Source: Escherichia coli
GTDB taxonomy: Bacteria > Pseudomonadota > Gammaproteobacteria > Enterobacterales > Enterobacteriaceae
Assembly (NCBI RefSeq): GCF_003790525.1
Contig: NZ_CP033635.1
Strand: one strand, 5' to 3'
DNA: 64,000 nt
Made by a program: the position numbers and the translations under genes
Shown here: piece by piece, positions 1 to 64,000 of the stretch
Layout of the letters: every line of letters starts with the position of its first letter
Position numbering within the stretch: the stretch's first letter is position 1
Notes under the pieces: model-generated
The model's database searches: none
What the model was told of the DNA's origin: nothing
The model's input: only the letters and a program-made list of their open reading frames with translations

Positions 1-625
1 GCCGCAAGGTTTATTTTCTCTTGGTTCGCTGGAAAGCACCGCTGCGGTGCGCATTCCGGTCACGCTGGCGGAATTTAACCGTCGTTATCCCAAAATTCAG
101 TTTTCACTTTCCACCGGCCCTTCCGGCACTATGCTGGAAGGGGTGCTGGAGGGAAAACTGAATGCAGCGTTTATTGATGGGCCCATTAACCATACTGCCA
201 TTGACGGGATACCGGTGTACCGCGAGGAGCTGATGATCGTCACGCCACAAGGACATGCGCCAGTAACCCGCGCCAGTCAGGTAAATGGCAGTAACATTTA
301 TGCCTTCCGCGCCAATTGTTCGTATCGTCGCCACTTCGAGAGCTGGTTTCATGCTGATGGTGCCGCTCCGGGAACTATTCACGAGATGGAGTCGTATCAC
401 GGGATGTTGGCCTGTGTGGTCGCAGGAGCAGGTATTGCGCTTATTCCGCGCTCTATGCTGGAAAGTATGCCGGGGCATCACCAGGTTGAAGCGTGGCCGT
501 TAGCTGAGCAATGGCGTTGGTTAACAACCTGGCTGGTCTGGCGTCGCGGTGCGAAAACGCGTCCGCTCGAGGCATTTATTCAACTGCTGGATGTGCCTGA
601 CTCGGCAAAACAGGGTTACCAATGA
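1..625 (+). CDS. yneJ: LysR-family transcriptional regulator, C-terminal substrate-binding part (5' end outside window)
   Basis: ORF 47..625 continues open to window start; LysR effector-domain-like sequence; position upstream of yneK/sotB/marC. Confidence 0.6.
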
Positions 626-702
626 GCTATTTTTGATAGTTCTTGCGGCTAATATGCTCTATATAGTGATGTTCCGATGACTTATGACTATATGGAGCAA
701 AT

Positions 703-1819
703 ATGGTTACGCCAGTAAGCATCAGCAATTACATATCTCTTCCTGATGATTTTCCCGTACGTAATATTGCACCGCAGGTAAAAGAAGTTTTAAAGGATTT
801 CATTGATGCACTTAGTACAATAATATGTGATGAAGAATGGCGCACGTCTTTAAACATCAACTCAGCCACAAAAAAGATATTTAATAACCTTGACAACTTA
901 TCATATATTCAGAGGACTTCTTTTCGGGGGTAACGACACGCTATACAATGAAAAGGTTCAGTTTAAACTCACTTATCCCGTCAAGAATGGAAGACACAAA
1001 GAAAATATTGAATTTCAGGTAGTAATAAATTTAAGCCCTATTTATTTAGATAATTTCCGCCATGATGGGGAAATTAATATTTTTTGCGCTCCCAACCCAA
1101 AGCCTGTCACTATGGGGCGCGTATTTCAGACCGGCGTCGAGCGTGTGCTCTTTCTTTTTCTGAATGACTTTATAGAACAATTTCCAATAATCAACCCTGG
1201 CGTTCCTATCAAAAGAGCGCATACGCCACATATTGAACCCCTGCATCCGGATCACCATACCGCTGCAGATTACATACGCCAGTTTGATTTGCTTGTCCTG
1301 AATTTTATCTCTCGCGGTAATTTTGTCATACTCCCCCGATTATGGAATAACTCTGAGGTTCACAGATGGTTCGGGAATAAAGAACCTAACTTGCTCACCG
1401 CTATTCTCGACATAACGGACAGCGAATTAAAAGAGGATTTATTGCAAAGTCTGATGGATTCACTAGGTTCTAACAAACATGTACTACCCGAAGTCTGCAT
1501 CTGCTTTTTATCCCTTTTAGCAGAACAAGATTTTCCACATTTTCAGGAGTTGTTTTTATTTTTCGCCAATATGTTATTGCACTATCACCAATTTATGAAT
1601 CCCAATGAAAGTGATTTGATTGACGTGTTGATGCCAGCATCATTAAGTGATGATAAAATTATCAAACATATGGCGCGCAAGACCCTCAAACTTTTTGTAA
1701 AAAATGAAACGCCGCCAAAAGTTACTCATGAAGACCTGGTGAAAAACAGGCCTCGCTCCCCTGTCAGACCACCTATACCCGCAACTGCCAAAACGCCAGA
1801 CCTCCCTGAACGTCATTAA
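703..1819 (+). pseudogene. yneK: YneK-like protein split by a +1 frameshift in a G5 run near 926-930 (or sequencing error)
   Basis: ORFs 703..933 and 890..1819 overlap in different frames; removing one G joins ...RTSFRG to NDTLYNEK... Confidence 0.5.
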
Positions 1820-1968
1820 ACCGTGATGTGAACGACTCTCTGACGCGTGAAAGAATCAGCGTCAGAGAAACGGAAAACGCGATCCAGATCACAAATGCAT
1901 TGTATTCACATCATTAACCGTTTTAAGATCATTTCATCACTTTTTCGCAACTCACCCGATAATCTGTT

Positions 1969-3159
1969 ATGACAACAAACACTGTTTCCCGCAAAGTGGC
2001 GTGGCTACGGGTCGTTACGCTGGCAGTCGCCGCCTTCATCTTCAACACCACCGAATTTGTCCCAGTTGGCCTGCTCTCTGACATTGCGCAAAGTTTTCAC
2101 ATGCAAACCGCTCAGGTCGGCATTATGTTGACCATTTACGCATGGGTAGTAGCGCTAATGTCATTGCCTTTTATGTTAATGACCAGCCAGGTTGAACGGC
2201 GCAAATTACTGATCTGCCTGTTTGTGGTGTTTATTGCCAGCCACGTACTGTCGTTTTTATCGTGGAGTTTTACCGTTCTGGTGATCAGTCGCATTGGTGT
2301 GGCTTTTGCACATGCGATTTTCTGGTCGATTACGGCGTCTCTGGCGATCCGTATGGCTCCGGCCGGGAAGCGAGCACAGGCATTGAGTTTAATTGCCACC
2401 GGTACTGCACTGGCGATGGTCTTAGGTTTACCTCTCGGGCGCATTGTGGGGCAGTATTTCGGTTGGCGAATGACCTTCTTCGCGATTGGTATCGGGGCGC
2501 TTATCACCCTTTTGTGCCTGATTAAGTTACTTCCCTTACTGCCCAGTGAGCATTCCGGTTCGCTGAAAAGCCTCCCGCTATTATTCCGCCGCCCGGCATT
2601 GATGAGCATTTATTTGTTAACTGTGGTAGTTGTCACCGCCCATTACACGGCATACAGCTATATCGAGCCTTTTGTGCAAAACATTGCGGGATTCAGCGCC
2701 AACTTTGCCACGGCATTACTGTTATTACTCGGTGGTGCGGGCATTATTGGCAGCGTGATTTTCGGTAAACTGGGTAATCAGTATGCGTCTACGCTGGTAA
2801 GTACGGCGATTGCGCTGTTGCTGGTGTGCCTGGCACTGCTGCTACCTGCGGCGAACAGTGAAATACACCTCGGGGTGCTGAGTATTTTCTGGGGGATCGC
2901 GATGATGATCATCGGGCTTGGTATGCAGGTTAAAGTGCTGGCGCTGGCACCAGATGCTACCGACGTCGCGATGGCGCTATTCTCCGGGATATTTAATATT
3001 GGAATCGGCGCGGGTGCGTTGGTAGGTAATCAGGTCAGTCTGCACTGGTCAATGTCGATGATTGGTTATGTGGGCGCGGTGCCTGCTTTTGCCGCGTTAA
3101 TATGGTCAATCATCATTTTCCGCCGCTGGCCAGTGACACTCGAAGAACAGACGCAATAG
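1969..3159 (+). CDS. sotB: MFS sugar efflux transporter
   Basis: 396 aa multi-TM MFS protein; recognised SotB/YdeA sequence and position next to marC. Confidence 0.85.
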
Positions 3160-3183
3160 TTGAAAGGCCCATTCGGGCCTTTT

Positions 3184-3849
3184 TTAGTGGTACGTTTTAA
3201 TGATTTCCAGGATGCCGTTAATAATAAACTGCACCCCCATACATACCAGCAGGAATCCCATCAGACGGGAGATCGCTTCAATGCCCCCCTTACCCACCAG
3301 CCGCATAATTGCGCCAGAGCTGCGTAGACTTCCCCACAAAATAACCGCCACCAGGAAAAAGATCAGCGGCGGCGCAACCATCAGTACCCAATCAGCAAAG
3401 GTTGAACTCTGACGCACTGTGGAGGCCGAGCTAATAATCATCGCTATGGTTCCCGGACCCGCGGTACTTGGCATTGCCAGTGGTACAAAAGCAATATTGG
3501 CGCTGGGTTCATCTTCCAGCTCTTTCGACTTGCTTTTCGCTTCCGGTGAATCAATCGCTTTCTGTTGCGGAAAGAGCATCCGAAAACCGATAAACGCGAC
3601 GATTAAGCCGCCTGCAATTCGCAGACCGGGAATCGAAATGCCAAATGTATCCATCACCAGTTGCCCGGCGTAATACGCCACCATCATGATGGCAAATACG
3701 TACACCGAGGCCATCAACGACTGACGATTACGTTCAGCACTGTTCATGTTGCCTGCCAGGCCAAGAAATAACGCGACAGTTGTTAATGGGTTAGCTAACG
3801 GTAGTAACACCACCAGCCCCAGGCCTATTGCTTTAAACAAATCTAACAT
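3184..3849 (-). CDS. marC: MarC-family inner membrane protein
   Basis: 221 aa membrane protein divergent from marRAB. Confidence 0.85.
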
Positions 3850-3961
3850 TGGTGGTTGTTATCCTGTGTATCTGGTTTATCAGCGAAAAGTATAAGGGGT
3901 AAACAACGATAAAGTGTCACTCTTTAGCTAACCTTGCATCGCATTGACCAAAACTTGAACC

Positions 3962-4058
3962 GATTTAGCAAAACGTGGCATCGGTCAATTCATTCATTTG
4001 ACTTATACTTGCCTGGGCAATATTATCCCCTGCAACTAATTACTTGCCAGGGCAACTA
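3962..4058 (+). promoter_or_regulatory. marO operator/promoter: marbox-like element, -35 TTGACT (3998-4003), MarR palindromic sites I (about 4006-4023) and II (about 4041-4055)
   Basis: two near-identical palindromes TACTTGCC(T/A)GGGCAA directly upstream of marR; GATTTAGCAAAACGTGGCAT marbox-like sequence. Confidence 0.8.
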
Positions 4059-4060
4059 AT

Positions 4061-4495
4061 GTGAAAAGTACCAGCGATCTGTTCAATGAAATTATTCCAT
4101 TGGGTCGCTTAATCCATATGGTTAATCAGAAGAAAGATCGCCTGCTTAACGAGTATCTGTCTCCGCTGGATATTACCGCGGCACAGTTTAAGGTGCTCTG
4201 CTCTATCCGCTGCGCGGCGTGTATTACTCCGGTTGAACTGAAAAAGGTATTGTCGGTCGACCTGGGGGCGCTGACCCGTATGCTGGATCGCCTGGTCTGT
4301 AAAGGCTGGGTGGAAAGGTTGCCGAACCCGAATGACAAGCGCGGCGTACTGGTAAAACTTACCACCAGCGGCGCGGCAATATGTGAACAATGCCATCAAT
4401 TAGTTGGCCAGGACCTGCATCAAGAATTAACAAAAAACCTGACGGCGGACGAAGTGGCAACACTTGAGCATTTGCTTAAGAAAGTCCTGCCGTAA
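4061..4495 (+). CDS. marR: multiple antibiotic resistance repressor MarR (GTG start)
   Basis: 144 aa wHTH protein; recognised MarR sequence. Confidence 0.93.
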
Positions 4496-4515
4496 ACAAA
4501 AAAAGAGGTATGACG

Positions 4516-4899
4516 ATGTCCAGACGCAATACTGACGCTATTACCATTCATAGCATTTTGGACTGGATCGAGGACAACCTGGAATCGCCACTGTCACTGG
4601 AGAAAGTGTCAGAGCGTTCGGGTTACTCCAAATGGCACCTGCAACGGATGTTTAAAAAAGAAACCGGTCATTCATTAGGCCAATACATCCGCAGCCGTAA
4701 GATGACGGAAATCGCGCAAAAGCTGAAGGAAAGTAACGAGCCGATACTCTATCTGGCAGAACGATATGGCTTCGAGTCGCAACAAACTCTGACCCGAACC
4801 TTCAAAAATTACTTTGATGTTCCGCCACATAAATACCGGATGACCAATATGCAGGGCGAATCGCGCTTTTTACATCCATTAAATCATTACAACAGCTAG
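4516..4899 (+). CDS. marA: AraC/XylS-family activator MarA
   Basis: 127 aa from [24 protein letters not shown]; recognised MarA. Confidence 0.93.
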
Positions 4900-4930
4900 T
4901 TGATAACGTGACAACGTCACTGAGGCAATC

Positions 4931-5149
4931 ATGAAACCACTTTTATCCGCAATTGCAGCTGCGCTTATTCTCTTTTCCACGCAGGGCATTGCGGAACAAA
5001 CCACGCAGCCGGTTGTTACTTCCTGTGCCAATGTCGTGGTTGTTCCCCCATCGCAGGAACAACCACCGTTTGATTTAAATCACATGGGTACTGGCAGTGA
5101 TAAGTCGGATGCGCTCGGCGTGCCCTATTATAATCAACACGCTATGTAG
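4931..5149 (+). CDS. marB: MarB periplasmic protein
   Basis: 72 aa with signal peptide, directly after marA. Confidence 0.85.
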   Translation: MKPLLSAIAAALILFSTQGIAEQTTQPVVTSCANVVVVPPSQEQPPFDLNHMGTGSDKSDALGVPYYNQHAM

Positions 5150-5205
5150 TTATTGTCAGGCTCTGATCACAGAGCCTGACATCTCCGTAATATCTTTTTG
5201 AAGTC

Positions 5206-8346
<3,141 letters not shown>

Positions 8347-8398
8347 TTATCCTTAAGAGTGTAATAATTTCCTCCAGCTATCGCACTGGAGGAAAAAA

Positions 8399-8716
8399 TC
8401 AGGCATGGAGCTCTTTTCTTAATGAAATGATTTCCCTGGCTAAATCCTGGCATAATATTGCATTCATCAAATGATCCTGTGCATGTACCAGAATGAGATT
8501 AACTTTTATTTTGCCACAGCCTTCATCCTGACTAATTAACGCGGTCTGAATCTTATGCGCCTGAAGACAGGCGGATTCAGAACTGGCCATTAGCTGAGTT
8601 GCGCCCTGCCAGTCTTTTTGCCCGGCACAACGTATGGCTTCCATCGCATCAGAACGGGCCTGTCCTGCGTTGACCAGTAACTCCATAACAAGTTCTTCAT
8701 CTGCAAACATCAACAT
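8399..8716 (-). CDS. PTS lactose/cellobiose-family EIIA component
   Basis: 105 aa; ...LILVHAQDHLMNA... resembles ChbA-type IIA. Confidence 0.8.
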   Translation of the reverse strand: MLMFADEELVMELLVNAGQARSDAMEAIRCAGQKDWQGATQLMASSESACLQAHKIQTALISQDEGCGKIKVNLILVHAQDHLMNAILCQDLAREIISLRKELHA

Positions 8717-8737
8717 CTCCTTCCTGTGTAAATGGCA

Positions 8738-10060
8738 TTATCCGTTAGTTGTTAAGTTATTGACCTTGTTGGCGGCAATAACAAAAGGTAAATAGATCAT
8801 TGTCGCCACACCTAAACATAAAAAACCCACCAGTAACGCCAGCCAGTTTCCCCCGGTTCCGAGGAAAGCAATTAAAGGTCCGGGCGTAGTCCAGGGCACG
8901 GCATAAGCAACCGGTGGAATAATTTCCATCGAAACAAAGAAGTAACCAATGGCACAGTTAACAATAGGAACCATAATAAACGGCACCATCATGATGGGGT
9001 TAAGTACAATAGGAAGGCCGAACATTATCGGTTCATTGATATTGAAAATACCGGGGATAAATGACATTTTTGCCAGATCACGGTATTCCGCACGCTTAGA
9101 AGCGATAAAAATAGCCAACAATAACCCCAACGTCATACCTGAACCGCCGCAGTTGGCGAATGCATCATTAATAGAAGTCCAGGTAATCGGATATGGCGCG
9201 CCCCAGGTAGTGCCGTGTTGAGCGGCCCAGGAGAGATTCTCCAGATTAGCCTCAGAAAAAACAGTTTCTCGAATTGCCGAGGTGGTATTAGGTCCGTGGA
9301 TCCCCAGCACCCACAGGAAATTACCCACAGCCCCCAGGATAATTACCGCAAAGATATTCGTTCCCATATGTTTGAGCGGCGTCTGGATTAATGTGTAAAT
9401 GAGGTCGTTTAATCCTGCCGGGGATATCAGTGTCAGGCAATAATTAAGTGCGGAAAAGAACACCATGACAAAAAATATTGGCAATAAAACTTTAAATGAA
9501 CGCGCTACCGCAGGAGGTACAGCTGCCGGCATCGTGATGGTGATTTTGGGGTTTCGAGCTAAGCGACAAAATATTTCACTGGTGATCAGTGCAACGATAA
9601 CAGCAACAAATAACCCCTGCGCGCCGAGATATTTGGTCGTCAGGAATGCTTGCCCATCTATCATCTGATATGGCGTATATACAATAAAAAATGCTCCTAT
9701 TGCCGTTAATCCGCATAAAAGATCATCTTGCTCATAGCTAATCGCCATATTCCTGGCGACCAGGAAAGCAATCATAATTGACATGATATTTACAGAACCA
9801 TTCATTACCGGAGTAAAAATAGCTTGTGCTTTTTCAAGGTTGGGGAAAACGCTGTTCAGATGCAGCAGCCCGGCAATAAAGCCGTCGGGCGATAATATGG
9901 CAAAGTTAATTAATATAATTAATGAGCTTGCCATGATAATTGGAAACGTAAAAACGAATCCATCTCTCACCGCTGCAACATGTTTTTGTGAGTTTAACTT
10001 GATAGCAACTGGAACAAGAAAACGTTCCATTCCACGTTCGAATGAGGCCATTAATCCCAT
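8738..10060 (-). CDS. PTS lactose/cellobiose-family EIIC permease
   Basis: 440 aa polytopic membrane protein, ChbC-like. Confidence 0.8.
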   Translation of the reverse strand: MGLMASFERGMERFLVPVAIKLNSQKHVAAVRDGFVFTFPIIMASSLIILINFAILSPDGFIAGLLHLNSVFPNLEKAQAIFTPVMNGSVNIMSIMIAFLVARNMAISYEQDDLLCGLTAIGAFFIVYTPYQMIDGQAFLTTKYLGAQGLFVAVIVALITSEIFCRLARNPKITITMPAAVPPAVARSFKVLLPIFFVMVFFSALNYCLTLISPAGLNDLIYTLIQTPLKHMGTNIFAVIILGAVGNFLWVLGIHGPNTTSAIRETVFSEANLENLSWAAQHGTTWGAPYPITWTSINDAFANCGGSGMTLGLLLAIFIASKRAEYRDLAKMSFIPGIFNINEPIMFGLPIVLNPIMMVPFIMVPIVNCAIGYFFVSMEIIPPVAYAVPWTTPGPLIAFLGTGGNWLALLVGFLCLGVATMIYLPFVIAANKVNNLTTNG

Positions 10061-10173
10061 TTTTTATACCTGTTGTTTTGGATATTTATACATCCCAATA
10101 AAGCATGTATGCCATATCCATTTTATGATGTGTGAAAAGTTAGTTCAGGTAATAGTTTAATAAAATTAGATTC

Positions 10174-10485
10174 TTACTGTTGCAGTAGTTTCATCGCAAA
10201 TTCAAGAACTGCCTGTCCGTTCATGGTGCCATAGTCTTTCATCTCGATAACAGCTACAGGCATTTTCCCCTGTGCAACAGCTTCAATCTCTGGTTTCTGA
10301 AAGCGAACTTGCGGGCCAAGTAAAACAACGTCAACTTCGTTATTTTTAATTTTCCCTTTAGCCTCTGCAATCGCCAATGCGGAAATATTAACTTCAAGTG
10401 AAATAGCGTTAGCATGATCAATCATACGTTTAACCAGCATACTGGTTGACATGCCCGCAGCGCAAACTAACAATATCTTTTTCAT
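10174..10485 (-). CDS. PTS lactose/cellobiose-family EIIB component
   Basis: 103 aa, MKKILLVCAAGMSTSMLV active-site Cys motif. Confidence 0.85.
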   Translation of the reverse strand: MKKILLVCAAGMSTSMLVKRMIDHANAISLEVNISALAIAEAKGKIKNNEVDVVLLGPQVRFQKPEIEAVAQGKMPVAVIEMKDYGTMNGQAVLEFAMKLLQQ

Positions 10486-10683
10486 ATTTTCCCTTACTGG
10501 TATATAACAGATTACATTGTGTAAATATCATATCCCGCAGTAGCTATACGTCCTGGTACATTGATCACAGTAATACAGCACTAAAGTTGTTCAACATCAG
10601 GGTGATAATTAAACGACTCGGCCATAGGATAAACCAATCAGGACTCAACTCCTTGTTTTCAATGGCTCTTAAAAGGTGCAAAA

Positions 10684-11382
10684 GTGATTTTTCAAAAGAT
10701 TGCCCGCTTACTTAAATCCGAGATCAATGGCTATTCATGGCATGTTGGTGATTTGTTGCCGTCAGAAGCTGAACTCGCTGTTCGTTATAATGTTTCGCGT
10801 AATACCCTGCGTAAGGCATTATCCTTGCTGGAAGGCGAAGGAATTATTCATAGAAAGCATGGTTCAGGAACATACATTCAAAAAAAGAATTTTGTTGCAC
10901 ACATTGATCACATGAACAGTTTCAGTGAAATTGCGCATAAAAGCGGCAAAGAGGCAGGGAGTCAGATTATGAAATTTGAAGTGCAGGATGCTTCTCCCCC
11001 TATTGCGACTGAGCTGAATTTAGTGACTGGTGAGCAGGTTTATTACATAAAGAGACTGCGATTCATTGAGGATAATGCAGCACAATTAGAAGAAACGTGG
11101 ATGTCAGTGGCACGTTTTCCTGATTTAACCGTAGCACATATGCAAAAATCCAAATTTTCGTATATTGAGAACGAATGCGGGATCAAAATCATTGGCACCT
11201 TTGAAACTTTCTCCCCGACTTTTCCTACCCCAGAAATCGCCAGTATTTTACGGATCAGCCCACGGGATCCCATACTTAAAATTCAGACCCAGGCTGTGGA
11301 CAGTAACTCTATTCCGCTGGATTATTCGTTACTTTACAGCAATATTTTCGAGTTCCAGGTAAAGTACTTTTTCCCGCGATAA
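10684..11382 (+). CDS. GntR-family (HutC/UTRA-type) transcriptional regulator, probable GTG start
   Basis: N-terminal GntR wHTH (SEAELAVRYNVSRNTLRKAL) and UTRA-like C-terminus; divergent from the PTS genes. Confidence 0.75.
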   Translation: MIFQKIARLLKSEINGYSWHVGDLLPSEAELAVRYNVSRNTLRKALSLLEGEGIIHRKHGSGTYIQKKNFVAHIDHMNSFSEIAHKSGKEAGSQIMKFEVQDASPPIATELNLVTGEQVYYIKRLRFIEDNAAQLEETWMSVARFPDLTVAHMQKSKFSYIENECGIKIIGTFETFSPTFPTPEIASILRISPRDPILKIQTQAVDSNSIPLDYSLLYSNIFEFQVKYFFPR

Positions 11383-11426
11383 AAGCAGACGCACAGAGTG
11401 CTGGCATCACATTCTGTGCGTATGGT

Positions 11427-12326
11427 TTAGCCTCTAACCTTTACCGCTTTACGCCACCGCAAGCCAAATACATTGATATACAGCCCGGTCATAATGAGCA
11501 CCGCACCGAAAAATTGCAGGCCCGTTAAGCGTTCATCCAGCAATAGTGCCGCACTTGCCAGTCCAACTACAGGCACCAGTAACGATAACGGTGCAACCCG
11601 CCAGGTTTCATAGCGTCCCAGTAACGTCCCCCAGATCCCATAACCAACAATTGTCGCCACAAACGCCAGATACATCAGAGACAAGATGGTGGTCATATCG
11701 ATAGTAACCAGACTGTGAATCATGGTTGCGGAACCATCGAGAATCAGCGAGGCAACAAAGAAGGGAATGATTGGGATTAATGCGCTCCAGATTACCAGCG
11801 ACATCACCGCCGGACGCGTTGCGTGCGACATGATCTTTTTATTGAAGATGTTGCCACACGCCCAACTAAATGCTGCCGCCAGGGTCAACATAAAGCCGAG
11901 CATCGCCACATGCTGACCGTTCAGACTATCTTCGATTAACACCAGTACGCCAAAAATCGCTAAGGCGATCCCCGCCAATTGTTTGCCATGCAGTCGCTCC
12001 CCGAAAGTAAACGCGCCAAGCACGATAGTAAAAAACGCCTGTGCCTGTAACACCAGCGAAGCCAGTCCAGCAGGCATACCAAAGTTAATGGCGCAGAACA
12101 GAAAGGCAAACTGCGCAAAACTGATGGTTAATCCATACCCCAGCAGCAAATTCAGTGGTACTTTCGGTCGTGCGACAAAAAAGATAGCCGGAAAAGCAAC
12201 CAGCATAAAGCGCAAACCGGCCAACATCAGCGGTGGCATGTTATGAAGCCCCACTTTGATGACCACAAAATTTAGCCCCCATACGACCACTACCAGTAGC
12301 GCCAACACCCCATCTTTTCGCGACAT
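11427..12326 (-). CDS. eamA: cysteine/O-acetylserine exporter EamA (DMT family)
   Basis: 299 aa DMT transporter from MSRKDGVLALL; recognised EamA/YdeD. Confidence 0.85.
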   Translation of the reverse strand: MSRKDGVLALLVVVVWGLNFVVIKVGLHNMPPLMLAGLRFMLVAFPAIFFVARPKVPLNLLLGYGLTISFAQFAFLFCAINFGMPAGLASLVLQAQAFFTIVLGAFTFGERLHGKQLAGIALAIFGVLVLIEDSLNGQHVAMLGFMLTLAAAFSWACGNIFNKKIMSHATRPAVMSLVIWSALIPIIPFFVASLILDGSATMIHSLVTIDMTTILSLMYLAFVATIVGYGIWGTLLGRYETWRVAPLSLLVPVVGLASAALLLDERLTGLQFFGAVLIMTGLYINVFGLRWRKAVKVRG

Positions 12327-12520
12327 TCTACCGCCTCTGAATTTCATCTTTTGTAAGCAATCAACTTAGCTGAATTTACTTTTCTTTAACAGTTGATTCG
12401 TTAGTCGCCGATTACGACGGCATTAATGCGCAAATAAGTCGCTATACTTCGGATTTTTGCCATGCTATTCCTTTACATCTCTAAAACAAAACATAACGAA
12501 ACGCACTGCCGGACAGACAA

Positions 12521-13708
12521 ATGAACTTATCCCTACGACGCTCTACCAGCGCCCTTCTTGCCTCGTCGTTGTTATTAACCATCGGACGCGGCGCTACGCT
12601 GCCGTTTATGACCATTTACTTGAGTCGCCAGTACAGCCTGAGTGTCGATCTAATCGGTTATGCGATGACAATTGCGCTCACTATTGGCGTCGTTTTTAGC
12701 CTCGGTTTTGGTATCCTGGCGGATAAGTTCGACAAGAAACGCTATATGTTACTGGCAATTACCGCCTTCGCCAGCGGTTTTATTGCCATTCCTTTAGTGA
12801 ATAACGTGACGCTGGTGGTGCTCTTTTTTGCCCTTATTAACTGCGCCTATTCCGTTTTTGCTACCGTGTTGAAAGCCTGGTTTGCCGACAATCTTTCGTC
12901 CACCAGCAAAACGAAAATCTTCTCAATCAACTACACCATGCTCAACATTGGCTGGACCATCGGTCCGCCGCTCGGCACGTTGTTGGTGATGCAGAGCATC
13001 AATCTGCCCTTTTGGCTGGCAGCTATCTGTTCCGCGTTTCCCATGCTTTTCATTCAAATTTGGGTAAAGCGCAGCGAGAAAATCATCGCCACGGAAACAG
13101 GCAGAGCCTGGTCGCCGAAAGTTTTATTACAAGATAAAGCACTGTTGTGGTTTACCTGCTCTGGTTTTCTGGCTTCCTTTGTTAGCGGCGCATTTGCCTC
13201 GTGCATTTCACAATATGTGATGGTGATTGCTGATGGGGATTTTGCCGAAAAGGTGGTCGCGGTTGTTCTTCCGGTGAATGCTGCCATGGTAGTTACGTTG
13301 CAATATTCCGTGGGCCGCCGCCTTAACCCGGCTAACATCCGCGCGCTGATGACAGCAGGCACCCTCTGTTTCGTCATCGGGCTGGTCGGTTTTATTTTTT
13401 CCGGCAACAGCCTGCTAATGTGGGGTATGTCAGCTGCGGTATTTACTGTCGGTGAAATCATTTATGCGCCGGGCGAGTATATGTTGATTGACCATATTGC
13501 GCCGCCAGGAATGAAAGCCAGCTATTTTTCCGCCCAGTCTTTAGGCTGGCTTGGTGCTGCGATTAACCCATTAGTGAGTGGCATAGTACTTACCAGTCTG
13601 CCGCCTTTCTCGCTGTTTATCATCTTAGCGTTGGTGATCGTTGCTGCGTGGGTGCTGATGTTAAAAGGAATTCGTGCAAGACCGTGGGGGCAGCCCGCGC
13701 TTTGTTGA
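12521..13708 (+). CDS. ydeE: MFS transporter YdeE
   Basis: 395 aa 12-TM MFS protein at the expected position. Confidence 0.8.
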   Translation: MNLSLRRSTSALLASSLLLTIGRGATLPFMTIYLSRQYSLSVDLIGYAMTIALTIGVVFSLGFGILADKFDKKRYMLLAITAFASGFIAIPLVNNVTLVVLFFALINCAYSVFATVLKAWFADNLSSTSKTKIFSINYTMLNIGWTIGPPLGTLLVMQSINLPFWLAAICSAFPMLFIQIWVKRSEKIIATETGRAWSPKVLLQDKALLWFTCSGFLASFVSGAFASCISQYVMVIADGDFAEKVVAVVLPVNAAMVVTLQYSVGRRLNPANIRALMTAGTLCFVIGLVGFIFSGNSLLMWGMSAAVFTVGEIIYAPGEYMLIDHIAPPGMKASYFSAQSLGWLGAAINPLVSGIVLTSLPPFSLFIILALVIVAAWVLMLKGIRARPWGQPALC

Positions 13709-13834
13709 TTTAAGTCGAACACAATAAAAATTTAATTCAGCCTTCGTTTAGGTTACCTCTGCTAATATCTTTCTCATTGAGATGAAAATTAAGGTAAGCG
13801 AGGAAACACACCACACCATAAACGGAGGCAAATA

Positions 13835-13930
13835 ATGCTGGGTAATATGAATGTTTTTATGGCCGTACTGGGAATAATTTTATTTTCTGGTTTTCTGGCC
13901 GCGTATTTCAGCCACAAATGGGATGACTAA
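13835..13930 (+). CDS. mgtS: small membrane protein MgtS (YneM), 31 aa
   Basis: MLGNMNVFMAVLGIILFSGFLAAYFSHKWDD with RBS GGAGG; followed by a hairpin terminator. Confidence 0.8.
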   Translation: MLGNMNVFMAVLGIILFSGFLAAYFSHKWDD

Positions 13931-13985
13931 TGAACGGAGATAATCCCTCACCTAACCGGCCCCTTGTTACAACTGTGTACAAGGG

Positions 13986-14100
13986 GCCTGATTTTTATGA
14001 CGGCGAAAAAAAACCGCCAGTAAACCGGCGGTGAATGCTTGCATGGATAGATTTGTGTTTTGCTTTTACGCTAACAGGCATTTTCCTGCACTGATAACGG
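13986..14100 (-). ncRNA. mgrR: probable PhoP-regulated sRNA MgrR (boundaries approximate)
   Basis: minus-strand intrinsic terminator (CCGCCGGTTTACTGGCGG + U8, about 13986-14012) and upstream PhoP-box-like direct repeat GTTTAA-N5-GTTTAA (14137-14154); known locus between mgtS and dgcZ. Confidence 0.45.
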
Positions 14101-14148
14101 ATCGTTGACACAGTAGCATCAGTTTTCTCAATGAATGTTAAACGGAGC

Positions 14149-15039
14149 TTAAACTCGGTGAATCACGTTTTGTTCGTCAATAAACATACAGCGATTTCTT
14201 CCGGTTTGCTTACCCTCATACATTGCCCGGTCCGCTCTTCCAATGACCACATCCAGAGGCTCTTCAGGAAATGCGCGACTCACACCTGCTGTCACGGTAA
14301 TGTTGATATGCCCTTCAGAATGTGTGATGGCATGGTTATCGACTAACTGGCAAATTCTGATACCTGCACGACATGCTTCTTCATCATTATCCGCTTTGAC
14401 AATAATGATAAATTCTTCGCCCCCGTAGCGATAAACCGTTTCGTAATCACGCGTCCAACTGGCTAAGTAAGTTGCCAGGGTGCGTAATACTACATCGCCG
14501 ATTAAATGCCCGTAGGTATCATTAACCAATTTAAATCGGTCAATATCCAACAACATTAAATAAAGATTCAGAGGCTCAGCGTTGCGTAACTGATGATCGA
14601 AGGATTCATCAAGAACCCGACGACCCGGCAATCCCGTCAAAACATCCATATTGCTACGGATCGTCAGTAAATAAATTTTGTAATCGGTTAATGCCGCAGT
14701 AAAAGAAAGCAACCCTTCCTGAAAAGCGTCGAAATGCGCGTCCTGCCAGTGATTTTCAACAATAGCCAACATTAATTCCCGACCACAGTTATGCATATGT
14801 TGATGGGCAGAATCCATTAGCCGAACGTAAGGTAATTCATCGTTATCGAGTGGCCCCAGATGATCAATCCACCGACCAAACTGGCACAGTCCATAAGAAT
14901 GGTTATCCGTTATTTCTGGCTTACTGGCATCTATCGCGACCACGCTGTGAAACATACTTACCAGCCACTGGTAGTGGGCATCGATAGCCTTATTGAGATT
15001 TAACAAGATGGCATCAATTTCCGTTGTCTTCTTGATCAT
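14149..15039 (-). CDS. dgcZ: zinc-sensing diguanylate cyclase DgcZ (CZB + GGDEF)
   Basis: 296 aa; GGEEF motif present; recognised DgcZ/YdeH sequence. Confidence 0.9.
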   Translation of the reverse strand: MIKKTTEIDAILLNLNKAIDAHYQWLVSMFHSVVAIDASKPEITDNHSYGLCQFGRWIDHLGPLDNDELPYVRLMDSAHQHMHNCGRELMLAIVENHWQDAHFDAFQEGLLSFTAALTDYKIYLLTIRSNMDVLTGLPGRRVLDESFDHQLRNAEPLNLYLMLLDIDRFKLVNDTYGHLIGDVVLRTLATYLASWTRDYETVYRYGGEEFIIIVKADNDEEACRAGIRICQLVDNHAITHSEGHINITVTAGVSRAFPEEPLDVVIGRADRAMYEGKQTGRNRCMFIDEQNVIHRV

Positions 15040-15293
15040 TGCCACTCCTTTTTCACAGTTCCTTGTGCGCGCTATTCTAACGGGAGAAAAGCAAAATTAC
15101 GTCAATATTTTCATAGAAATCCGAAGTTATGAGTCATCTCTGAGATAACATTGTGATTTGAAACAAAATCAGCAGATAAAAAAGTGTTTAATTCTGTAAA
15201 TTAACTCTGCATTATCGCAATTAAAAGGATGACAAATAGCATAACCCAATACCCTAATGGCCCAGTAGTTCAGGCCATCAGGCTAATTTATTT

Positions 15294-15686
15294 TTATTTC
15301 TGCAAATGAGTGACCCGAACGACGGCCGGAGCGCTTTTCTTATCCAGACTTCCGCTAATGTTGATCATCTGGTCCGGCTGAACTTCTCGTCCATCAAAGA
15401 CTGCCGCAGGAATAACAACATTAATTTCACCGCTCTTATCGCGAAAAACGTAACGGTCTTCTCCTTTGTGAGAAATCAAATTACCGCGCAGTGAAACCGA
15501 AGCGCCATCATGCATGGTTTTTGCGAAATCAACGGTCATTTTTTTTGCATCATCGGTTCCGCGATAGCCATCTTCTATTGCATGAGGCGGCGGTGGCGCT
15601 GCATCCTGTTTTAATCCGCCCTGGTCATCTGCCAACGCATAAGGCATGACAAGAAAACTTGCTAATACAATGGCCTGAAATTTCAT
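15294..15686 (-). CDS. ydeI: periplasmic OB-fold (BOF/YgiW family) protein YdeI
   Basis: 130 aa with signal peptide. Confidence 0.8.
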
Positions 15687-15925
15687 ACTGACTCCTTAAT
15701 TGCGTTTGGTTTGACTTATTAAGTCTGGTTGCTATTTTTATAATTGCCAAATAAGAATACTGCCAATTGTTATAAGGCATTTAAAATCAGGCTACTAGAT
15801 GTCAAATATTCAGAGAATTTAACTCACTAAAGTTAAGAAGATTGAAGAGTCTTAAACATATTTCAGAACAATCAGATTTATAAATTTGAAAATTATTATA
15901 ACGGAAGAGTATACAAAAAAGTAAT

Positions 15926-16003
15926 TTTGCTGGCGACTGCGAAACGGCATTCGCATTAGCGGTGAAGTTTGCCCTCGCCCAGCTGCTGCAATTACTGCTA
16001 TAA
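15926..16003 (+). pseudogene. ydeJ: 3' remnant of ydeJ (CinA/PncC C-terminal-domain paralog); 5' part replaced by AT-rich sequence
   Basis: short in-frame tail FAGDCETAFALAVKFALAQLLQLLL* matching a CinA-like C-terminus; only about 360 bp between ydeI and dcp. Confidence 0.45.
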
Positions 16004-16047
16004 CGAGGCTGGTCTGGCGATAAATCCAGGCCAGCCATTGGTGGTGT

Positions 16048-18093
16048 TTATACGTTCAAGCCACGATGTTGCAGCATCGGCATAATCTGAGGTGCCTTAC
16101 CGCGCCATTGTCGATACAGGCGTTCCAGATCCTCGCTGTTACCTCTGGAAAGGATCGCCTCGCGAAAACGCAGCCCATTTTCACGCGTTAATCCGCCCTG
16201 CTCAACAAACCACTGATAACCATCATCGGCCAACATTTGCGTCCACAGATAAGCGTAATAACCCGCGGCATATCCGCCACCAAAAATATGGGCGAAATAA
16301 CTGCTGCGATAGCGTGGCGGTATAGCGGGAAGATCCATATTTTCCGCCACCAGCGCCCGCAATTCAAAATCATCGACATCCTGCATTGCTTCGTTTTCTT
16401 CCAGGCAATGCCAGCGCATATCGAGAAGTGCGGCGCTAAGCAGTTCGCTCATCTCATACCCTTTGTTGAACAGGCTGGCATTACGCATTTTCTGTTGCAG
16501 TTCGTCAGGCATTGCTGCCCCGCTCTGATAATGCCGGGCGTAGCGAGCGAATACCTGCGGATGTGTTGCCCAGTGTTCGTTGATTTGCGACGGAAATTCG
16601 ACAAAATCACGCGGCGTGTTGGTGCCGGAAAGCGTGGCATAACGCTGGCGGGCAAAAAGGCCGTGCAGCGTATGACCAAATTCATGGAATAAGGTTATTA
16701 CATCATCCCAGAGTAACAACGCAGGCTCACCGGCAGCGGGTTTCTGATAATTGCAGACGTTATAAATTACCGGATGCGTTTCATTAAGCGTTGATTGCTC
16801 AACAAAATTGCCCATCCATGCACCGCCGCTTTTTGAATCACGGGCGAAGAAATCACCGTAAAATAACGCCAGCCCCACGCCATTATGATCAAAAATTTCC
16901 CACACCCGAACGTCAGGATGGTAGACAGGAATATCAAAACGTTCGACAAACTTAATACCGAAGAGCTGATTCGCGGTCCAGAATACACCTTCATTCAACA
17001 CCGTGTTTAATTCAAAATATGGCTTGAGCTGCGATTCATCGAGATCGAATTTCTCACGTCTTACCTGCTCGGCATAAAATGCCCAGTCCCACGGCTGCGC
17101 GCTAAACCCGCCCTGCTGCTTATCAATAATCGCCTGTATGGAGGCTAACTCATCGCTCGCACGTTGACGCGCCGCTGGAACAATTTCCCGCATAAAGTTG
17201 AGCGCTGCTTCTGGCGTTTTTGCCATCTGATCGGCGATTTTCCATGCGGCATAATGAGGAAAACCAAGCAGTTTCGCCTGCTGCGCGCGGATCTCCACCA
17301 GACGTTGAATGATAGCGCGGGTGTCATTGGCATCATTTTTTTCCGCTCGCATCCAGCCCGCAGTAAACAGTTTTTCACGCGTCGCGCGATCGCACAGTTC
17401 AGCAAGCGCTGGTTGTTGGGTGGTATTCAGCAGCGGAATCAGCCATTTGTTATACAGACCTTTCTCGCGAGCCGCCTCTGCCGCCAGCACAATCTCTTGC
17501 TCACTCATTCCTGCCAGCTGCGCGATATCGTTCACAACCAGACCGCCGGATTTATTTGCTGCCAGTAACCGCTGGTTAAACTGGCTGGTCAGGGTCGCAG
17601 CTTCTGTATTCAGTACTTTTAATTTTGCTTTATCAGCTTGCTTAAGTTTGGCTCCGGCAAGGACAAAACGTTGATGAATCACCTCCACCAGGCGGATGGA
17701 TTCACTATCAAGCCCCAGGGATTCACGGCGCTGCCAGACAGCATCTACCCGCGCGAATAATTCCCCGTTCAGATAGATATCATTCGCAAGTTCCGCCAGT
17801 TCAGCGGAAAACTGTTCATCAAGACGCTGTAATTCATCATTGGTATGCGCCGCAGTCATCGCAAAAAAGACGCTGGTAACGCGGGTAAGTAATTCTCCGC
17901 TTTGTTCCAGTGCCAGAATAGTATTGTTGAAATCAGGTGTTTGCGGGTTAAGCGCGATGGCAGCAATTTCTGCCCGCTTTTGCTGCATTCCCTCATCGAA
18001 TGCCGGGCGATAGTGATGATTGGCAATTTGATCAAAATGGGGAGCCAGATACGGCAGTGTGCTTTGCACAAGGAAAGGATTCATTGTTGTCAT
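16048..18093 (-). CDS. dcp: dipeptidyl carboxypeptidase II (M3 family)
   Basis: 681 aa from MTTMNPFLVQS; HEFGH zinc motif. Confidence 0.92.
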   Translation of the reverse strand: MTTMNPFLVQSTLPYLAPHFDQIANHHYRPAFDEGMQQKRAEIAAIALNPQTPDFNNTILALEQSGELLTRVTSVFFAMTAAHTNDELQRLDEQFSAELAELANDIYLNGELFARVDAVWQRRESLGLDSESIRLVEVIHQRFVLAGAKLKQADKAKLKVLNTEAATLTSQFNQRLLAANKSGGLVVNDIAQLAGMSEQEIVLAAEAAREKGLYNKWLIPLLNTTQQPALAELCDRATREKLFTAGWMRAEKNDANDTRAIIQRLVEIRAQQAKLLGFPHYAAWKIADQMAKTPEAALNFMREIVPAARQRASDELASIQAIIDKQQGGFSAQPWDWAFYAEQVRREKFDLDESQLKPYFELNTVLNEGVFWTANQLFGIKFVERFDIPVYHPDVRVWEIFDHNGVGLALFYGDFFARDSKSGGAWMGNFVEQSTLNETHPVIYNVCNYQKPAAGEPALLLWDDVITLFHEFGHTLHGLFARQRYATLSGTNTPRDFVEFPSQINEHWATHPQVFARYARHYQSGAAMPDELQQKMRNASLFNKGYEMSELLSAALLDMRWHCLEENEAMQDVDDFELRALVAENMDLPAIPPRYRSSYFAHIFGGGYAAGYYAYLWTQMLADDGYQWFVEQGGLTRENGLRFREAILSRGNSEDLERLYRQWRGKAPQIMPMLQHRGLNV

Positions 18094-18229
18094 TTTCTTC
18101 TCCTGAACGCGAGGTGTTCCATAGCGTAGGCTTACTGATAACGGAGTGCAATCTTGCAAACCAGTATTACCCGCTCTTAAGCATCACGTGCTATGTTATT
18201 GACACACAAAAGCGTTGAGGAACAGTGAG

Positions 18230-18976
18230 ATGATCGTTTTAGTAACTGGAGCAACGGCAGGTTTTGGTGAATGCATTACTCGTCGTTTTATTCAACAAGG
18301 GCATAAAGTTATCGCCACTGGCCGTCGCCAGGAGCGGTTGCAGGAGTTAAAAGACGAACTGGGAGATAATCTGTATATCGCCCAACTGGACGTTCGCAAC
18401 CGCGCCGCTATTGAAGAGATGCTGGCATCGCTTCCTGCCGAGTGGTGCAATATTGATATCCTGGTAAATAATGCCGGTCTGGCGTTGGGCATGGAGCCTG
18501 CGCATAAAGCCAGCGTTGAAGACTGGGAAACGATGATTGATACCAACAACAAAGGCCTGGTATATATGACGCGCGCCGTCTTACCGGGTATGGTTGAACG
18601 TAATTATGGTCATATTATTAACATTGGCTCAACGGCAGGCAGCTGGCCGTATGCCGGTGGTAACGTTTACGGTGCGACGAAAGCGTTTGTTCGTCAGTTT
18701 AGCCTGAATCTGCGTACGGACCTGCATGGTACGGCGGTGCGCGTCACCGACATCGAACCGGGTCTGGTGGGTGGCACCGAGTTTTCCAATGTCCGCTTTA
18801 AAGGCGATGACGGTAAAGCGGAAAAAACCTATCAAAATACCGTTGCATTGACGCCAGAAGATGTCAGCGAAGCCGTCTGGTGGGTGTCAACGCTGCCTGC
18901 TCACGTCAATATCAATACCCTGGAAATGATGCCGGTTACCCAAAGCTATGCCGGACTGAATGTCCACCGTCAGTAA
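18230..18976 (+). CDS. ydfG: NADP-dependent 3-hydroxy acid dehydrogenase (SDR)
   Basis: 248 aa, TGATAGFG Rossmann motif. Confidence 0.9.
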   Translation: MIVLVTGATAGFGECITRRFIQQGHKVIATGRRQERLQELKDELGDNLYIAQLDVRNRAAIEEMLASLPAEWCNIDILVNNAGLALGMEPAHKASVEDWETMIDTNNKGLVYMTRAVLPGMVERNYGHIINIGSTAGSWPYAGGNVYGATKAFVRQFSLNLRTDLHGTAVRVTDIEPGLVGGTEFSNVRFKGDDGKAEKTYQNTVALTPEDVSEAVWWVSTLPAHVNINTLEMMPVTQSYAGLNVHRQ

Positions 18977-19064
18977 TTTTTATACCCGGCGTAACTGCCG
19001 GGTTATTGCTTGTCACAAAAAAGTGGTAGACTCATGCAGTTAACTCACTCACAAGCAAGAACGA

Positions 19065-19751
19065 ATGACCGTCGAAACGCAACTTAATCCCACACAGCCT
19101 GTCAATCAGCAGATTTATCGTATTCTTCGTCGCGACATTGTCCATTGCCTGATTGCTCCAGGCACACCGTTGTCGGAAAAAGAAGTTTCTGTTCGTTTCA
19201 ATGTGTCACGCCAGCCGGTTCGTGAAGCCTTTATTAAACTGGCGGAAAACGGCCTGATTCAAATTCGTCCGCAGCGTGGCAGCTACGTCAACAAAATTTC
19301 CATGGCCCAGGTGCGCAACGGCAGTTTTATCCGTCAGGCCATTGAGTGCGCGGTGGCGCGTCGGGCGGCGAGCATGATTACCGAAAGCCAGTGCTACCAA
19401 CTGGAACAAAATCTTCACCAGCAACGCATTGCCATTGAGCGCAAGCAACTGGATGATTTTTTTGAACTTGATGACAACTTCCATCAACTCCTGACCCAGA
19501 TTGCCGACTGTCAACTGGCGTGGGATACCATTGAGAACCTGAAAGCGACCGTTGATCGCGTGCGCTATATGAGTTTCGACCACGTTTCTCCACCAGAAAT
19601 GCTGTTACGCCAGCATCTTGAGATTTTCTCTGCCCTGCAAAAACGTGATGGCGATGCGGTAGAACGTGCAATGACGCAACATTTGCAGGAAATCAGCGAA
19701 TCCGTGCGCCAGATCCGTCAGGAAAACAGCGACTGGTTTAGCGAAGAGTAA
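19065..19751 (+). CDS. rspR: GntR/FadR-family regulator RspR (YdfH)
   Basis: 228 aa, GntR HTH + FCD domain. Confidence 0.85.
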
Positions 19752-19927
19752 TTCATTTCCTCTCATCCCATCCGGGGTGAGAGTTTTTCCCTCCGTCATA
19801 TGGCTCATGCATGCATCAAAAAAGATGTGAGCTTGATCAAAAACAAAAAATATTTCACTCGACAGGAGTATTTATATTGCGCCCGTTACGTGGGCTTCGA
19901 CTGTAAATCAGAAAGGAGAAAACACCT

Positions 19928-20131
19928 ATGACGACCTACGATCGTAACCGTAACGCAATCACCACTGGCAGCCGTGTTATGGTTAGCGGCACCGGTCACA
20001 CTGGCAAGATCCTGTCGATTGATACTGAAGGTCTGACCGCTGAGCAAATCCGTCGCGGAAAAACCGTAGTTGTTGAAGGTTGTGAAGAGAAACTGGCACC
20101 TCTGGACCTGATTCGTCTCGGCATGAACTAA
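19928..20131 (+). CDS. ydfZ: small protein YdfZ
   Basis: 67 aa with good RBS. Confidence 0.8.
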
Positions 20132-20166
20132 GCGTGTGAATGCCGCCGATGGCGGCATTGCTTTTT

Positions 20167-21627
20167 TTACTTCACGGAATATTTCGCCACGGTCGCTTTC
20201 GCACCATGCGCTAATAAAGACAAGTACGCTTCCGTCACTTTTGCAGTAAACAAGCTATTGTCTGGCAAATCATCACCAAAGATCGCCTTAATCGCCAGCA
20301 ATGACTGGACGCGCGCTTTCCCTTCGGCACTACTTTGTACAGCCTTCTGAATAACAGGTAACAGTGGATCACTGATTTCAATCGGATTTCCCTGTTCATC
20401 AACACCACCGACATAGCGCATCCAACCCGCGACGCCCAGCGCCAGCAGATCGAACTTGCTGTCATGCGCCAGATGCCAGCGAACAGAATCCAACATCCGC
20501 TGTGGCAATTTCTGGCTGCCATCCATCGCAATCTGCCAGGTTCGGTGACGTAGCGCCGGGTTGCTATAGCGTTCAATTAATCGGTTAGCGTAATCTTGCA
20601 AATCAACGCCCTGCACTTTCAACGTCGGCGCTTGTTCCTGCAACATCAAGGCATACGCTGCATGACGATAATGTTCATCTTCCATGCAGTCATTAATGTG
20701 CTGATATCCGGCAAGATAACCCAGATACGCCAGGAATGAATGACTGCCGTTGAGCATGCGCAACTTCATCTCTTCATAAGGCAGCACATCACTAACCAGT
20801 TCGGCTCCCGCTTTTTCCCATTCCGGACGTCCGGCAACAAAGTTATCTTCTATTACCCACTGGCGGAAAGGTTCACAGGCAACGCCAGCAGGATCGCGCA
20901 CACCGGTAAGTTGTTCGATTTTCGCCAGCGTATCCTCTGTCACTGCGGGCACAATACGGTCCACCATTGTTGATGGGAAAGTCACGTTTTCTTCGATCCA
21001 TTGTGCCAGTTTTACATCAACAGCTTGCGCGTAGGAAGTGACAACGTCACGCATAACATGACCGTTTTCTGGCATGTTGTCACATGACATGACGGTAAAT
21101 GCGGGAAGTCCTGCCGCTTTACGGCGAGCCAGCGCCTCGACAATCACCCCTGTTGCAGTTTTCGGCTGGTGGGGATTTTGTACGTCGGCAACGACCATCG
21201 GGTGATCGAGCATTAACTGTCCGGTCGCCGGAGAGTGGAAATACCCTTTTTCGGTGATTGTCAGAGAGACAATCGCGATTTGCGGTTCACACATCGCAGC
21301 CAACACGGTTTCTAAGCCATCAATCTGTACGTGCAAGGCTTTTTTAACGACGCCAACGACGCGAGCCGTCCACGCATCGGCCGACATTTCCGCAACGGTA
21401 TAAAGATTATCTTGCTGTTGTAAATCGGCAATTTGCTGTTCGCCGCCGATTAAATTGACCTCATAATATCCCCAGTCACTGAAATGTTCCGTAGCAAGAA
21501 TATCGGCATACACACCCTGATGCGCACGGTGAAATGCACCAAAGCCTAAATGAACAATTCTTGGGGCCAGGTTATTACGATCATAAACAGGGAGCGTCGC
21601 TTTTGCTGATAACAAATTATTTCCCAT
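20167..21627 (-). CDS. ydfI: mannitol-dehydrogenase-family oxidoreductase YdfI
   Basis: 486 aa, long-chain mannitol/mannonate dehydrogenase family. Confidence 0.85.
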
Positions 21628-21715
21628 AACAATTCCTTAAATATAAATATGGCAAGCTACATGTTTTGTTATATGAATAAAAATCCCCTCTCCGGTAAGA
21701 GAAGGGATGGAGGAT

Positions 21716-23083
21716 TTAAAGACTTCTGGAAGGTTGCGCAGCTCTGACAACATGCGGTTGATCTTCCGCAGCGTCTTCCAGCGCACTTAAATCACGGTCT
21801 TTCACTTCTGGCATTTTCAGCGCAGAAATTAAACCAATCACTGAATATGCCATGATCATAATTGCGATCGGATACCAGGATTCCGTCATGGTGCAGAAAA
21901 TACCCGCCAGGATAGGACCAAAACCGGAAGCGATAAGACCACCAATTTCTTTAGAAATGGCCATCCGGGTAAAGCGGTTTTTACAGCCGAACATTTCTGC
22001 CATGGTAATGTTTTCCAGAGCAAATAATCCCAGCACCGCACAGTTATGAATCACAATCAGTGCAACCATAATGGTGCTCGGGGCATAGCTTTTATCTACG
22101 ATGATAGAAAGCATTGGCCATGCCAGCACAATCGCAGAGGTATTCATAATAATATACGGGATCCGGCGACCAATTTTATCGGATAACCAACCAAGGAACG
22201 GAATGGTCATAAAGCCGAGAATCGAACTGATCATCAATGCATCTGTTGGAATTGCTTTGTTAAACAATAACGTCTGCACTAAATAGCCTGCAAGGAAAGT
22301 CTGAATTAAACCTGAGTTACCAGCCTGACCAAAACGCAGCCCTGTTGCCAGCCAGAAGGATTTGCTCTGGAACATGCTACCAGCAGGTGCAGGTTTTGCT
22401 GTAGGTTGGTTGCTGTCGTTAACCTTCTCAAAGACCGGGCTTTCTTTCAGATTCATACGCAACCAGATAGCAAAGACCATCACGACAACGCTCGCCAGGA
22501 ACGGTATACGCCATCCCCACGCCAACAGTTCCTCTTTACTGAGAATGAAGAACATAAAGGCCCAGATTGCCGTTGCGCTCAAGGTTCCGCAGTTAGTCCC
22601 CATAGCAACAAATGAGGAGATAATTCCGCGCTTACCTTTTGGCGCATATTCCGCCAGCATCGTACCGGCACCGGAAATTTCCGCGCCTGCCCCCAGCCCC
22701 TGAATAATACGCAGCGTCACCAGCAAAATTGGCGCAAACACACCAATTTGTGCATAGGTCGGCAGCACACCAATTAAGGTGGTACAGATCCCCATCATAG
22801 TTATGGTAATAAAGAGCACTTTTTTACGCCCGATTCTGTCGCCCATTTTGCCGAAAATAAATGCTCCGACAATACGCGCCACATAACCTGCACCGTAGGT
22901 TCCCATTGCCAGAATTAACGCCATTGCCGTTGATGATTCAGGAAAAAATATTTCATGAAACACTAACGCTGCGCCGAGCGAATATAACTGGAAATCCATA
23001 AATTCAAGCGCAGTGCCCAGCCATCCCGATACTGCTGCTTTCACCAAATCCTTAGTGCTTCTTTCGTGTTTTTCTATTGTCAT
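21716..23083 (-). CDS. ydfJ: MFS metabolite:H+ symporter YdfJ (intact)
   Basis: 455 aa ProP-like MFS transporter, uninterrupted. Confidence 0.8.
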   Translation of the reverse strand: MTIEKHERSTKDLVKAAVSGWLGTALEFMDFQLYSLGAALVFHEIFFPESSTAMALILAMGTYGAGYVARIVGAFIFGKMGDRIGRKKVLFITITMMGICTTLIGVLPTYAQIGVFAPILLVTLRIIQGLGAGAEISGAGTMLAEYAPKGKRGIISSFVAMGTNCGTLSATAIWAFMFFILSKEELLAWGWRIPFLASVVVMVFAIWLRMNLKESPVFEKVNDSNQPTAKPAPAGSMFQSKSFWLATGLRFGQAGNSGLIQTFLAGYLVQTLLFNKAIPTDALMISSILGFMTIPFLGWLSDKIGRRIPYIIMNTSAIVLAWPMLSIIVDKSYAPSTIMVALIVIHNCAVLGLFALENITMAEMFGCKNRFTRMAISKEIGGLIASGFGPILAGIFCTMTESWYPIAIMIMAYSVIGLISALKMPEVKDRDLSALEDAAEDQPHVVRAAQPSRSL

Positions 23084-23140
23084 AATGGTTATCTCTAAAA
23101 AAGAGGTAAGATGCGTACTACTTACTCGCCGTTATTGGTA

Positions 23141-24160
23141 TTATTCAGAAAAAGTGAGTAAGACTTTGCAGCAATGCTTTTGATCCTGTTCAAATAAACT
23201 AATGGCATCAGCAACATGCTGGAAATCAAACGTATGGGTAATTAGTTTTTCTGGTTTAATTAACCCTTTACTTAACCAGTCGATAACGACCGGGAATTTA
23301 TTTGCATTTAAGCGTGAAGAGAAAATAGAGAGTTCTTTTCCGGTAATTCCTTGCTGAATCACTTCAGACGGTTCACTGGAGAAGCCCATCAATACAATAC
23401 GTGCCGCTGGAGAAGCCAGCGTTACGGCTTCTTTCAGGATTGAAGGATGACAAGCCGCATCGATAATTAATGTCGGCTTGATGCCTTTTTCAGCGAAACT
23501 CTCGCTAAGCGGTGTCTGGCTGTTATTAATCGCCCAGTCTGCCCCGCTCTCTTTCGCTTTTTCCAGTCGTTCATCAATGCGATCGGCAACAATCACATTC
23601 TTAACGTTATAGACGCCTTTTAATACCTGAACGATCGTCAGGCCGATTGGACCTGCACCGTAAACCAGAACGGTATCATTTTCAGTCGGTTGACCATGAC
23701 CGGTAACGTTAGCCGCAATGGTAAAAGGTTCAATCATCACCGCATATTGATCGGCCACTGCTTCAGGAATTTTCCACGCATTTTTTGCCGGCACCACGGC
23801 ATATTCACTGAAACCACCGTCAGCGTGCACACCTAATACAGCCAGTGTCGTACAAACGTTCGGCTTACCTATAGAGCACGGATAGCAATGCCCACAGCTG
23901 ACCACCGGATCGACAGCAACGCGTTCACCGACTCTGTCGCTTTCCACGCCTTCACCCACTGCATCAATGACGCCAAAGAATTCATGTCCAATGACGCGCG
24001 GATATTTCGCAAAAGGATTATGCCCACGATAAATATGGCTATCTGAACCACAAATTCCGGCAAGTTTCACTTTTACTCGTACTTCACCCGCTGACGGGGT
24101 GGGTATTTCGCGTTCGATAATTGCCAGTTGATTCGGTTTTTCAATTAAAATGCTTTTCAT
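23141..24160 (-). CDS. rspB: starvation-sensing zinc-dependent dehydrogenase RspB
   Basis: 339 aa MDR/ADH family from MKSILIEKPN. Confidence 0.88.
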   Translation of the reverse strand: MKSILIEKPNQLAIIEREIPTPSAGEVRVKVKLAGICGSDSHIYRGHNPFAKYPRVIGHEFFGVIDAVGEGVESDRVGERVAVDPVVSCGHCYPCSIGKPNVCTTLAVLGVHADGGFSEYAVVPAKNAWKIPEAVADQYAVMIEPFTIAANVTGHGQPTENDTVLVYGAGPIGLTIVQVLKGVYNVKNVIVADRIDERLEKAKESGADWAINNSQTPLSESFAEKGIKPTLIIDAACHPSILKEAVTLASPAARIVLMGFSSEPSEVIQQGITGKELSIFSSRLNANKFPVVIDWLSKGLIKPEKLITHTFDFQHVADAISLFEQDQKHCCKVLLTFSE

Positions 24161-24171
24161 TATCTTACTCC

Positions 24172-25386
24172 TTACCAGTTCCACAGCGTGCCATCTTCCA
24201 GACGTGCGACTGGCAGATAAGCAGGTTCATAGGGATATTTCGCCGCCAGCTTTTCATCGAATTCGATGCCAAGACCCGGTTTGTCTCCCGGATGCATATA
24301 GCCGTTATCGAAAGTCCAGTTGTGCGGGAAGACTTCAAGCATTTGTTCGGAATAACCCATGTATTCCTGGACACCGAAATTGGGGACCCACAGATCAAAG
24401 TGCAGCGCCGCAGCCATGCAGACTGGCGACAAATCGGAAGGACCGTGTGAGCCAGTACGTACCTGATACAGCGAAGCAAAATCGGCAATCCGGCGCATAC
24501 CGGTAATCCCCCCCGCGTGAGTCAGCGTGGTGCGGATATAGTCGATGAGTTGTTCTTCAATCAGCTGTTTGCAGTCCCAGATGCTGTTGAAGACTTCACC
24601 CACTGCAATTGGCGTGACGGTGTGTTGGCGAATCAGGCGGAAACACTCCTGGTTTTCCGCAGGCGTCGGGTCTTCCATCCAGAACATGCGATAATCTTCA
24701 ATGCTTTTACCAAAGCGCGCCGCTTCAATAGGCGTTAAGCGATGGTGCATGTCATGAAGCAAATGTTCATTAAAACCAAACTTGTTACGTACCGCGTCAA
24801 ACAATTTCGGCATGAAATCGAGGTATTTCTCCGTCGACCACAGCTGCTCTTCCGGCCACTGTCCTTTGGTTGCGGGTTCATAAGCCAGACCTTTACCTTT
24901 CGACATGCCATAGGTGGTTTTCATACCAGGGATTCCGCACTGCACGCGGATGGCTTTGAATCCCAGCTCCTGATGACGGGCATAATCATCCAGAGCTTCA
25001 TCAATACTGTGACCGGTGGTATGGCAATAAACCATCACCCCTTCACGAGACGCGCCGCCGAGTAACTGGTAAAGCGGCATGTCGGCAGCTTTGGCTTTAA
25101 TATCCCACAGCGCCATATCAACCGCTGAAATGGCCGACATCGTAACCGGACCGCGACGCCAGTAAGCACCTTTATAGAAAAACTGCCAGATATCTTCGAT
25201 ACGGTGTGCATCGCGACCAATAAGCTGCGGACAAAGGTGATCCTGCAAATAAGAGGCCACGGAAAGCTCACGTCCATTTAGGGTGGCATCCCCAAGGCCC
25301 GTAATACCGTCCTCAGTGGTGATTTTTAATGTGACGAAATTACGCCCCGGACAGGTAACAAAAACTTCAGCCTTTACGATCTTCAT
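24172..25386 (-). CDS. rspA: starvation-sensing enolase-superfamily protein RspA
   Basis: 404 aa mannonate-dehydratase-like enolase from [10 protein letters not shown]. Confidence 0.88.
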
Positions 25387-25591
25387 GTTCGATTCCTTGC
25401 ATCGCTTGTCGTGATGCATGAAATTTACGCAACTGAGCTACTACCATACAAGTATGAAGATCAAAAAAAGCCGGAGTGATCACAAAAAAAGGCGTATATT
25501 TGCGCCGTGAATGGTTGACAAAAGATGAAATAGAATACCTTTTGTCAGCTGACACTTCCTCGTATCTTATTGATAAAATGAATTTATGTTC

Positions 25592-25918
25592 CTACGTGCG
25601 CCCCCAGCCCGCTACAATGATCAACATGCCGCAAAGCGCAATCAACGCCCCCGTCCAGTCATAAAGACTCAGTTTCACGCCATCCACAACGCGTAGCCAA
25701 ATCAACGCCGTGCAGACATAAACGCCACCATAAGCCGCGTAAACACGCCCACTCGCCGCAGGATGCAACGTTAACAACCAGACAAACAGCGCCAGTGAAA
25801 TCCCTGCCGGAAGCAACAGCCAGATACTGGCGTTTCGCTTCAACCACAGCCAGGGCAAAAAGCACCCAATAATTTCACACAGCGCAGTAGCAAAAAATAG
25901 TAACGTTGTTTTAATCAT
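25592..25918 (-). CDS. ynfA: UPF0060 inner membrane protein YnfA
   Basis: 108 aa 4-TM protein. Confidence 0.8.
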
Positions 25919-26052
25919 CTTTGTCACTTATTGACATCATGTATAGTTATAGGACGACATAATATCAGCAATATAAACACCCTCCTTGAACGTTTTGCGT
26001 TCGCAGTGGATGGTGTAGAATCAGCTTTAATCATTCATACAGGGAATGAATT

Positions 26053-26394
26053 ATGAAAATCACTCTCAGCAAACGAATCGGCCTGCTCGCTTTTCTGCTG
26101 CCTTGCGCACTGGCATTGAGCACAACTGTTCATGCCGAAACTAACAAACTGGTGATTGAGTCTGGCGACAGTGCACAAAGCCGCCAGCACGCCGCTATGG
26201 AAAAAGAGCAATGGAATGACACGCGCAATCTGCGCCAGAAAGTGAATAAACGCACTGAAAAAGAGTGGGATAAAGCCGACGCCGCTTTTGATAACCGCGA
26301 TAAATGTGAGCAAAGCGCCAACATCAATGCCTACTGGGAGCCAAATACTTTGCGCTGCCTGGACCGTCGAACTGGTCGCGTTATTACCCCCTAA
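26053..26394 (+). CDS. ynfB: secreted UPF0482 protein YnfB
   Basis: 113 aa with signal peptide. Confidence 0.8.
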
Positions 26395-26428
26395 CCTGTT
26401 ATTGATTTAAGGAATGTAAGGACACGTT

Positions 26429-26989
26429 ATGCCAAGCGCCCACAGTGTTAAGCTACGCCCGCTGGAGCGTGAAGATTTACGCTATGTACATCAACTCGAC
26501 AATAACGCCAGTGTGATGCGTTACTGGTTTGAGGAACCCTACGAAGCCTTTGTTGAACTCTCTGATCTGTACGATAAGCATATTCACGATCAGAGCGAAC
26601 GGCGCTTTGTGGTGGAATGTGACGGCGAAAAAGCCGGTCTGGTGGAGCTGGTGGAAATTAACCATGTTCATCGCCGCGCAGAATTTCAGATAATTATCTC
26701 CCCGGAATATCAGGGGAAAGGTCTGGCAACGCGTGCCGCAAAATTAGCAATGGACTATGGCTTCACCGTTCTCAATCTCTATAAGCTGTATCTGATCGTC
26801 GATAAAGAGAATGAAAAAGCGATTCACATTTACCGCAAGCTTGGCTTTACGGTTGAAGGTGAATTGATGCATGAGTTCTTTATTAATGGTCAATATCGGA
26901 ATGCCATTCGTATGTGCATATTCCAGCATCAGTATCTGGCAGAGCACAAAACACCGGGTCAGACTCTCCTGAAGCCGACCGCACAATAG
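26429..26989 (+). CDS. speG: spermidine N1-acetyltransferase
   Basis: 186 aa GNAT; recognised SpeG. Confidence 0.92.
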
Positions 26990-26991
26990 CA

Positions 26992-27702
26992 TTAATAATA
27001 ATCGATAGTATTTTTGATGGTGTAAACCCGTTCGACGGCGGGTTTTACTCCTTCATCAACAATGATTAGCTGACAGTCTACCGGATTGGCGTGACTGTCA
27101 TATTCACAGCTCTGTTTTACATTACCAACCCGTTGATTATTCAGTAAAGTAACCGCGGTGTAATCTAATTTTTTGATCGGATCCGTTGATGGCGTGGCGC
27201 TGACAGATAATGTTTTGTCGTTACTTTTCGTAGTTTTACCCAGCGGATACCCCTGATCATCATAGCGATATTCCATCTGCATCTGTTTGCTGCTGGCTTT
27301 AATCACAAAGCCATTATCATCGGTTTCCCAACTCACCCCGGCAGAAGGTAATTCTGCTAGCTGGCATTTTCCCTGCAAACGAACTCTTTTCTCCAGTGTC
27401 TGGGCATCACGGTAATAATTGGCGTCCAGTACCAGGGCAACCACGGTATTATTTTCCAGATCCAGTAATTCGAGAGAATCAAAACAGCCTTCTTCCGACA
27501 AAGTCCCCGAAACACGTTTCGTCACTTCACCTTGCTCATCCATTAATGTCTGAGTGAAATCTTTTACGGGACCACGCAGCGGATCAAAATCGAATTCATT
27601 AGAGAAACTGGCCATCTCCGGGGTAAATGAAAGTGTTACCTCTGTGCGGTCACATCCTGTGAGGAATATCGCGAGTAAGCATGGCAGTAATTTGTATTTC
27701 AC
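26992..27702 (-). CDS. ynfC: UPF0257 lipoprotein YnfC (start uncertain, possibly GTG)
   Basis: lipobox LTGC near N-terminus. Confidence 0.75.
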   Translation of the reverse strand: MKYKLLPCLLAIFLTGCDRTEVTLSFTPEMASFSNEFDFDPLRGPVKDFTQTLMDEQGEVTKRVSGTLSEEGCFDSLELLDLENNTVVALVLDANYYRDAQTLEKRVRLQGKCQLAELPSAGVSWETDDNGFVIKASSKQMQMEYRYDDQGYPLGKTTKSNDKTLSVSATPSTDPIKKLDYTAVTLLNNQRVGNVKQSCEYDSHANPVDCQLIIVDEGVKPAVERVYTIKNTIDYY

Positions 27703-27806
27703 AACAGTCACCTGAGAGTAGAGATGATTCTCAATCATAGTAGCAAATACAGTACTTTACACGTTAAATGCTATGCTTAAAGAAGTTATCTTCGCGTAAG
27801 GAGCTT

Positions 27807-28115
27807 ATGATGAAACTCTCAACCTGCTGTGCCGCGCTTCTGCTCGCCCTCGCCTCACCCGCGGTACTCGCCGCGCCGGGATCCTGTGAGCGCATACAGA
27901 GCGATATATCACAGCGCATTATCAATAATGGCGTACCCGAAAGCAGCTTCACGTTAAGTATTGTACCCAATGACCAGGTTGATCAGCCTGATTCCCAGGT
28001 CGTCGGGCATTGCGCTAATGATACGCATAAAATTCTCTACACCCGCACCACCAGCGGTAACGTCTCTGCTCCCGCGCAGTCTACCCAGGATGGCGCGCCT
28101 GCCGAACCGCAGTAA
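27807..28115 (+). CDS. ynfD: secreted DUF1161-type protein YnfD
   Basis: about 102 aa with signal peptide. Confidence 0.75.
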   Translation: MMKLSTCCAALLLALASPAVLAAPGSCERIQSDISQRIINNGVPESSFTLSIVPNDQVDQPDSQVVGHCANDTHKILYTRTTSGNVSAPAQSTQDGAPAEPQ

Positions 28116-28313
28116 CACATTATCGACTGAACGCCGGATACGACACATCCGGCGATTTGAACATACAACATAATCCCACCTTATTACTCATACCCTTCTA
28201 TTGATATGGATTAATAATTCTTAACCCAAAATGGGTAGACTCCCTCTATTGTTAGCGCGCTAAATATTCAATATATAAACTTTTATATAACGATAAAGAA
28301 CAGGGAGTGAGTT

Positions 28314-30740
28314 ATGTCCAAAAATGAACAAATGGTGGGCATCAGCCGCAGAACACTCGTTAAATCTACCGCGATAGGTTCTCTGGCGCTGGCTGCAGGC
28401 GGTTTTTCTTTACCGTTCACCCTGCGCAGTTCAGCGGCAGCGGTACAACAGGCCAGCGAAAAAGTGGTCTGGGGTGCCTGTTCCGTCAACTGTGGTAGCC
28501 GCTGTGCACTTCGTCTACATGTTAAAGATAATGAAGTCACTTGGGTGGAAACTGACAACACCGGCAACGACGAGTATGGCAATCAACAAGTACGCGCCTG
28601 TTTGCGCGGTCGGTCCATCCGTCGACGTATTAATCATCCCGATCGCTTGAATTACCCAATGAAACGCGTGGGCAAACGTGGCGAAGGCAAATTCGAACGG
28701 ATTAGCTGGGATGAAGCCCTGGATACTATCGCCAGTAGCCTGAAAAAAACCGTCGAACAATATGGCAATGAGGCTGTATATATTCAGTACTCTTCAGGGA
28801 TCGTTGGCGGCAATATGACCCGCTCTTCACCATCAGCCTCGGCGGTCAAACGCCTGATGAACTGCTACGGCGGTTCACTCAATCAGTATGGCTCCTACAG
28901 CACCGCGCAAATTTCCTGTGCCATGCCCTACACCTACGGCAGTAATGATGGCAACAGCACCACGGATATTGAAAACAGCAAGCTGGTCGTGATGTTTGGT
29001 AACAACCCGGCAGAAACCCGCATGAGCGGCGGTGGCATCACTTATCTTCTTGAAAAAGCACGCGAGAAATCGAACGCAAAAATGATTGTTATCGATCCGC
29101 GATATACCGATACGGCTGCTGGTCGTGAAGACGAATGGTTACCTATTCGCCCGGGCACCGATGCCGCGCTGGTTGCGGGTATTGCCTGGGTATTGATTAA
29201 CGAAAATCTCGTTGATCAACCTTTTCTCGATAAATACTGCGTCGGCTATGACGAAAAAACCTTACCCGCAGATGCACCAAAAAATGGTCACTATAAAGCC
29301 TATATTCTTGGTGAAGGTGATGATAAAACAGCGAAAACGCCGCAGTGGGCTTCGCAAATTACCGGTATCCCGGTGGACCGTATCATCAAGCTGGCTCGTG
29401 AAATTGGCACAGCAAAACCCGCTTATATCTGCCAGGGCTGGGGGCCGCAACGCCAGGCAAACGGTGAGCTGACCGCACGCGCTATTGCTATGTTGCCTAT
29501 TTTGACGGGCAATGTCGGCATCAGCGGCGGAAATAGTGGTGCGCGTGAATCGACCTATACCATTACCATAGAACGCCTACCGGTGCTGGATAATCCGGTC
29601 AAAACGTCAATCTCTTGCTTCAGCTGGACGGATGCTATCGATCATGGCCCGCAAATGACGGCAATCCGCGACGGTGTCCGGGGCAAAGATAAACTGGATG
29701 TGCCCATTAAGTTCATCTGGAACTACGCGGGAAATACCCTCGTTAATCAGCATTCTGACATCAACAAAACGCATGAAATTCTGCAGGACGAATCGAAATG
29801 CGAAATGATTGTGGTCATCGAAAACTTTATGACCTCATCGGCAAAATATGCCGACATTCTGCTGCCAGACCTGATGACCGTTGAGCAGGAAGATATTATT
29901 CCTAACGACTACGCCGGTAACATGGGATATCTCATTTTCCTTCAGCCAGTCACCAGCGAAAAATTCGAACGCAAACCGATTTACTGGATCCTGAGTGAAG
30001 TCGCGAAACGTCTTGGACCTGACGTCTATCAAAAGTTCACTGAAGGTCGCACTCAGGAACAATGGTTACAACATCTGTACGCCAAAATGCTTGCCAAAGA
30101 TCCGGCGTTACCGTCTTACGACGAACTGAAAAAAATGGGTATCTATAAGCGTAAAGATCCCAATGGTCATTTTGTCGCCTACAAAGCATTTCGTGAGGAC
30201 CCCGAGGCAAATCCACTTAAAACGCCTTCCGGTAAGATTGAAATTTATTCCAACAGGCTGGCGGAAATTGCCCGTACCTGGGAACTGGAAAAAGATGAAG
30301 TGATAAGCCCATTGCCAGTTTATGCCTCAACCTTTGAAGGCTGGGACTCCCCTGAACGTAGAACCTTCCCACTGCAACTGTTTGGTTTCCATTACAAATC
30401 CCGTACTCACTCGACCTACGGCAACATTGATGTCCTGAAGGCAGCCTGCCGTCAGGAGGTGTGGATCAACCCTATAGATGCACAGAAACGTGGGATTGCC
30501 AACGGCGATATGGTGCGGGTGTTTAACCATCGTGGCGAAGTTCGGCTACCAGCCAAAGTGACACCACGCATTCTCCCTGGAGTTAGTGCTATGGGCCAGG
30601 GAGCCTGGCACGAGGCCAATATGTCTGGCGATAAAATCGACCATGGCGGCTGTGTGAATACGCTAACCACTCTGCGCCCTTCACCACTGGCGAAGGGAAA
30701 CCCGCAGCACACTAATCTGGTCGAGATCGAAAAAATATAA
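28314..30740 (+). CDS. ynfE: Tat-exported molybdopterin oxidoreductase catalytic subunit (DmsA paralog)
   Basis: 808 aa, twin-arginine signal (SRRTLVK), Cys cluster CSVNCGSRC. Confidence 0.9.
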   Translation: MSKNEQMVGISRRTLVKSTAIGSLALAAGGFSLPFTLRSSAAAVQQASEKVVWGACSVNCGSRCALRLHVKDNEVTWVETDNTGNDEYGNQQVRACLRGRSIRRRINHPDRLNYPMKRVGKRGEGKFERISWDEALDTIASSLKKTVEQYGNEAVYIQYSSGIVGGNMTRSSPSASAVKRLMNCYGGSLNQYGSYSTAQISCAMPYTYGSNDGNSTTDIENSKLVVMFGNNPAETRMSGGGITYLLEKAREKSNAKMIVIDPRYTDTAAGREDEWLPIRPGTDAALVAGIAWVLINENLVDQPFLDKYCVGYDEKTLPADAPKNGHYKAYILGEGDDKTAKTPQWASQITGIPVDRIIKLAREIGTAKPAYICQGWGPQRQANGELTARAIAMLPILTGNVGISGGNSGARESTYTITIERLPVLDNPVKTSISCFSWTDAIDHGPQMTAIRDGVRGKDKLDVPIKFIWNYAGNTLVNQHSDINKTHEILQDESKCEMIVVIENFMTSSAKYADILLPDLMTVEQEDIIPNDYAGNMGYLIFLQPVTSEKFERKPIYWILSEVAKRLGPDVYQKFTEGRTQEQWLQHLYAKMLAKDPALPSYDELKKMGIYKRKDPNGHFVAYKAFREDPEANPLKTPSGKIEIYSNRLAEIARTWELEKDEVISPLPVYASTFEGWDSPERRTFPLQLFGFHYKSRTHSTYGNIDVLKAACRQEVWINPIDAQKRGIANGDMVRVFNHRGEVRLPAKVTPRILPGVSAMGQGAWHEANMSGDKIDHGGCVNTLTTLRPSPLAKGNPQHTNLVEIEKI

Positions 30741-30797
30741 CCCTCTACGACCATAAATTTTGACATGACATTTTGTTTGAAAAGCAATAAGTGAGTA

Positions 30798-33223
30798 ATG
30801 ATGAAAATCCATACCACAGAGGCGCTCATGAAGGCTGAAATCAGCCGTAGAAGTCTGATGAAAACCTCCGCACTTGGCAGTCTTGCGCTGGCAAGCAGTG
30901 CTTTCACTCTGCCATTTTCCCAAATGGTCCGAGCGGCAGAGACACCGGTAGAAGAGAAAGCGGTCTGGAGTTCCTGCACCGTTAACTGCGGGAGCCGCTG
31001 TCTGTTACGTTTGCATGTGAAAGATGACACCGTGTACTGGGTGGAGTCTGATACGACAGGTGACGACGTCTACGGTAATCATCAGGTTCGAGCGTGTTTA
31101 CGCGGGCGCTCTATCCGTCGACGGATGAATCATCCTGACAGGTTGAAATATCCCATGAAGCGCGTCGGCAAGCGCGGTGAAGGTAAATTTGAACGGATAA
31201 GTTGGGATGAAGCCCTGGATACCATCAGTGATAATCTTCGGCGGATCCTGAAAGATTACGGCAATGAGGCTGTACATGTCCTGTACGGAACAGGCGTAGA
31301 TGGCGGAAACATCACCAACTCGAACGTCCCGTACCGTCTGATGAACTCTTGCGGTGGTTTTCTCAGTCGCTATGGCAGCTACAGTACCGCACAGATCAGT
31401 GCCGCGATGAGTTATATGTTCGGTGCCAATGATGGCAACAGCCCGGATGATATCGCCAATACGAAACTGGTCGTTATGTTCGGAAATAACCCGGCAGAAA
31501 CCCGGATGAGCGGCGGTGGTGTCACTTACTACGTCGAGCAAGCCCGCGAACGTTCAAACGCACGCATGATCGTCATTGATCCACGTTATAACGACACTGC
31601 TGCCGGCGTGAAGATGAATGGCTGCCCATTCGCCCTGGCACCGATGGCGCACTGGCCTGTGCGATTGCCTGGGTACTGATTACTGAAAACATGGTCGATC
31701 AGCCATTTCTCGACAAATATTGTGTTGGTTACGATGAAAAAACGCTGCCCGCCAACGCACCACGTAACGCGCATTATAAAGCCTATATTCTGGGCGAAGG
31801 GCCTGACGGCATAGCTAAAACGCCGGAATGGGCAGCAAAAATCACCAGCATCCCGGCAGAAAAAATTATCCAGTTGGCACGAGAGATCGGTTCAGCAAAA
31901 CCGGCTTATATTTGTCAGGGTTGGGGGCCACAACGACATTCCAACGGCGAGCAAACATCCCGCGCTATTGCCATGCTTTCCGTTCTCACCGGTAACGTCG
32001 GCATAAACGGCGGCAACTCAGGTGTACGCGAAGGTAGCTGGGATCTGGGAGTAGAATGGTTCCCGATGCTCGAGAATCCTGTTAAAACGCAGATTTCCGT
32101 CTTTACATGGACAGATGCCATCGACCATGGTACGGAAATGACCGCGACCCGTGATGGTGTTCGTGGAAAAGAAAAACTGGATGTCCCCATCAAGTTTTTA
32201 TGGTGCTACGCCAGTAACACATTGATCAATCAACATGGCGACATCAATCACACCCATGAGGTGCTTCAGGATGACAGCAAGTGCGAGATGATTGTTGGCA
32301 TTGACCACTTCATGACTGCCTCGGCTAAGTATTGCGATATCCTGTTGCCCGACCTGATGCCAACAGAGCAAGAAGACCTTATCTCTCACGAATCTGCCGG
32401 GAATATGGGCTATGTGATCCTCGCCCAACCCGCAACCTCAGCAAAATTTGAACGCAAACCCATCTACTGGATTCTGAGTGAAGTTGCCAAACGCTTAGGA
32501 CCAGACGTTTATCAAACCTTTACTGAAGGTCGCAGTCAGCATGAATGGATCAAATATCTCCATGCGAAAACGAAGGAACGTAACCCTGAGATGCCCGACT
32601 ACGAGGAGATGAAAACGACCGGGATCTTTAAGAAAAAATGCCCGGAAGAACACTACGTCGCTTTCCGCGCATTCCGTGAAGATCCACAGGCAAACCCGTT
32701 GAAAACACCTTCGGGGAAAATCGAAATTTATTCTGAACGACTGGCGACGATTGCGGATACCTGGGAATTGAAAAAAGATGAAATTATTCATCCCCTTCCT
32801 GCATATACCCCAGGTTTTGATGGCTGGGACGATCCCCTGCGGAAAACCTATCCACTGCAGCTAACGGGCTTCCACTACAAAGCACGTACCCACTCCAGCT
32901 ACGGCAATATTGATGTGTTACAGCAGGCCTGCCCACAAGAGGTGTGGATCAACCCCATTGATGCTCAGGCACGCGGTATCCGTCATGGCGATACCGTGCG
33001 GGTATTTAACACTAATGGAGAAATGCTGATTGCCGCAAAAGTGACTCCGCGTATTCTGCCTGGCGTTACCGCCATCGGGCAAGGTGCGTGGCTTAAAGCG
33101 GATATGTTTGGTGACCGGGTCGATCACGGCGGCAGTATCAATATTCTGACCTCTCACCGCCCTTCACCGCTGGCAAAGGGAAACCCGTCGCACAGCAATC
33201 TAGTCCAGATCGAAAAGGTTTAA
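30798..33223 (+). pseudogene. ynfF: YnfF (second DmsA paralog) disrupted by an apparent 1-nt deletion near 31605-31610 (or sequencing error)
   Basis: ORFs 30798..31679 and 31691..33223 together match YnfE end-to-end but are in different frames; frame-A tail after DPRYNDTAAG is nonsense. Confidence 0.6.
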
Positions 33224-33233
33224 GGAGTAGCCC

Positions 33234-33851
33234 ATGACCACACAATATGGATTTTTTATCGATTCCAGCCGCTGTACTGGCTGTAAAACCTGCGAACTGG
33301 CGTGCAAAGATTTTAAAGATCTTGGCCCGGAAGTCAGTTTCCGCCGTATTTATGAATATGCTGGCGGCGACTGGCAGGAAGATAATGGCGTCTGGCACCA
33401 GAACGTGTTCGCTTATTATCTCTCCATCTCCTGTAACCATTGCGATGACCCCGCATGTACAAAAGTCTGCCCCAGCGGCGCAATGCATAAGCGTGAAGAT
33501 GGCTTTGTGGTGGTTGATGAAGATGTTTGTATCGGCTGCCGCTACTGCCACATGGCTTGTCCGTACGGCGCACCACAGTACAATGCTGAAAAAGGGCACA
33601 TGACGAAGTGCGATGGTTGTTATTCGCGCGTCGCCGAGGGGAAACAACCCATATGTGTCGAATCCTGCCCGCTGCGTGCACTTGAATTCGGTCCAATTGA
33701 AGAGCTGCGCCAGAAGCACGGCACTCTGGCTGCCGTTGCGCCACTGCCGCGCGCGCATTTCACAAAACCCAATATCGTTATCAAACCTAACGCCAACAGC
33801 CGCCCGACCGGCGATACCACTGGTTATCTGGCTAATCCGGAGGAAGTGTAA
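33234..33851 (+). CDS. ynfG: 4Fe-4S ferredoxin-type electron-transfer subunit (DmsB paralog)
   Basis: 205 aa with four CxxCxxCxxxCP clusters. Confidence 0.9.
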   Translation: MTTQYGFFIDSSRCTGCKTCELACKDFKDLGPEVSFRRIYEYAGGDWQEDNGVWHQNVFAYYLSISCNHCDDPACTKVCPSGAMHKREDGFVVVDEDVCIGCRYCHMACPYGAPQYNAEKGHMTKCDGCYSRVAEGKQPICVESCPLRALEFGPIEELRQKHGTLAAVAPLPRAHFTKPNIVIKPNANSRPTGDTTGYLANPEEV

Positions 33852-33852
33852 A

Positions 33853-34707
33853 ATGGGAAATGGATGGCATGAATGGCCACTGGTTATCTTTACCGTATTG
33901 GGTCAATGCGTAGTAGGCGCGCTGATTGTTAGCGGAATTGGCTGGTTCGCCGCCAAAAATGACGCAGACCGTCAGCGTATTGTCCGTGGCATGTTTTTCC
34001 TCTGGCTGTTGATGGGCATCGGGTTTATTGCCTCTGTCATGCACCTGGGGTCGCCACTGCGGGCGTTTAACTCGCTGAATCGAATCGGAGATTCTGGTCT
34101 GAGTAACGAGATTGCTGCCGGTTCCATATTTTTTGCCGTTGGCGGATTATGGTGGCTGGTGGCAGTCATCGGTAAAATGCCGCAAGCGTTGGGGAAACTC
34201 TGGTTACTTGTCAGCATGGCGCTCGGCGTCATTTTCGTCTGGATGATGACCTGCGTGTATCAAATCGACACAGTGCCAACCTGGCATAACGGTTACACTA
34301 CGCTGGCTTTCTTCCTGACAGTATTGTTGAGCGGTCCAATACTTGCTGCCGCAATTCTGCGGGCAGCCCGCGTTACATTTAATACCACACCATTTGCCAT
34401 CATTAGCGTTCTGGCGCTGATCGCTTGTGCCGGGGTGATTGTGCTGCAAGGTTTGTCTCTGGCGTCTATTCACTCATCCGTACAACAAGCCAGCGCACTG
34501 GTACCAGATTACGCCTCCTTACAGGTCTGGCGTGTGGTATTGTTATGCGCAGGTCTAGGATGCTGGCTTTGTCCGCTCATTCGTCGCCGTGAACCTCACG
34601 TTGCCGGACTTGTTCTGGGGTTAATCCTCATTCTTGGCGGTGAAATGATCGGGCGTGTGCTCTTTTATGGCCTGCACATGACGGTAGGAATGGCTATTGC
34701 AGGTTAA
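33853..34707 (+). CDS. ynfH: membrane anchor subunit (DmsC paralog)
   Basis: 284 aa polytopic protein from MGNGWHEW, overlapping the ynfG stop. Confidence 0.85.
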   Translation: MGNGWHEWPLVIFTVLGQCVVGALIVSGIGWFAAKNDADRQRIVRGMFFLWLLMGIGFIASVMHLGSPLRAFNSLNRIGDSGLSNEIAAGSIFFAVGGLWWLVAVIGKMPQALGKLWLLVSMALGVIFVWMMTCVYQIDTVPTWHNGYTTLAFFLTVLLSGPILAAAILRAARVTFNTTPFAIISVLALIACAGVIVLQGLSLASIHSSVQQASALVPDYASLQVWRVVLLCAGLGCWLCPLIRRREPHVAGLVLGLILILGGEMIGRVLFYGLHMTVGMAIAG

Positions 34708-34749
34708 CAAATTGGTGCGGGGCAACCCGCACATTTCAGGATGTTAGGA

Positions 34750-35364
34750 ATGACCCATTTTTCACAGCAAGATAATTTTTCTGTTGCGGCGCGCGTGTTG
34801 GGCGCGCTGTTTTATTACGCTCCAGAGAGTGCGGAAGCCGCCCCCCTGGTTGCGGCACTCACCCGTGACGGCTGGGAAACTCAGTGGCCTCTACCAGAAG
34901 AGTCATTAGCGCCGCTGGTGACTGCTTTTCAGACACAGAGTGAAGAGACTCACGCCCAGGCTTGGCAGCGTTTGTTTGTCGGCCCGTGGGCACTGCCGTC
35001 ACCGCCGTGGGGATCGGTCTGGCTGGATCGCGAATCTGTGCTGTTTGGCGATTCAACATTGGCACTTCGTCAGTGGATGCGCGAGAAAGGCATTCAGTTT
35101 GAAATGCAGCAAAACGAACCGGAAGATCATTTTGGTTCACTGCTGTTGATGGCTGCGTGGTTGGCGGAGAATGGTCGCCAGACAGAATGCGAAGAATTGC
35201 TGGCATGGCACCTTTTTCCGTGGTCAACACGTTTTCTTGACGTTTTTATCGAAAAAGCAGAACACCCTTTCTACTGTGCACTGGGTGAACTGGCTCGCTT
35301 AACGCTGGCGCAATGGCAATCACAACTGTTGATTCCTGTCGCGGTTAAACCACTCTTTCGATAG
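34750..35364 (+). CDS. dmsD: Tat proofreading chaperone DmsD
   Basis: 204 aa from MTHFSQQDNF, TorD family. Confidence 0.88.
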   Translation: MTHFSQQDNFSVAARVLGALFYYAPESAEAAPLVAALTRDGWETQWPLPEESLAPLVTAFQTQSEETHAQAWQRLFVGPWALPSPPWGSVWLDRESVLFGDSTLALRQWMREKGIQFEMQQNEPEDHFGSLLLMAAWLAENGRQTECEELLAWHLFPWSTRFLDVFIEKAEHPFYCALGELARLTLAQWQSQLLIPVAVKPLFR

Positions 35365-35558
35365 GATCACCGTAATATTGCCGGATGGTGACGATTACGC
35401 GCGATTCGGCAATAATACGTTACAGTGTCACGTTTTTTTATCTCTTAAAGCACGCACTGCTTTTGCGGCTGGCCTCTTTTGCCGCAAAATAGTCGCCCGT
35501 GTTTCATTGCCCATTTCTGCTCATGCATCATCTACACATCTATCCGGATCTGAGCACT

Positions 35559-36815
35559 ATGTTCCGCCGTCTGCTTATCGCAACAGTCGTCGGTATTCTT
35601 GCGGCCTTTGCCGTTGCCGGGTTTCGTCATGCAATGCTGCTACTGGAGTGGTTGTTCCTCAATAATGACTCCGGCAGTCTGGTCAATGCAGCGACAAATC
35701 TTTCCCCATGGCGACGGTTGCTAACTCCGGCGCTCGGCGGACTGGCGGCGGGTTTGTTGCTGATGGGCTGGCAGAAATTTACCCAGCAACGCCCTCATGC
35801 GCCGACCGATTACATGGAAGCGTTGCAAACCGATGGTCAGTTCGATTACGCAGCAAGCCTGGTTAAATCGCTTGCCTCTCTGCTGGTAGTAACCAGCGGC
35901 AGTGCAATTGGTCGCGAAGGTGCGATGATTCTTTTAGCTGCCCTTGCCGCCTCCTGTTTTGCCCAACGTTTTACGCCACGCCAGGAGTGGAAATTATGGA
36001 TCGCCTGTGGAGCTGCGGCGGGAATGGCTGCGGCCTATCGAGCCCCGCTTGCTGGCAGTTTATTTATAGCCGAAGTGCTGTTTGGCACTATGATGTTGGC
36101 CTCTCTCGGCCCGGTGATTATTTCCGCCGTCGTGGCGTTGCTGGTTAGCAATCTGATTAATCATAGCGACGCGTTACTCTACAGCGTACAACTCTCAGTG
36201 ACGGTTCAGGCTCGTGACTATGCGCTGATTATCAGTACAGGTGTGCTGGCAGGTCTGTGCGGACCACTGTTGTTAACGTTAATGAACGCCTGTCATCGTG
36301 GATTTGTAAGTCTCAAACTTGCGCCGCCCTGGCAACTGGCACTGGGCGGGTTGATCGTGGGTCTGCTTTCCCTGTTCACACCTGCAGTGTGGGGCAACGG
36401 CTATAGCACCGTACAATCCTTTTTAACCGCCCCGCCACTGTTAATGATCATTGCCGGGATCTTCCTCTGTAAACTGTTTGCCGTGCTGGCGAGTAGTGGT
36501 TCTGGCGCGCCCGGTGGTGTCTTTACACCGACGCTATTTATCGGTCTTGCCATTGGCATGTTGTATGGTCGTAGCCTGGGATTATGGTTCCCTGATGGCG
36601 AAGAAATTACGCTTTTACTCGGATTGACCGGGATGGCGACACTATTGGCGGCAACCACGCACGCGCCGATTATGTCGACGTTGATGATATGTGAAATGAC
36701 CGGGGAGTATCAGCTACTCCCCGGTTTATTGATTGCCTGCGTAATTGCGTCGGTAATTTCGCGGACGTTACACCGTGACTCTATCTACCGCCAGCACACT
36801 GCGAAGCATAGCTAA
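35559..36815 (+). CDS. clcB: ClC-type voltage-gated chloride channel ClcB
   Basis: 418 aa from [11 protein letters not shown]; GREG and GxFxP motifs. Confidence 0.85.
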
Positions 36816-37463
36816 GCGGATGTATTGCCCCAGTTCACGCTGTTCGGCGCGCGGCAGATAAGGCAGTTCACCAATGAGCGGTGCCGGAAGTTTTTTACCG
36901 AGCACATCAATGATTTCCGCATAATGCGCAAGTCCTGGGTTGATTCGGTTAGCCACCCAGCCAATGAGCGGCAGCCCGTCGTTGGCAATCGCCTGAGCTG
37001 TTAGCAGTGCATGGTTAATGCAACCTTCCTGAATACCGACAACCATCAACACCGGCAGTTGTTCCTGCACCACCCATTCAGAGAGCGGACGCAAATCATT
37101 CATCAGACTGCGCCAGCCGCCAGTCCCTTCTACCACGACATGATCGACTTTATCGGTCAGGTTTGCCAGGCCGTTTGAAATGAGGGTGTAATTGATTGGG
37201 CAACTGTGCGCCACGCTACTTTCTTCTTCGCTTAACGCGATAGGATTAACTGCTTCATAAGGCAGTTCGATGGTTGAAACACTCTGCAACACCAGGGCAT
37301 CTTTATTACGCAGCCCTTCGGGTGTCTCTTTGCTCCCCTTCGCTACGGGTTTATATCCCGCAACCGTTTTTCCCTGGGAGGCTAACGCTTGTAGCAATGC
37401 GCGGGAAACCACCGTTTTCCCTACAGAAGTGTCTGTACCGGTAATAAAGAAACGCTTCAGCAT
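36768..37463 (-). CDS. bioD2: dethiobiotin synthetase paralog BioD2 (YnfK)
   Basis: 231 aa with P-loop GTDTSVGKT. Confidence 0.85.
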
Positions 37464-37587
37464 CACTAACTCCACCGTTATGCTTCACAAATATAAACCA
37501 GGAAAATAATTAACCTTGAAAGTCTAAGTTATGCTTTCCTGGCCCAAATTGAGATAGCGCAAATTTTGGTAGAACAGTTAAAAAATG

Positions 37588-38808
37588 TTAACCCTGCAAC
37601 AGACGAATCAACAAAGAACCGTTATACATCGCGTCTTTTACTAGCGCAGCCCCTGCCATCGTACCCTGGTTAGAAAATTGAGTACTCTCAACGCTAATGT
37701 GCTGACTATACGCAGGAAGGGCCTGCTGACGGATGCTGTCCGAGATGACCGGGAAGAGGATATCTGCCGCTTTACTTAACGGTGAGCCAATCAGTATTTT
37801 TTGTGGGTTAAATAAATTCACCATGATGGCAAGAATGCGCCCGACATGCGCGCCCACCCCGGTAATGATGTCTTTTGCCAGTAGATCGCCGCGCAATGCC
37901 GCCTGACACAATGAGTCCACGGTTAACGGCTGTCCATGTAACATCGAGCTCATGGATTGATTGAGACGCAGCTGTGCCAGCTCAAGAATACTGTCCACAC
38001 TGGCGATGGTTTCGAGGCAGCCGTGATTCCCGCAATAACAGCGTTTCCCATACGGGTCGACCTGCGTGTGACCTATTTCCACGAGGCTACTGCTGCCGGC
38101 GTGTAGCAGATGACCATCGGTAATGACGCCCGCCCCCACGTTGTGATCGATAACCACCTGAATCACATCGCGCGCCCCGCGTGAGGCACCAAACAAGGCC
38201 TCTGCCATCGTCCATGCGCTGATATCATGCTGGATATAAACCGGTACGCCGGTATGCTGCTCCAGCGCCTCGCCGAGCGGCATCTCTTTTACATCCTCGT
38301 AGAACGGCATGCGATGTACAATGCCATTTTCCGTATCAATAATTCCCGGCAAGGTTATGGCAATCGAAGTTAGACGCTCAAGTTTTTTCTGGTGGCGGAT
38401 AAAAAACTGATCGATATGGGAAATGATACGATCCAGCAATGGTGAGTCATCTTTTAACGCCAGTTCCTGCGCCTCCTCCACCACCAGTTTGCTGCTCAGA
38501 TCGCGCAGAGCAAGGAAAATCTCCCCGCGACTAATGCGCAGAGAAAGATAGTGCCAGGCTTCAGTTTCAACCACCAGCCCCACCGCCGGACGGCCACGGT
38601 TCCCCGCTTCTTTGATTTCCAGCTCTTGCACCAGGTGTGCTTCGAGCATCTCACGGACAATTTTAGTGATACTGGCAGGAGCCAGTTGCGCCAGACGGGA
38701 AAGATCGATACGCGAGACTGGACCAAGCTGATCAATCAGGCGATATACCGCGCCCGCGTTGGTCTGCTTTATTTGATCAATGTGCCCAGGCTGGTTTTCA
38801 GCAACCAC
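37588..38808 (-). CDS. mlc: ROK-family global regulator Mlc (DgsA)
   Basis: 406 aa ROK protein with N-terminal HTH. Confidence 0.9.
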   Translation of the reverse strand: MVAENQPGHIDQIKQTNAGAVYRLIDQLGPVSRIDLSRLAQLAPASITKIVREMLEAHLVQELEIKEAGNRGRPAVGLVVETEAWHYLSLRISRGEIFLALRDLSSKLVVEEAQELALKDDSPLLDRIISHIDQFFIRHQKKLERLTSIAITLPGIIDTENGIVHRMPFYEDVKEMPLGEALEQHTGVPVYIQHDISAWTMAEALFGASRGARDVIQVVIDHNVGAGVITDGHLLHAGSSSLVEIGHTQVDPYGKRCYCGNHGCLETIASVDSILELAQLRLNQSMSSMLHGQPLTVDSLCQAALRGDLLAKDIITGVGAHVGRILAIMVNLFNPQKILIGSPLSKAADILFPVISDSIRQQALPAYSQHISVESTQFSNQGTMAGAALVKDAMYNGSLLIRLLQG

Positions 38809-38942
38809 CGCATACTCCCTATATTTTCGCGCTCCGAAATAATCTGTAGGCTATGGTGAAGCACTTCAATACGTGTCGTCAAATTTTTACTTAGGCATGT
38901 GATTAACAGCACATTTTTCGGGCTTTTTCGCTGAAATTTCCC

Positions 38943-39836
38943 TCACCTGAGAGCATTCAGCAGATGAATACGAAAGTTTCGCGCAGCTGGACTTTGTTCA
39001 TGATGTTTCGGCCAGACCAACCACATTTCAGAAACCGCATCCTCTTCAGCAATCGGCACCCAGCGCATTTCGTTGAGCTGAACACGTTTAAATGACGCAG
39101 GCAAAATTGAAACGCCCAGACCAGCGGAAACCAGACCGATGATGGTCATTGCCTCACCCACCTCCTGAGTGATGACGGGCGTCAAATGGTAACGTCGCAT
39201 CAGTCCGAGAATATCGTCATACAGCCCTGTCCCGACGTGCGGATCAAAAAAGACAAAGGGTTCTTTCGCCAGTTCAGCCAGCGTTACACTCGGGTTATTT
39301 GCCAGGGGATGATCGTGCGGGATCATCGCCATAAGCGGTTCATGGACGATGACTGCGTGTTCAAGCGTCTCCGGTAACGCTGTGTTACGCAGCAATCCCA
39401 TATCCAGCGTTCCTTCAATGAGCGGAGCGATTTGCTCGCGAGTGTTCATTTCGCGGGTTTGTAAATGGACATCGGGATAATCACGGCGAAACAGCGATAA
39501 CGTATCAGACACCGCCCGAATAAAAGGAGCGGACGAAGTAAAACCAATACGCAACTCCCCCGCTTCACCCTGATGCAGTCTTTCAGCGCGAGCGGCAGCG
39601 TCATCCACCATAGACAGGATTTGCCGACTATCTGCAAGAAACTGTTTTCCTGCTGCCGTCAGAAATACACTGCGATTGGTTCGTGCCAGCAGTCGGGCAC
39701 CAATTTGTTGCTCCAGCGCCTGAATCTGCTGGCTTAGCGGCGGTTGCGAAATATTCAGGCGGGCAGCGGCGCGCCCGAAATGCAGCTCTTCTGCAACCGC
39801 AACAAAGTAACGCAGATGACGAAGTTCAATATTCAT
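38943..39836 (-). CDS. ynfL: LysR-family transcriptional regulator YnfL
   Basis: 297 aa, LysR HTH MNIELRHLRYFVAVAEELHFGRAA. Confidence 0.85.
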   Translation of the reverse strand: MNIELRHLRYFVAVAEELHFGRAAARLNISQPPLSQQIQALEQQIGARLLARTNRSVFLTAAGKQFLADSRQILSMVDDAAARAERLHQGEAGELRIGFTSSAPFIRAVSDTLSLFRRDYPDVHLQTREMNTREQIAPLIEGTLDMGLLRNTALPETLEHAVIVHEPLMAMIPHDHPLANNPSVTLAELAKEPFVFFDPHVGTGLYDDILGLMRRYHLTPVITQEVGEAMTIIGLVSAGLGVSILPASFKRVQLNEMRWVPIAEEDAVSEMWLVWPKHHEQSPAARNFRIHLLNALR

Positions 39837-39942
39837 ATTTAAAACATCTTATTTGAGATTATTAATATATTAGACAGAACAATTCGATTTTCCTAATCTA
39901 TCCATAAGCCTGATCCACAGGCATATTTAGCAAGGATTTCAA

Positions 39943-41196
39943 GTGAGCCGTACTACAACTGTTGATGGCGCTCCGGCAAGCGACACTGACAAGCAAAGCA
40001 TTTCTCAGCCAAATCAATTTATTAAACGCGGTACGCCGCAATTTATGCGCGTCACCCTGGCGCTGTTCTCTGCCGGACTGGCAACCTTCGCACTTCTCTA
40101 TTGTGTGCAACCTATCCTTCCGGTGCTTTCGCAGGAGTTTGGCTTAACGCCCGCGAACAGTAGTATTTCACTGTCCATTTCCACGGCGATGTTGGCTATC
40201 GGTTTGCTGTTTACTGGCCCGTTATCCGATGCCATTGGTCGCAAACCAGTGATGGTCACGGCGCTACTGTTGGCCTCCATTTGTACGTTACTTTCGACAA
40301 TGATGACCAGCTGGCACGGCATTTTGATTATGCGCGCCTTGATTGGGCTTTCGTTAAGTGGCGTAGCAGCTGTTGGCATGACTTATCTTAGCGAGGAAAT
40401 CCACCCCAGTTTCGTGGCCTTTTCGATGGGGTTGTATATCAGCGGCAACTCAATTGGCGGCATGAGCGGACGCTTAATTAGCGGTGTCTTCACGGACTTT
40501 TTCAACTGGCGAATTGCGCTGGCGGCAATCGGTTGTGTCGCGCTGGCCTCGGCGTTAATGTTCTGGAAAATCCTCCCTGAATCACGCCATTTTCGCCCGA
40601 CTTCGCTGCGACCTAAGACGTTGTTTATCAACTTTCGTCTGCACTGGCGTGACCGGGGATTACCGTTATTGTTCGCAGAAGGCTTTTTGCTGATGGGGTC
40701 GTTCGTCACGCTGTTTAATTACATCGGCTATCGGTTGATGCTCTCCCCCTGGCATGTCAGTCAGGCTGTGGTTGGCTTATTATCGCTGGCCTATTTGACC
40801 GGTACATGGAGCTCACCCAAAGCCGGAACCATGACCACCCGCTATGGGCGCGGTCCGGTGATGTTGTTTTCGACGGGGGTTATGCTGTTTGGTTTACTGA
40901 TGACCTTATTCAGCTCGCTGTGGCTGATCTTTGCCGGAATGTTACTCTTCTCAGCCGGATTCTTCGCAGCCCACTCCGTTGCCAGCAGCTGGATCGGCCC
41001 CCGCGCAAAACGCGCTAAAGGCCAGGCCTCCTCGCTGTATCTGTTCAGTTACTATCTGGGGTCGAGTATTGCCGGGACGCTGGGTGGTGTTTTCTGGCAT
41101 AACTATGGCTGGAACGGCGTCGGCGCATTTATTGCTCTGATGCTGGTCATTGCTCTGCTGGTCGGGACGCGTTTGCATCATCGTCTGCACGCCTGA
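39943..41196 (+). CDS. ynfM: MFS transporter YnfM
   Basis: 417 aa MFS, divergent from ynfL. Confidence 0.85.
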   Translation: MSRTTTVDGAPASDTDKQSISQPNQFIKRGTPQFMRVTLALFSAGLATFALLYCVQPILPVLSQEFGLTPANSSISLSISTAMLAIGLLFTGPLSDAIGRKPVMVTALLLASICTLLSTMMTSWHGILIMRALIGLSLSGVAAVGMTYLSEEIHPSFVAFSMGLYISGNSIGGMSGRLISGVFTDFFNWRIALAAIGCVALASALMFWKILPESRHFRPTSLRPKTLFINFRLHWRDRGLPLLFAEGFLLMGSFVTLFNYIGYRLMLSPWHVSQAVVGLLSLAYLTGTWSSPKAGTMTTRYGRGPVMLFSTGVMLFGLLMTLFSSLWLIFAGMLLFSAGFFAAHSVASSWIGPRAKRAKGQASSLYLFSYYLGSSIAGTLGGVFWHNYGWNGVGAFIALMLVIALLVGTRLHHRLHA

Positions 41197-41620
41197 AAAA
41201 ATAAGTCCGGACTGAGGTAAATACCCGTCCGGACTTATTGCCTGCTCAAACCAACGTTAATAGCCATCCTAAAATAGACGAAGCGCCAGCCAATTCCCGC
41301 AGCGCATCTAGCGTCATCAGGATTATAAGTACCCAAATAAACGGATTCATTTTGCTGTGTGTCATTTATTACTGATGCGCAGTTATTCTACCGCTTTGTG
41401 GGTAGTAAAATAGTTAACCCGATCAAGACTACTATTATTGGTAGCTAAATTTCCCTTAAGTCACAATACGTTATTATCAACGCTGTAATTTATTCAGCGT
41501 TTGTACATATCGTTACACGCTGAAACCAACCACTCACGGAAGTCTGCCATTCCCAGGGATATAGTTATTTCAACGGCCCCGCAGTGGGGTTAAATGAAAA
41601 AACAAATTGAGGGTATGACA

Positions 41621-41929
41621 ATGAAAAAAGTATTAGCTCTGGTTGTTGCCGCTGCTATGGGTCTGTCTTCTGCCGCCTTTGCTGCAGAAACTGCGACCAC
41701 ACCTGCTCCGACTGCGACGACCACCAAAGCAGCGCCGGCGAAAACTACACATCATAAAAAACAGCATAAAGCAGCACCTGCCCAGAAAGCGCAGGCGGCT
41801 AAAAAGCATCATAAAAATGCGAAAGCTGAACAGAAAGCTCCTGAACAAAAAGCGCAGGCAGCGAAGAAACACGCCAAGAAACACAGCCATCAGCAACCGG
41901 CAAAACCTGCTGCACAACCCGCAGCGTAA
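41621..41929 (+). CDS. asr: acid shock protein Asr (Lys/Ala/His-rich periplasmic protein)
   Basis: 102 aa from [21 protein letters not shown] with KKHxK repeats. Confidence 0.88.
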
Positions 41930-42021
41930 GTTTTCAACAGTAATGCTGGCGCGCCCCCTCGCGCCTGAAAATTACGGTGCTAAGCGGTTAACGTTTAGCA
42001 CCGCCTTTAGCGGAGGGTAGT

Positions 42022-42105
42022 ATGGTGGGCCGTTATCGCTTTGAGTTCATTCTTATCATCCTTATTTTATGCGCACTGATTGCCGCCCGTTTTTATCTTT
42101 CCTGA
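42022..42105 (+). CDS. ydgU: small membrane protein YdgU (27 aa)
   Basis: MVGRYRFEFILIILILCALIAARFYLS, single TM helix. Confidence 0.5.
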   Translation: MVGRYRFEFILIILILCALIAARFYLS

Positions 42106-42204
42106 TCGTAGTTATCTGATTTTACTCCCACTTTCATCCCGTCCCGTCTATAGTATTTATGAGGGTTTGCTTTTAATAATCATAATTACCCACCAGAGTG
42201 TGAT

Positions 42205-43026
42205 ATGCGTACAACCATTGCTGTAGTGTTGGGTGCAATTAGTTTGACGTCTGCTTTTGTGTTTGCAGATAAACCAGACGTTGCCAAATCGGCAAACGAT
42301 GAGGTCAGCACCCTGTTTTTTGGTCATGATGATCGTGTGCCAGTAAATGACACGACCCAATCACCGTGGGATGCGGTTGGGCAACTGGAAACGGCCAGCG
42401 GCAATTTATGTACGGCTACGCTGATTGCACCCAATCTGGCATTAACGGCAGGACACTGTTTATTGACGCCGCCAAAGGGTAAAGCCGATAAAGCGGTAGC
42501 GCTGCGTTTCGTGTCAAATAAAGGTCTTTGGCGCTATGAGATCCACGACATAGAAGGCCGCGTTGACCCGACACTAGGAAAGCGGTTAAAAGCAGATGGG
42601 GATGGCTGGATTGTACCTCCCGCAGCTGCGCCGTGGGACTTCGGTTTGATTGTGCTACGTAATCCCCCTTCTGGCATTACACCGTTGCCGTTATTTGAGG
42701 GAGATAAAGCCGCGCTTACCGCCGCATTAAAAGCAGCTGGTCGTAAAGTGACTCAGGCGGGCTACCCTGAAGATCATCTCGATACGTTGTACAGTCATCA
42801 AAACTGTGAAGTGACTGGCTGGGCGCAAACGTCGGTGATGTCGCATCAGTGCGATACCTTGCCGGGAGACAGCGGTTCGCCTCTGATGTTGCATACCGAT
42901 GACGGCTGGCAATTAATTGGGGTACAAAGCTCGGCTCCTGCCGCGAAAGATCGCTGGCGCGCCGATAACCGGGCCATTTCTGTTACCGGTATTCGCGACA
43001 AGCTGGATCAACTGTCGCAAAAATAA
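42205..43026 (+). CDS. ydgD: secreted trypsin-like serine protease YdgD
   Basis: 273 aa, signal peptide, TAGHC and GDSGSP motifs. Confidence 0.85.
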
Positions 43027-43064
43027 TGTTCAAACGCTGCCCGACAGTGCGGGCAGCGTGTTCA

Positions 43065-43394
43065 TCAGGCAAGTTTCACCATGATCATTCCAGCCAACAG
43101 CAAGACCAGGCCAATCCAGCCTTTACGATTTAACCGTTGACCAAACAAGATCCAACCTGCGGCTAACGTGGCGGCAATACCAAACCCGCCCCACAATGCA
43201 TAAGCGACAGACAAGTCGATCCCTTTAACGGCCTGAGAAAGCGCACTAAAGGCAGCCAGCACCGCCGCCAGGGAGAGCAAGCCAAATATTTTGCGACGAA
43301 AGCCGTCAGAAAATTTCAAAAAGACGTTAGCAACGATTTCCAGCACGATTGCCAATGCCAGCCAGGCGGCGTGAACCCATTCAAACTGCGCCAT
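43065..43394 (-). CDS. mdtI: SMR-family spermidine exporter subunit MdtI
   Basis: 109 aa 4-TM SMR protein. Confidence 0.88.
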
Positions 43395-43746
43395 GGTTCA
43401 CCTCCAGTTCAGGTTTACGCGCTTTACGAGTACCTGATTTGATCAACACAATCCCGGCGACCAGGGTGGTTAACCCGGCAATTTTCATCAGCGATAAACT
43501 TTCGTCGAATAACAAAACGCTAAACAAGGTAATAAATAAAATACCGATACCTTCCCACAGCGCATAAGCCACGCCTAAGGCGATCTTTTTAACGGCGAAA
43601 GAGAGAAATATATACGACAGAGAAATCATCACCAGCATTAAAATAAAGCCGCCATTTCCCTCACTGACGCTCGCCCATTTCATAGACAGCGTACCGGTAA
43701 TTTCTGTAGCAATAGCCAGACCTAATAAAATCCAATAAATATACAT
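43381..43746 (-). CDS. mdtJ: SMR-family spermidine exporter subunit MdtJ
   Basis: 121 aa 4-TM SMR protein overlapping mdtI. Confidence 0.88.
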
Positions 43747-44157
43747 TGTCCTTCTCCTGCAAGAGAATTATTTTAATTTTCGCTTAATTCAGCGAAACCA
43801 AAGTAAAGTGGTCAAGCCCCGCGCATAGCGCAAGCTTAAGCAGGAGAAAGGACTAAAGCGCGTTGCGCCAGTGCTGCTCACCTACGAGCAAGATAGTGGA
43901 TGAGGTACGAAGATGGGTAAATGTAGAAAATAACGTCCTGAACAAATTGTCCATAATATTACAATTATCCGCAGTGTTGCTTCTCGTCATCGCGGATGAT
44001 AATTGTCCTCGGTAGTTGAACACGCCTGATTTGTATCATAGCTTAAGAATTAACTCAAAATATTTTCACTTCTTTACCTGAGCGGTTTGATTTTCGTTAT
44101 GATGACGGAGCGAAAAAGACATTATTATTAGCAAAGGAAGAAAAAACGGGGACAAGC

Positions 44158-44322
44158 ATGGCAAAGCCGATCATCACGCTCAATGGCCTAAAAATCGTCA
44201 TTATGTTGGGAATGCTGGTCATTATTCTCTGCGGTATCCGTTTTGCCGCCGAGATCATCGTGCCGTTTATTCTCGCATTATTTATTGCTGTTATATATAA
44301 CTTATTTCGCTTAACTAATTGA
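44158..44322 (+). pseudogene. tqsA: tqsA 5' fragment (first ~45 codons, then foreign tail and stop) cut by the inserted element
   Basis: [45 protein letters not shown] then IYNLFRLTN*; the rest of the gene resumes at 55720. Confidence 0.85.
44286..44294 (+). repeat. left copy of 9-bp junction direct repeat TGCTGTTAT (candidate att core/overlap)
   Basis: identical 9-mer at 55720-55728; flanking bases differ on both sides. Confidence 0.6.
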
Positions 44323-44365
44323 TTTAATTAAATAATTTGCACTACAAAAAGTGCCAAAAATCGCA

Positions 44366-44391
44366 AATTAACTACACCATTAACTACACCG
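44366..44391 (+). repeat. left copy of 26-bp direct repeat AATTAACTACACCATTAACTACACCG (tandem 12-mer; candidate integrase arm-type sites)
   Basis: exact copy at 55567-55592; followed in both copies by a related ACAACGTG(G/A)AACAA motif. Confidence 0.6.
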
Positions 44392-45466
44392 TTCGGCGCA
44401 CTGTATGAAACAACGTGGAACAAATAGACACAAGCGGCAGGCTATACCGTTATCATTTTTCAGCTATCCGTCATGAAGCTGGTGGATGATCACGGATAAC
44501 CAGGCATCTACAGCGCCTTAAAAAGCTGAACCCGACAAACATTTCTGCTTATCGGGTCCGATCGCTCTTTCTACTCGTGGCAGATGAGTTTACTAGGAAG
44601 GGGGGAACATTGTATCAGGCTATCCCCTTTCTGTGCTGATTCGGCTGGTGAATGATCTACTTGGGGCACTACACTTTTCGGATAGTGCGGGTATCCGGTT
44701 TTCTGCCTCATCGAATTTTAAGCCTTCTGACGGCCTGTATATCATTTCCTGTGGAGTTGCCGCCCTGATAGCGAATACTGCGGCAGCATGTGATTTACCC
44801 CCCGTTCTGTTGATGTTTGATGTGGCTGGTTGATGTGCTGCCATGTTTTCCGCCAATGGTGGAAAAGCCCACCAGCGCAACGCAGGACGCATAAAACCAT
44901 TGCGATGACTCTGGACGCAAAACCACGTTTAACGATGTTTTGCACTGAACCAGAATACTGTTCGTTTTTGTCTCGATGTCCGTACGTATTACGTCCGCAC
45001 CTAATCCGGCATCATGCCCACCAGCGTAACGCATTTTTTTAATTTCGTGGCTGTGCGTCCACCAGCTACGCCGGAATGGGGTATTCCGTTTCAACGGAAC
45101 AGGTATGACGAACATAATCGCACCTTCTCCCGAAAACGGTGCGACCTGCATCATCGAAATGGTGATTCAGCTACTCGGCGATTTTCACCATTCAGAATCT
45201 GGCGGGTGAGTTATCCAGCTTCCACCAATGGGGGATTCTGGAACAATCAACGGGTTACGCCTTATCAGCAAAAAAGCACATCAACTGTAAAGGAAATCGT
45301 TATGGTTGCTGGTGGGCTGCGTCACCATCATGGTGATGATGCTGTCCAGTCAGCCGGAACGGTTGAACAGGGTGGCTATGGGTCACTCTGTTGTGCGTTA
45401 TTTGCGTGATCCTGGTACGGGGTGACTATCTTTCAGATAGTCGGTTGCCTGGTTACACGAAAAAAT

Positions 45467-45769
45467 TTACTTCCTGCGTTTATCCTGCTTTGTATGCCCG
45501 TGCTGAATGCCCCGCAGTGGATCTTCTTTTTTCAGGTCGATCCCCATGTCCGTTAGTGTTTTTGTGGCGGCGGTTCTTATGGCACAAATCAGGTCTCTTT
45601 CCGGTTCCCGGGTTATGGTTGCCTTCCGGATGCATGCCGTTCGTCGTTCCGTTACATACTGACGCGCTTCATCACTTGCCGCCTGTTTCAGTAACTCACC
45701 CCAGCGATTAGCCGCCCGTCGCCATAAACCTTTCGCTTCCAGTTCTTCCGCTTTGTCATCATGCACCAT
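45467..45769 (-). CDS. ANR-like small regulator, paralog 2 (start at MVHDD.. assumed)
   Basis: MVHDDKAEELEAKGLWRRAANRWGELL... parallels the protein at 49352-49624. Confidence 0.55.
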   Translation of the reverse strand: MVHDDKAEELEAKGLWRRAANRWGELLKQAASDEARQYVTERRTACIRKATITREPERDLICAIRTAATKTLTDMGIDLKKEDPLRGIQHGHTKQDKRRK

Positions 45770-45883
45770 AAGCATAATCCCATTGATACCTGTTAACTCT
45801 GAATGGTTGGTTTCTGTTCTTTTGATAATTTCCCGCATAGCTTATTGTATGACAGTACTGTCCCACAATAAGGAGTTGCACGC

Positions 45884-46174
45884 ATGAGAATGACTAGGCA
45901 CAAAAAACAGATTCTTGAACTCTACAAACCTGAGTATCGCGATTGGGTGCGGGTGGAGGCCGGAGATCCGCCTTTTGATGTTCGTGGTGTGACAGTGCTG
46001 CTCTATGGTTCCGAATATCGGCGATATCACATAGAGGCAACACGAAGGACGCTAAACGCTATGGTTCGTGATAAGTTGCTGGAGCGTGTGAAAGTCCGTG
46101 AGCCACGTTTTGATGTGCGTATTGGTGGCGATGGTGCGCATTGCACGGTAATCCGCTATGGCCTGGTAAGGTAA
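45884..46174 (+). CDS. hypothetical protein (96 aa), divergent from the ANR-like gene
   Basis: ORF with upstream AGGAG-like RBS; no recognisable family. Confidence 0.4.
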   Translation: MRMTRHKKQILELYKPEYRDWVRVEAGDPPFDVRGVTVLLYGSEYRRYHIEATRRTLNAMVRDKLLERVKVREPRFDVRIGGDGAHCTVIRYGLVR

Positions 46175-46276
46175 GCCATCGGGTAAATCAGATGATTAAA
46201 TCACCAGAATGTAAATTTACATTCTGCCAGCCACCAGCTACCCTCCTCAAAATTGAGGACCCTTTTTATCAACTGG

Positions 46277-46558
46277 TTACCGCCGCAACCGTTCCGGCTT
46301 CTTCCACTGATAAGTGTTTTTCGCGCTCTCCTGATACATCGCCACGCGTCGACGGTATGCCAGCAACTCTAGTACTCTGATTCGTATGTCGCGCATATCC
46401 ACGCCGTTAAGCTCAATACCATCACGGCGCATTACATCAGCAACAACACGCACATAATTTTCGGCGGTCACGCTGTCCGGCTGCGTGGCCTGTTCGTCAT
46501 GCTGCTGGCTGATTCCGGTAACGCGGCGGATTAATCCCAGTAGTTCGACTTCTGTCAT
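46277..46558 (-). CDS. hypothetical protein (93 aa) adjacent to cos copy A; start taken at internal Met
   Basis: MTEVELLGLIRRVTGI...; the longer ORF 46277..46756 would read through the cos site and is judged an artefact. Confidence 0.4.
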   Translation of the reverse strand: MTEVELLGLIRRVTGISQQHDEQATQPDSVTAENYVRVVADVMRRDGIELNGVDMRDIRIRVLELLAYRRRVAMYQESAKNTYQWKKPERLRR

Positions 46559-46570
46559 TGTGCCCCCATC

Positions 46571-46648
46571 GCTCTGATAGTCTGGTGTCGTCGGGTCCTT
46601 TCCGGCATGTGGACCCGTTACGGGGCGTCGACCTCGCGCGTTTTCACT
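46571..46648 (+). other. lambda-like cos site copy A (cosQ-cosN-left-arm homology); cosN-like 12-mer GGGCGTCGACCT at 46602-46613
   Basis: GGGTCCTTTCCGG...GTTACG GGGCGTCGACCT CGCGCGTTTTCACTATTTATGAAAATTTTTCGG closely matches the recalled lambda cos junction (lambda cosN GGGCGGCGACCT). Confidence 0.75.
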
Positions 46649-46664
46649 ATTTATGAAAATTTTT

Positions 46665-46775
46665 CGGGATCCATGTCCGGTTTCTCTGCAAGTTAACCAT
46701 ATGAAAAATATAAAAACATGCTTTCCATGAACCGGACATGCGCAAAAAACAGACACTAAAACCGGACATCGAACC
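46665..46775. repeat. three CCGGACAT motifs in alternating orientation next to cos copy A (candidate cosB-like terminase-docking sites)
   Basis: ATGTCCGG near 46671, CCGGACATG near 46729, CCGGACATC near 46763. Confidence 0.45.
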
Positions 46776-46837
46776 AGTTAACCGAAAGTGTGCACAAATC
46801 ACATTCATTGCTGCGAGTGATTAACAAGTTATCGGCT

Positions 46838-47272
46838 TTACTGTTCTGTATCGGCTGATTGCTCCATGCTGGCACGGCGAACGCTTACGGCATGACGCCA
46901 CCCAGCCAGAAAGCCAGCCATTTTATTTCGTGCCTTGCTCACATCTTCCGGTGAATAGCCGTAAATATGCAAACCTTCATCAAATCGATGTTCTGTTTCT
47001 TCACTGGAGTACTCGTCACGCTCAGATGAAAGCAGCCTCGCAAACATAATTTTTTCCAGCGCACTGGTTTCTACGTGATATCCGATGGTCTGAAGATGGC
47101 TTTTACCTGAATACCAAAGCAATGTATGCCCGATGTGATAACCGCCAGACTTTCCGCGATCCGCATTAAGATACGGCATCCCCTGTTTGGTCCATGCGCG
47201 AATAGTGGTTCTGTTAACCTTGAAATGTTCAGCTATTTCCTGCTGACTTACAAAACAAGCTTTATCAATCAT
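46838..47272 (-). CDS. Nu1-like small terminase-type DNA-binding protein (wHTH N-terminus, divergent C-terminus); possibly a packaging-redirection factor
   Basis: VSQQEIAEHFKVNRTTIRAWTKQGMPYL aligns with lambda Nu1 VNKKQLADIFGASIRTIQNWQEQGMPVL; 144 aa versus 181 aa for Nu1. Confidence 0.65.
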   Translation of the reverse strand: MIDKACFVSQQEIAEHFKVNRTTIRAWTKQGMPYLNADRGKSGGYHIGHTLLWYSGKSHLQTIGYHVETSALEKIMFARLLSSERDEYSSEETEHRFDEGLHIYGYSPEDVSKARNKMAGFLAGWRHAVSVRRASMEQSADTEQ

Positions 47273-47334
47273 AATGTTACCTTAACTGCATGGTTAAATA
47301 TCAATCAAGTGGTGGTGGTGTCACCTTCACGGAA

Positions 47335-47405
47335 AAACGTCATAAATAGCGAAAACGTGCGAGGTCGACGCCCCGTAACGGGTCCACATGCCGGAAAGGA
47401 CCCGC
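47335..47405 (-). other. lambda-like cos site copy B, inverted relative to copy A; cosN-like 12-mer (reverse complement) at 47362-47373
   Basis: reverse complement reads GGGTCCTTTCCGGCATGTGGACCCGTTACG GGGCGTCGACCT CGCACGTTTTCGCTATTTATGA; lies about 70 bp upstream of the terS-like start in the lambda cosN-to-Nu1 orientation. Confidence 0.7.
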
Positions 47406-47428
47406 AAAAAAAGCCGGATTTCTCCGGC
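47406..47428 (-). terminator. intrinsic terminator after the capsid/decoration genes
   Basis: minus strand GCCGGAGAAATCCGGC followed by U7. Confidence 0.65.
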
Positions 47429-47502
47429 CTTGTCTCAGATGGTTTTCAGTATGCGATAGATGTCGCCGTCATCGCCCTGGTTTGTGCCATCGTTCCCCCT
47501 GC

Positions 47503-47838
47503 TTATCGGGCCAGCGGCTGAACGGATACGCCGGAACCCGCAAAGGCGGCGCATTTTTTCGCATCGGTGTCGACGCTCTCAGGCCAGTTAACGGCGGCAA
47601 TATTGAATATCCCCGTCTTGTAACACTGTGCTGATTTCTGCTTTGACGTGTCCACAGGGTACGAGGTCAGATAAACAGCCTTGCCAGATTCCTTACCATC
47701 CCACGCCTTAAACTCGCCATTGTCTGCCAGCATCAGCGGGGTAAATTCCTGAATAACGCCAGCATCAGCGGCAAAATGTACCAGCGTCGTGGATACCTGT
47801 TGGCTGCCTGAAAATAACTCAATGTATGGAGCGTCCAT
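47503..47838 (-). CDS. lambda gpD-like head decoration protein
   Basis: TPLMLADNGEFKAWDG and AFAGSGVSV match lambda gpD TPLMLDTSSRKLVAWDG and AFAGTAISIV; 111 aa. Confidence 0.8.
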   Translation of the reverse strand: MDAPYIELFSGSQQVSTTLVHFAADAGVIQEFTPLMLADNGEFKAWDGKESGKAVYLTSYPVDTSKQKSAQCYKTGIFNIAAVNWPESVDTDAKKCAAFAGSGVSVQPLAR

Positions 47839-47849
47839 AGAATCCCCCG

Positions 47850-48905
47850 TTAAGCAATTTTGACGGTAACAAATTTGCGAATATCTGCCGGTACAGGCTG
47901 CGGTGCGCTGTGCGTCTGCACGTACTCAATCGCCGGATCGCCGTCCTCAATCCAGTTTTTCGGGTAGTACATGTTTTGCGTTGCGCCCGTTCTTACCGCT
48001 TCCTGATCCATAATCGCACCATATGCCACCAGCCCTTTATTGTTGGTGTTACCCAGGACCAGCAAATCAGGCTCAAGGAAATATTTTTCGGTCCCGTCGC
48101 TGTCAGTGTATTTGCCGGAATAGACGATAAGGGCCAGATCACCAAGATAGCCTTTAAAGCTCACCACTTCGCCCAGGTTTTTACAGGCCAGCTCGGCGGC
48201 GGATTCTGATCCACGGGAAAGATCGTACAGTTCACGGAATTTTTTAAAGCTGCGTAATGTGCGCCATACCTCACCGCCCATAATCATGACGTTGGCGGGG
48301 CAACCTGCCTGATCAGCATAAAGCTCGATGTCATAGATTGGGTCGTGCATGTCTTTATCCTGCTGGGACCATTTTTTACCACTGGCCTGCTGTATGATGC
48401 AGTTTTCCGGTATTTTCCAGTCGATTTCATAGCGTTCTATGCCTTCGCCCTCAATGATGTTTTTTCCGGTCGTTACCGCATTCACCGCCAGCCATTCCAC
48501 GCGCGCCTTAATGGCGTTTATCTGGCGGCGCATGTTGCCAGTAATCAGGCGCATACGGCGGTAAGTTGGATCGTTAAGCTGTGCCGGATCTTCTCCATCC
48601 ATGCGCATGATGGTCTTTGTTGGATCGATTTCGTGCTTTGGCTTCATGTAGCCTGGTTTAATCGTGCTGGTTTCGTACCCTTTATCGCGCTGGACCTGAC
48701 TACCCACCATAGGAGAACAGAACGCTGACATCGTAACCTCTTCAATGTCCAGGGTGTCCAGCATGATGTTTTGGGTGTTGAAGGTCGCCACGTTCGGGAA
48801 AAACAGCGTGGTAAACAGCGGACTAAATTTATATTCCGAAATATCCCCGCGATTCAGGTACGCGAAAAGCTGGTTAGTTGTAAGTGCCTTTGCTTTGCCT
48901 GTCAT
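47850..48905 (-). CDS. lambda gpE-like major capsid protein
   Basis: 351 aa; KPGYMKPKHEIDPTKT, DPTYRRMRLITGNMRR and YPKNWIEDGDPA...SAP...FVTVKIA align with lambda gpE along the whole length. Confidence 0.85.
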   Translation of the reverse strand: MTGKAKALTTNQLFAYLNRGDISEYKFSPLFTTLFFPNVATFNTQNIMLDTLDIEEVTMSAFCSPMVGSQVQRDKGYETSTIKPGYMKPKHEIDPTKTIMRMDGEDPAQLNDPTYRRMRLITGNMRRQINAIKARVEWLAVNAVTTGKNIIEGEGIERYEIDWKIPENCIIQQASGKKWSQQDKDMHDPIYDIELYADQAGCPANVMIMGGEVWRTLRSFKKFRELYDLSRGSESAAELACKNLGEVVSFKGYLGDLALIVYSGKYTDSDGTEKYFLEPDLLVLGNTNNKGLVAYGAIMDQEAVRTGATQNMYYPKNWIEDGDPAIEYVQTHSAPQPVPADIRKFVTVKIA

Positions 48906-49111
48906 TATTCACCTCCGTGAACCTGATTGATACCCAGCGCCGCACGCAAATAGGTGCGCACCTGCCAGCCTGTTGACGGCTCAACCATCGCCAGCGGATC
49001 AAGTCCTGCCGCAATGCCTGCTTTTACATTCTGCTGGTGGCGTTCCTTGAGCGCCTCCACGATGTCGGGGCTTATGTAGACCGTCACCCCGCCTTTTTTC
49101 TCTTCTGCCAT
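48905..49111 (-). CDS. hypothetical 68-aa protein translationally coupled (TAATG) to the capsid gene
   Basis: stop overlaps the gpE-like ATG; first gene of the capsid operon. Confidence 0.5.
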   Translation of the reverse strand: MAEEKKGGVTVYISPDIVEALKERHQQNVKAGIAAGLDPLAMVEPSTGWQVRTYLRAALGINQVHGGE

Positions 49112-49145
49112 AGTCAGAAATTCCTCTTTGACTTAAAAAATCATA

Positions 49146-49163
49146 ACTGGATGTTCATCCAGT
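49146..49163. promoter_or_regulatory. perfect palindrome ACTGGATG-TT-CATCCAGT upstream of the capsid operon (candidate operator/activator site)
   Basis: 8-bp arms with 2-bp spacer, about 35 bp upstream of the first operon ATG (49111). Confidence 0.4.
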
Positions 49164-49322
49164 CCTGATTATAATCATGATTGCATTTTGCGCAACAATA
49201 TTGAGTTACGTTGCAAATTATGAAATGATTATCCCGATCATGTGTGTCAGTTCACCATAAAAAACCTCGTATACAAAAGCCCCATAAGCCCCCTGTGACC
49301 TTATCGGGCTTTTTTTAGGCGT

Positions 49323-49344
49323 AAAAAAGCCGGATTGCTCCGGC
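49323..49344 (-). terminator. intrinsic terminator after the ANR-like gene (same stem family as 47406-47428)
   Basis: minus strand GCCGGAGCAATCCGGC followed by U6. Confidence 0.6.
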
Positions 49345-49351
49345 TGTGTGC

Positions 49352-49624
49352 TCACTTCTGCGGGTAGTTGCGCCATATTGCTTTGCCAATACCAGCTATC
49401 CCCATTTGTTTTTCAGTGCGATTAACTGACCTTTTCAGAGCGCCTAAATCATCCGGCGGCTCCGGTGGCCTCTGTGCCTTACGGATACATTCCGCGCGAC
49501 GCATTGCCACCTGTTCGCGCTCCTTGTCTGTCTCCACCAGCCTCATAACTTCACCCCATCGCGCCGCCGCCCTCCGGTAAAAGCCTTTTGCCTCGAGTTC
49601 CTCCGCTATGCGGTCATGTACCAT
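49352..49624 (-). CDS. ANR-like small regulator, paralog 1 (start at MVHDR.. assumed)
   Basis: MVHDRIAEELEAKGFYRRAAARWGEVM...; longer ORF start would overlap ssb. Confidence 0.55.
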   Translation of the reverse strand: MVHDRIAEELEAKGFYRRAAARWGEVMRLVETDKEREQVAMRRAECIRKAQRPPEPPDDLGALKRSVNRTEKQMGIAGIGKAIWRNYPQK

Positions 49625-49634
49625 CGTCACCCCC

Positions 49635-50045
49635 TCAGAACGGAATATCATCACCGTAAGGGTCATCGCCTCCCGCTGGTGGCTGATTACCCTGTGTGCC
49701 TGTGGTTTTGCGTCTGTTCCCGCCAGGACGTGCCGCACGGGCACTGATTACGCTGTCTGCAATAACCTGCCAGCCCTGCCGCGTTTCCCCGTTCTGTCCG
49801 GTCCACTGGCTGACCTGCATCGTGCCGGATACGCTGGCAACGTCGCCTTTTTGATGTTTAGCCAGAAAGTCGGCCTGTTTGCCAAATGCGATGACCGATA
49901 ACCATAACGTCGCCTGTCCGTCCTGTGCCTGGCCGCATGGTAAAGATACCGCCATACGCGCCAGCGTCATCGGTGTACCCTTACTGGTCTGTTTTACCTG
50001 CGGGTCGTCCACCAGCCGCCCGTAAGCTGCTATCTGTGCTGTCAT
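49635..50045 (-). CDS. single-stranded DNA-binding protein (SSB-like OB fold with acidic DDIPF tail)
   Basis: 136 aa; C-terminal ...DPYGDDIPF typical of SSB; Gly/Pro-rich linker. Confidence 0.75.
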   Translation of the reverse strand: MTAQIAAYGRLVDDPQVKQTSKGTPMTLARMAVSLPCGQAQDGQATLWLSVIAFGKQADFLAKHQKGDVASVSGTMQVSQWTGQNGETRQGWQVIADSVISARAARPGGNRRKTTGTQGNQPPAGGDDPYGDDIPF

Positions 50046-50284
50046 GCTGTCTGCTCTCCGGTTTTAACGTTGATGGTTGTTACCTGTTCTGCTTCGGCAA
50101 TATCCCGCTCTGTCAGCGTGGCAAAGTTTGCCGCCGTCGTTGTCATGAATGCGCTTATCAGTTCGGGATGTGCTTTCGCGTATCCTTCCCCTGTGTTGCG
50201 GTCGATGATTTTTATCGCCACCCTCAGCCAGTGCTCTGTAAGGTCAATGGCGCGGTGATCTGTCTTTTTGTGGCTTACCTTCAT
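50042..50284 (-). CDS. hypothetical protein (80 aa)
   Basis: ORF overlapping the ssb start (coupled); no recognisable family. Confidence 0.45.
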   Translation of the reverse strand: MKVSHKKTDHRAIDLTEHWLRVAIKIIDRNTGEGYAKAHPELISAFMTTTAANFATLTERDIAEAEQVTTINVKTGEQTA

Positions 50285-50287
50285 GAT

Positions 50288-50611
50288 TTACTCCAGAGTA
50301 CCGCTATTGCTGCTGTCGTTAACCGGATACCAGGCAAATACCATCGATTCACCACAGTGAACAAACTTCTTATCCGGCAGATAAAGGCACTCGCACATTC
50401 CCTCATCAGGACTATGCGGACTCATGCCCAGCTCACTGGTCAGCACGGGTAAGATTTCGCGGCAGGTGTTCCCCGCACCGAAATAATCAACCTCACAAAG
50501 CGCCCATGCAGCAATCGGGCTGTACCATTCCGTGCCGTCGTCGTCTTTGAACTTAGCCCACCAGCCAGGAAGGGCAGTTGATATGCTCAGTGTTTCAATT
50601 TCAGTGTTCAT
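50288..50611 (-). CDS. hypothetical protein (about 107 aa; start uncertain)
   Basis: ORF 50288..50656 with internal Met; Cys-rich, no recognisable family. Confidence 0.45.
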   Translation of the reverse strand: MNTEIETLSISTALPGWWAKFKDDDGTEWYSPIAAWALCEVDYFGAGNTCREILPVLTSELGMSPHSPDEGMCECLYLPDKKFVHCGESMVFAWYPVNDSSNSGTLE

Positions 50612-50659
50612 AAATTTACCTTCGGTATTTTGTCCTGCTGTTCGATTTTTATTCATTGC

Positions 50660-50870
50660 TCACCATCTCTCACTTTTACTACTCACTTTTTAAAGCGTCT
50701 CGCTTCGTCTCACTTGAGATTTTTGTGTTTTGTATGTGCATGTTTCATAAGTGTTTTTTCACTGCTCACTTTTGAGCATGTATACAGGTGAGAAAGTGAG
50801 TAATTGTGTTAATATTTTGTAAAAACCTCACCATTACTCACTTTTACTACTCACTTTTTACAGTGGTCCT
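50660..50870. repeat. iteron array (CTCACTT heptamers, two 24-bp direct repeats) - candidate replication origin of the element
   Basis: at least 6 direct and 2 inverted CTCACTT copies between 50669 and 50856; CTCACTTTTACTACTCACTTTTTA at 50669 and 50839; directly 3' of the primase-helicase gene. Confidence 0.6.
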
Positions 50871-52264
50871 ACATCATCACCATCAATGTAAATCACGGCG
50901 TCTTTTTCCAGTTTGGCTAACCATCGCCGCATATTTTTCACGTCATACCCAAGCCGTTTCATGTCATCACGTAACAGCGGGATCGTGCACTTGTCGCCGT
51001 TCTGTGTGCGTGAACGGATGCACCCCCATAGCGCGGTATGGTTTTCCGTCTTGTTGCCTGCCTCCTCGATGCGCTCCAGTTCAGCAGGGGCGCGGGGAAC
51101 GTCAATCACCACCATGGACACAATTTCTTCGCCATCTGTATCGGTGAACACCTCCACGCTTTTAAGGTCGTATGCACTCTCTTTTGGCTCCTCTGCGTCC
51201 TTCATCTTCGTACACGCCGCAACCAGTGCTGTAACGTCTGAATTTTCCCTGCTGATTCGGTACTCTGCATCAAGCGCGGCACGGAATGCACTGGAACCAC
51301 GCGCCCCCTTTGTTTCATCCTTGCCGGAATGGTGAACCACCAGCACCGTGGCCCCTGTGGCCTGCTTTATCGCGTCACACCCCTGGATAAATGCGCCCAT
51401 ATCACGGGAATCATTTTCATCATTCCCACCAAAGCAACGGGCCAGCGTGTCGATCACAATCAGCCGCACATTTTCGCCCGTTCTGCTCTTAACAAGTCCG
51501 GCAGTCCTGATAACCTGCTCCACATAGTCAGGCGATGCAGGGAAAACAGGCGCGTTAATGATGCACAAATCTGTAACCACCTTGTCGTGGGTTATCTCCC
51601 ACGCCTTAACGCGGCGTTTTACGCCCATGCTGCCTTCACCAGCGATATAGATAACCGCACCCTTACTTACCCTGCGGCCTCCCCATGCCATACCTGTGGC
51701 AACATGGCACGACCAGGAAATGGCGAGGAACGATTTATAAGAACCGCTGGCCCCGTAGGTGCTGCATAATGACTCAGCCGGAATAAGCCCCTTAATGACG
51801 TAGCTTTGCTGCGCATCGAATCCCTCAGAACCCCATGAGATGGGAAGTGTGATTTTTCGCTTTCCGCCATTCATGACCAGGCTTTCCCCTCTCTCCCATG
51901 TTTCCCGTAGTCGTGGTAGCTGGTCGCTCCAGTCCTCCAGCAGTTCGAAATTTTCAGAAAGTAGCCGCGCCTCCTGGACTCCGGCGATCGCCAGTTTTGT
52001 GGCAATGGTCAGCATCTGCATATCGTCCAGGTTTCCGGCGCGTATGACCTTTACCCTGTATCGTCCTTCATCAACAATCTGTAAGTTGTCCAGTTCGCTT
52101 AACTGATAACGGCCCAGATAAACCGGAGGGATGGGATCGCCTGCTTTTTTGGCCTGTGCAATCATGTAATGTTCTGCAAAGGAGTGAGCATTATCACCCG
52201 CAAAAATAACCGCCTCAGTGTGTTTATCTTTCGGTAACAGTTTTACGTTCGGTGCAAGTTTCAT
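50858..52264 (-). CDS. replication initiator: primase-associated N-domain + RecA-like/AAA helicase (pri-rep type)
   Basis: 468 aa; Walker A GASGSYKS, Walker B LIVIDTL, VLVVHHSGKD; C-terminal wH-like tail. Confidence 0.8.
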   Translation of the reverse strand: MKLAPNVKLLPKDKHTEAVIFAGDNAHSFAEHYMIAQAKKAGDPIPPVYLGRYQLSELDNLQIVDEGRYRVKVIRAGNLDDMQMLTIATKLAIAGVQEARLLSENFELLEDWSDQLPRLRETWERGESLVMNGGKRKITLPISWGSEGFDAQQSYVIKGLIPAESLCSTYGASGSYKSFLAISWSCHVATGMAWGGRRVSKGAVIYIAGEGSMGVKRRVKAWEITHDKVVTDLCIINAPVFPASPDYVEQVIRTAGLVKSRTGENVRLIVIDTLARCFGGNDENDSRDMGAFIQGCDAIKQATGATVLVVHHSGKDETKGARGSSAFRAALDAEYRISRENSDVTALVAACTKMKDAEEPKESAYDLKSVEVFTDTDGEEIVSMVVIDVPRAPAELERIEEAGNKTENHTALWGCIRSRTQNGDKCTIPLLRDDMKRLGYDVKNMRRWLAKLEKDAVIYIDGDDVGPL

Positions 52265-52548
52265 TTCTTACCCCCTGCGACCAGCATTTCACGGATTTTG
52301 CGGATATAACTTGCAGCACGTTTCTGATTAACGGCTTTACGATGGCCCACCAGCGTGAAATCACGCCGGAACTGATAAACAGGCATAACGCAGTCATATT
52401 CGTAGCCTTCACGGCGGTAAGTGATGCGACGTTCCTCCACGCCCTTAATCATTACCGTGCCGCCGTAGTTATCACGGAAAATATCGCCGGGACGGATTTC
52501 AGGACGAGCGGGGCCGCTGGCATTAACGCCAGAATTTTTATTTTTCAT
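52261..52548 (-). CDS. hypothetical protein (95 aa) translationally coupled to the replication gene
   Basis: stop overlaps the downstream start; basic protein. Confidence 0.45.
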   Translation of the reverse strand: MKNKNSGVNASGPARPEIRPGDIFRDNYGGTVMIKGVEERRITYRREGYEYDCVMPVYQFRRDFTLVGHRKAVNQKRAASYIRKIREMLVAGGKK

Positions 52549-52553
52549 GTTTT

Positions 52554-52781
52554 TTATTCTCCGGTGTGCTGTTCTTTATATCTGTCGTGAATTGCCATCA
52601 CTGTATTTAATTCATTAATAACAGCCGTTAATAGCGTACGCACGGCAGAAAACATCATTGAATCAGATTCATCGCCACTTTCCTGCACATCAATTAAATT
52701 AAGTAGTAATGCGTCCATTTCCTTTGCGCGGATTAATGCCTTTTCACAATGAAAAATAACACCAAAGGGTATTTTATTCAT
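52554..52781 (-). CDS. hypothetical protein (about 75 aa)
   Basis: ORF with internal Met start; first gene after the divergent operator region. Confidence 0.4.
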   Translation of the reverse strand: MNKIPFGVIFHCEKALIRAKEMDALLLNLIDVQESGDESDSMMFSAVRTLLTAVINELNTVMAIHDRYKEQHTGE

Positions 52782-53056
52782 GACTCCCCTCCTGACGGAT
52801 ACGGGCGGCGAATACAGCGACACAACCGGACGGGCAACGGTTACGCGCTTCGCGTTCCGTCCAGGCGGTCACGTGGATAATTTGAGATTCTCCGGCACTC
52901 AGTGCCAGAAAACGCCACACAAAGGCGGTTTGTGTGTGCGCTAGTCGTGGGGTATGCTGTGTTCCAGCCATAATCGTTACTCCTGTTAACGGTTTGGTTA
53001 GACGCCCTGCATGTGTTACAGCACTGCGGGGCGTTGTCTTTTTAACGGCTTTCGTG

Positions 53057-53104
53057 ATAGGGTGTACACCTATCAAGCAAAAACATAACGCTATAGGTGT
53101 ACAC
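53057..53104. promoter_or_regulatory. two TAGG(G)TGTACAC palindromic operator-like sites immediately upstream of the RHH gene
   Basis: ATAGGGTGTACACCTAT at 53057-53073 and ATAGGTGTACAC at 53093-53104, ending at the ATG. Confidence 0.6.
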
Positions 53105-53299
53105 ATGTCAACAGTTATTAAGCGAGATAAAAAACCAAAGGGAACAGGAAAAGCCCCCCCATTCCATATGCGAATAGCTCCAGAACTGAAAGAGCAGTTT
53201 GATAATGAGGCCAGCAATGATGGGGTAAGCCTAGCCAACTGGCTTAAAGAGTTGGGGCGCGCCGAACTAAAGCGACGCGGCATTGAACCTAAAGGCTGA
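53105..53299 (+). CDS. ribbon-helix-helix (CopG/Arc-like) DNA-binding protein, 64 aa
   Basis: beta-strand/helix pattern PFHMRIAPELKEQF...SLANWLKELGRAEL typical of RHH regulators/antitoxins. Confidence 0.6.
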   Translation: MSTVIKRDKKPKGTGKAPPFHMRIAPELKEQFDNEASNDGVSLANWLKELGRAELKRRGIEPKG

Positions 53300-53302
53300 T
53301 GT

Positions 53303-53428
53303 ATGACTGAAAAGCAGACCGATAACAAACTTTCTCTACCAGAGAATAAACCAGCAGGCTTCTTACCAAGAAAAATCCTTGATGAGATCAAACGCCGCCA
53401 GCGCCGCAAGGCCAAAGAGCAGGAATAG
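53303..53428 (+). CDS. small basic ORF (41 aa) immediately downstream of the RHH gene
   Basis: ATG 4 nt after the RHH stop; product MTEKQTDNKLSLPENKPAGFLPRKILDEIKRRQRRKAKEQE. Confidence 0.3.
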   Translation: MTEKQTDNKLSLPENKPAGFLPRKILDEIKRRQRRKAKEQE

Positions 53429-53752
53429 CCCACCAGCAAGCCAGCACACTGATCACATTGGCCACCGTGACAGGTGGCCTTTTCTTTGCCCGTTATCCGG
53501 CAATTGTGGCGCTTCGCCACACGGTTGATATAATTCCCCTGCTCAGATTCATTTTTTGCGCGGCAGGTAAATTGTTCAGAAAGGCGGCTCCTTATCGGGG
53601 CCGCTTTTTTTATGTCTGAAAAACCGCGATTTTGTTGTTTTTCAGTTTCACCAGGCCGAACGAAGCCCCGCCCATGTTCGGGCGTATATCCAGTCTTCAT
53701 GGTTAAATCTCTGTATTAGTGGATGGGTGGCGGCTGTGTGCCGCCAGTCTTT

Positions 53753-53941
53753 TTAGTGAACTGCCTCGCAGCTTTCCTTCCATGCCAGAACTTCGGATAA
53801 AGACCAGCCAACGGAACGACCGCCCAGCTTACGCCGTGATGGGAATTGTCCGGCCTTTTCCAGGCGGTAGCGGCATGAGCGGCTAAGGCCTGTTAGCTTT
53901 TCGCATTCTTTTTCACGTATAAAGCGATCAGTGCTTAACAC
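53753..53941 (-). CDS. alpA: AlpA/Vis-family phage regulatory protein (excisionase-like)
   Basis: 62 aa; ...IREKECEKLTGLSRSCRYRLEKAGQFPSRRKLGGRSVGW... typical AlpA fold signature. Confidence 0.8.
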   Translation of the reverse strand: MLSTDRFIREKECEKLTGLSRSCRYRLEKAGQFPSRRKLGGRSVGWSLSEVLAWKESCEAVH

Positions 53942-54315
53942 TATTGCCCCCTTTCGTTTCTTAAAGAGTTATTTCGTGTTCTATTGCGTTGGGATGTGTC
54001 TGATTGTGTCAGGGTGATTCAGAGTTGGCAAATGTTGGTGGCGGGTATTTTACAGAAACGGGGTGATTTTAATAAAAATCATTTTAATTCAGTATTATGC
54101 AAAGGCATAAAATCTCGTTTTATGCCTTTTTTCTCACTATTTAAAGCGTTATTCGCTAATGTATAAAAAACCAGTTGAGCATTAAAAATCAGCAACTTAT
54201 AAATCTGTATACTTTTTGACCTCTTGTTCGTGGTTGTTTCACGTTGTTGTGTATTGTTGCACGTTGTATCTGTGCACTTATCCAGTATGCGCATACTGAA
54301 AAAACACGAAAAAAA

Positions 54316-55566
54316 TTATTTTCTTCTGGCTACTGGTAGCGTGGTTACGTTTTCATGTGCTCCCGCCAGTATCTCCAACCGCTCCACCCACATATCCAGC
54401 GCATTGCGTTTCGCATCCAGATAACGGGAATGATTATAAACTCGCTGCATTCCTGGCATCTGGTGGCCTGTAAGCTGCTCCACGACGTGAGGATCCACGC
54501 CTAAATCGTTCAGCATCGTTGTAAAGGTGCGCCGGATGTCATGCAGTGACCATTGAGGGTGTTTTAGCCTCCTGTGCGCTAATCTGCCGTACTGCGATAC
54601 GCTGGCCTCCTGTTTCACTTCCCCCAGTAATAAGCCCGTGTGCCTGTTCTGCTCCACCAGCCGCGTGACGAACGGCAGGATCGCTTCCGGTATGGGCCGG
54701 AATATTGCGACCTTCGTTTTGCTGTGCTCCTTCGGAACGGTCCAGAGCATTTCCGTGAAATCCCACTCCCCGATCTCCGATAACCTCAGTTCTACCGTCC
54801 TGGCTCCGAAGACAATCAGGAGGCGGATTAGTGCGACGTAGTAAGGGGAAAATATTTTTTTGTCCAGTGCCTGCAATAATTCGCCCAGTTCTTTGGTGCT
54901 TAAGACACGTTCGCTTATATCCGGTTTTTTCCCAACGTCCGCCACGTTCAGATCGTCCAGAACGTTGCTGATTGCATAGCGCCGCCTCCGGCAAAACTTA
55001 AGCGCCTGTTTGCACGCCTGTAGCACGAATCCGGCAGTAACAGGCGTTCGCTTTGCCACCCGATCAAAACAGGCCAGCCAGTGCCGTAGCTCGCATTTAT
55101 CCAGCGGCATAGCACCAATGTGCTGTATTACGTGATTATTAAGTCGCCTTTTCAGGGCGATATAATCCACGCGGTTTTCCTTTACGTAAGACTCAAGCCA
55201 GTAGGTGAGCGCATCTCCAACCGTTACAGGCTTTAACGCTTCCTGCATGGTGTAATTCATCTCATGACGTGGATTTTTCCCCTCAGCCAGCCATGCGCGA
55301 CACTGGGCGGCTTTTTCCCTGGCTGATTTCAGGCTCAGATCAGGATAATTTCCCAGCTTAATACGTTCCGGTCGTGTCTCTCTTCCCGTTCCGGCCCTGT
55401 AAGTGAAATACCAGGTTAAAAGGCCGCTGGTTGAATGCCTGACGCTCAGATTTCCACCGTCATTAAGAAAGGCTGTTTTTTGGGCGGGTGTGCCGTTGAT
55501 TTTCCTTAGCTGTGTATCGCTCAGCTTGTTAAGTGCTCTGGTCATAATTTTGAATCCGGTCATCAC
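54316..55566 (-). CDS. int: tyrosine site-specific integrase (P4-type)
   Basis: 416 aa; C-terminal catalytic region with ...HDIRRTF... and ...LTGHQMPGMQRVYNH... (R..H..R..Y). Confidence 0.88.
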   Translation of the reverse strand: MMTGFKIMTRALNKLSDTQLRKINGTPAQKTAFLNDGGNLSVRHSTSGLLTWYFTYRAGTGRETRPERIKLGNYPDLSLKSAREKAAQCRAWLAEGKNPRHEMNYTMQEALKPVTVGDALTYWLESYVKENRVDYIALKRRLNNHVIQHIGAMPLDKCELRHWLACFDRVAKRTPVTAGFVLQACKQALKFCRRRRYAISNVLDDLNVADVGKKPDISERVLSTKELGELLQALDKKIFSPYYVALIRLLIVFGARTVELRLSEIGEWDFTEMLWTVPKEHSKTKVAIFRPIPEAILPFVTRLVEQNRHTGLLLGEVKQEASVSQYGRLAHRRLKHPQWSLHDIRRTFTTMLNDLGVDPHVVEQLTGHQMPGMQRVYNHSRYLDAKRNALDMWVERLEILAGAHENVTTLPVARRK

Positions 55567-55592
55567 AATTAACTACACCATTAACTACACCG
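55567..55592 (+). repeat. right copy of the 26-bp direct repeat AATTAACTACACCATTAACTACACCG
   Basis: exact copy of 44366-44391, directly upstream of the int start codon. Confidence 0.6.
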
Positions 55593-55719
55593 ATCGTTGC
55601 ACAAAGGGCTACAACGTGAAACAAGCTGGAACAAGAAAAATCACAAATTTGTTTATAATCAAAAACATAATGCACAACCTGAAACATTATGAAACGGCAA
55701 AAAACACTAATTGATAAAG

Positions 55720-56626
55720 TGCTGTTATTCTTAACCCGCTGGTGCAACACATGGTCCGCTGGCGAGTGCCGCGTGTACTGGCGGTGTCGATTTTGATGAC
55801 CATCATCGTGATGGCGATGGTGTTGCTGTTAGCTTATCTGGGTTCCGCGCTCAACGAGTTGACGCGGACGTTACCGCAATATCGCAACTCTATTATGACG
55901 CCGCTGCAAGCGATTGAACCGTTGTTGCAACGCGTAGGGATTGATGTCTCAGTTGACCAACTGGCGCATTACATTGATCCGAACGCGGCAATGACGTTGC
56001 TCACCAACTTATTGACGCAGTTATCTAATGCCATGTCATCAATCTTTTTATTGCTGCTGACGGTGCTGTTTATGTTGCTCGAAGTGCCACAATTGCCCGG
56101 AAAATTTCAGCAAATGATGGTGCGTCCGGTTGAAGGGATGGCGGCGATTCAGCGTGCGATTGACAGTGTGTCTCATTATCTGGTGCTGAAAACAGCCATC
56201 AGCATCATCACCGGCCTGGTCGCCTGGGCGATGCTCGCCGCACTCGATGTTCGCTTCGCTTTTGTCTGGGGATTGCTGGCCTTTGCGCTTAATTACATCC
56301 CTAATATTGGTTCAGTTCTCGCGGCAATCCCCCCTATCGCTCAGGTACTGGTGTTTAATGGCTTCTACGAAGCGTTGCTGGTGCTGGCGGGATATCTGCT
56401 AATTAATCTGGTCTTCGGCAATATTCTGGAGCCGCGCATCATGGGACGTGGGCTGGGGCTTTCCACATTGGTGGTATTTTTGTCGTTGATTTTTTGGGGA
56501 TGGTTGTTAGGACCGGTGGGTATGCTGCTTTCCGTGCCGTTAACAATTATTGTCAAAATTGCGCTTGAACAAACAACGGGAGGTCAAAGCATCGCCGTTC
56601 TGTTAAGCGATCTCAACAAAGAGTGA
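55720..56626 (+). pseudogene. tqsA: tqsA 3' fragment (about 300 codons) downstream of the inserted element
   Basis: in-frame continuation ...[26 protein letters not shown]... after a stop codon at 55715. Confidence 0.85.
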
Positions 56627-56650
56627 CGGCCTCCGCAGAGGCCGTCAGGG

Positions 56651-58042
<1,392 letters not shown>

Positions 58043-58049
58043 TTACCCC

Positions 58050-59645
<1,596 letters not shown>

Positions 59646-60106
59646 TCATGTACGAGCTAAATGTTACTCCGTTAAAATAAATTAGTAACAAACGCCCTAT
59701 AACGTACTGAAAATTATGCCTGTGATCTAGCGCCAAAAATCAGTATTTCGGCGTGAACTCGCAAAATATTAACGATTCAGCCGTGATAGTGGGATAAACA
59801 CCTTAGAACGCTGGATAAAGACTGATAATTGTCTTCGACGGTCGGGTAAAACGAGACATCGCCCCGGTACGAATCACTACTTAACATTAAATTAACTTAT
59901 ACAATTCAGTTGATTCAGTAGTATTGATGCTGATACGGCTGTTTTTTTAAGCATAGACGGTCATTTGAGCAGGATTAAAATTGGCTTAAGGAATGTGATA
60001 TGAAAAATGACGCAGACAGTTACACCGTTTAAATGCAATAATCAGCCACGTTTCTCGTTAATAACAATACCAGTACTTGGTTTGCGCAAGGCGAAGGATT
60101 ATTTTT

Positions 60107-61051
60107 ATGAAGCTTAAGAACACCCTCCTGGCGTCGGCACTGCTTTCTGCTACGGCATTCTCCGTTAACGCAGCAACAGAACTGACACCGGAGCAAGCGG
60201 CAGCGGTTAAACCTTTTGACCGTGTAGTGGTTACCGGTCGTTTTAATGCTATTGGCGAAGCGGTGAAAGCCGTTTCTCGTCGCGCAGATAAAGAAGGTGC
60301 CGCCTCTTTTTATGTTGTCGACACTTCTGATTTTGGTAACAGCGGTAACTGGCGTGTGGTCGCTGACCTCTATAAAGCCGATGCTGAAAAAGCAGAAGAA
60401 ACAAGTAATCGCGTAATTAACGGTGTTGTCGAACTGCCGAAAGATCAGGCTGTTCTGATTGAACCGTTTGACACGGTCACCGTCCAGGGCTTCTATCGTA
60501 GCCAGCCAGAAGTCAATGATGCCATCACCAAAGCAGCAAAAGCGAAAGGTGCCTACTCTTTCTACATCGTTCGTCAAATCGATGCCAACCAGGGCGGCAA
60601 CCAGCGTATTACTGCATTCATCTATAAAAAAGATGCTAAGAAACGTATCGTCCAGAGCCCGGATGTGATCCCGGCAGATTCCGAAGCAGGACGTGCAGCT
60701 CTGGCTGCCGGTGGCGAAGCTGCGAAGAAAGTTGAGATCCCGGGGGTTGCGACTACCGCATCACCAAGTTCTGAAGTCGGTCGCTTCTTTGAAACCCAGT
60801 CATCAAAAGGCGGGCGTTACACCGTCACGCTCCCGGATGGCACTAAAGTCGAAGAACTGAACAAAGCGACCGCAGCGATGATGGTCCCGTTCGACAGCAT
60901 CAAATTCTCTGGCAACTACGGCAACATGACCGAAGTCTCCTATCAGGTTGCGAAACGTGCCGCGAAGAAAGGTGCTAAGTATTACCACATCACCCGCCAG
61001 TGGCAGGAACGTGGTAATAACCTGACCGTCAGCGCAGATCTGTATAAATAA
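60107..61051 (+). CDS. ydgH: periplasmic DUF1471-repeat protein YdgH
   Basis: 314 aa from MKLKNTLLASALL with signal peptide and three repeated domains. Confidence 0.85.
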   Translation: MKLKNTLLASALLSATAFSVNAATELTPEQAAAVKPFDRVVVTGRFNAIGEAVKAVSRRADKEGAASFYVVDTSDFGNSGNWRVVADLYKADAEKAEETSNRVINGVVELPKDQAVLIEPFDTVTVQGFYRSQPEVNDAITKAAKAKGAYSFYIVRQIDANQGGNQRITAFIYKKDAKKRIVQSPDVIPADSEAGRAALAAGGEAAKKVEIPGVATTASPSSEVGRFFETQSSKGGRYTVTLPDGTKVEELNKATAAMMVPFDSIKFSGNYGNMTEVSYQVAKRAAKKGAKYYHITRQWQERGNNLTVSADLYK

Positions 61052-61236
61052 CTATTCAGTTACTCCTATAAGGCGGCTTGATGCCGCCTTTCGCATTTTT
61101 AGTCACAAATTTCCCCGCGACCATTGCATGCAGACACATCTCTTCGTAAAATCCCGCGCTTCAGTGGCAAACTCCATTTTTATGCGTTTTGCCCTAATAT
61201 TTATTCTTCTTATCACGTTTTAATCACTGGATATCG

Positions 61237-62619
61237 ATGGAAAAGAAACTGGGACTGAGCGCACTCACCGCGCTGGTATTAAGCTCAATGCTGGGCGCGG
61301 GTGTTTTCAGTCTGCCGCAAAATATGGCGGCAGTTGCCAGCCCGGCAGCACTGCTCATCGGCTGGGGTATTACTGGCGCTGGCATTTTATTGCTGGCCTT
61401 TGCCATGCTGATCCTCACGCGCATTCGTCCCGAACTTGACGGCGGTATCTTTACCTATGCCCGCGAAGGGTTTGGCGAGCTAATCGGCTTTTGTTCCGCA
61501 TGGGGATACTGGCTGTGCGCAGTCATCGCCAACGTCTCCTATCTGGTGATCGTTTTTTCCGCGTTAAGCTTTTTTACGGACACGCCGGAATTGCGCCTGT
61601 TTGGCGATGGTAATACCTGGCAATCGATAGTCGGTGCATCGGCTTTATTGTGGATTGTTCACTTTTTGATCCTGCGCGGGGTGCAAACCGCTGCCAGCAT
61701 TAACCTGGTGGCAACACTGGCAAAACTGTTGCCGCTGGGTCTGTTTGTTGTGCTGGCGATGATGATGTTCAAACTGGATACCTTCAAGCTCGACTTCACC
61801 GGACTTGCACTTGGCGTACCCGTTTGGGAACAGGTGAAAAACACCATGCTGATCACCCTGTGGGTTTTCATTGGTGTGGAAGGTGCCGTGGTTGTTTCTG
61901 CGCGTGCGCGTAATAAACGTGATGTTGGCAAAGCGACACTGCTGGCGGTTCTCTCCGCTCTGGGCGTTTACTTGCTGGTAACGCTGCTTTCGCTGGGTGT
62001 GGTGGCACGTCCTGAACTGGCTGAAATTCGTAACCCGTCAATGGCCGGTCTGATGGTGGAAATGATGGGACCATGGGGCGAAATCATCATCGCAGCCGGT
62101 TTGATCGTTTCCGTTTGCGGCGCGTACTTAAGCTGGACCATCATGGCGGCAGAAGTTCCGTTCCTGGCCGCCACTCATAAAGCATTCCCGCGCATTTTTG
62201 CGCGCCAGAACGCACAAGCTGCGCCATCCGCCTCACTGTGGTTGACCAACATCTGCGTGCAAATTTGTCTGGTGCTCATCTGGCTGACCGGTTCCGATTA
62301 CAACACATTGCTGACCATCGCCTCAGAAATGATTCTGGTGCCCTATTTCCTGGTCGGCGCGTTCTTGCTAAAAATCGCAACCCGTCCACTGCATAAAGCG
62401 GTAGGTGTCGGTGCCTGCATTTATGGCTTATGGTTATTGTACGCCTCTGGTCCAATGCACTTGCTGTTATCCGTTGTTCTGTATGCACCGGGGCTGCTGG
62501 TTTTCCTGTACGCGCGTAAAACGCATACCCATGATAATGTACTGAATCGTCAGGAAATGGTGCTGATTGGCATGCTGTTAATTGCCTCAGTTCCGGCGAC
62601 CTGGATGCTGGTGGGATAA
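61237..62619 (+). CDS. ydgI: APC-family arginine:ornithine antiporter-like transporter
   Basis: 460 aa 12-13 TM APC-family protein. Confidence 0.85.
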   Translation: MEKKLGLSALTALVLSSMLGAGVFSLPQNMAAVASPAALLIGWGITGAGILLLAFAMLILTRIRPELDGGIFTYAREGFGELIGFCSAWGYWLCAVIANVSYLVIVFSALSFFTDTPELRLFGDGNTWQSIVGASALLWIVHFLILRGVQTAASINLVATLAKLLPLGLFVVLAMMMFKLDTFKLDFTGLALGVPVWEQVKNTMLITLWVFIGVEGAVVVSARARNKRDVGKATLLAVLSALGVYLLVTLLSLGVVARPELAEIRNPSMAGLMVEMMGPWGEIIIAAGLIVSVCGAYLSWTIMAAEVPFLAATHKAFPRIFARQNAQAAPSASLWLTNICVQICLVLIWLTGSDYNTLLTIASEMILVPYFLVGAFLLKIATRPLHKAVGVGACIYGLWLLYASGPMHLLLSVVLYAPGLLVFLYARKTHTHDNVLNRQEMVLIGMLLIASVPATWMLVG

Positions 62620-62655
62620 CGTTCATCCCATCGTTGGATAGCAAAGGAGATAACG

Positions 62656-63378
62656 ATGGGTAAAGCCCAACCCTTGCCAATATTAATTACTGGCGGTGGT
62701 CGTCGCATCGGCCTCGCCCTCGCATGGCATTTCATTAATCAAAAGCAACCGGTGATTATCAGCTATCGGACGCACTATCCCGCCATTGATGGACTTATTA
62801 ACGCAGGTGCGCAGTGTATTCAGGCTGATTTTTCGACCAACGACGGTGTGATGGCGTTTGCCGATGAAGTACTAAAAAGCACCCATGGCCTGCGTGCTAT
62901 TTTGCATAACGCCAGCGCGTGGATGGCAGAAAAACCAGGTACATCACTGACCGACGTACTGGCTTGCATGATGCAGATCCACGTTAATACCCCATACCTA
63001 CTCAACCATGCACTGGAAAGATTACTGCGTGGGCACGGACACGCCGCCAGCGATATCATTCACTTTACCGATTATGTGGTGGAGCGCGGTAGCGACAAAC
63101 ATATTGCCTATGCTGCAAGCAAAGCGGCACTGGATAATATGACCCGCTCGTTTGCCCGCAAGCTGGCACCGGAAGTGAAAGTGAATTCTATTGCGCCATC
63201 GCTAATCCTGTTTAATGAACATGATGATGCCGAATATCGACAACAGGCGCTGAATAAATCACTGATGAAAACCGCGCCTGGCGAGAAAGAAGTGATCGAC
63301 CTGGTCGATTACTTACTTACCAGCTGCTTTGTCACCGGACGCAGTTTCCCTCTTGATGGCGGTCGTCATCTGCGTTAA
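62656..63378 (+). CDS. folM: dihydromonapterin reductase (SDR)
   Basis: 240 aa, ITGGGRRIG cofactor motif. Confidence 0.88.
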   Translation: MGKAQPLPILITGGGRRIGLALAWHFINQKQPVIISYRTHYPAIDGLINAGAQCIQADFSTNDGVMAFADEVLKSTHGLRAILHNASAWMAEKPGTSLTDVLACMMQIHVNTPYLLNHALERLLRGHGHAASDIIHFTDYVVERGSDKHIAYAASKAALDNMTRSFARKLAPEVKVNSIAPSLILFNEHDDAEYRQQALNKSLMKTAPGEKEVIDLVDYLLTSCFVTGRSFPLDGGRHLR

Positions 63379-63710
63379 TGCAGCTTTATCCAGCATATAA
63401 TCAACACCCATGCGCTTATCCCCCAACACGCAACAGAACCAACAAAAGCGGCGGGCAAGCGCATCATTCCGGTGAAATACCACAGCGACGCCAGGTAAAC
63501 AAAATAGGGAATAATCGACCACATACTAAAAATGATGGTTGCGCGTAAGGCTTCAATGCCGCGTTCGCTGGCAACAATATAATGCGCGATAAGCGCAAAG
63601 GTCGGGAAAAGTGGAATCAGCCCGGCGATATAATAATTTTTCGTTTTTGCTAAAACACCAATCAACAGCACTACCAGCGCACCGAGCGCGGCTTTGATTA
63701 CCAGCCCCAT
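63375..63710 (-). CDS. ydgC: GlpM-family inner membrane protein YdgC
   Basis: 111 aa 3-4 TM protein. Confidence 0.8.
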   Translation of the reverse strand: MGLVIKAALGALVVLLIGVLAKTKNYYIAGLIPLFPTFALIAHYIVASERGIEALRATIIFSMWSIIPYFVYLASLWYFTGMMRLPAAFVGSVACWGISAWVLIICWIKLH

Positions 63711-63838
63711 CTTTTTACCTTAACACTTCCATAACAAGTCATCAGTAGAATACCTGATGAAACCTTGTTTAGAAACGATTGATAGTAAGTAAAAACAGTG
63801 CGGTGTATTGTGACGTTTTTATATCTACCGTGAATGTT

Positions 63839-64000
63839 ATGAACACTATCGTATTTGTGGAAGATGATGCGGAAGTCGGTGCACTGATTGCCGCATACCT
63901 GGCAAAACATGATATGCAGGTTACCGTAGAGCCGCGCGGCGACCGGGCCGAAGAAACTATTCTGCGAGAAAATCCGGATTTGGTGTTACTCGACATCATG
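63839..64000 (+). CDS. rstA: response regulator RstA, N-terminal receiver domain (3' end outside window)
   Basis: MNTIVFVEDDAEVGALIAAYLAKHDMQV...LLDIM, open to window end. Confidence 0.8.
   Translation, partial: MNTIVFVEDDAEVGALIAAYLAKHDMQVTVEPRGDRAEETILRENPDLVLLDIM

Follow-up and report, generated by a model that had tools for sequence, protein, structure and literature searches.

The gene yneK is interrupted, in the 64,000-nucleotide stretch of Escherichia coli chromosome analysed here (hereafter the window), by one extra base in a short run of G (GGGGG, positions 926–930), and this extra G is private to the present sequence within its clade, the two-ORF form that it creates not being conserved. 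The likeliest origin of the fifth G, at in our judgement about even odds, is a homopolymer-length miscall in the assembly, in which case the strain probably carries an intact 371-codon yneK with GGGG, as do all its close relatives; on either origin the change is an unprogrammed one-base change in length, not a regulatory device. The feature is an ordinary one, in which a dispensable orphan gene is frameshifted by a private one-base change in a homopolymer; strain NCTC11121 provides an identical, annotated precedent.

The run was read directly from the window (positions 920–940, CTTTTCGGGGGTAACGACACG). A Shine–Dalgarno-like GGAG (694–697, plus strand) lies 5 nt 5′ of the yneK ATG, and translation from there gives a first ORF (703–933, plus strand) that comprises yneK codons 1–76 followed by a premature TAA; its start, ATG 703, coincides with that annotated for yneK in SMS-3-5 and CM2, and its 76 residues match the N-terminus of intact YneK exactly. 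The stop (931–933, plus strand) comes directly after the run (926–930, plus strand; GGGG in SMS-3-5, CM2, 2D and all listed close relatives) and is in frame through the extra G, the G4 allele reading GGT AAC there. Codons 77–371 and the normal stop follow in the +1 frame (932–1819, plus strand), inside a second, mechanically delimited ORF (890–1819, 309 aa) that is shifted by +1 relative to the first. With one G removed, a single open frame of 1116 nt (371 aa) results, and this repaired coding sequence is 100% identical in DNA to the annotated 1116-nt yneK of SMS-3-5. The repaired protein also matches the NCBIfam equivalog model NF033404 ‘YneK’ (cut-off 40 bits) from end to end (positions 1–371 of 371, E = 2e-245, 813 bits). 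The full-length match and the identity with SMS-3-5 together exclude a chance juxtaposition of two ORFs, and they bear out the preliminary description, which had named the gene as yneK, placed it at 703–1819 with the interrupting run at 926–930, and proposed that four Gs in place of five would join the two ORFs into one continuous protein.

As written, the extra G would shift the frame after codon 76 straight into the in-frame TAA, leaving a 76-aa stub. The only in-frame starts of the second ORF are TTG 890 and ATG 1112, and inspection of the sequence found nothing resembling a Shine–Dalgarno sequence 5′ of either, so that no usable start remains for the 295 downstream codons; the allele as written is effectively null, specifying a 76-aa N-terminal stub. 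Scanned for promoters and terminators, positions 560–2000 gave no signal beyond what shuffled sequence would give and no site resembling a terminator.

YneK is a protein with few relatives. No Pfam family was found for it, nor any relative in the PDB even at E ≤ 10, and a phmmer search of 1.84 billion representative proteins recovered only YneK fragments and one 307-aa orthologue with 69% identity. An AlphaFold2 model built from a 6-sequence alignment (mean pLDDT 45, pTM 0.38) was too poor for a fold search. yneK is an orphan gene of unknown function, restricted to Escherichia/Shigella, and lies between ptrR (yneJ) and ydeA, the same neighbours being annotated in SMS-3-5, CM2, NCTC11121 and 2D. 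Its GC content is 39.7%, compared with 48.4% for the window and 51–55% for the neighbouring genes. A dN/dS of ~0.2 (against 16 other alleles) indicates that yneK is a real gene under constraint that is only moderate. It is non-essential, a yneK knockout having been tested in work that used Keio-collection deletion mutants (PMC12757027).

The window runs from ptrR (yneJ)–yneK–ydeA–marCRAB onward and is 99.99% identical to SMS-3-5 (NC_010498.1, reverse strand) outside one insertion sequence (ISVsa5 family, on the SMS-3-5 side) and one 11.4-kb island (on the window side). Positions 25001–44294 (19.3 kb) are perfectly identical to 11 complete genomes, and against nine genomes positions 1–25000 show a single mismatch and two gaps. 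When the ~52-kb core was compared base by base with SMS-3-5 and CM2, four differences were absent from both: the additional G at 926 (G4→G5 in yneK); C→A at 14933 in dgcZ (14149–15039, minus strand), giving DgcZ R36I; loss of an A at 15915 (an intergenic A7→A6); and a synonymous A→G at 57218 in pntB. The exact DgcZ R36I protein was absent from the public gene-position collection. Over the same core SMS-3-5 has two private differences and CM2 six, all of them substitutions, with no indels; homopolymer length changes therefore account for 2/4 private differences in the window, against 0/2 in SMS-3-5 and 0/6 in CM2, although these counts are tiny. The A6 run (15915–15920), which is A7 in SMS-3-5 and CM2, is situated between genes, near the ydeJ remnant and ydeI and 15 kb from the yneK change, and was found in 0/1800 complete E. 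coli genomes that contain the segment. The core holds a further 33 G/C runs of at least 5 bases and 74 A/T runs of at least 6, among which the A7 at 15915 is the only one to have changed length, and the window contains no Ns.

ynfF (selenate/tellurate reductase subunit, 30801–33223) is annotated as ‘frameshifted’ in SMS-3-5 and CM2, and the window is identical to them there; this looks like a clade-wide and presumably real pseudogene, unlike the private yneK lesion. An IS4-like, ISVsa5-family transposase insertion by asr in SMS-3-5 (window ~41662–41665) is lacking from the window and from CM2. The 11.4-kb island (44295–55719), which SMS-3-5 lacks, is inserted in the AI-2 transporter gene tqsA; the homologous island of CM2 is annotated with a tyrosine integrase, a RepA-family helicase, SSB, PerC regulators, an Icd-like protein, a major capsid protein and a head decoration protein, and it has the appearance of a phage satellite that encodes a capsid, or of a PICI-like element. 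Between 47.9 and 52.8 kb its divergence from CM2 follows a pattern suggestive of recombination.

The five-base run is very rare. An 81-bp query centred on it found the segment present in 4232/5426 complete E. coli genomes, only one of which, NCTC11121, has G5 (100% match to the query); the other 39 matches listed span 80 bases and are hence G4. With a 1317-bp query around yneK, no genome was identical and 18 differed by this single gap alone, which is what is expected of a frameshift pseudogene: an intact orthologue in relatives, and a single G as the sole change in 1317 bp. A metagenome scan, whose pattern accepted G4, G5 or G6, gave 33/33 contigs with G4 (27-base match) and none with G5 or G6. 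Protein records agree. The 76-aa product of the first ORF occurs as an exact protein on ~25 contigs, but all ten of those shown (10/10) have G4 and terminate within yneK, and such records are contig-end partials, not products of a G5 allele. The 309-aa product of the second ORF was not on record in an exact look-up, and the one record of the 235-aa protein from ATG 1112 comes from a Logan contig that has G4 and contains further errors. The comparison with other strains that had been proposed as a check thus leaves the interruption standing as described, the two-ORF form being found in one complete genome out of 4232 and not conserved.

Contigs of short-read drafts (L005–L014, NCBI) often end early in yneK, so that YneK partials of 55–129 aa are on record, individual ones on as many as 60 contigs, and at least 24 contigs end 0–3 bases from the G run (yneK nt 227–230). 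These ends probably reflect coverage drop-out in an AT-rich gene, not an insertion hot spot. A hot spot for insertion sequences at the G run, with excision leaving the extra G behind, was considered and rejected, since partials of many other lengths (55–129 aa) are equally common, which points to a general fragmentation of the region; excision footprints of insertion sequences are, moreover, not 1 bp in size, and the one IS5-like insertion seen in 2D lies elsewhere.

Disruption of yneK is common and takes several forms. Some ~1160/5419 complete genomes keep only about half of a 2-kb query, and in Ecol_448, the one of these that was checked, a ~1-kb deletion leaves a 102-nt yneK remnant. In the clade-mate 2D, the IS5-like element ISKpn26 is inserted in yneK at CTTAG, ~115 bp 5′ of the G run, which is still G4. 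Shigella boydii encodes a 152-aa YneK (for example AKI66736.1) as a result of T6→T5 at window ~1080–1085, an allele present on 172 contigs, including one of 4.66 Mb, and indicating that yneK really does decay by slippage. A small ORF in an alternative frame of the window (1062–1163, plus strand; MMGKLIFFALPTQSLSLWGAYF...) encodes, with two residue differences, essentially the out-of-frame tail with which this 152-aa protein ends. Of the 25 full-length copies of yneK examined, 20 are intact and 5 carry disruptive homopolymer indels elsewhere than at the G run, and some of these five, being on low-coverage contigs, are probably errors themselves. In NCTC11121 (NZ_LR134220.1, EL088_RS11570) yneK is annotated as ‘frameshifted’ by PGAP. 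A generally error-ridden assembly was considered as the source of this G5 and could not be established, there being just two ‘frameshifted’ CDS in the surrounding 50 kb. IS3 copies interrupt ydeA, ydfI and ydfJ in this genome (2320000–2369999) within 25 kb of the G5 yneK, an expansion that suggests a degenerating stock strain.

As to the origin of the fifth G, the share of homopolymer indels among the private differences is an excess that tilts the balance towards a miscall in sequencing or assembly. Mutation accumulation in mismatch-repair-deficient E. coli gave ~0.85 indels per 6.0 base substitutions per CDS (PMC8510543), against which 2:2 is high for any biological spectrum, and unexpected even in mismatch-repair mutants if the change is real, although two indels and two SNPs are tiny numbers and the excess does no more than suggest such a cause. 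The window is otherwise near-identical to a tight clade; both indels are essentially unseen elsewhere (G5 in 1/4232 genomes and 0/33 metagenome contigs, A6 in 0/1800); and the proteins that a G5 allele could specify (76, 309 and 235 aa) have no genuine G5 record. A technical rather than a biological cause is what we would infer from these data, whereas the frameshift, its restriction to this sequence and the second unique homopolymer change are shown directly. However, a run of four Gs is short, and an error-prone technology would be expected to strike more of the longer runs; the same G5 occurs in NCTC11121, where the scarcity of frameshifted CDS nearby makes a real G4→G5 event plausible; and yneK is demonstrably prone to real inactivation. 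We give somewhat less than an even chance to a genuine and very recent loss of function, in which slipped-strand mispairing added a G to G4, possibly in a mutator strain, and reduced this dispensable orphan to a frameshift pseudogene with the 76-aa N-terminal stub as its sole product. The repeated inactivation of yneK in nature (the ~1-kb deletion, the insertion in 2D, T6→T5 in S. boydii) is in keeping with such a loss, as are the identical G5 of NCTC11121 on a different allele background (38 SNPs), the dispensability of the gene (PMC12757027) under selection that is only moderate (dN/dS ~0.2), and the cleanness of the remaining sequence, which contains no Ns and matches relatives perfectly over 19.3 kb. 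Longer runs have higher indel rates, and G:C runs of five bases are among the known targets (PMC8510543). Beyond the homopolymer indels, what tells against a genuine mutation is that the first 25 kb shows three private differences, compared with an apparent 0–2, judged from bit scores, in most clade-mates, and that G5 occurs in no independent sequence of the present lineage. A more ambitious account would place a real G5 within a convergent, selectively favoured loss of yneK across Escherichia/Shigella, the pattern comprising the ~1-kb deletion (about a fifth of complete genomes), the IS5 insertion in 2D, T6→T5 in S. boydii and independent G4→G5 changes here and in NCTC11121, with the short G run as a recurrent mutational target and possibly leaky −2/+1 slippage at GGG-UAA keeping a trace of full-length protein; this we consider highly improbable.

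Two readings would make the run functional. Phase variation, which the preliminary description had offered as one possible origin, would treat the run as a contingency tract that switches yneK between ON (G4) and OFF (G5) at high frequency. The fit is formal only, consisting of in-frame and out-of-frame homopolymer lengths within an ORF and of the fact that G5 occurs twice independently. A homopolymeric contingency tract typically has ~7–8 bases or more, whereas this one is four bases in the population and five here; its length is essentially invariant (G5 in 1/4232 genomes and 0/33 contigs, and in no close relative listed); the divergent orthologue P0032 lacks the R-G codons at the position of the run; and the longer homopolymers within yneK (A6, T6 and C5) would switch first. 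Phase variation is thus very improbable, and as an origin it falls on the shortness of the run and the rarity of G5 in genomes and metagenomes alike. The other two origins named in the preliminary description, sequencing error and pseudogenisation, are those weighed above, where circumstantial evidence slightly favours error. We find it scarcely credible that the gene is functionally split or recoded, with both ORFs used or with ribosomes shifting at CGG-GGG-UAA to make full-length YneK, either because tRNA-Gly re-pairs at −2 within the G run or through a +1 shift at the stop. A P-site GGG beside the stop on G5 would, on paper, permit perfect −2 re-pairing into the frame of the second ORF, and GGGGG is Shine–Dalgarno-like, as in the shift site of prfB. 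Yet the two-frame arrangement is not conserved, the G5 form being absent from 4231/4232 genomes; neither start of the second ORF, TTG 890 or ATG 1112, has an SD-like sequence; and the prfB-type architecture (a slippery CUU-U, an SD 3 nt upstream and a weak UGA-C stop) is absent.

The biological weight of the allele is very small: at most, one strain lacks a dispensable orphan gene that has been lost in many others. Its practical use is in quality control, where the yneK frameshift, together with A7→A6 at 15915, flags homopolymer calls for attention before the ‘pseudogenes’ of this assembly are read as such. More broadly, yneK is a frequently decaying accessory gene, which bears on pangenome association studies that score presence and absence; an association of this kind has involved yneK in bovine adherence (PMC11540155).

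Set beside known systems, the yneK site resembles the +1 frameshift site of prfB (RF2) in having a G-rich, SD-like stretch by an in-frame stop and a downstream ORF in the +1 frame, but the resemblance is superficial, the yneK site having no CUU-U and the wrong spacing and stop context. It shares with the contingency genes of Neisseria, Haemophilus and Campylobacter a mononucleotide run in the coding region that sets the reading frame; however, the yneK tract is far shorter, it shows no length polymorphism in the population, and yneK is not known to encode a surface or restriction-modification function. The homopolymer errors of pyrosequencing, semiconductor and long-read sequencing are likewise +1/−1 changes within mononucleotide runs, here private to the assembly and two within 15 kb, although such errors usually concentrate in the longest runs and nearly all such runs are untouched here. 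The 152-aa YneK of S. boydii, too, arises from a one-base homopolymer frameshift in yneK that leads to a premature stop, but by deletion instead of insertion, at another run, and in an allele fixed in its lineage and carried on 172 contigs. NCTC11121 has G4→G5 at the same position, with a yneK of 1117 nt and the same premature TAA, in an unrelated lineage with 38 substitutions across the gene, which indicates that its G5 arose, as an event or as an error, independently of the one described here.

Follow-up and report, generated by a model that had tools for sequence, protein, structure and literature searches.

Between the small gene mgtS and the end of dgcZ, a 64,000-nucleotide stretch of an Escherichia coli genome (hereafter the window) carries a minus-strand hairpin with a run of eight U, preceded by a GTTTA direct repeat that touches the dgcZ stop codon. 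The question raised by this locus is whether these elements make up a separate small RNA gene, namely that of the PhoP-controlled sRNA MgrR, or belong to the transcripts of neighbouring genes. A sequence-only reading of the window had pointed to MgrR, with boundaries that it described as inferred. The analysis reported here makes it almost certain that the region is the E. coli mgtS-mgtT/mgrR/dgcZ locus and that the minus-strand element is the MgrR gene.

The segment 13700-14250 is 100% identical to the corresponding region of E. coli SMS-3-5 and of many other strains, and 5416 of the 5426 complete E. coli genomes contain it. The order mgtS, mgrR, dgcZ is that of K-12, with MgrR convergent to mgtS and located downstream of dgcZ. 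The features of the region are listed in Table 1.

Table 1. Features of the mgtS-mgtT/mgrR/dgcZ region in window coordinates; nucleotide numbers (nt) refer to the MgrR transcript.
Feature	Position	Strand	Description	Basis
eamA	annotated upstream	-		SMS-3-5 and K-12 annotations placed on window coordinates
ydeE	12521-13708	+		SMS-3-5 and K-12 annotations placed on window coordinates
Probable mgtS promoter	13734..13768	+	box AATTCA-GCCTT-CGTTTA, 13734-13750; extended -10 TGcTAATAT, 13760-13768	deduced from sequence
mgtS (yneM) CDS	13835-13930	+	31 aa	ORF list; RefSeq mgtS in SMS-3-5 and K-12
mgtT CDS	13930-14034	+	34 aa	ORF list; mgtT in SMS-3-5, b4775 in K-12
G+C-rich hairpin with U-rich tail	13958..13998	+	inside mgtT; probable leaky intrinsic terminator	
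mgrR	14006-14103	-	98-nt sRNA	homology to K-12 b4698; Rfam RF01407 match
MgrR U8 run	14013..14006	-	nt 91-98 (nt 91 closes the stem)	
MgrR intrinsic terminator	14006..14032	-	8-bp stem, nt 72-91, ending in U8	terminator scan and fold
MgrR seed region	14036..14049	-	U55-A68, UAUCCAUGCAAGCA	invariant in all loci
MgrR open central region	14068..14033	-	nt 36-71	predicted fold
MgrR A-rich (ARN)n stretch	14052..14068	-	nt 36-52; Hfq distal-face site typical of class II sRNAs	unpaired in fold
MgrR 5' stem-loop	14099..14069	-	nt 5-35	predicted fold
Extended -10 of mgrR	14118..14110	-	TGcTACTGT; -15 to -7 from start 14103	read from sequence
PhoP box of mgrR	14154..14138	-	GTTTAA-GCTCC-GTTTAA; -51 to -35 from start 14103	direct repeat
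dgcZ (ydeH) CDS	14149-15039	-		ORF list; annotated in SMS-3-5 and K-12
ydeI	annotated downstream	-		SMS-3-5 and K-12 annotations
dcp	annotated downstream	-		SMS-3-5 and K-12 annotations

Compared with the K-12 MG1655 ncRNA mgrR (b4698, 98 nt, lying between mgtT and dgcZ), the window copy is identical at 97 of 98 nucleotides. The sole difference, T4C at sRNA nt 4 (window position 14100), falls in the 5' end at a nucleotide that is unpaired both in the Rfam consensus and in the predicted fold and is polymorphic among relatives. The two copies share their neighbours, promoter motifs, terminator, A-rich Hfq site, seed and predicted pairing with eptB, and no functionally notable difference separates them. 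The boundaries are now set by homology, the start at 14103 being transferred from the K-12 annotation; the published description of MgrR is likewise of a 98-nt RNA with a 3' U8 (PMC6239178).

A scan of the whole window against Rfam returned a single match, to RF01407 (STnc560, an Hfq-binding RNA), at 13924-14137 on the minus strand, with a score of 280.2 bits against a gathering score of 55 (E = 4.9e-64) and covering model positions 1-214 of 214. The span of this match exceeds the transcript, as it takes in 34 nt of promoter DNA upstream, including the -10 element, and the mgtS-side hairpin downstream. We take STnc560 to be MgrR because the K-12 mgrR coordinates fall within the RF01407 match; a literature search returned no paper linking the names STnc560 and MgrR. 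Alignment with MgrR and comparison with its covariance model were among the checks proposed along with the sequence-only reading, and both agree with its assignment, as do the synteny and the published direct activation by PhoP (PMC3536696). The RefSeq record of SMS-3-5 has no mgrR feature, which is an annotation gap; only the K-12 record carries the feature.

The 98-nt MgrR sequence is predicted to fold at -25.9 kcal/mol (z = -2.9) into two hairpins separated by an open centre, which is unpaired in both the minimum free energy and the centroid structures save for a weak helix of 2-3 bp. The strong minus-strand terminator described from sequence is indeed present: its stem (14032..14013) has 8 pairs, six of them G-C, and a UUUA loop, and it was called by the terminator scanner. 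Its long U-tail corresponds to the Hfq proximal-face site. In nuclease probing, E. coli MgrR showed a stem-loop at either end, an A-rich (ARN)5-like tract open to the nucleases, the pairing region U55-A68 and a 3' U8 (PMC6239178), and the predicted architecture agrees with that probed structure. In its single-stranded ARN-rich tract, Rho-independent terminator and U-tail, MgrR resembles the class II Hfq sRNAs ChiX, CyaR and McaS, a class that is defined by experimental dependence on Hfq faces and is read here from sequence alone; MgrR is listed among the class II Hfq-dependent sRNAs in PMC6239178.

When the single-stranded region of MgrR was used as query against positions -60..+40 of eptB from K-12, rather than of the eptB of this strain, nt 54-69 were predicted to form a duplex with positions -8..+9, across the AUG, at -17.6 kcal/mol. 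The energy of this duplex stands out only moderately, as 51 in 1000 shuffled targets were equally good; its location matches the published U55-A68 site (PMC6239178). Pairing of full-length MgrR with 210 nt of eptB was also tried and rejected, as it gave a meaningless 80-nt duplex no better than those of shuffles.

Upstream of mgrR, the GTTTAA-N5-GTTTAA repeat that had been placed about 110 nt from the terminator and over the dgcZ stop codon is found as described, with a gap of 105 nt to the terminator stem on the minus strand. The stop codon TAA (14151..14149) lies within the distal hexamer, where GTT-TAA combines the final Val codon with the stop, and stands at -48 relative to the mgrR start. 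The core GTTTA-N6-GTTTA occurs exactly, and once, on the two strands of the 64-kb window, where 0.18 occurrences are expected; at least one match was present in 17 of 100 shuffles. Compared with the consensus (T/G)GTTTA-N5-(T/G)GTTTA, the leading bases of the two half-sites are A and C, i.e. 2 mismatches over 12 positions, and a search of the window with the consensus relaxed to 2 mismatches showed no enrichment (19 found, 19.6 expected). Given these matches in shuffled sequence and the lack of enrichment of the relaxed consensus, the motif alone is only mildly improbable. As judged from sequence, the case for the putative PhoP box rests on its fixed position upstream of the extended -10 and on the conservation of the proximal half-site.

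The mgrR promoter lacks a -35 hexamer, and a generic scan for sigma-70 -35/-10 elements calls no promoter there, as expected of an activator-dependent promoter. Direct activation by PhoP has been reported for both mgrR and yneM (= mgtS), on the evidence of promoter-lacZ fusions and of a MgrR northern blot that respond to PhoP levels (PMC3536696), and the part of PMC6239178 that cites Moon & Gottesman 2009 describes MgrR as dependent on PhoP/PhoQ and induced by low Mg2+. The 11-bp period of the GTTTA direct repeat and the missing -35 hexamer are common to mgrR and to the PhoP-box promoters of mgtA, mgrB and mgtS, the last of these only 370 nt away, and an extended -10 of the form TGcTAnTnT is shared by mgrR and mgtS. 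On the mgtS side, the box elements (A/G)TTCA-N6-GTTTA and the TGCTAnTAT motif are kept in 16 related loci. The mgrR promoter differs from the other PhoP-box promoters in that its hexamers are led by A or C instead of T or G, and in that the distal hexamer doubles as the last codon and stop of dgcZ. In addition, 22 nt separate the end of its box from the -10 hexamer, compared with 12 nt at mgtS, so that the mgrR box is more distant by roughly one turn of the helix.

On the opposite strand, the mgtS ORF comprises 31 codons with the product MLGNMNVFMAVLGIILFSGFLAAYFSHKWDD, and is 90-100% identical in related loci. The sequence-only reading had mgtS end in a plus-strand hairpin terminator. A hairpin with a U-rich tail does exist, starting 28 nt past the mgtS stop: positions 13958-13988 form 13 pairs with one bulged U, followed by UGAUUUUUAU, with a folding energy of -24.6 kcal/mol and z = -3.8 relative to shuffles. 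It was not called by the simple terminator scanner, probably because of the bulge. Among strains and species its stem is conserved and its loop variable. It is not a simple end of the transcription unit, since the ORF of mgtT reads through it; mgtT, which is annotated and has been detected experimentally, runs through the hairpin, and therefore termination must be incomplete, so that the element is at most a leaky terminator.

The gene mgtT was absent from the earlier account of the window. The ATG of mgtT overlaps the mgtS TAA by one base (TAATG), its product is identical at 33 of 34 residues to the K-12-type sequence, and the final 29 nt of the ORF run antisense to the 3' end of mgrR, with the MgrR terminator included. 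Ribosome profiling revealed MgtT, and epitope tagging confirmed it, in a study whose Fig. 6d shows mgtS/mgtT together with mgrR (bioRxiv 10.1101/511675), and it was also detected by PIRT-seq (PMC12350097). It is PhoQP-dependent, forms an operon with mgtS and has so far shown no phenotype upon deletion or overexpression (PMC11429745).

To place the locus among its relatives, an exact 22-mer from the centre of MgrR was compared with a collection of species-representative genomes, and 19 loci were recovered. They belong to Escherichia (the coli clade, E. albertii and E. whittamii), to many Citrobacter, to a Raoultella-labelled MAG and to one contig of a 'Caldithrix' MAG; the latter is K-12-identical E. 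coli sequence and clearly a contamination. No Salmonella, Klebsiella or Enterobacter locus was recovered by this exact 22-mer scan. The invariance of the 22-mer itself is a matter of ascertainment, and independent evidence comes only from the flanking seed nucleotides and the stems. The invariant centre spans 30 nt and extends beyond the 22-mer used in the search, while the flanks diverge. The outer 5' stem is kept in all 14 distinct homologues, with G-U/A-U changes; the terminator stem is kept in the 14 as well, one of its pairs being substituted on both sides and two on a single side. The support from covariation in these alignments is thin, because the homologues are close and the set is shallow.

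Where the promoter is retained, namely in 18 loci of Escherichia/Citrobacter type, the proximal half-site GTTTA and the TG-n-TA of the -10 do not vary, and the spacing is constant to within 3 nt. The distal half-site is degenerate in Citrobacter, reading TAGTTA or TAGTTG. Of the 19 loci, 18 have mgtS and/or dgcZ homologues next to the sRNA; at that of C. amalonaticus (L011), neither was detected in the fetched sequence. Measured from the mgrR start, the dgcZ stop lies at different positions in different lineages: it is about -48, within the distal half-site, in E. coli and E. whittamii, -59 in E. albertii, and usually -69 to -81 in Citrobacter, with -295 in two loci (L013 and L019). In one locus of the E. 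coli clade (L010) the TAA has become TTA, and dgcZ continues through the box to a TGA at -27. The distal repeat there reads GTTTT, a natural variant from which some tolerance of changes at this repeat would be predicted. As far as these loci indicate, the box and the dgcZ stop overlap only in some lineages of Escherichia, and this arrangement does not represent a conserved design. In most Citrobacter loci the mgtT homologue stops after 14 codons, inside the hairpin loop, and elsewhere it has an unrelated C-terminus; by this comparison full-length MgtT and its overlap with mgrR look confined to Escherichia.

The same elements could be read without a separate sRNA gene, the minus-strand hairpin and its U8 being the terminator and 3' UTR of dgcZ and the GTTTA repeat having arisen by chance. 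The scanner found no other minus-strand terminator between the dgcZ stop (14149) and 14032, and dgcZ transcripts therefore very probably end at the mgrR terminator; the 17% of shuffles with at least one match likewise leave room for a fortuitous repeat. This reading is nevertheless highly improbable, given that a separate 98-nt ncRNA is annotated in K-12 and that PhoP has an effect on mgrR-lacZ fusions and on MgrR in northern blots (PMC3536696). The conservation pattern also speaks against it. The proximal half-site and the extended -10 are kept, at fixed spacing, in Citrobacter too, even though the end of dgcZ lies 30-250 nt further upstream there; the central 30 nt do not vary in spite of the divergence on both sides; and the C. 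amalonaticus locus has the sRNA with no dgcZ homologue detected in the fetched locus. The two roles of the hairpin are not mutually exclusive, and one terminator can serve both dgcZ and mgrR.

A further possibility is that the functional RNA corresponds to the STnc560 span of about 214 nt (13924-14137), produced by reading through the U8 to the second hairpin, as might be suggested by the match to RF01407 over all 214 model positions and both hairpins. This is the least probable of the readings. The first 34 positions of the RF01407 model precede the annotated start and cover the -10 element, and therefore the model includes flanking DNA and not the transcript only. The U-tract that goes with the second hairpin belongs to the plus strand, behind mgtS, and there is none on the minus strand. 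The stem-plus-U8 terminator that would have to be passed is strong, the length given both in the K-12 annotation and in PMC6239178 is 98 nt with the U8 at the 3' end, and in Citrobacter about 40 nt of unrelated sequence are inserted between the two hairpins. The 98-nt MgrR thus remains the preferred reading, and nothing in the data of this analysis contradicts it.

The following scheme would account for the function of the locus. At low Mg2+, phosphorylated PhoP would bind the GTTTAA-N5-GTTTAA box, as published for this promoter and presumed for this strain, and would recruit RNA polymerase to the mgrR promoter, which has an extended -10 and no -35 hexamer. Transcription would start at 14103 and stop at the stem-plus-U8 terminator, giving a 98-nt trans-acting, Hfq-dependent sRNA of class II. 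The invariant seed U55-A68 would pair across the start codon of eptB, and also of ygdQ and other mRNAs, and repress translation, which would alter the phosphoethanolamine modification of LPS and the sensitivity to antimicrobial peptides. The convergent mgtS-mgtT unit would likewise be activated by PhoP, from its own PhoP-like box and extended -10. In this scheme the identity of the gene, its homology-based boundaries, the structure, the promoter motifs with their conservation and the seed complementarity to eptB come from the present analysis, and PhoP dependence, Hfq binding and target repression come from the literature on K-12.

Several sRNAs are transcribed from promoters located in or at the 3' end of the upstream coding gene, such as MicL inside cutC and DapZ at dapB. 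In E. coli, MgrR is similar to them in that its activator site overlaps the end of the dgcZ coding sequence and in that it shares the only terminator available to dgcZ. It differs from them in that its transcript starts 45 nt downstream of the dgcZ stop, and in Citrobacter the promoter is fully intergenic; for these reasons MgrR is normally treated as an intergenic sRNA.

Research on MgrR dates back to 2009, and its targets include eptB, ygdQ and pitA. An MgrR locus with a PhoP box beside mgtS is already known and presents nothing new, and the discovery value is small, since MgrR, its control by PhoP, its mode of Hfq binding and its targets have all been described. The practical gain lies in the sRNA boundaries for this genome, in the recognition of the missing mgrR annotation, in the addition of mgtT and in the finding that the overlap with the dgcZ stop is lineage-limited.

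There is, in addition, a rather slim chance that in Escherichia dgcZ, mgrR and mgtS-mgtT are physically interlocked with regulatory effect. As no terminator belongs to dgcZ itself, dgcZ transcripts, which can be induced for example by Cpx activation, would cross the PhoP box and stop only at the terminator of mgrR, and the whole MgrR sequence would form the 3' UTR of the dgcZ mRNA. From the other side, any mgtS-mgtT mRNA produced by read-through is complementary to the 3'-terminal 29 nt of MgrR or more, terminator stem included. A literature search found no paper on dgcZ sharing the mgrR terminator or on mgtS-mgtT read-through antisense to MgrR. If such an arrangement operates, the dgcZ mRNA could yield PhoP-independent MgrR by processing, or act as a tethered seed or sponge, and the two convergent transcripts, both induced by PhoP, could tune each other through collision or duplex formation.

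An ncRNA feature for mgrR, the PhoP-controlled sRNA gene, is absent from the RefSeq annotation of E. coli SMS-3-5 (NC_010498.1), a genome that is 100% identical to the window at the mgrR locus (14006-14103). The feature is present in the K-12 record, and the Rfam model matches the window at 280 bits. The missing mgrR in the SMS-3-5 record is an annotation gap.

Features of the mgtS-mgrR region and of the ydeJ site in the window
Feature	Coordinates	Strand	Description
PhoP-like repeat ATTCA-N6-GTTTA with TGcTAATAT	13734-13768	+	mgtS promoter region
mgtT	13930-14034	+	annotated small gene
81-nt fragment at ydeJ site	~15924-16004		RefSeq: incomplete '2-oxo-tetronate isomerase' pseudogene

Upstream of mgtS, an extended -10 element lies 12 nt downstream of a PhoP-like repeat, and both elements are kept in 16 of the related loci. 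The extended -10 sequences of the two genes are nearly alike, being TGcTAATAT at mgtS and TGcTACTGT at mgrR. The small gene mgtT, which shares one base with the mgtS stop codon, traverses the hairpin resembling a terminator of mgtS, and the final 29 nt of mgrR are antisense to mgtT. Among the related loci compared, the ORF homologous to mgtT comprises only 14 codons in most of those from Citrobacter, and its C-terminus is unrelated elsewhere.

Comparison of the mgrR promoter region in E. coli strain SCPM-O-B-8794 (NZ_JAATUR010000028.1) revealed TTA in place of the dgcZ stop codon TAA, and the distal PhoP half-site therefore reads GTTTT. The dgcZ gene of this strain is longer, as its reading frame crosses the PhoP box and ends at a TGA situated about 27 nt upstream of where mgrR starts.

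The 519-nt ydeJ gene of K-12 is missing from the window strain, where only the 81-nt fragment is present at the corresponding site between ydeI and dcp (~15687-16047). The eamA gene is adjoined by a gene for a GntR-family regulator in SMS-3-5 and in the window (below ~11400), whereas in K-12 its neighbour is marB; therefore, an insertion or replacement distinguishes the strains at this junction.

One related locus belongs to a metagenome contig, SMXE01000224.1, labelled 'MAG: Caldithrix sp.', in which a ydeE-mgtS-mgtT-mgrR sequence occupies the contig end, within the final ~1.6 kb of the retrieved locus. Its mgtS-mgrR segment matches E. coli K-12 at every position where the window and K-12 differ. 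Contamination with E. coli DNA, or a chimeric contig in the metagenome-assembled genome, is almost certainly the explanation. In Citrobacter amalonaticus S646 (NZ_PQMB01000002.1), mgrR is accompanied by its PhoP box and terminator, and no homologues of mgtS, mgtT or dgcZ were detected in the retrieved locus. In C. amalonaticus the sRNA is thus separated from its usual neighbours.

Follow-up and report, generated by a model that had tools for sequence, protein, structure and literature searches.

A single old deletion in ydeJ very probably accounts for the short ydeI-dcp gap of an Escherichia coli chromosome

Why does an Escherichia coli chromosome have only a short gap at a position where K-12 carries a complete gene? 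In the stretch of 64,000 nucleotides analysed here (the window), the local gene order is ydeE, mgtS/mgtT, dgcZ, ydeI, the gap, dcp and ydfG. In K-12, ydeI and dcp flank ydeJ, a plus-strand gene of 519 bp. A preliminary description of this DNA had put the separation of ydeI and dcp at about 360 bp; measured from the start of ydeI (15686) to the stop of dcp (16048), it is 361 bp. It had also assumed that a full-length ydeJ is to be expected at the locus; indeed, the gene is present in 3,607 of 5,426 complete E. coli genomes, about two thirds (at least 80% of the K-12 gene covered).

Both neighbouring genes are intact. ydeI (15294-15686, minus strand) is an open reading frame of 130 amino acids, divergent from the former ydeJ and identical at 393 of 393 positions to ydeI of strain 2016C-3878, whose protein (WP_000671737.1) has the same accession in K-12. 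This strain provides the closest genome, 99.9% identical to the window at the ydeI-dcp locus. On the other side, dcp (peptidyl-dipeptidase Dcp; 16048-18093, minus strand) is also an intact reading frame, annotated over 2046 bp in the closest genome and convergent with what is left of ydeJ.

Some other features of the window deserve mention in their own right. The Rfam family STnc560, an Hfq-binding sRNA, is matched over its full length at 13924-14137 on the minus strand (280 bits, E = 2e-65), directly downstream of dgcZ and antisense to the 3' end of mgtS and to mgtT; this is the sole Rfam match in 13500-16300. Between ydeE and mgtS, strain 2016C-3878 has a segment of 1.5 kb that contains ftrA and a rhodanese-like gene (13695-13733 of the window, set against L004 18637-20152), and this segment is absent from the window, K-12 and 042. 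Finally, an element of 11.4 kb (44294-55720), absent from the closest genome, sits in the 5' part of tqsA and splits that gene; its flanks have a common 9-bp core, TGCTGTTAT. In the best-matching genomes it encodes an integrase, an Icd-like protein, a RepA-family helicase, SSB, PerC regulators, a major capsid protein and head-decoration proteins, and it has the appearance of a capsid-encoding phage satellite. Only 3 of the 5,426 genomes contain 80% or more of the element.

The 3' remnant of ydeJ

The remnant (15924-16003, plus strand, 80 bp) consists of two nucleotides of codon 147, codons 148-172 and a TAA stop; positions 15926-16003 translate as FAGDCETAFALAVKFALAQLLQLLL followed by the stop. 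It lies divergently from ydeI and convergently with dcp, in the order, on the strand and between the flanks seen in K-12 and O157:H7, which is the position of a YdeJ orthologue. The last ~25 codons before dcp had been read as a CinA/PncC-type C-terminus of YdeJ, and this reading was borne out: the peptide shares 22 of its 25 residues with the C-terminus of K-12 YdeJ, and from the junction to dcp the DNA agrees with K-12 at 115 of 123 positions. The similarity is not due to chance, since the 25-residue peptide alone matches the NCBIfam YdeJ equivalog model NF002972 with E = 2e-6 (27.6 bits; model positions 148-172 of 175 only). Membership of NF002972 is defined by a full-length match above the curated cut-off of 201 bits; full-length K-12 YdeJ scores 329 bits, and the remnant falls below the cut-off. 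The remnant is a fragment of a YdeJ family member, not a functional member. K-12 YdeJ consists of a single CinA/PncC domain (Pfam PF02464, 162 bits) and at full length also matches TIGR00199 (204 bits); the Pfam search with the 25-residue remnant gave no match at E <= 1, to PF02464 or any other family.

No start codon or ribosome-binding site is left for the remnant, and no open reading frame of about 172 codons is found in its place. An in-frame TAA lies upstream (15899-15901), with no ATG, GTG or TTG between this stop and the remnant. Because the start codon and the ribosome-binding site are both absent, the ydeJ remnant is a pseudogene. PGAP makes this call on the same 81 bp in strain 2016C-3878 ('incomplete; missing N-terminus'), and a pseudogene is annotated at the same place in other records inspected. 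The loss of ydeJ is therefore already annotated, RefSeq marking the stub as an N-terminally truncated pseudogene; our literature search found no paper describing the deletion. The 'hypothetical protein' that some RefSeq records place at the junction is this same plus-strand remnant. An antisense reading frame at 15802-16038 (78 aa) was considered as a junction-spanning gene and discarded, being without annotation in any RefSeq record inspected.

Between the convergent stops of ydeJ and dcp lies a GC-rich hairpin (16007-16036), in which 16007-16017 pairs with 16026-16036 to form an 11-bp stem closed by a loop of 8 nt. Its computed fold energy is -25.7 kcal/mol on the plus strand (z = -3.7) and -18.2 kcal/mol on the minus strand; the K-12 equivalent has -25.9 kcal/mol. 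The hairpin is probably a shared transcript-end structure. It is followed by no canonical T-run, and a scan with the terminator consensus returned no canonical terminator and did not call the hairpin.

Deletion endpoints and the AT-rich spacer

The preliminary description had proposed that most of ydeJ was removed by a deletion or a replacement, and that alignment with a full-length allele should define the endpoints. This alignment fixed them. Relative to K-12 the window has a single clean gap of 476 bp with no inserted bases, bases 2176-2651 of the K-12 locus (L002) being absent. The deleted stretch begins 37 bp before the GTG start (L002 2213) and takes in 439 bp, or 85%, of the ydeJ coding sequence, from codon 1 through codon 146 plus one base of codon 147. 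Alignments with K-12 and with other alleles placed the junction, GTA/A/TT, at 15921-15926: A15923 is the last base of the left flank, T15925 is the first unambiguous base of the right flank, and A15924 may be assigned to either, which leaves a microhomology of 1 bp. The same junction is found base for base in five divergent strains (042, W46, E25, ATCC 11775 and 2016C-3878). Compared with K-12 ydeJ (b1537; rdsA in Salmonella), the window thus agrees in locus, strand and frame, with homologous last 25 codons, stop and hairpin; it differs in missing the deleted part of the coding sequence, the start codon and the adjacent upstream bases, and no protein can be made from it.

In the A-run beside the junction (15915-15920), the window has A6 and every other deletion allele examined has A7. 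The difference may reflect genuine variation in the homopolymer or an error of sequencing. With a 92-bp query spanning the junction, the best identity across the genomes that carry it was 98.9%, never 100%.

The segment between ydeI and the remnant had been described as AT-rich filler. Its AT-richness was confirmed, with 27% GC at 15687-15925 (239 bp) against 48% for the whole window, and no gene is annotated in its equivalent in the RefSeq genomes inspected. It is not filler, however: 15687-15923 (237 bp) is the retained native spacer between the divergent ydeI and ydeJ, because the colinear alignment with K-12 runs from ydeI through the spacer and across the single gap into ydeJ. The 237 bp of the window correspond to the first 238 of the 275 bp of the K-12 spacer, which itself has 28% GC, and are identical to it at 167 of 174 and 51 of 60 positions in two blocks, 218 of 234 (93%) overall. 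Nor did the segment prove to be a known element. No match was obtained in the phage collection; the plasmid collection yielded no genuine match, only records of 4.8-4.9 Mb (evidently mislabelled chromosomes) or fragments of 43 bp; and Rfam covariance models gave no match at E <= 1 in 15687-16047. Being present and colinear in K-12, the segment does not qualify as the scar of a mobile element or as a foreign insert.

According to a published report, RcdA binds the spacer between ydeI and ydeJ and, under one condition, influences the expression of ydeI (PMC3535384). The exact RcdA box, TTGTNNACA, is absent from the spacer of K-12 and from that of one deletion allele. The retained spacer also contains a weakly conserved sigma-70-like site, TTGCCA-16-TAAAAT in K-12 versus CTGCCA-16-TAAAAT in the window. 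Promoter-consensus matches were close to background, with three observed, all weak, against 1.6 expected in shuffled sequence.

Distribution, direction and age of the loss

The junction of the window was found in 1,797 of the 5,426 complete genomes, about a third (at least 80% of the 92-bp query covered); the ydeJ deletion is thus not specific to this strain. Approximately 678 genomes carry the ydeJ deletion alone, as the window does, a number obtained by subtracting the genomes with full-length ydeJ from the 4,285 that cover at least 80% of a 1.2-kb query. In about 1,120 others the ydeJ deletion is accompanied by a nested deletion in ydeI, counted with a short asymmetric query at the second junction. 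The remainder, about 20 genomes, have neither full-length ydeJ nor the junction of the window.

The nested deletion, of 502 bp, has cost ydeI three-quarters of its length from the 5' end and has left only about 40 bp of the spacer; it is placed at L003 1629/1630 and at about L007 440 (strains E25 and ATCC 11775, respectively). It is carried by E2348/69, the type strain ATCC 11775, E25 and ZH193, which are without both YdeI and YdeJ. In these strains the ydeJ junction, the remnant and the hairpin are identical to those of the window; unlike them, the window does not have the second deletion and keeps ydeI and its spacer. The double-deletion allele derives from the window-type allele, since the first junction is unchanged in it. 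Strain 042, which we take to belong to phylogroup D, has the window-type allele; E2348/69, ATCC 11775 and ZH193 are presumably members of phylogroup B2. On commonly drawn E. coli trees, an allele common to 042 and the B2 strains but missing from K-12 and O157:H7 would call for recombination or ancestral polymorphism.

The direction of the change is apparent from the alleles themselves: the short allele is derived, because it contains an in-frame gene tail without a beginning. Moreover, full-length ydeJ is the ancestral state, since Enterobacter and Lelliottia carry a full-length homologue and Salmonella has a functional ydeJ. The homologues of Enterobacter chuandaensis and Lelliottia nimipressuralis share 55-56% identity with YdeJ and are separated by about 1.1 kb from a homologue of YdeI in divergent orientation. 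When genome contigs were searched with K-12 YdeJ, the matches listed were dominated by generic CinA-domain patterns and included no Escherichia or Salmonella locus; a 24-mer common to all alleles gave 0 exact matches in a scan of genome contigs, though ATCC 11775 contains it (L007 487-510).

As to age, the window and 042 are identical at 117 of 124 positions of the remnant (5.6% divergence) and at 226 of 234 positions of the spacer; across dgcZ, ydeI and dcp the two are 98.1-98.5% identical (1.5-2% divergence). Relative to the K-12/W46 state, the remnant of the window has three amino-acid-changing substitutions and one silent one, in two variable codon blocks; the W46 remnant is nearly K-12-like in sequence. 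The divergence of the remnant is consistent with an old event after which constraint was relaxed, on figures drawn from about 120-240 bp.

We are highly confident that the gap is the ydeI-ydeJ-dcp locus after one old deletion. In the scenario that we propose, a single event with almost no homology at its junction would have shortened the locus to its present length, removing with the start of ydeJ the last 37 bp of spacer before the GTG, where the ribosome-binding site would lie. It would have left 237-238 bp of native spacer, an untranslatable tail of 25 codons and the ydeJ/dcp hairpin. We infer that this happened once, long ago, and that the allele, being tolerated, has come down to about a third of present-day E. 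coli, 042, E2348/69 and ATCC 11775 included; ydeI would have been lost later, through the nested deletion, in the group of E2348/69 and ATCC 11775. For a cell with the allele of the window, the consequence would be the absence of YdeJ only, ydeI and dcp being untouched.

Several other explanations were weighed against this scenario. The low GC content of the segment, so different from that of the window, could be taken to mean that foreign AT-rich DNA took the place of most of ydeJ, be it the scar of an element or filler acquired horizontally; yet the K-12 spacer is just as AT-rich and colinear with the segment at 93% identity, there are no extra bases at the junction, the phage collection has no match and the plasmid-collection matches are chromosome-sized or of 43 bp, which makes a replacement exceedingly improbable. 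An assembly or sequencing artefact in the window can be given practically no weight either: the A6 beside the junction, where other deletion alleles have A7, might be a homopolymer error, but the same junction recurs in 1,797 independently assembled complete genomes. One may also ask whether the short allele is ancestral and the full-length ydeJ of K-12-like strains a later gain. Trees of E. coli often show phylogroups B2 and D branching close to the root, and the deletion allele occurs in both. However, a start-less in-frame 3' fragment cannot precede a whole gene that it matches at 22 of 25 tail residues, full-length ydeJ is found near ydeI in other Enterobacteriaceae and ydeJ in Salmonella, and the W46 remnant has stayed nearly K-12-like; this polarity is very unlikely.

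A last possibility accepts the deletion but holds that the remnant is more than debris, either because a surviving ydeJ promoter drives a short orphan transcript ending at the hairpin, or because remnant and hairpin are kept as the end of the dcp transcript. The conserved sigma-70-like site in the retained spacer speaks for it, as do the hairpin, kept in every allele including the double deletion, and the ydeJ promoter of Salmonella, which is active and responsive to supercoiling (PMC7387798). On the other hand, promoter matches are no commoner than in shuffled sequence and the -35 hexamer is weakened in the window; the B2 double deletion drops the promoter-like site without further change in the remnant; no Rfam family matches, and the substitutions in the remnant are mostly amino-acid-changing. 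We consider a retained role of this kind unlikely.

YdeJ function and the meaning of its absence

Among the three PncC homologues of E. coli, YdeJ is described as lacking NMN deamidase activity and as having mutated active-site blocks (PMC3855486). The full-length protein is a single-domain member of the CinA/PncC family (PF02464), to which the NMN deamidase PncC (YgaD) belongs; unlike PncC, it is reported to be catalytically inactive (PMC3855486), and the remnant keeps none of the active-site blocks. Loss of YdeJ is plausible given this missing activity and these mutated blocks. The product name given to the YdeJ family by PGAP and NCBIfam NF002972 is '2-oxo-tetronate isomerase'. EC 5.3.1.35 has been assigned in E. 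coli to b2739 (PMC12506659), and for a CinA/PncC-domain protein such as YdeJ the name looks like a mislabel.

In Salmonella, ydeJ is functional and has its own active promoter, which responds inversely to negative supercoiling; the DNA of a ydeJ mutant is more supercoiled, and the gene was renamed rdsA (PMC7387798). It is conceivable, though doubtful, that the natural deletion marks a lineage-wide difference in supercoiling homeostasis, or that an orphaned supercoiling-sensitive promoter drives a short non-coding transcript ending at the hairpin. The third of E. coli that is without YdeJ/RdsA includes the ExPEC-rich B2 lineages, in which ydeI was lost as well; in Salmonella, RdsA lowers negative supercoiling in a feedback loop.

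Taken alone, the deletion is of little importance, since it is a routine lineage-specific gene loss already flagged as a pseudogene in RefSeq. Nevertheless, its junction is a clean presence/absence marker that divides E. coli at a ratio of roughly 2:1, and a further large subgroup can be recognised by the nested ydeI deletion. Results obtained in K-12 or Salmonella on YdeJ/RdsA and YdeI are thus not transferable to the many pathogenic E. coli lineages that lack one or both genes.

Follow-up and report, generated by a model that had tools for sequence, protein, structure and literature searches.

Nakamura et al. (2021) described an 18- or 19-bp att at ydfJ for the PPydfJ prophages of Escherichia coli, reported phages integrated at ydfJ in many strains including K-12, and used the unoccupied site of O104:H4 C227-11 as their attB reference (PMC8112680). 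In a review, the cryptic prophage Qin was placed at the 5' end of ydfJ, where the promoter and 28 N-terminal codons are lost, and 48% of 638 Escherichia/Shigella genomes were reported to carry it (PMC6379469). The Qin site was likewise given as ydfJ in strains W, K-12, B and Crooks (PMC3032704), and a 46.8-kb lambda-like prophage lying "between ydfJ and rspB" was described in strain SE11 (PMC2608844). We compared these systems with the corresponding locus in the window, i.e., the whole 64-kb stretch of E. coli DNA analysed here. This region is almost certainly the unoccupied attB of the Qin/PPydfJ family of lambdoid phages, located inside an intact ydfJ gene, with no phage integrated.

Comparison of the ydfJ locus with K-12

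The RefSeq annotation of MG1655 assigns 'cryptic prophage Qin' to 1632277..1652745 (20.5 kb). It is bordered by a 427-aa ydfJ (b1543) and, at its opposite end, by ynfP (36 aa) and then rspB, which confirms the statement in the preliminary description that Qin interrupts ydfJ in K-12 rather than sitting at another locus. A blastn comparison showed that positions 16713..23006 and 22988..28245 of the window correspond to the two K-12 chromosomal flanks of Qin (each ~97.8% identical), and that these two blocks overlap by 19 bp (22988..23006) with nothing in between. Both flanks of Qin meet directly, in agreement with the earlier claim that no prophage lies between ydfJ and rspB. The window and the K-12 Qin locus (b1543-b1579, ynfP) share the chromosomal locus, the flanking genes ydfI, ydfJ, rspB and rspA at ~97.8% identity, and the att core. 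However, in K-12 two att copies are separated by the 20.5-kb Qin, and ydfJ is without the first 28 codons and the upstream promoter region, whereas att occurs once in the window, in a ydfJ of 455 codons. No phage-derived sequence or second att core was detected in 21716..23140, so that the arrangement of Qin carriers, phage DNA with a duplicated att between the 3' part of ydfJ and rspB, is absent from the window. The alignment refines the preliminary description in one respect, as it puts the Qin insertion inside ydfJ, at codons 28-31, and not in the ydfJ-rspB spacer. K-12 YnfP consists of YdfJ residues 1-31 followed by five residues read from Qin DNA; this 36-aa protein (26729..26839 of the K-12 region) seems to have been annotated only as a result of the prophage insertion.

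In the window, ydfJ belongs to a co-oriented cluster on the - strand, in the order rspA-rspB-ydfJ-ydfI. The features of this part of the window are as follows.

19065..19751, + strand: rspR (ydfH), a GntR-family regulator near the cluster, by annotation and profile match
20167..21627, - strand: ydfI, a dehydrogenase of the fructuronate reductase subfamily downstream of ydfJ (NF011611, 652 bits, cut-off 603)
21683..21708, - strand: candidate terminator-like hairpin with a T-run directly after the ydfJ stop, by consensus scan only
21716..23083, - strand: ydfJ, 455 codons with an ATG start, predicted MHS-family MFS metabolite/H+ symporter, annotated as ydfJ in a 100% identical genome
23084..23140, - strand: spacer between rspB and ydfJ, 57 nt
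23141..24160, - strand: rspB, Zn-dependent oxidoreductase (NF007489, 694 bits)
24172..25386, - strand: rspA, ManD-type D-mannonate dehydratase (NF043051, 743.6 bits, cut-off 550; PDB 4il2, 'Starvation sensing protein rspA')

The ydfJ reading frame is far longer than expected by chance, and we found no frameshift or stop codon within the gene. The DNA of 21600..23300 is 100% identical to that of E. coli SMS-3-5 and 21 other complete genomes, in which the gene product is named 'MHS family MFS transporter YdfJ' (WP_000151242.1). In a profile search, residues 23-418 of YdfJ covered positions 1-400 of the 400-position TIGR00883 profile (metabolite/H+ symporter) with 462.9 bits, above the curated cut-off of 443.45. 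The preliminary description of ydfJ as a full 455-codon gene is borne out by this full-profile match together with the reading frame itself, and the measured 57-nt spacer agrees with its placement of rspB within 60 bp. Residues 29-455 are identical to K-12 b1543 at 426 of 427 positions. A crude hydropathy scan showed multiple hydrophobic segments over the whole length of the protein, at a resolution that does not give an exact count of 12. No substrate, transport activity or functional study of YdfJ was found in the literature searched, and a search for relatives with a solved structure gave none at E <= 1e-10. A function as an MHS-family transporter would be consistent with the profile match.

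No promoter-like or terminator-like site was detected by consensus scan in the 57-nt spacer between rspB and ydfJ, and ydfJ is most likely co-transcribed with rspA and rspB in the window strain. The terminator-like hairpin at 21683..21708 is a strong one, with 11 pairs and a T-run, and lies in the 88-nt gap between ydfJ and ydfI; its position after the ydfJ stop suggests that ydfI may have its own transcription start. In the program-made list of open reading frames, rspB reaches back to a GTG at 24184, and the annotated span is 23141..24160. Catabolism of L-gulonate via fructuronate and mannonate has reportedly been ascribed to enzymes of the RspA, RspB and YdfI types. The family assignments of the three enzymes would fit a gulonate/fructuronate/mannonate route, and we regard the link to L-gulonate as a lead, not as a result.

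The attachment site and the phages sharing it

The 19-bp overlap between the two K-12 flanks is made up of an 11-bp core and imperfect flanks.

22988..23006, no strand: unoccupied attB, almost certainly of Qin/PPydfJ-type lambdoid phages, 19 bp, ctggaaatccataaattca, present at both Qin ends in K-12
22991..23001, no strand: 11-bp core GAAATCCATAA, reading TTATGGATTTC on the - strand, part of codons F28-M29-D30-F31, presumed crossover region

On the coding strand the core reads TT-ATG-GAT-TTC, corresponding to F28-M29-D30-F31. Alignment showed the 11-bp core to be identical in the window attB, in attL and attR of K-12, at the left junction of the O145:H28 strain RM13516, and in the attP of phage mEp460_ev081, from which we infer that crossover takes place within the core. 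The ydfJ gene of the window contains one att copy, which is uninterrupted and has chromosomal sequence on both sides, and joining the chromosomal arms of attL and attR gives exactly the window attB, without a scar, as judged against K-12 and the left junction of RM13516. The window attB would probably be usable by a phage. Compared with the PPydfJ system (PMC8112680), the window is another unoccupied example, like O104:H4 C227-11, with an overlap of 19 bp. In contrast, EHEC strains have one to four lambdoid prophages at ydfJ with nleC or nleG effector genes, and the window has none.

In order to compare the site with phage genomes, we rebuilt an attP of 611 bp from the two phage-side ends of Qin. 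This rebuilt attP occurs as one uninterrupted match, with 98.2-99.5% identity, in the genomes of four free phages, namely, PhiR42_1, mEp460_ev081, HannyBb and Tritos, and the attP core of these free lambdoid phages is the same as the attB core of the window. In mEp460, attP is located between exo-xis-int and a group comprising a ydfK-like gene, a Ser recombinase and tail-fibre genes (ydfK-like/pin/tfa/stf), and the distance from the end of the integrase gene of mEp460_ev081 to the 11-bp core is 47 bp. These surroundings mirror the two ends of Qin, one with intQ and one with ydfK-pinQ-tfaQ-stfQ. Since attP is contiguous in free phages and their gene layout resembles that of the Qin ends, Qin is, on this comparison, a decayed member of a living phage family, of which the window would be a free target. 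The four are phage genomes, and the window contains the bacterial partner site only; their integration there is a prediction.

Phages of the Qin/PPydfJ type encode a tyrosine integrase beside attP, and the 11-bp core (18-19 bp with flanking matches) is common to attP and to codons 28-31 of ydfJ. In the mechanism that we propose, ordinary site-specific recombination by the tyrosine integrase would take place within this common core, and integration would leave a promoter-proximal ydfJ stub of 31 codons and a promoter-less remainder of 427 codons, as in K-12. We infer that insertion of a prophage truncates YdfJ near its N-terminus, within LEFMDF, and cuts ydfJ off from the rspAB promoter. Because no phage is integrated in the window strain, ydfJ stays a full-length gene downstream of rspB.

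We also observed that 15 records of Stx2a-converting prophages (LC727844-LC727872) match the last 311 bp of the integrase side of Qin at ~90% identity, and that this match ends at the att core, close to where each record stops. Such matches point to a related integrase in Stx2a phages, which may use ydfJ.

The tqsA island and other variable features of the window

The only Qin-like DNA found by blastn in the 64-kb window consists of two stretches of ~76-79 bp, at 46592..46667 and 47330..47408, both inside an island in tqsA. As these two short inverted stretches are the sole matches, a displaced or remnant Qin in the window is ruled out. The island was recognized as follows.

44295..55719, - strand: satellite-like island in tqsA, 11,425 bp, an insertion relative to SMS-3-5 with a 9-bp duplication

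Matches to PHROGs identified genes for an integrase, a repressor-like protein, a RepA-like primase/helicase, an SSB, a major head protein, a head decoration protein and a TerS-like protein. An element in strain CM2 is 99.2% identical to the island and annotated alike, and no tail genes are annotated in it. Capsid-forming satellites of the PICI type are small integrated elements (~10-15 kb) with integrase, replication and head/packaging genes but no tail or lysis genes. The 11,425-bp island, with its integrase, helicase and head genes and no tail genes, fits this type, and lies ~21 kb from the ydfJ attB. A BLASTP comparison of the island integrase with that of the mEp460/Qin type gave no similarity (E = 0.46), which rules out a satellite whose integrase is related to that of the ydfJ site. 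Since both the integrases are unrelated and the targets differ, the tqsA and ydfJ sites are independent, and the island is no mechanistic substitute for Qin. The preliminary description had placed a satellite in tqsA 'instead' of Qin; the satellite is real and lies ~21 kb away, close to the 20 kb stated there, but 'instead' holds only as a juxtaposition.

The TerS-like gene of the island lies between the two inverted stretches, which have 81-84% identity to a part of Qin adjoining nohA on its upstream side (10513..10592 of the extracted K-12 region). We take this part of Qin to be the lambdoid cos/packaging region, and the two stretches may be cos-like sites of the satellite's own.

Apart from the island, the window is very similar to the phylogroup F strain SMS-3-5 (NC_010498.1), with 99.988% identity over 1601..41665. 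The two share an identical ydfJ-rspB junction and a frameshifted ynfF. They differ in that SMS-3-5 has the IS10-family element ISVsa5 between ynfM and asr and an intact tqsA, whereas the window lacks ISVsa5 and carries the 11.4-kb island in tqsA. At 41653..41665 of the window, the SMS-3-5 flanks of ISVsa5 (IS4 family, IS10-like) overlap by 13 bp. The ynfF gene (selenate/tellurate reductase subunit) at 30801..33223 is disrupted, with a stop in frame 0 at codon 292, which agrees with its annotation as a 'frameshifted' pseudogene in SMS-3-5. Between marB and eamA (5205..11381), the window contains six genes, annotated in SMS-3-5 as 6-phospho-beta-glucosidase, carbohydrate porin, PTS IIA/IIC/IIB and GntR regulator. 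In K-12, marB presumably lies directly beside eamA, and the six genes look like a strain-variable sugar-utilisation islet.

Occupancy of the site and its consequences

We surveyed 5426 complete E. coli genomes (RefSeq) with 301-bp junction probes and megablast coverage criteria. The short probes were chosen because a 1701-bp probe cannot separate empty from occupied sites, as the 3' fragment of K-12 alone covers >80% of it. The attB probe, centred on the core, had matches in 5372 of the 5426 genomes, and the contiguous, empty site was present in 2008 (37%), these and the following counts being approximate owing to the clinically biased RefSeq collection and the coverage thresholds. The split genomes among the matches listed (25 of 40 rows) all break at query position 167, corresponding to position 23006 of the window. 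The K-12-type attL and attR junctions were contiguous in 3169 (58%) and 2709 (50%) of the 5426 genomes, respectively. The comparison with K-12 and other strains that the preliminary description had called for confirms the empty site, which 37% of the complete genomes share, and an empty ydfJ site is not unusual. A blood isolate of ST131, for instance, has the same empty rspA-rspB-ydfJ-ydfI arrangement as the window, with a ydfJ of 1368 nt.

Two occupied loci were analysed. In RM13516, the prophage at the ydfJ att is lambdoid and complete, with a length of 47.7 kb, and its genes include int, xis and nleC (1330..49000 of the extracted locus). In the O157:H7 strain 2-6-2, the ydfJ att carries tandem prophages with a truncated integrase and three DUF1076 genes, which we take to be of the nleG type (1591..49901 of the extracted locus), the second prophage beginning with a duplicated dinI-like gene. 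The effector-bearing prophages of both strains agree with the prophage clusters of PMC8112680. Earlier surveys are also in agreement with the present counts. The ydfJ locus is a known hot spot for prophages, and the polymorphism there, with a prophage either present or absent, is common and has been published before; it is not a new feature.

Three other explanations of the locus were considered against an attB that is empty within an intact ydfJ. The site might once have been occupied and the prophage lost by precise excision through integrase and excisionase, in which case the empty state would be secondary. The window sequence is compatible with such a history, as site-specific excision restores attB without a scar; prophages with intact int and xis exist at the ydfJ site in other strains, and with 58% of the genomes occupied, exposure to such phages is common. 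However, there is no positive sign of past occupancy and no remnant in the window, and the site is empty in each of the 22 genomes with 100% identity over 21600..23300, as it is in ST131, so that lineages that were never lysogenised fit equally well; we consider a past excision unlikely, though with an appreciable chance of being true. That the absence of a prophage is an artefact of a collapsed or mis-joined contig has a negligible probability, since the contiguous junction is the same, base for base, in 22 complete genomes that were assembled independently, and a total of 2008 genomes have it.

The remaining alternative concerns the gene rather than the site, namely, that ydfJ is open but functionally dead, either silent or inactivated by substitutions. 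The lack of a substrate in the literature searched and of a solved structure among relatives speaks for this possibility. On the other hand, the match of YdfJ to TIGR00883 spans the full profile and exceeds the curated cut-off, a protein of identical sequence is annotated in many genomes, YdfJ differs from K-12 at one of the 427 shared residues, and ydfJ is part of a conserved cluster with no internal terminator ahead of it. A dead ydfJ is in our view improbable, and the preferred reading remains an intact ydfJ with an unoccupied attB.

Annotations of the locus should give ydfJ its full length and flag 22988..23006 as a free integration site for lambdoid phages of the Qin/mEp460/PPydfJ type. 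In EHEC lineages, T3SS effector genes arrive with such phages, which are also involved in inversions of the chromosome. A more speculative reading, to which we give a rather low probability, is that occupancy of the ydfJ att acts as a metabolic switch at the level of lineages, such that strains with an empty site (the window strain, ST131) keep a working rspA-rspB-ydfJ-ydfI sugar-acid pathway and occupied ones lose uptake; if this were true, ~60% of strains, those with a prophage, would have lost uptake, implying a fitness trade-off between lysogeny and a niche carbon source. In any case, the derived, gene-disrupted state belongs to K-12 and not to the window strain, and phenotypes tied to rspAB-ydfJ-ydfI are better studied in strains like that of the window than in K-12.

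Follow-up and report, generated by a model that had tools for sequence, protein, structure and literature searches.

The catalytic subunits YnfE and YnfF of Escherichia coli have been described as "paralogous selenate reductase isoenzymes" (PMC12724226). In the stretch of 64,000 nucleotides of contig NZ_CP033635.1 (assembly GCF_003790525.1) analysed here, hereafter the window, the region that ought to hold ynfF (30798-33223) contains two open reading frames on the same strand, 30798-31679 (293 aa) and 31691-33223 (510 aa). A first-pass annotation made from the letters of the window had proposed that ynfF carries a 1-nt deletion near position 31606 next to an intact ynfE, and had left it undecided whether this strain had lost its second paralog or whether the assembly contains an indel error. 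The locus hence raises the questions of whether the break is real, how widely and by what route it is shared among other strains, what the interrupted gene may still encode and what would be left of the Ynf system in its carriers.

Results

A single missing nucleotide divides ynfF

Homology to YnfE extends through both reading frames and passes from the one to the other at a single point, YnfE Gly270/Arg271: the first frame matches YnfE residues 10-278 with 66.9% identity, and the second, which is open from 31592 and starts with REDEWLPIRPGTD, matches residues 271-808 with 72.3% identity. When aligned with the intact ynfF of strain SCU-172, the window shows a sole indel, one G, the intact allele reading GCTGCCGGGCGTGAA where the window reads GCTGCC-GGCGTGAA, and a GGG run in codon Gly269 is in this way reduced to GG (Table 1). 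RefSeq takes the second of two possible ATG codons as the ynfF start (30801, which makes the first frame 292 aa; the alternative lies at 30798), and translation from it yields 269 native residues followed by 23 out-of-frame residues and a premature TGA, after which roughly 540 ynfF codons are out of frame. Re-insertion of one G restores a frame of 808 codons with the terminal stop as its only stop, and the protein thus restored differs from K-12 YnfF at 4 of 807 residues. The region therefore displays what defines a frameshift pseudogene, namely that one indel sets it apart from its intact orthologs, that a premature stop ensues and that homology resumes in another frame. As to the position of the missing base and the rejoining of the two frames by one nucleotide, the first-pass annotation was correct; the string it had expected, GCCGGCCGTG, encodes the right residues (Ala-Gly-Arg) in the wrong letters, intact ynfF reading GCCGGGCGTG at the lesion and ynfE reading GCTGGTCGT.

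The identity of the locus is supported both by its position and by profile searches. The gene is the second of a ynfE-ynfF-ynfG-ynfH-dmsD operon, and the order ynfC / ynfD-ynfE-ynfF-ynfG-ynfH-dmsD-clcB is the same in K-12 and also matches that of strain SMS-3-5. The two pieces align with positions 1-267 and 289-798, respectively, of the YnfF profile NF041884, which is the best profile for the N-terminal fragment (547.8 bits, vs 444.3 for YnfE and 404.7 for DmsA) and for the C-terminal fragment (1143.8 bits, vs 958.8 and 836.8). Neither fragment attains the NCBIfam curated cut-off of 1650 bits for NF041884 and, since the gene is split into two frames that both fall short of it, ynfF is to be classed as a pseudogene rather than as a functional member of the family. 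YnfE, in turn, was rightly said to be intact: it scores 1792.6 bits against NF041885, above the curated cut-off of 1675 bits, and its Fe4S4, Molybdopterin and Molydop_binding Pfam domains are contiguous.

Table 1. Features of the ynf operon and of the insertion beside tqsA, in window coordinates
Feature	Position	Strand	Basis
ynfE, intact paralog, 808 aa, selenate/tellurate reductase catalytic subunit	28314..30740	+	ORF; NF041885; Pfam; RefSeq
ynfF pseudogene, whole extent	30801..33223	+	RefSeq 'frameshifted' and pseudogene flag; both pieces best match YnfF profile NF041884
ynfF native N-terminal part, codons 1-269	30801..31607	+	translation; Pfam PF04879, PF00384
ynfF deletion site, GG vs GGG in intact alleles, codon Gly269	31605..31606	+	alignment with SCU-172 and K-12 alleles
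ynfF out-of-frame tail, 23 codons (VKMNGCPFALAPMAHWPVRLPGY), and premature TGA (31677-31679)	31608..31679	+	translations
ynfF downstream ORF, 510 aa, original ynfF frame	31691..33223	+	ORF list; Pfam PF00384, PF01568
ynfG, intact Fe-S subunit	33234..33851	+	ORF; RefSeq; own AAGGAG
ynfH, intact membrane anchor subunit	33853..34707	+	RefSeq mapped onto window; ORF ending at 34707
dmsD, intact Tat proofreading chaperone	34750..35364	+	RefSeq mapped onto window; ORF
Phage major capsid protein E gene, ~11.4 kb insertion	47850-48905		
AAA_25 protein, ~11.4 kb insertion	50858-52264		
Tyrosine integrase, ~11.4 kb insertion	54316-55566		
Imperfect 69-nt direct repeats, ~11.4 kb insertion	44366 and 55567		

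Predicted fate of the YnfF fragments

The N-terminal piece retains the twin-arginine Tat leader ISRRSLMK and the FS0 (Fe4S4) cysteine-cluster domain, with Pfam matches to PF04879 at residues 52-111 and to PF00384 at residues 114-265, the latter covering profile positions 1-149 of 353. The 510-aa frame, which is devoid of a Tat signal, matches PF00384 from profile position 174 to 353 together with the dinucleotide-binding domain PF01568. The lesion thus splits the Molybdopterin domain between profile positions 149 and 174 and leaves its halves in different frames, so that all three domains of YnfF can be recognised but do not form the contiguous Fe4S4-Molybdopterin-Molydop_binding set that follows the twin-arginine leader in full in YnfE. 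More than half of the Mo-bisPGD-binding fold is missing from the truncated protein. From what is established for Tat-exported Mo-bisPGD enzymes, truncated YnfF, with its incomplete cofactor-binding fold, would be expected to bind no cofactor, to be neither released by DmsD nor exported, so failing to mature by the DmsD/Tat route, and to form no YnfFGH complex. We infer this loss of function from the sequence, and some re-initiation at the ATG of the 510-aa frame (31691), situated 12 nt past the premature stop, is conceivable; direct reading of the sequence upstream of this ATG revealed no obvious Shine-Dalgarno motif.

The proximity of that ATG to the stop, and the fact that both frames are otherwise free of lesions in the carriers checked, are what could be adduced for a ynfF that still functions, be it through programmed -1 recoding or polymerase slippage at the site or through a split enzyme assembled from the two fragments. 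We consider such a product very improbable. The sequence around GCC GGC GTG (31600-31612) offers just a GG run and no X_XXY_YYZ slippery heptamer, and the frameshift is the derived state, the in-frame allele being the norm, with more than 4,600 other genomes matched without the deletion; programmed ribosomal frameshifting was rejected on the absence of the heptamer and because the frameshifted arrangement is not conserved across relatives. A split enzyme, for its part, would have to cope with a C-terminal fragment that lacks a Tat signal and with a break inside the molybdopterin domain, and the lack of an obvious Shine-Dalgarno motif speaks against synthesis of that fragment.

The premature stop of ynfF lies about 1.5 kb upstream of ynfG, and polar effects on ynfGH-dmsD are possible. 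Translation of ynfG does not depend on coupling to ynfF, since ynfG has a strong AAGGAG ribosome-binding site of its own, 6 nt upstream. The newly untranslated 1.55 kb shows neither the strong C-over-G bias of a Rho-type polarity signal (C 25.7%, G 24.3%) nor a marked C-rich, G-poor stretch, a composition that is uninformative as to polarity.

The deletion is confined to one clade

The comparison with other strains that the first-pass annotation had recommended was carried out with a 90-nt probe centred on the deletion site, which was searched among 5,426 complete E. coli genomes. Exactly 24 of them carry the deletion allele (100% probe match); the other matches, more than 4,600 in number, are all at most 98.9% identical to the probe, and the two non-carriers inspected directly, SCU-172 and K-12, have GGG. 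The carriers, which include SMS-3-5, derive from human, chicken, dog, pangolin, river water and surface water. Twenty-three of them are the only genomes with approximately 100% identity to the window over 25 kb (next best, 99.2%), and the remaining one, strain 2D, shares 99.995% identity with it over 21.3 kb and ranks lower only through a prophage at one side. Nine other complete genomes, KFu014, M172-1 and XH992 among them, match the window at 100% identity over 25 kb, and SMS-3-5 differs from it by 2 SNPs in the 10.4 kb around ynfF. The private ynfE allele of the clade, at no less than 99% identity, occurs in exactly 24 genomes, the same 24 that carry the deletion, with the next-best match at 98.4%. 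Outside the complete genomes, 884 public contigs contain the exact 510-aa frame; six loci reached by way of it, among them one human-gut metagenome assembly and several draft genomes, all have GG and show 0-1 SNP in ynfE-ynfG. The deletion is thus fixed in this lineage, being present in 24 of 24 clade genomes as well as in the six additional loci and in none of the complete genomes outside the clade. RefSeq labels ynfF a "frameshifted" pseudogene in the three carriers checked (SMS-3-5, LS45 and 2D). SMS-3-5 belongs to ST354 (PMC9174282), and ST354 to phylogroup F (PMC12817139).

Taken together, these observations lead us to conclude, with high confidence, that ynfF became a frameshift pseudogene only recently and has been passed on vertically as such in a clade that includes SMS-3-5 (ST354, phylogroup F). 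The first-pass annotation had thus recognised a real loss, which is shared by a whole ST354-type lineage instead of being restricted to one strain.

Its alternative, that of an assembly or sequencing indel error in a genome that in truth has GGG and an intact ynfF, draws some plausibility from the frequency of single-base homopolymer indels as artefacts on some platforms, and the extra 1-nt deletion found in LS45 alone (window position 30969) could be one such error. As an account of the missing G, we give it next to no credence. The same deletion recurs in 24 complete genomes of varied strains and hosts and in six assemblies that include a metagenome and, by implication, on the 884 contigs with the exact 510-aa frame; it is limited to a single clade, in complete (24/24) concordance with that clade's ynfE allele; and the affected G run is just 3 long. 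The SMS-3-5 genome, moreover, was presumably Sanger-sequenced, in 2008. A deletion that is both clade-restricted and fully reproducible is therefore to be regarded as an inherited mutation and not as a random assembly error.

Reversible phase variation, in which length changes of the G run would turn ynfF on or off in the manner of a contingency tract, was likewise rejected as scarcely believable, for although the lesion is a homopolymer length change, contingency loci use runs far longer than 2-3 nt, the tract (GG vs GGG) is invariant in length within the clade (GG in 24/24 complete genomes and in 6/6 extra loci, with no revertants) and the deleted allele is absent outside the clade among complete genomes. 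A mutational hot spot was discarded as the origin of the lesion, too, the allele being confined to one clade and not having been found outside it among the complete genomes searched.

Age of the break and diversity within the clade

Compared with K-12, ynfF exhibits 4 amino-acid changes per 27 nucleotide differences and ynfE 11 per 63. Such low ratios in both genes imply that purifying selection operated before the break and, therefore, that the break is recent. In the carriers examined we found no second ynfF lesion, save for the possible extra 1-nt deletion in LS45, which is unique among carriers and may represent either further decay or an assembly error. The lack of further decay fits a recent event and would equally fit continued selection on the fragments; we ascribe it to the extreme youth of the clade (~0 to 1 SNP in 21-25 kb). 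Gene conversion between ynfE and ynfF, which might have produced the lesion or the clade's divergent ynfE allele, was rejected given that, of 16 ynfE variants private to the window, just 2 agree with the base in ynfF; the sole private ynfF substitution does equal the ynfE base of the window, and as a single site it is not evidence for gene conversion.

Several members of the clade display further changes at or near the operon. A G->T change at window-equivalent 30282 in the draft genome GCA_902828425.1 splits ynfE into 656 aa and 146 aa, and both Ynf catalytic paralogs thus appear to be broken in this isolate. CP147423.1 loses register with the window from ~33876, an indel close to the ynfH start being the apparent cause, and its ynfH is called with a length of 278 aa instead of 284 aa. 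SMS-3-5 (NC_010498.1, 1588736-1615073) is ~1.3 kb longer than window positions 19000-43999, an ISVsa5-family transposase adjoining asr; the window therefore represents a sibling strain within the clade rather than SMS-3-5 itself.

Surrounding sequence

SNP density relative to SCU-172 is ~1.4% over ynfE and the first 320 nt of ynfF (28314-31118), and 3 SNPs are found in the 6 kb from 31119 to 37223, a pattern which suggests a putative recombination breakpoint within ynfF, a short way upstream of the frameshift. At ~44295-55719, beside tqsA, the window carries an insertion of ~11.4 kb that is absent from SMS-3-5 and from strain 2D and that, judging from its gene content and flanking repeats (Table 1), looks like a small integrative island of the phage-satellite type. 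In several strains from wastewater plants the 25-kb match falls into two pieces, the record spanning ~6.6 kb more than the 25-kb query; the matched features include a site-specific integrase, and ynfE bears only a generic name. It appears that an integrative element has inserted in or beside ynfE in these isolates.

Discussion

The most economical account of these data is that one G was lost from the GGG run of codon 269 in the ancestor of the E. coli clade that includes SMS-3-5, and that the resulting ST354-type lineage would since have depended for Ynf catalysis on YnfE alone, working with the intact YnfG, YnfH and DmsD. Such a loss would be tolerated if YnfE and YnfF are redundant isoenzymes of which YnfF plays the minor part in selenate reduction. 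This notion is in line with work in Salmonella, where the activity is one to which YnfF "does not contribute greatly" and YnfE alone suffices in a delta-ynfF strain (PMC5203670).

For practical purposes, ST354-type E. coli should be modelled with YnfE as the only Ynf catalytic subunit, both in metabolic reconstructions and in the phenotyping of selenate and tellurate reduction, and GG at 31605-31606 provides a clean single-site marker for the lineage. Beyond correct annotation, the importance of the finding is slight: the pseudogene is real but ordinary, it has already been flagged in RefSeq and it fits a known trend. In a 2026 pangenome study (PMC13322260), ynfE and ynfF rank among the metabolic genes of E. 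coli that most frequently occur as pseudogenes, and the present lineage adds one more independent case of this proneness to pseudogenisation. Our own searches point in the same direction, in that ynfF coverage is below 80% in 567 of 5,316 matched complete E. coli genomes (~10%), those sampled showing a 65%-coverage pattern, and ynfE coverage is below 80% in about 207 genomes. A case in point is strain JJ1887, which we take to belong to ST131 and whose ynfF (5004-6573 of its locus) has two internal deletions, at nt 715-1294 (580 bp) and nt 2069-2342 (274 bp).

That two unrelated lineages destroyed ynfF and kept ynfE, ynfG, ynfH and dmsD invites the speculation that loss of YnfF is adaptive and not merely tolerated. 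We deem this unlikely; if it were true, YnfF could compete with YnfE or DmsA for YnfG, YnfH, DmsD or the molybdenum cofactor, and its removal would improve the remaining reductases. In 2003, Lubitz and Weiner reportedly observed that YnfE and YnfF each disturb the accumulation of the other, which may serve as a lead.

Three known systems help to place the allele described here. The intact ynfF of K-12 has the same position and operon order and is 98.8% identical at the nucleotide level, its protein being the one from which the restored YnfF is 4/807 residues apart; it differs in that its codon 269 is complete, whereas the window allele is one G short there and has a frame that ends at codon 293. 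The pseudogene of the JJ1887 type resembles that of the window in that ynfE, ynfG, ynfH and dmsD are intact and RefSeq calls it 'frameshifted', but it stems from an independent event in another lineage, with two internal deletions in place of a single missing base, and it is far commoner. The closest functional parallel is with Salmonella Typhimurium DIG103 (delta-ynfF; Guymer et al. 2009, as cited in PMC5203670), which likewise has YnfE as its sole Ynf catalytic subunit and which still reduces selenate. By analogy, this is the phenotype to be expected of the ST354 lineage, with the difference that DIG103 bears an in-frame laboratory deletion in another species, whereas the natural allele leaves a premature stop within the operon.

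Follow-up and report, generated by a model that had tools for sequence, protein, structure and literature searches.

The reading frame of tqsA is interrupted by an 11.4-kb element in the 64-kb stretch of DNA analysed here (the window), and the locus raises the question of what kind of element this is and whether it belongs to a described family. Judging from its sequence, it is very probably a phage-inducible chromosomal island (PICI) of the Gram-negative type, from the EcCICFT073/EcCI042 lineage, located at the published tqsA PICI site. EcCICFT073 is the model Gram-negative PICI (Fillol-Salom 2018 ISME J, 2019 Mol Cell), and its layout is the same throughout.

Insertion in tqsA and attachment sites

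The element (44295-55728) splits tqsA and is bounded by the 9-bp direct repeat TGCTGTTAT. As in the first-pass annotation, the frame ends at 44294, after the residues ...LALFIAV, and picks up at 55720, in agreement with the ORF list and the intact tqsA of K-12. The suggested comparison with an uninterrupted tqsA was carried out with K-12, and gave both attB (...TTATTGCTGTTATTCTTAACCC...) and the core. Both parts of the gene are RefSeq pseudogenes in strains CM2 and 042, and tqsA split at this insertion point was found in about 4.6% of complete E. coli genomes (~252 of 5,426).

The core is the reverse complement of the published core ATAACAGCA, with which EcCI042 and EcCIK1516 (11.4 kb) are listed in tqsA (Table S1, Fillol-Salom et al. 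2018, ISME J). EcCIK1516, likened here through its Table S1 entry, has the same site, core and size; EcCI042 (E. coli 042, FN554766 1832521-1843554) shares the site, the core, the junction sequences and the gene order. Insertion in a protein-coding gene had been regarded as an unrecognised pattern, which these two islands contradict. Most of the E. coli PICI sites in the same table are not tRNAs but lie in protein-coding genes or intergenic regions, and tqsA is in the list of genes whose integrity integrative elements control (PMC7192596). EcCICFT073 differs in its site, between ycfD (roxA) and phoQ with the core GGACATATT(T), despite a 94% identical Int. The repeats of the attL arm, which are probably Int arm-type and AlpA sites, are also present at both EcCICFT073 ends.

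Gene content of the element

The features are listed in the table below. All genes are on the minus strand, as described earlier, apart from three small plus-strand ORFs.

Table. Features of the element and of the interrupted tqsA gene (positions in the window)
Feature	Position	Strand	Basis
tqsA 5' fragment (codons 1-45)	44158-44294	+	truncated by insertion; ORF list, K-12 comparison
attL core TGCTGTTAT	44286-44294		direct repeat of attR core
attL arm, AATTAACTACACC x2 and GAAACAACGTGGAACAA motif	44366-44434		69-nt direct repeat with 55567-55635
Variable cargo module	44435-46250		second PerC gene, orf96, ORFs without family match
Second PerC-family gene	45467-45769	-	PHROG, RefSeq annotation
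orf96	45884-46174	+	within cargo module
93-aa conserved PICI gene (orf93), c1505 homologue	46277-46558	-	phrog_1561; 78% to CFT073, 85% to 042 homologue
cos2: cosQ-like segment, cosN (46623-46634, GGGCGTCGACCT), phage-type cosB-like region	46592-46775	+	
rpp (redirecting phage packaging), RppA type, 144 aa	46838-47272	-	PDB 6HLK RppC, E=4.3e-32
cos1: cosN (47362-47373), PICI-specific cosB running towards rpp	47290-47404	-	
Head decoration homologue (lambda gpD/phage 21 SHP family)	47503-47838	-	phrog_49; PDB 1TD0, 1C5E
Major capsid homologue (lambda gpE family)	47850-48905	-	phrog_29; PDB matches
68-aa conserved PICI gene (orf68), upstream of capsid gene	48905-49111	-	phrog_3255; 93% to CFT073 homologue
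PerC-family regulator	49352-49624	-	phrog_994, phrog_10396; RefSeq name; Table S1
SSB	49635-50045	-	phrog_44; ~98% to CFT073 and 042 copies
Two small conserved ORFs (80 aa, 122 aa)	50042-50656	-	phrog_1231, phrog_27268
Candidate replication origin	50657-50863		~10 AGTGAG-type iterons, two clusters flanking AT-rich core
Replication initiator (Pri-Rep slot), RepA-type AAA_25 helicase allele	50858-52264	-	Pfam AAA_25 5.8e-42; phrog_2850
DUF4222 protein	52261-52548	-	phrog_285; RefSeq name
orf75	52554-52781	-	phrog_2196
Icd-like cell-division inhibitor	52774-52974	-	NCBIfam phage_ICD_like, 4.9e-18
Control region	53058-53111		leftward sigma-70-like promoter TTGACA-18-TATGTT, two palindromes
Plus-strand regulator (64 aa, Arc/HicB-like), then 41-aa ORF	53105-53428	+	phrog_228; Pfam HicB
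alpA	53753-53941	-	phrog_2790, 1.3e-17; 95% to EcCICFT073 AlpA
alpA upstream region	54003-54248	-	promoter-like site 54031-54003; repeats 54220-54248
Tyrosine integrase (P4-type domain layout)	54316-55545	-	phrog_1; Pfam Arm-DNA-bind_3, Phage_integrase
attR arm, AATTAACTACACC x2; ACAACGTGAAACAAGCTGGAACAAG	55567-55636		repeat analysis
attR core TGCTGTTAT	55720-55728		direct repeat of attL core
tqsA 3' part (codon 44 onward), without own start	55720-56626	+	ORF list, K-12 comparison

From end to end the gene order equals that of EcCICFT073 and EcCI042. The order shared with EcCICFT073 comprises int, alpA, an opposite-strand small regulator, icd-like, DUF4222, pri-rep, ori and SSB, followed by perC, orf68, capsid, decoration, cos1, rpp, cos2 and orf93. 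Identities to EcCICFT073 (tblastn) are 94% for Int, 95% for AlpA, 98% for SSB, 93% for orf68, 95% for the capsid protein, 96% for the decoration protein (c1500) and 96% for Rpp; those to EcCI042 are 93% for Int, 95% for AlpA, 99% for SSB and 96% each for the capsid protein, the decoration protein and Rpp.

The domain and PHROG matches confirm the P4-type integrase, AlpA, SSB and, together with PDB, the lambda-type capsid and decoration genes of the first-pass annotation. AlpA is the activator of the PICI cycle and possibly the excisionase as well; repeats of the type ACAACGTG(A/C)AACAA upstream of alpA recur in both att arms, and may be bound by AlpA or Int. The plus-strand regulator had been described as an RHH protein with its own operators. 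Two palindromes centred on GTGTACAC lie at 53097-53104 and 53061-53070, and are putative operators. The regulator (53105-53299), named 'HicB family antitoxin' in RefSeq, is probably an RHH protein, with weak matches to PHROG phrog_228 (Arc-like, 6.5e-6) and Pfam HicB (0.006). In EcCI042 and EcCICFT073 its slot is occupied by a YlcI/YnfO gene. A 308-aa ORF (52774-53700) was rejected as spurious.

The replication gene had been annotated as a primase/AAA-helicase with an iteron array downstream. The helicase and the iterons were found, but the label 'primase' is unconfirmed, because the protein shows the AAA_25 RepA-helicase domain alone and the Pfam domain search detected no primase domain. It belongs to the same RepA-helicase class as the EcCI042 allele (63% identity), whereas EcCICFT073 carries a DNA-primase-family allele, likeness to which is limited to the N-terminal 126 aa. 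The predicted origin lies directly 3' of the gene, a location already described for PICIs. Between origin and SSB, orf80 shares 88% identity with its CFT073 copy, and orf122 has no counterpart in the CFT073 or 042 elements.

The capsid protein matched the structures PDB 3BQW (E=5e-229) and lambda gpE (7VI9, E=4e-81). Purifying selection acts on capsid, SSB and int (dN/dS 0.05-0.2; 0.08-0.13 for the capsid gene), and the capsid and decoration homologues are retained through selection. In EcCICFT073, these two genes are not needed for transfer or interference. EcCICFT073 also has c1501, and in EcCI042 the decoration gene is separated from cos1 by a 137-aa gene that is missing here. The PerC-family genes are accessory regulators, perC being a published PICI accessory gene (Table S1, Fillol-Salom et al. 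2018). The left-end cargo module (~1.8 kb), which includes the second perC, is absent from both EcCI042 and EcCICFT073; its remaining ORFs gave no matches in Pfam, NCBIfam or PADLOC.

Rpp and the two cos sites

The gene previously called Nu1-like is an rpp homologue instead, as indicated by its match to RppC, and its product is 96% identical to c1503/RppA of EcCICFT073. Residues 1-53, the DNA-binding domain, are identical to those of RppA, including the DNA-reading R21, T22, R25 and K29. Five of the six differences are grouped at residues 54-64, and could alter the choice of the TerS that is bound.

The two cos sites annotated earlier form a 78-nt inverted repeat around rpp (46592-46669 and 47327-47404, 91% complementary), an arrangement also found in EcCI042. 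Each holds GGGCGTCGACCT, with one mismatch to lambda cosN. For the cosN 12-mer alone, 3 of 100 shuffled sequences had at least two matches; the 78-nt repeat and the homology to published cos sites place the two sites beyond doubt. cos1 matches the published 'CFT073 cos.1', with 96.8% identity over 221 nt to the functionally tested EcCICFT073 cos1, and resembles lambdoid phage cos in its cosQ-cosN part only. cos2 shares 96% identity with EcCICFT073 cos2 and, over 179 nt, 94% with the cos of phage PhiR12_1, which is located between Rz and Nu1; the cosB-like region of cos2 has three ATGTCCGG/CCGGACAT repeats. Both cosN carry the change G6T relative to lambda, phi80 and EcCICFT073, whereas cosN of EcCI042 is canonical (GGGCGGCGACCT). 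The variant was also found in genuine lambdoid phage contigs, and therefore matching helpers exist.

Classification and predicted life cycle

SatelliteFinder names as the PICI core an AlpA-like regulator, a primase-replicase, a capsid-like gene and a TerS homologue, with the integrase core to all satellites; elements with all five PICI components are 97% in E. coli. The gene mix of the present element is that of these PICI core components as the text describes them. The first-pass annotation had seen a mix matching no described satellite family. This view fails on the synteny with EcCICFT073 and on 94-98% identity in Int, AlpA, SSB, capsid, decoration and Rpp; close identity to a characterised family, named beforehand as counting against novelty, was thus found with EcCICFT073/EcCI042. 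Two cos sites and transfer-dispensable capsid and decoration genes were already published for EcCICFT073; insertion site, gene set and cos sites are all previously described.

A defective lambdoid prophage that kept its integrase, some early genes, cos, E and D would account for the lambdoid character of the capsid, decoration and cosQ-cosN sequences, and RefSeq and PDB call the capsid a 'prophage' protein. This origin is extremely improbable, in line with the first-pass annotation: the 19 ORFs scanned with PHROG include no gene for tail, lysis, portal, protease or TerL functions, and no traces of immunity or Q genes were found. The att cores, int and alpA are all intact, and hundreds of genomes carry the ~11-kb layout with intact att, at several chromosomal sites (the capsid-to-rpp module in 611 of 5,426 complete genomes). 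Strong purifying selection acts on the capsid gene, and the P4-type Int layout, AlpA, RepA-type replicon with iterons and Rpp are satellite, not lambdoid, traits. The integrase layout, the AlpA/Vis-like protein and the Icd-like gene also recall a P4-like satellite dependent on a P2-type helper, but the chance of this is practically negligible, as PHROG scans matched no ORF to sid, psu, delta, epsilon or the alpha primase, the cos sites are of lambda type rather than P2/P4 type, and the 2018 paper expressly sets such PICIs apart from P4. It is also very improbable that the element is a cf-PICI, building its own small capsids and taking only tails from the helper. It does encode major capsid and decoration proteins under purifying selection, but the defining portal, protease/scaffold, head-tail adaptor/connector and TerL genes are all absent, and EcCICFT073 DNA goes into phage-sized capsids, and its transfer does not require the capsid and decoration genes.

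The life cycle of a PICI of this lineage was demonstrated experimentally in EcCICFT073 (PMC6092414, PMC6739421), and we infer it for the present element from 94-98% protein identity and the identical layout. The quiescent element would reside in the chromosome until an induced or infecting lambdoid helper turns on alpA. Int would then recombine the 9-bp cores, excising the element and restoring tqsA, and the RepA-type initiator would replicate the circle into concatemers, using the iteron origin that directly follows its gene. Rpp would bind the helper small terminase (lambda/phi80 Nu1 type), blocking recognition of phage cosB and forming with TerS a hybrid DNA-binding unit that reads the PICI cosB at cos1. 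Helper TerL, capsids and tails would then be diverted from phage DNA to the packaging of PICI DNA, with about four units (4 x 11.4 = 45.7 kb) per phage-sized capsid. Points that weigh against a full carry-over from EcCICFT073 are the different replication allele and plus-strand regulator, the G6T change, which may affect cosN cutting, and the cluster of Rpp differences.

The island may be of the right family and still be an inactive, fixed copy whose mobilisation was lost in this strain, which we regard as rather unlikely. No helper prophage was found within the 64-kb window, both cosN carry G6T, and the tqsA-site relative of strain O42 (EcCIO42) showed no transfer when the resident prophages were induced with mitomycin C (Table 1 of the published work), the sole donor condition reported for it. 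Against this, the core ORFs are all full length, the two att cores are identical, and lambdoid phages sharing the cosN variant provide matching helpers. Copies with 99% identity in unrelated chicken and wild-bird isolates also suggest recent spread.

TerS-encoding E. coli PICIs (such as EcCIRM12579-type in O55:H7 and EcCIIHE3034) share the backbone, with its capsid, decoration and RepA-type replication genes, and hold a Nu1-type terS where rpp is found here. In an IMG/VR contig, the PICI capsid and decoration genes precede cos and a Nu1 with 100% identity to the Nu1 of phage PhiR12_1. SaPIbov5 and other cos-type SaPIs, which are Gram-positive PICIs, also have a helper cos and a capsid homologue (Ccm), according to the 2018 paper. 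Ccm leads to small capsids, whereas EcCICFT073-type elements use phage-sized capsids and an Rpp that redirects TerS; the two groups have no sequence relationship. Points that may be new are the near identity of cos2 to a PhiR12-type lambdoid cos, the G-to-T change in both cosN and the rarity of the left-end cargo module, which was found in only three of the 5,426 complete genomes.

An EcCICFT073-type island in tqsA

The window covers an E. coli chromosome segment with the gene neighbourhood asr, ydgD, mdtIJ, tqsA and pntBA, in which tqsA is split by an element of 11,434 bp, a length that begins with the first base beyond the attL core and includes the attR core. From its start at 44158, tqsA has an undisturbed frame as far as ...LALFIAV at 44294, and the frame picks up again at 55720. 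Alignment to the intact tqsA of K-12 gave attB as ...TTATTGCTGTTATTCTTAACCC..., attL as ...TTATTGCTGTTAT joined to ATATAAC..., and attR as ...AAAGTGCTGTTAT joined to TCTTAACCC..., with the 9-bp crossover core TGCTGTTAT at 44286-44294 and 55720-55728. With the core placed there, the split of tqsA at 44294 and 55720 proposed in the first-pass annotation is correct to within the core. The same core is the published attC core of EcCI042 and EcCIK1516, two phage-inducible chromosomal islands (PICIs). In Table S1 of PMC6092414, tqsA is the attachment gene of both EcCI042 (11 kb) and EcCIK1516 (11.4 kb), and their core is given as ATAACAGCA, the same 9 bp as in the window read on the opposite strand. 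The tqsA junctions of the relative in E. coli 042 are exactly those of the element. In the TIGER study tqsA is among the genes with integrity controlled by integrative elements (PMC7192596); the AI-2 exporter gene is inactivated by the element until excision.

Comparison with the CFT073 region showed that the gene order of EcCICFT073, the experimentally characterised model Gram-negative PICI, is kept throughout: int, alpA, a small regulator on the opposite strand, an icd-like gene, small ORFs, DUF4222, pri-rep, SSB, perC, a 68-aa ORF, capsid, decoration, rpp, and a 93-aa ORF. The coordinates of the main features are collected in the table. Identities to EcCICFT073 in tblastn were 94% for Int, 95% for AlpA, 98% for SSB, 93% for orf68, 95% for the capsid, 96% for the decoration protein, 96% for Rpp, and 78% for orf93. 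The 137-aa homologue of c1501 is missing from the element.

Features of the element in tqsA, with coordinates in the window
Feature	Coordinates	Strand	Remark
Left-end cargo module	44435-46250
cos2 (cosN)	46623-46634	+	downstream of rpp, inverted; 96% identical to EcCICFT073 cos2
rpp	46838-47272	-
cos1 (cosN)	47362-47373	-	upstream of rpp; matches published 'CFT073 cos.1', 96.8% over 221 nt
Decoration homologue	47503-47838	-	gpD/SHP family
Major capsid homologue	47850-48905	-	lambda-gpE family
Putative origin	50657-50863		iteron array
Icd-like gene	52774-52974	-	hidden under a spurious 308-aa ORF
Control region	53058-53111		two palindromes
Sigma-70-like promoter	53111 to 53082	-	TTGACA-18-TATGTT
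alpA	53753-53941	-	AlpA
int	54316-55545	-	tyrosine integrase, P4-type arm-binding domain

The size of the element agrees with the description of PICIs by Fillol-Salom in 2018, as islands of about 10-15 kb without tail or lysis genes. The SatelliteFinder definition of a PICI comprises an AlpA-like regulator, a primase-replicase, a capsid-like gene, a TerS homologue and an integrase, the latter being core to all satellites, and for elements with all five core components a figure of 97% in E. coli is given (PMC10085698). With the component list taken from the text of that paper (de Sousa 2023), all five core functions of PICI Type A were matched in the element by PHROG, Pfam and PDB. The same comparisons revealed none of the tail, holin, portal or head-tail adaptor/connector functions that this definition forbids.

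Three other origins were rejected. The lambdoid part of the element consists of the E-like and D-like genes and cos only, and CI/Cro immunity, Q, a lysis cassette, terminase, portal and tail were not found. PHROG comparison of all 19 ORFs gave no match to tail, lysis, portal, protease or TerL functions, as the first-pass annotation had read from the sequence. Together with the satellite-specific genes, the conservation of an 11-kb unit at several att sites and purifying selection, this argues against a defective lambdoid prophage and for a phage satellite, the choice made before. Among satellites, a cf-PICI would carry a portal, protease/scaffold, head-tail adaptor and connector, and TerL, all of which are missing from the 19 ORFs according to PHROG. 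The P4-like alternative has the lambda-type rather than P2-type cos against it, and no PHROG match to Sid, Psu, Delta, Epsilon or the alpha primase was obtained.

The element is thus of an already known kind at a published site, and at most a new mosaic variant, set apart by its rare cargo, its cosN variant and the allele of its regulator. The first-pass annotation had found in it no described satellite family. This novelty claim fails because of the close identity to a characterised family, a finding that the annotation itself had named as decisive against it. EcCICFT073 has already been described with capsid and decoration genes and without portal, protease and TerL, with two cos sites and a Nu1-like gene (PMC6092414, PMC6739421). 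In genome annotation the locus should bear the label of an EcCI-type PICI of the Rpp/cos class in tqsA; 'cryptic prophage' and 'new satellite family' would both be wrong. What makes these islands relevant is their interference with lambdoid phages, including Stx-type phages, their high-frequency spread, and their PerC regulators linked to LEE virulence control. Leads of possible use are limited to the phage-identical cos2, the strongly conserved genes for capsid and decoration, and the 94%-identical integrases with different cores.

Among 5,426 complete E. coli genomes, about 252 (4.6%) have the match to a 241-nt probe across attB split between two places, and 611 contain the capsid-to-rpp module. 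Copies of the whole element at 99% were found in three genomes, from chicken and black kites. In strain 2 HS-C (NZ_CP038180.1, 2229679-2230127) the probe matched as two joined pieces across 449 bp, which would imply an insertion of about 200 bp at or near the tqsA attB region.

Integration, replication and regulatory genes

As in other PICIs, int and alpA lie at one end and transcription is nearly unidirectional, the rest of the element being on the minus strand except for three small ORFs. Comparisons with PHROG, Pfam, NCBIfam and PDB confirmed the P4-type tyrosine integrase, AlpA and SSB recognised from the sequence. Int is 94% identical to the EcCICFT073 integrase (4931-6160 of comparison locus L004) and has arm-type repeats in common with it; however, the 9-bp core is TGCTGTTAT in tqsA for the element and GGACATATT at ycfD-phoQ for EcCICFT073. 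Seventeen Int residues are common to both tqsA-site integrases and different in the EcCICFT073 integrase, and the integrases of the element and EcCICFT073 are a natural pair for the study of core-specificity switching. Both att arms contain the motif ACAACGTG(A/G)AACAA, and it recurs upstream of the alpA promoter (44406-44423, 54220-54248, 55611-55636). Either Int or AlpA, the latter in the roles of excision factor and autoactivator, is a candidate to bind these motifs.

The replication gene, previously described as a primase/helicase, encodes an AAA helicase of the RepA type (AAA_25), and no primase domain was detected in it. The protein is 63% identical to the Pri-Rep allele of EcCI042, whereas the EcCICFT073 allele is of the primase type and unlike it; four Pri-Rep alleles are described in PICIs (PMC6092414). 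The downstream iteron array was also borne out. This putative origin lies directly 3' of the replication gene, and its AT-rich core has a cluster of AGTGAG-type iterons on either side, about ten in all. Like other PICIs of this type, the element would have its own initiator and origin.

A small regulator is present on the plus strand as proposed, and its assignment as a ribbon-helix-helix protein is weak (PHROG Arc-like, 6.5e-6; Pfam HicB, 0.006). The slot holds this Arc/HicB-like gene in the element and a YlcI/YnfO gene in EcCICFT073 and EcCI042. Its start codon overlaps the -35 hexamer of the leftward promoter, which is the best match to a sigma-70 promoter within the element. The control region contains one GTGTACAC palindrome in the promoter spacer and a second one (GGTGTACACC, centred on GTGTACAC) just downstream. 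Such a layout would suit a small repressor of the leftward operon. Read-through from alpA would be antisense to the Arc/HicB-like gene. The 308-aa ORF at 52774-53700 was rejected as spurious, overlapping the real icd-like gene and running antisense to the plus-strand regulator.

The left-end cargo module of about 1.8 kb includes a second PerC-family gene and ORFs without a family, and was found in only three of those 5,426 genomes. Its 96-aa plus-strand ORF has an internal repeat. About 70 nt of the cargo (window positions ~44519-44589) resemble phage P1 rlfB with 86% identity. PADLOC gave no anti-phage defence match for the cargo and the small ORFs, and orf96, orf106, orf93 and orf122 matched no family in NCBIfam or Pfam. 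Our guess is that the published accessory gene 'rdgR' corresponds to c1505/orf93. The Rfam scan of the whole window had a sole match, distant from the element and unrelated to it: the Hfq-binding sRNA STnc560 (RF01407) at 13924-14137 on the minus strand, full-length with 280 bits.

Capsid genes, rpp and cos sites

The lambda-type capsid and decoration genes were verified with PHROG, Pfam, NCBIfam and PDB. The capsid protein is nearly identical to PDB 3BQW, deposited as 'putative capsid protein of prophage', which we take to be the product of E. coli CFT073 c1499. Both genes are under purifying selection, with dN/dS of 0.08-0.13 for the capsid and 0.15-0.40 for the decoration gene. No phenotype is known for these genes in EcCICFT073 (PMC6092414, PMC6739421), and of 29 Gram-negative PICIs used as reference, 21 have a capsid gene (PMC10111431). 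Since the genes are selected for and yet have no known phenotype in EcCICFT073, their role is a family-wide question rather than a locus-specific one.

The gene described as Nu1-like encodes a small winged-helix protein that does resemble the Nu1 DNA-binding domain, but its identity is Rpp, the redirecting phage packaging protein. It matches the crystal-structure entry of RppC (6HLK/6HN7) with E=4e-32. Similar to EcCICFT073, the element thus combines Rpp with a PICI-specific cos, Rpp being 96% identical to RppA (EcCICFT073 c1503) and cos1 96.8% identical to the tested EcCICFT073 cos1. Residues 1-53 are identical to RppA, including the published DNA-reading R21, T22, R25 and K29. Five of the six differences fall in residues 54-64 (S54Y, R59H, E61Q, A62T and R64G); they may represent adaptation to a different helper TerS, on counts too small for statistics. 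Likewise, the dN/dS of 1.6 for rpp is statistically not interpretable because it derives from about six non-synonymous changes and about one synonymous change.

Two cos sites, as noted in the first-pass annotation, flank rpp as a 78-nt inverted repeat with 91% complementarity (46592-46669 and 47327-47404). Both cosN copies read GGGCGTCGACCT, with G6T relative to lambda, phi80, EcCICFT073 and EcCI042. The same G6T cosN was found in genuine lambdoid phage contigs with the layout Rz-cos-Nu1-TerL (loci L008, L011-L014); therefore helpers with matching cohesive ends exist. The segment on the cosQ side is identical between cos1 and cos2 in the element and in EcCI042, and different in EcCICFT073, which points to gene conversion between the two inverted sites.

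The cos2 site with about 150 nt downstream (46592-46775) is 94% identical to the genuine cos of phage PhiR12_1 (L006, 3501-3679). In that phage the cos region sits between Rz and Nu1, with its end about 50 bp upstream of Nu1. The common stretch contains three ATGTCCGG/CCGGACAT repeats resembling cosB R sites. The N-terminal DNA-binding part of the PhiR12_1 Nu1 has no similarity to the lambda Nu1 sequence used for comparison. Because of this PhiR12_1-like cos with cosB-like repeats and a Nu1 domain unlike that of lambda, cos2 may directly mimic the cos of a second helper class. It is possible, though on balance doubtful, that the two inverted sites are entry points for two helper classes, with cos1 used via Rpp with a TerS of the lambda/phi80 type, and cos2, as a near-exact copy of the whole PhiR12-type cos with cosQ, cosN and cosB-like repeats, cut and packaged directly by PhiR12-type phages without Rpp. 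If true, this would explain the family-wide conservation of cos2, which is dispensable or counter-productive with lambda and phi80, and would contradict the published absence of a recognisable phage cosB in these islands, reported for EcCICFT073 in the 2018 and 2019 papers (PMC6092414, PMC6739421). The phage-identical cos2 is the sole lead that might deserve a small experiment.

Related PICIs possess a Nu1-type terS in the slot of rpp (L018, 2606-3148, from O55:H7 TB182A). In an IMG/VR viral contig (L015, 1705-4614), the PICI capsid and decoration genes are followed by cos and by a Nu1 with 100% identity to the PhiR12_1 protein, with a TerL fragment after terS at the contig end. From these two loci, the packaging slot appears to behave as a swappable cassette.

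Proposed life cycle

Helper induction, high-frequency transfer and interference with the helper were shown for EcCICFT073 only, and the steps proposed here are transferred to the element by homology from those experiments (PMC6092414, PMC6739421). A lambdoid helper would turn on alpA, Int would excise the element, and the replication protein would amplify it from the adjoining origin. Rpp would bind the small terminase of the helper and thereby block recognition of the phage cosB, and together the two proteins would make up a hybrid DNA-binding unit whose target is the PICI cosB of cos1. Concatemers of the PICI would then be packaged into phage-sized heads by the TerL, capsids and tails of the helper.

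The present copy is a putative mobile element. For the O42 element, no transfer was seen once the resident prophages had been induced with mitomycin C (PMC6092414). In the ORF list of the 64 kb, annotated for the element only, no prophage-sized block that could be a helper was seen. Four units of the element amount to 45.7 kb, which is about 94% of the lambda genome.

Follow-up and report, generated by a model that had tools for sequence, protein, structure and literature searches.

Attachment-site architecture and doubled 12-mer arm repeats of a phage satellite inserted in Escherichia coli tqsA

The tqsA element and its described relatives

The closest described layout is that of the HE-PICIs, whose attP carries a co-oriented doubled motif, tgTGTATTGCa x2, with one copy 81 ± 2 bp before the attP centre and the other 132 ± 2 bp after it when read in the int orientation (PMC10111431, NAR Genom Bioinform 2023). 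The same study proposes the arm domains of an Int tetramer as the binder of this motif, leaves AlpA or an unidentified protein open, and did not find the doubled motif in other PICIs. Its supplement lists identity blocks of reference PICIs at tqsA, phoQ and clpS-cspD. The tqsA.EcCI042 block, ATAACAGCA, is the reverse complement of the junction 9-mer discussed below, TGCTGTTAT, and the phoQ.EcCICFT073 block, GGACATATTT, is the site of our element L002. EcCI042/EcCICFT073-type Gram-negative PICIs were described by Fillol-Salom et al. (2018, PMC6092414), and cf-PICIs such as EcCIEDL933 in 10.1101/2022.09.08.507074. In the literature we found no description of the arm-site architecture of EcCI042/EcCICFT073-type PICIs; a text search for the motif string returned nothing relevant, and 'tqsA' with 'PICI' returned no main-text match.

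Classical integrase systems offer a second point of comparison. The lambda att site comprises P1, P2 and P'1-3 together with IHF and Xis, and P2 and 186 have paired direct-repeat arm sites on each arm. In the IntS/TorI system of KplE1 (CPS-53), int reportedly adjoins its own att arm, and the arm sites mediate int autoregulation.

Within the window, by which we mean the whole 64-kb stretch of E. coli DNA analyzed here, tqsA is split by an 11.4-kb element (44295-55719) that is an EcCI042/EcCICFT073-type PICI phage satellite. Its genes, all on the minus strand, encode a P4-type tyrosine integrase, AlpA, Icd-like proteins, a RepA-family helicase, an SSB, PerC regulators, a lambda-E-like major capsid protein, a head-decoration protein and a TerS-like protein. 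Gram-negative PICI satellites are organized in this way, and the int-alpA-replication backbone is the same as that of EcCI042 and EcCICFT073. Among the element's genes we found no tail or lysis genes, and neither the ORF list nor a PHROG search revealed a transposase. E. coli 042, the host of EcCI042, carries a related element at tqsA with both flanks matched (70% of the query at 89% identity). cf-PICIs whose Int is 92-93% identical occupy exactly the same tqsA nucleotide; they carry a full HK97 packaging module, whereas the window element has only its lambda-E-like major capsid, head-decoration and TerS-like genes. The int gene is present in roughly 1245 E. coli genomes. Among species-representative genomes, a search with the single Int gave no match, and a search with an Int alignment gave only two remote alphaproteobacterial matches at 22-24% identity. 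At attR (55709-55745), element-borne in-frame TGA TAA stops stand just 5' of the tqsA remainder, so no tqsA fusion protein is made and tqsA, an AI-2 exporter gene, is inactivated rather than repaired.

We consider it very likely that 44286-44434 and 55568-55728 are the attL and attR of this PICI, and that it integrates lambda-style by means of its own P4-type tyrosine integrase, with arm sites read by Int (Table 1). The layout resembles that of HE-PICIs in spacing (78 and 132 bp) and orientation. It differs in motif, tgTGTATTGCa there and ATTAACTACACC in the window clade, and in target, since HE-PICIs integrate in helper-prophage late genes and the window clade in chromosomal loci, here tqsA. 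To the HE-PICI picture the clade adds covariation of the motif with the Int N-domain. With att sites of the lambda, P2 and 186 type, the element appears to share a 7-bp overlap, inverted core half-sites, putative arm sites unrelated in sequence to the core, a candidate site for a bending protein that separates core from arm, and a putative directionality factor of the small winged-helix kind. Unlike them, it has a simple 2 + 2 arrangement with a 12-bp period and a very loose core consensus. As in KplE1, int is the terminal gene, its 5' region lies within an att arm, and putative arm sites sit just upstream; KplE1 int is autoregulated, whereas the int promoter of the window element was not located in the arm.

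Already known, then, are the tqsA block (2023 supplement) and the 81/132-bp doubled-motif layout, the latter from HE-PICIs with a different motif. New are the 12-mer motif of this clade, its covariation with Int, and the existence of near-identical integrases with different 7-bp overlaps at unrelated loci. The established view of tyrosine integrases is not overturned, as the architecture is that of a classical heterobivalent integrase. What results is a base-level att map (overlap, half-sites, arm sites and accessory candidates) for a widespread E. coli phage-satellite group that includes the model PICIs EcCICFT073 and EcCI042 as well as cf-PICIs at the same sites, useful for annotating islands and designing int-attP vectors. 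It also shows that the HE-PICI layout extends more generally to AlpA-type PICI integrases.

Table 1. Observed and putative features of the tqsA attachment sites and adjoining genes (positions in the window)
Feature	Position	Strand	Basis or remark
tqsA 5' fragment, codons 1 to about 46, cut by the insertion	44158..44294	+	ORF list; PGAP pseudogene in near-identical strain CM2; empty-site match
B core-type half-site (putative), ATAAATAATG, read outward from overlap	44276..44285	-	fit to consensus
attL identity block TGCTGTTAT; putative 7-bp overlap at 44286-44292	44286..44294	+	7-bp register set by L003 identity
C' core-type half-site (putative) of the element, ATATATAACT	44293..44302	+	half-site alignment; same sequence follows TGCTGTT in attP of L013 and L043
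IHF-consensus match AATCAATTAGTTA = WATCARNNNNTTR, candidate bending site	44312..44324	-	+23 from overlap centre
Int-distal arm, two tandem ATTAACTACACC, putative Int arm-type sites	44367..44390	+	starts 78 bp from overlap centre
Three 10-bp-phased RAACAA repeats, GAAACAACGTGGAACAAATAGACACAAG	44407..44434	+	position conserved across lineages; tentative
alpA, excisionase / transcriptional regulator family	53753..53941	-	PHROG 2790, E=1e-17; AlpA family annotation in relatives
int, P4-type tyrosine integrase, 409 aa	54316..55545	-	PHROG 1
Int-proximal arm, two tandem ATTAACTACACC	55568..55591	+	23-46 nt upstream of int ATG; end 132 bp from overlap centre
10-bp-phased RAACAA repeats, ACAACGTGAAACAAGCTGGAACAAGA	55611..55636	+	adjoin the int-proximal 12-mers; positions conserved
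Two further phased GAAAC(A/G) repeats near the core	55681..55696	+	-42 and -32 from overlap centre; positions conserved in relatives
C core-type half-site (putative), CTTTATCAAT, read outward	55710..55719	-	end of conserved arm ...AAAAAACACTAATTGATAAAG; all relatives alike to here, then differ by site
attR identity block TGCTGTTAT; putative overlap at 55720-55726	55720..55728	+	junction sequence
B' core-type half-site (putative), ATTCTTAACC	55727..55736	+	half-site alignment
tqsA 3' fragment	55729..56626	+	ORF list; strain CM2 annotation; empty-site match

Doubled 12-mers in both arms and the Int N-domain

Each arm contains an exact copy of the 26-mer AATTAACTACACCATTAACTACACCG (44366-44391 and 55567-55592; chance expectation 0), 72 and 128 nt from the respective 9-mers. 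As the sequence-only reading had recognized, this direct repeat is itself a tandem duplication, consisting of two successive copies of the 12-mer ATTAACTACACC. The 8-mer core of the unit, ACTACACC, has no other occurrence in the element, whether on the plus or the minus strand. The shared stretch ACAACGTG(G/A)AACAA, also pointed out at the outset, is present after both copies, beginning 18 nt past each 26-mer; the whole forms a 69-nt direct repeat that is 77% identical between arms.

Position relative to the core is a fixed property of these repeats. Measured from the overlap centre, the int-proximal doubled 12-mer spans 155 to 132 bp in eight of ten lineages, and the int-distal one begins at 77-78 bp. 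The remaining two lineages, which form the most distant clade, have 157 and 134 bp on the int-proximal side and 75 bp on the int-distal side. Both arms in that clade (L009/L010 and L015, with Int 67% identical) contain AACTGACCACAC x2 as their motif, and the other arm sequence has diverged. Likewise, tandem 12-mers are kept at the same distances in L008, L009 and L015 despite the diverged arm around them. Hence the expectation that related elements would keep such repeats held in every relative examined: each carries the doubled 12-mer on either side, and its spacing from the core is fixed. The 12-mers are constant across elements with different replicases and capsid modules. Two other roles were ruled out. 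Replication iterons were rejected because the same 12-mers accompany three replicases (a RepA helicase, a primase family and DUF927), and a phage-borne operator was rejected because the arm repeat had no match in 50,697 phage records.

The integrase contains a Pfam Arm-DNA-bind_3 domain at residues 8-95 (E=1e-17), followed by Phage_int_M and Phage_integrase, and its N-terminal region varies together with the 12-mers. Each of the four 12-mers in the cf-PICI lineage L011/L013/L043 has the sequence A(G/A)TGACTACACC. Compared with the window, the int-distal arm of this lineage is altered solely at the second and fourth positions of every 12-mer, with the flanks unchanged. Its Int differs from the window Int at 15 of the first 42 residues, as against 15 of the remaining 367 (Fisher p=6e-9), and the changes include a predicted beta-strand, RHSTSGLL to KYLTSGKL. 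AlpA, by comparison, is identical in L002, which has ATTAAC-type 12-mers, and in L011/L013, which have the AGTGAC type. The pairing recurs in an IMG/VR survey of 80 loci. ATTRAC-type motifs accompany the RHSTSGLL-type Int at all 19 of its loci with an arm in view, and the variant motif, with second 12-mer AGTGACTACACC, accompanies the KYLTSGKL-type Int at all 11 (one first unit being AATAAC); there was no exception among the 19 + 11.

This covariation supports reading the four 12-mers as Int arm-type sites, engaged by the N-domains of an Int tetramer, in line with the sequence-only proposal of integrase binding sites in both arms. Under such a model the 2 + 2 sites would be read by the four N-terminal Arm-DNA-bind_3 domains of the tetramer. 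Covariation rests on about three motif/N-domain types, so that independent evolutionary events are few. In the int-proximal arm, moreover, the N-domain and the 12-mers belong to one contiguous recombination tract, and linkage alone could explain that half of the pattern. More can be learned from the int-distal pair, in which positions 2 and 4 of each unit are the only ones to have changed.

A regulator rather than Int could in principle be the reader, the 12-mers then being operators for AlpA or another protein that controls int expression or excision. One pair does lie 23-46 nt upstream of the int start, and the authors of PMC10111431 left AlpA or an unidentified protein open for the analogous HE-PICI motif. 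We nevertheless regard this as improbable: AlpA is the same in L002 and L011/L013 while the 12-mers differ and the Int N-domain is 15/42 residues apart, Int itself possesses a Pfam arm-binding domain, and 2 + 2 sites at fixed core distances suit a tetramer with four arm-binding domains.

It is less probable still, and by our estimate very unlikely, that the 26-bp and 69-bp repeats are non-functional relics of an ancestral terminal duplication and that only the core matters. A decaying duplication could give co-oriented copies that extend to a 69-nt repeat at 77% identity. It sits poorly with the persistence of tandem 12-mers at the same distances in L008, L009 and L015 amid diverged arms, and with int-distal substitutions in the L013 lineage that fall only at positions 2 and 4 per 12-mer between unchanged flanks.

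Junctions, excised forms and the crossover core

The 9-mer TGCTGTTAT abuts both ends of the insertion and is shared exactly by the two tqsA junctions, as first noticed. It occurs four times in the window against 0.65 expected, and the other two copies (9597 and 62462) are unrelated to the insertion. Joining both tqsA flanks through a single TGCTGTTAT reconstructs the empty site. This reconstruction equals intact tqsA at 100% identity. Of 5426 complete E. coli genomes, 5167 match it over at least 80% of its length, which confirms the anticipated empty allele with one 9-mer. An uninterrupted copy of this tqsA stretch is missing from about 255 of the 5426, and the cause was checked in few of those.

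A single copy in the empty site fits both site-specific recombination and target-site duplication, and it is the element-borne junction that tells them apart. For the window element the predicted attP reads ...TTGATAAAG-TGCTGTT-ATATATAAC.... Scanning IMG/VR with exact patterns, either for this attP or for a gapped pattern of the family, produced no match; attP came instead from a protein-seeded locus (L043) and from tandem dimers. L043, a metagenome contig of 11,098 bp, has a direct repeat of 119 bp at its termini, which identifies it as a circular assembly. Its junction, ...AAATGATAAAA-TGCTGTT-ATATATAAC..., matches the prediction and has the doubled motif on either side. In two assemblies, L012 (phoQ-roxA) and L013 (tqsA), attP is the internal junction of head-to-tail dimers. 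The element-borne attP can be summarized as ...GATAAA(A/G)-TGCTGTT-ATATATAAC..., and one block is common to attL, attR, attB and attP (attP seen in L013 and L043). The excised circular junction that the sequence-only reading called for is thus present in public data, as the L043 circle and the L012/L013 tandem dimers.

These attP junctions already refute the reading of the 9-bp repeat as a target-site duplication from transposition, to which we assign a negligible probability: transposition would also leave a direct repeat flanking the element and an empty site with one copy, but the element has a tyrosine integrase and AlpA in place of a transposase, the block lies within the element at the excised and tandem junctions, the length of the identity block varies from site to site (7 to 14 bp) instead of being fixed, and PICIs and cf-PICIs with different cargo sit at the same tqsA nucleotide wherever the junction was read. 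Site-specific integration, as originally put forward, stands on these grounds.

Head-to-tail copies of one PICI at one chromosomal site were seen in independent assemblies, namely L012 (NCCP 13894), L013 (EC444) and L092. They point to integration of dimers or to integration into the attL or attR of a resident copy. The circular form of L043 in a viral-contig collection is only suggestive of helper-phage induction and packaging of the PICI.

Comparison across integration sites refines the core. Int relatives that are 67-94% identical lie at phoQ-roxA (the EcCICFT073 site), allC-allE, within yifB, clpS-cspD, thiM-rcnR and beside abgR. All of these share the int-proximal arm as far as ...ACACTAAnTGAnAAA and one further base (GATAAAR), beyond which come 7 site-specific nt. 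The corresponding overlaps would be TGCTGTT at tqsA, TATGTCC at phoQ-roxA, GGGATAT at allC-allE, ATCCGCT at yifB, AACTATC at clpS-cspD, TACGGGT at thiM-rcnR and TCACGAT at abgR. Identity blocks between attL and attR measure 7 to 14 bp depending on the site, always with the site-specific 7-mer inside. At allC-allE (L003) the identity is exactly 7 bp after the conserved GATAAAR, and this fixes the 7-bp register. The six integration sites compared indicate that crossover probably takes place in TGCTGTT, the leading 7 nt of the 9-mer, and the trailing AT would be fortuitous identity between C' and B'. The idea of a short crossover core has therefore survived, with its length reduced from 9 bp to a functional overlap of probably 7 bp.

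With this register fixed, we aligned 24 half-sites (C, C', B and B' at six sites). Their consensus is WTTTAT(C/A)A, with T2 in 23/24, T6 in 24/24 and A8 in 21/24, which suggests that the overlap is bounded by four inverted, loosely conserved core-type half-sites. In the mechanism we propose, the Int core-binding and catalytic domains would bind the four WTTTAT(C/A)A half-sites and strand exchange would proceed across TGCTGTT.

At phoQ-roxA, L006 has TATGTCC at attL and TATGCCC at attR, and the same was noted at the attR of L031 and L063; the single mismatch at overlap position 5 in L006 seems to be tolerated or segregated. L042 (IMGVR_UViG_2671180417_000010) combines TGCTGTT + AT with a cf-PICI-type Int, and its host flank (ATTGATTCACGGCCTGG...) is not E. 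coli tqsA; that flank is a second locus or another species with the same overlap. The L065 overlap is TCACGAT at attL, as in L068, and TCAC-AGC-GAT at attR; this 3-bp insertion in the overlap is either an aberrant junction or an assembly error.

Target choice, accessory elements and cargo

Near-identical integrases occur at unrelated loci. L007 (yifB, ATCCGCT) and L068 (beside abgR/mcaS, TCACGAT) have Ints that differ at 6 of 409 residues, only two of them outside the N-domain. L003 (allC-allE, GGGATAT) and L005 (phoQ-roxA, TATGTCC) have Ints that differ at 8 of 409. Arms and C half-site are common within each pair; the C' half-site is nearly the same in L007 and L068 and different between L003 and L005. 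In L063 the KYLTSGKL/AGTGAC module occurs together with the phoQ-roxA overlap, from which it follows that the arm module and the core module reassort.

On these comparisons we advance a further idea, tentatively and with some doubt: the chromosomal target might be set mainly by attP DNA, the 7-bp overlap serving as the address, and not by the Int protein, alongside a separable N-domain/12-mer code. In such a code, residues 27-28, 36-38 and 42 would pair with 12-mer positions 2 and 4 and keep each Int matched to its own arms. If this is true, the integrase family is a naturally re-targetable scaffold. The natural covariation also offers a small, testable specificity code for the Arm-DNA-bind_3 domain, and the exchange of overlaps between near-identical integrases suggests a route by which satellites come to use new chromosomal sites.

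Beyond overlap, half-sites and 12-mers, the arms contain candidate accessory sites. The IHF-consensus match at +23 is found in only five of ten lineages; among these the consensus bases are constant and the N positions vary. DNA bending, probably at this IHF-like site, would fold the arms back onto the core. The flavour of the RAACAA arrays tracks AlpA type, with TG(G/A)AACAA accompanying one and CGAACAA the other, whichever 12-mer type is present. This hints that the arrays are candidate AlpA/RDF sites. AlpA would then act as the directionality factor, possibly via the 10-bp-phased RAACAA arrays beside the 12-mers.

A further array, of four to five 10-bp-phased RAACAA repeats, lies on the minus strand at 54223-54267, past the int stop by 40-95 nt; a promoter-like site for alpA (54031-54003) is about 190 bp downstream of it. 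The array is present in the window-type clade and absent from the L008/L009 clades, and may be regulatory or AlpA-binding.

Int occupancy of the int-proximal 12-mers, so close to the int start, could autoregulate int. A promoter scan of the int-proximal arm detected no sigma-70 promoter for int, and for that reason autoregulation through arm sites is only an analogy with KplE1.

Away from the attachment sites, three features of the element stand out. The left end, about 1 kb at 44440-45460, is ORF-poor and contains a block, CCGTTATCATTTTTCAGCTATCCGTCATGAAGCTGGTGGATGATCACGGATAACC, kept across lineages with different packaging modules; an Rfam search of the element gave no match, and the region may be a packaging (cos/pac) region or an RNA of unidentified class. 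A 78-nt inverted repeat (46592-46669 and 47327-47404), 91% complementary, surrounds a 657-bp segment with the TerS-like gene (46838-47272), and this segment could be an invertible or inserted cassette. Finally, comparison of 46838-48905 with L011/L013 finds one integrase and site accompanied by a minimal lambda-like capsid set in one case and by a full HK97-type cf-PICI packaging module in the other, so cargo modules swap on a constant int/att backbone.
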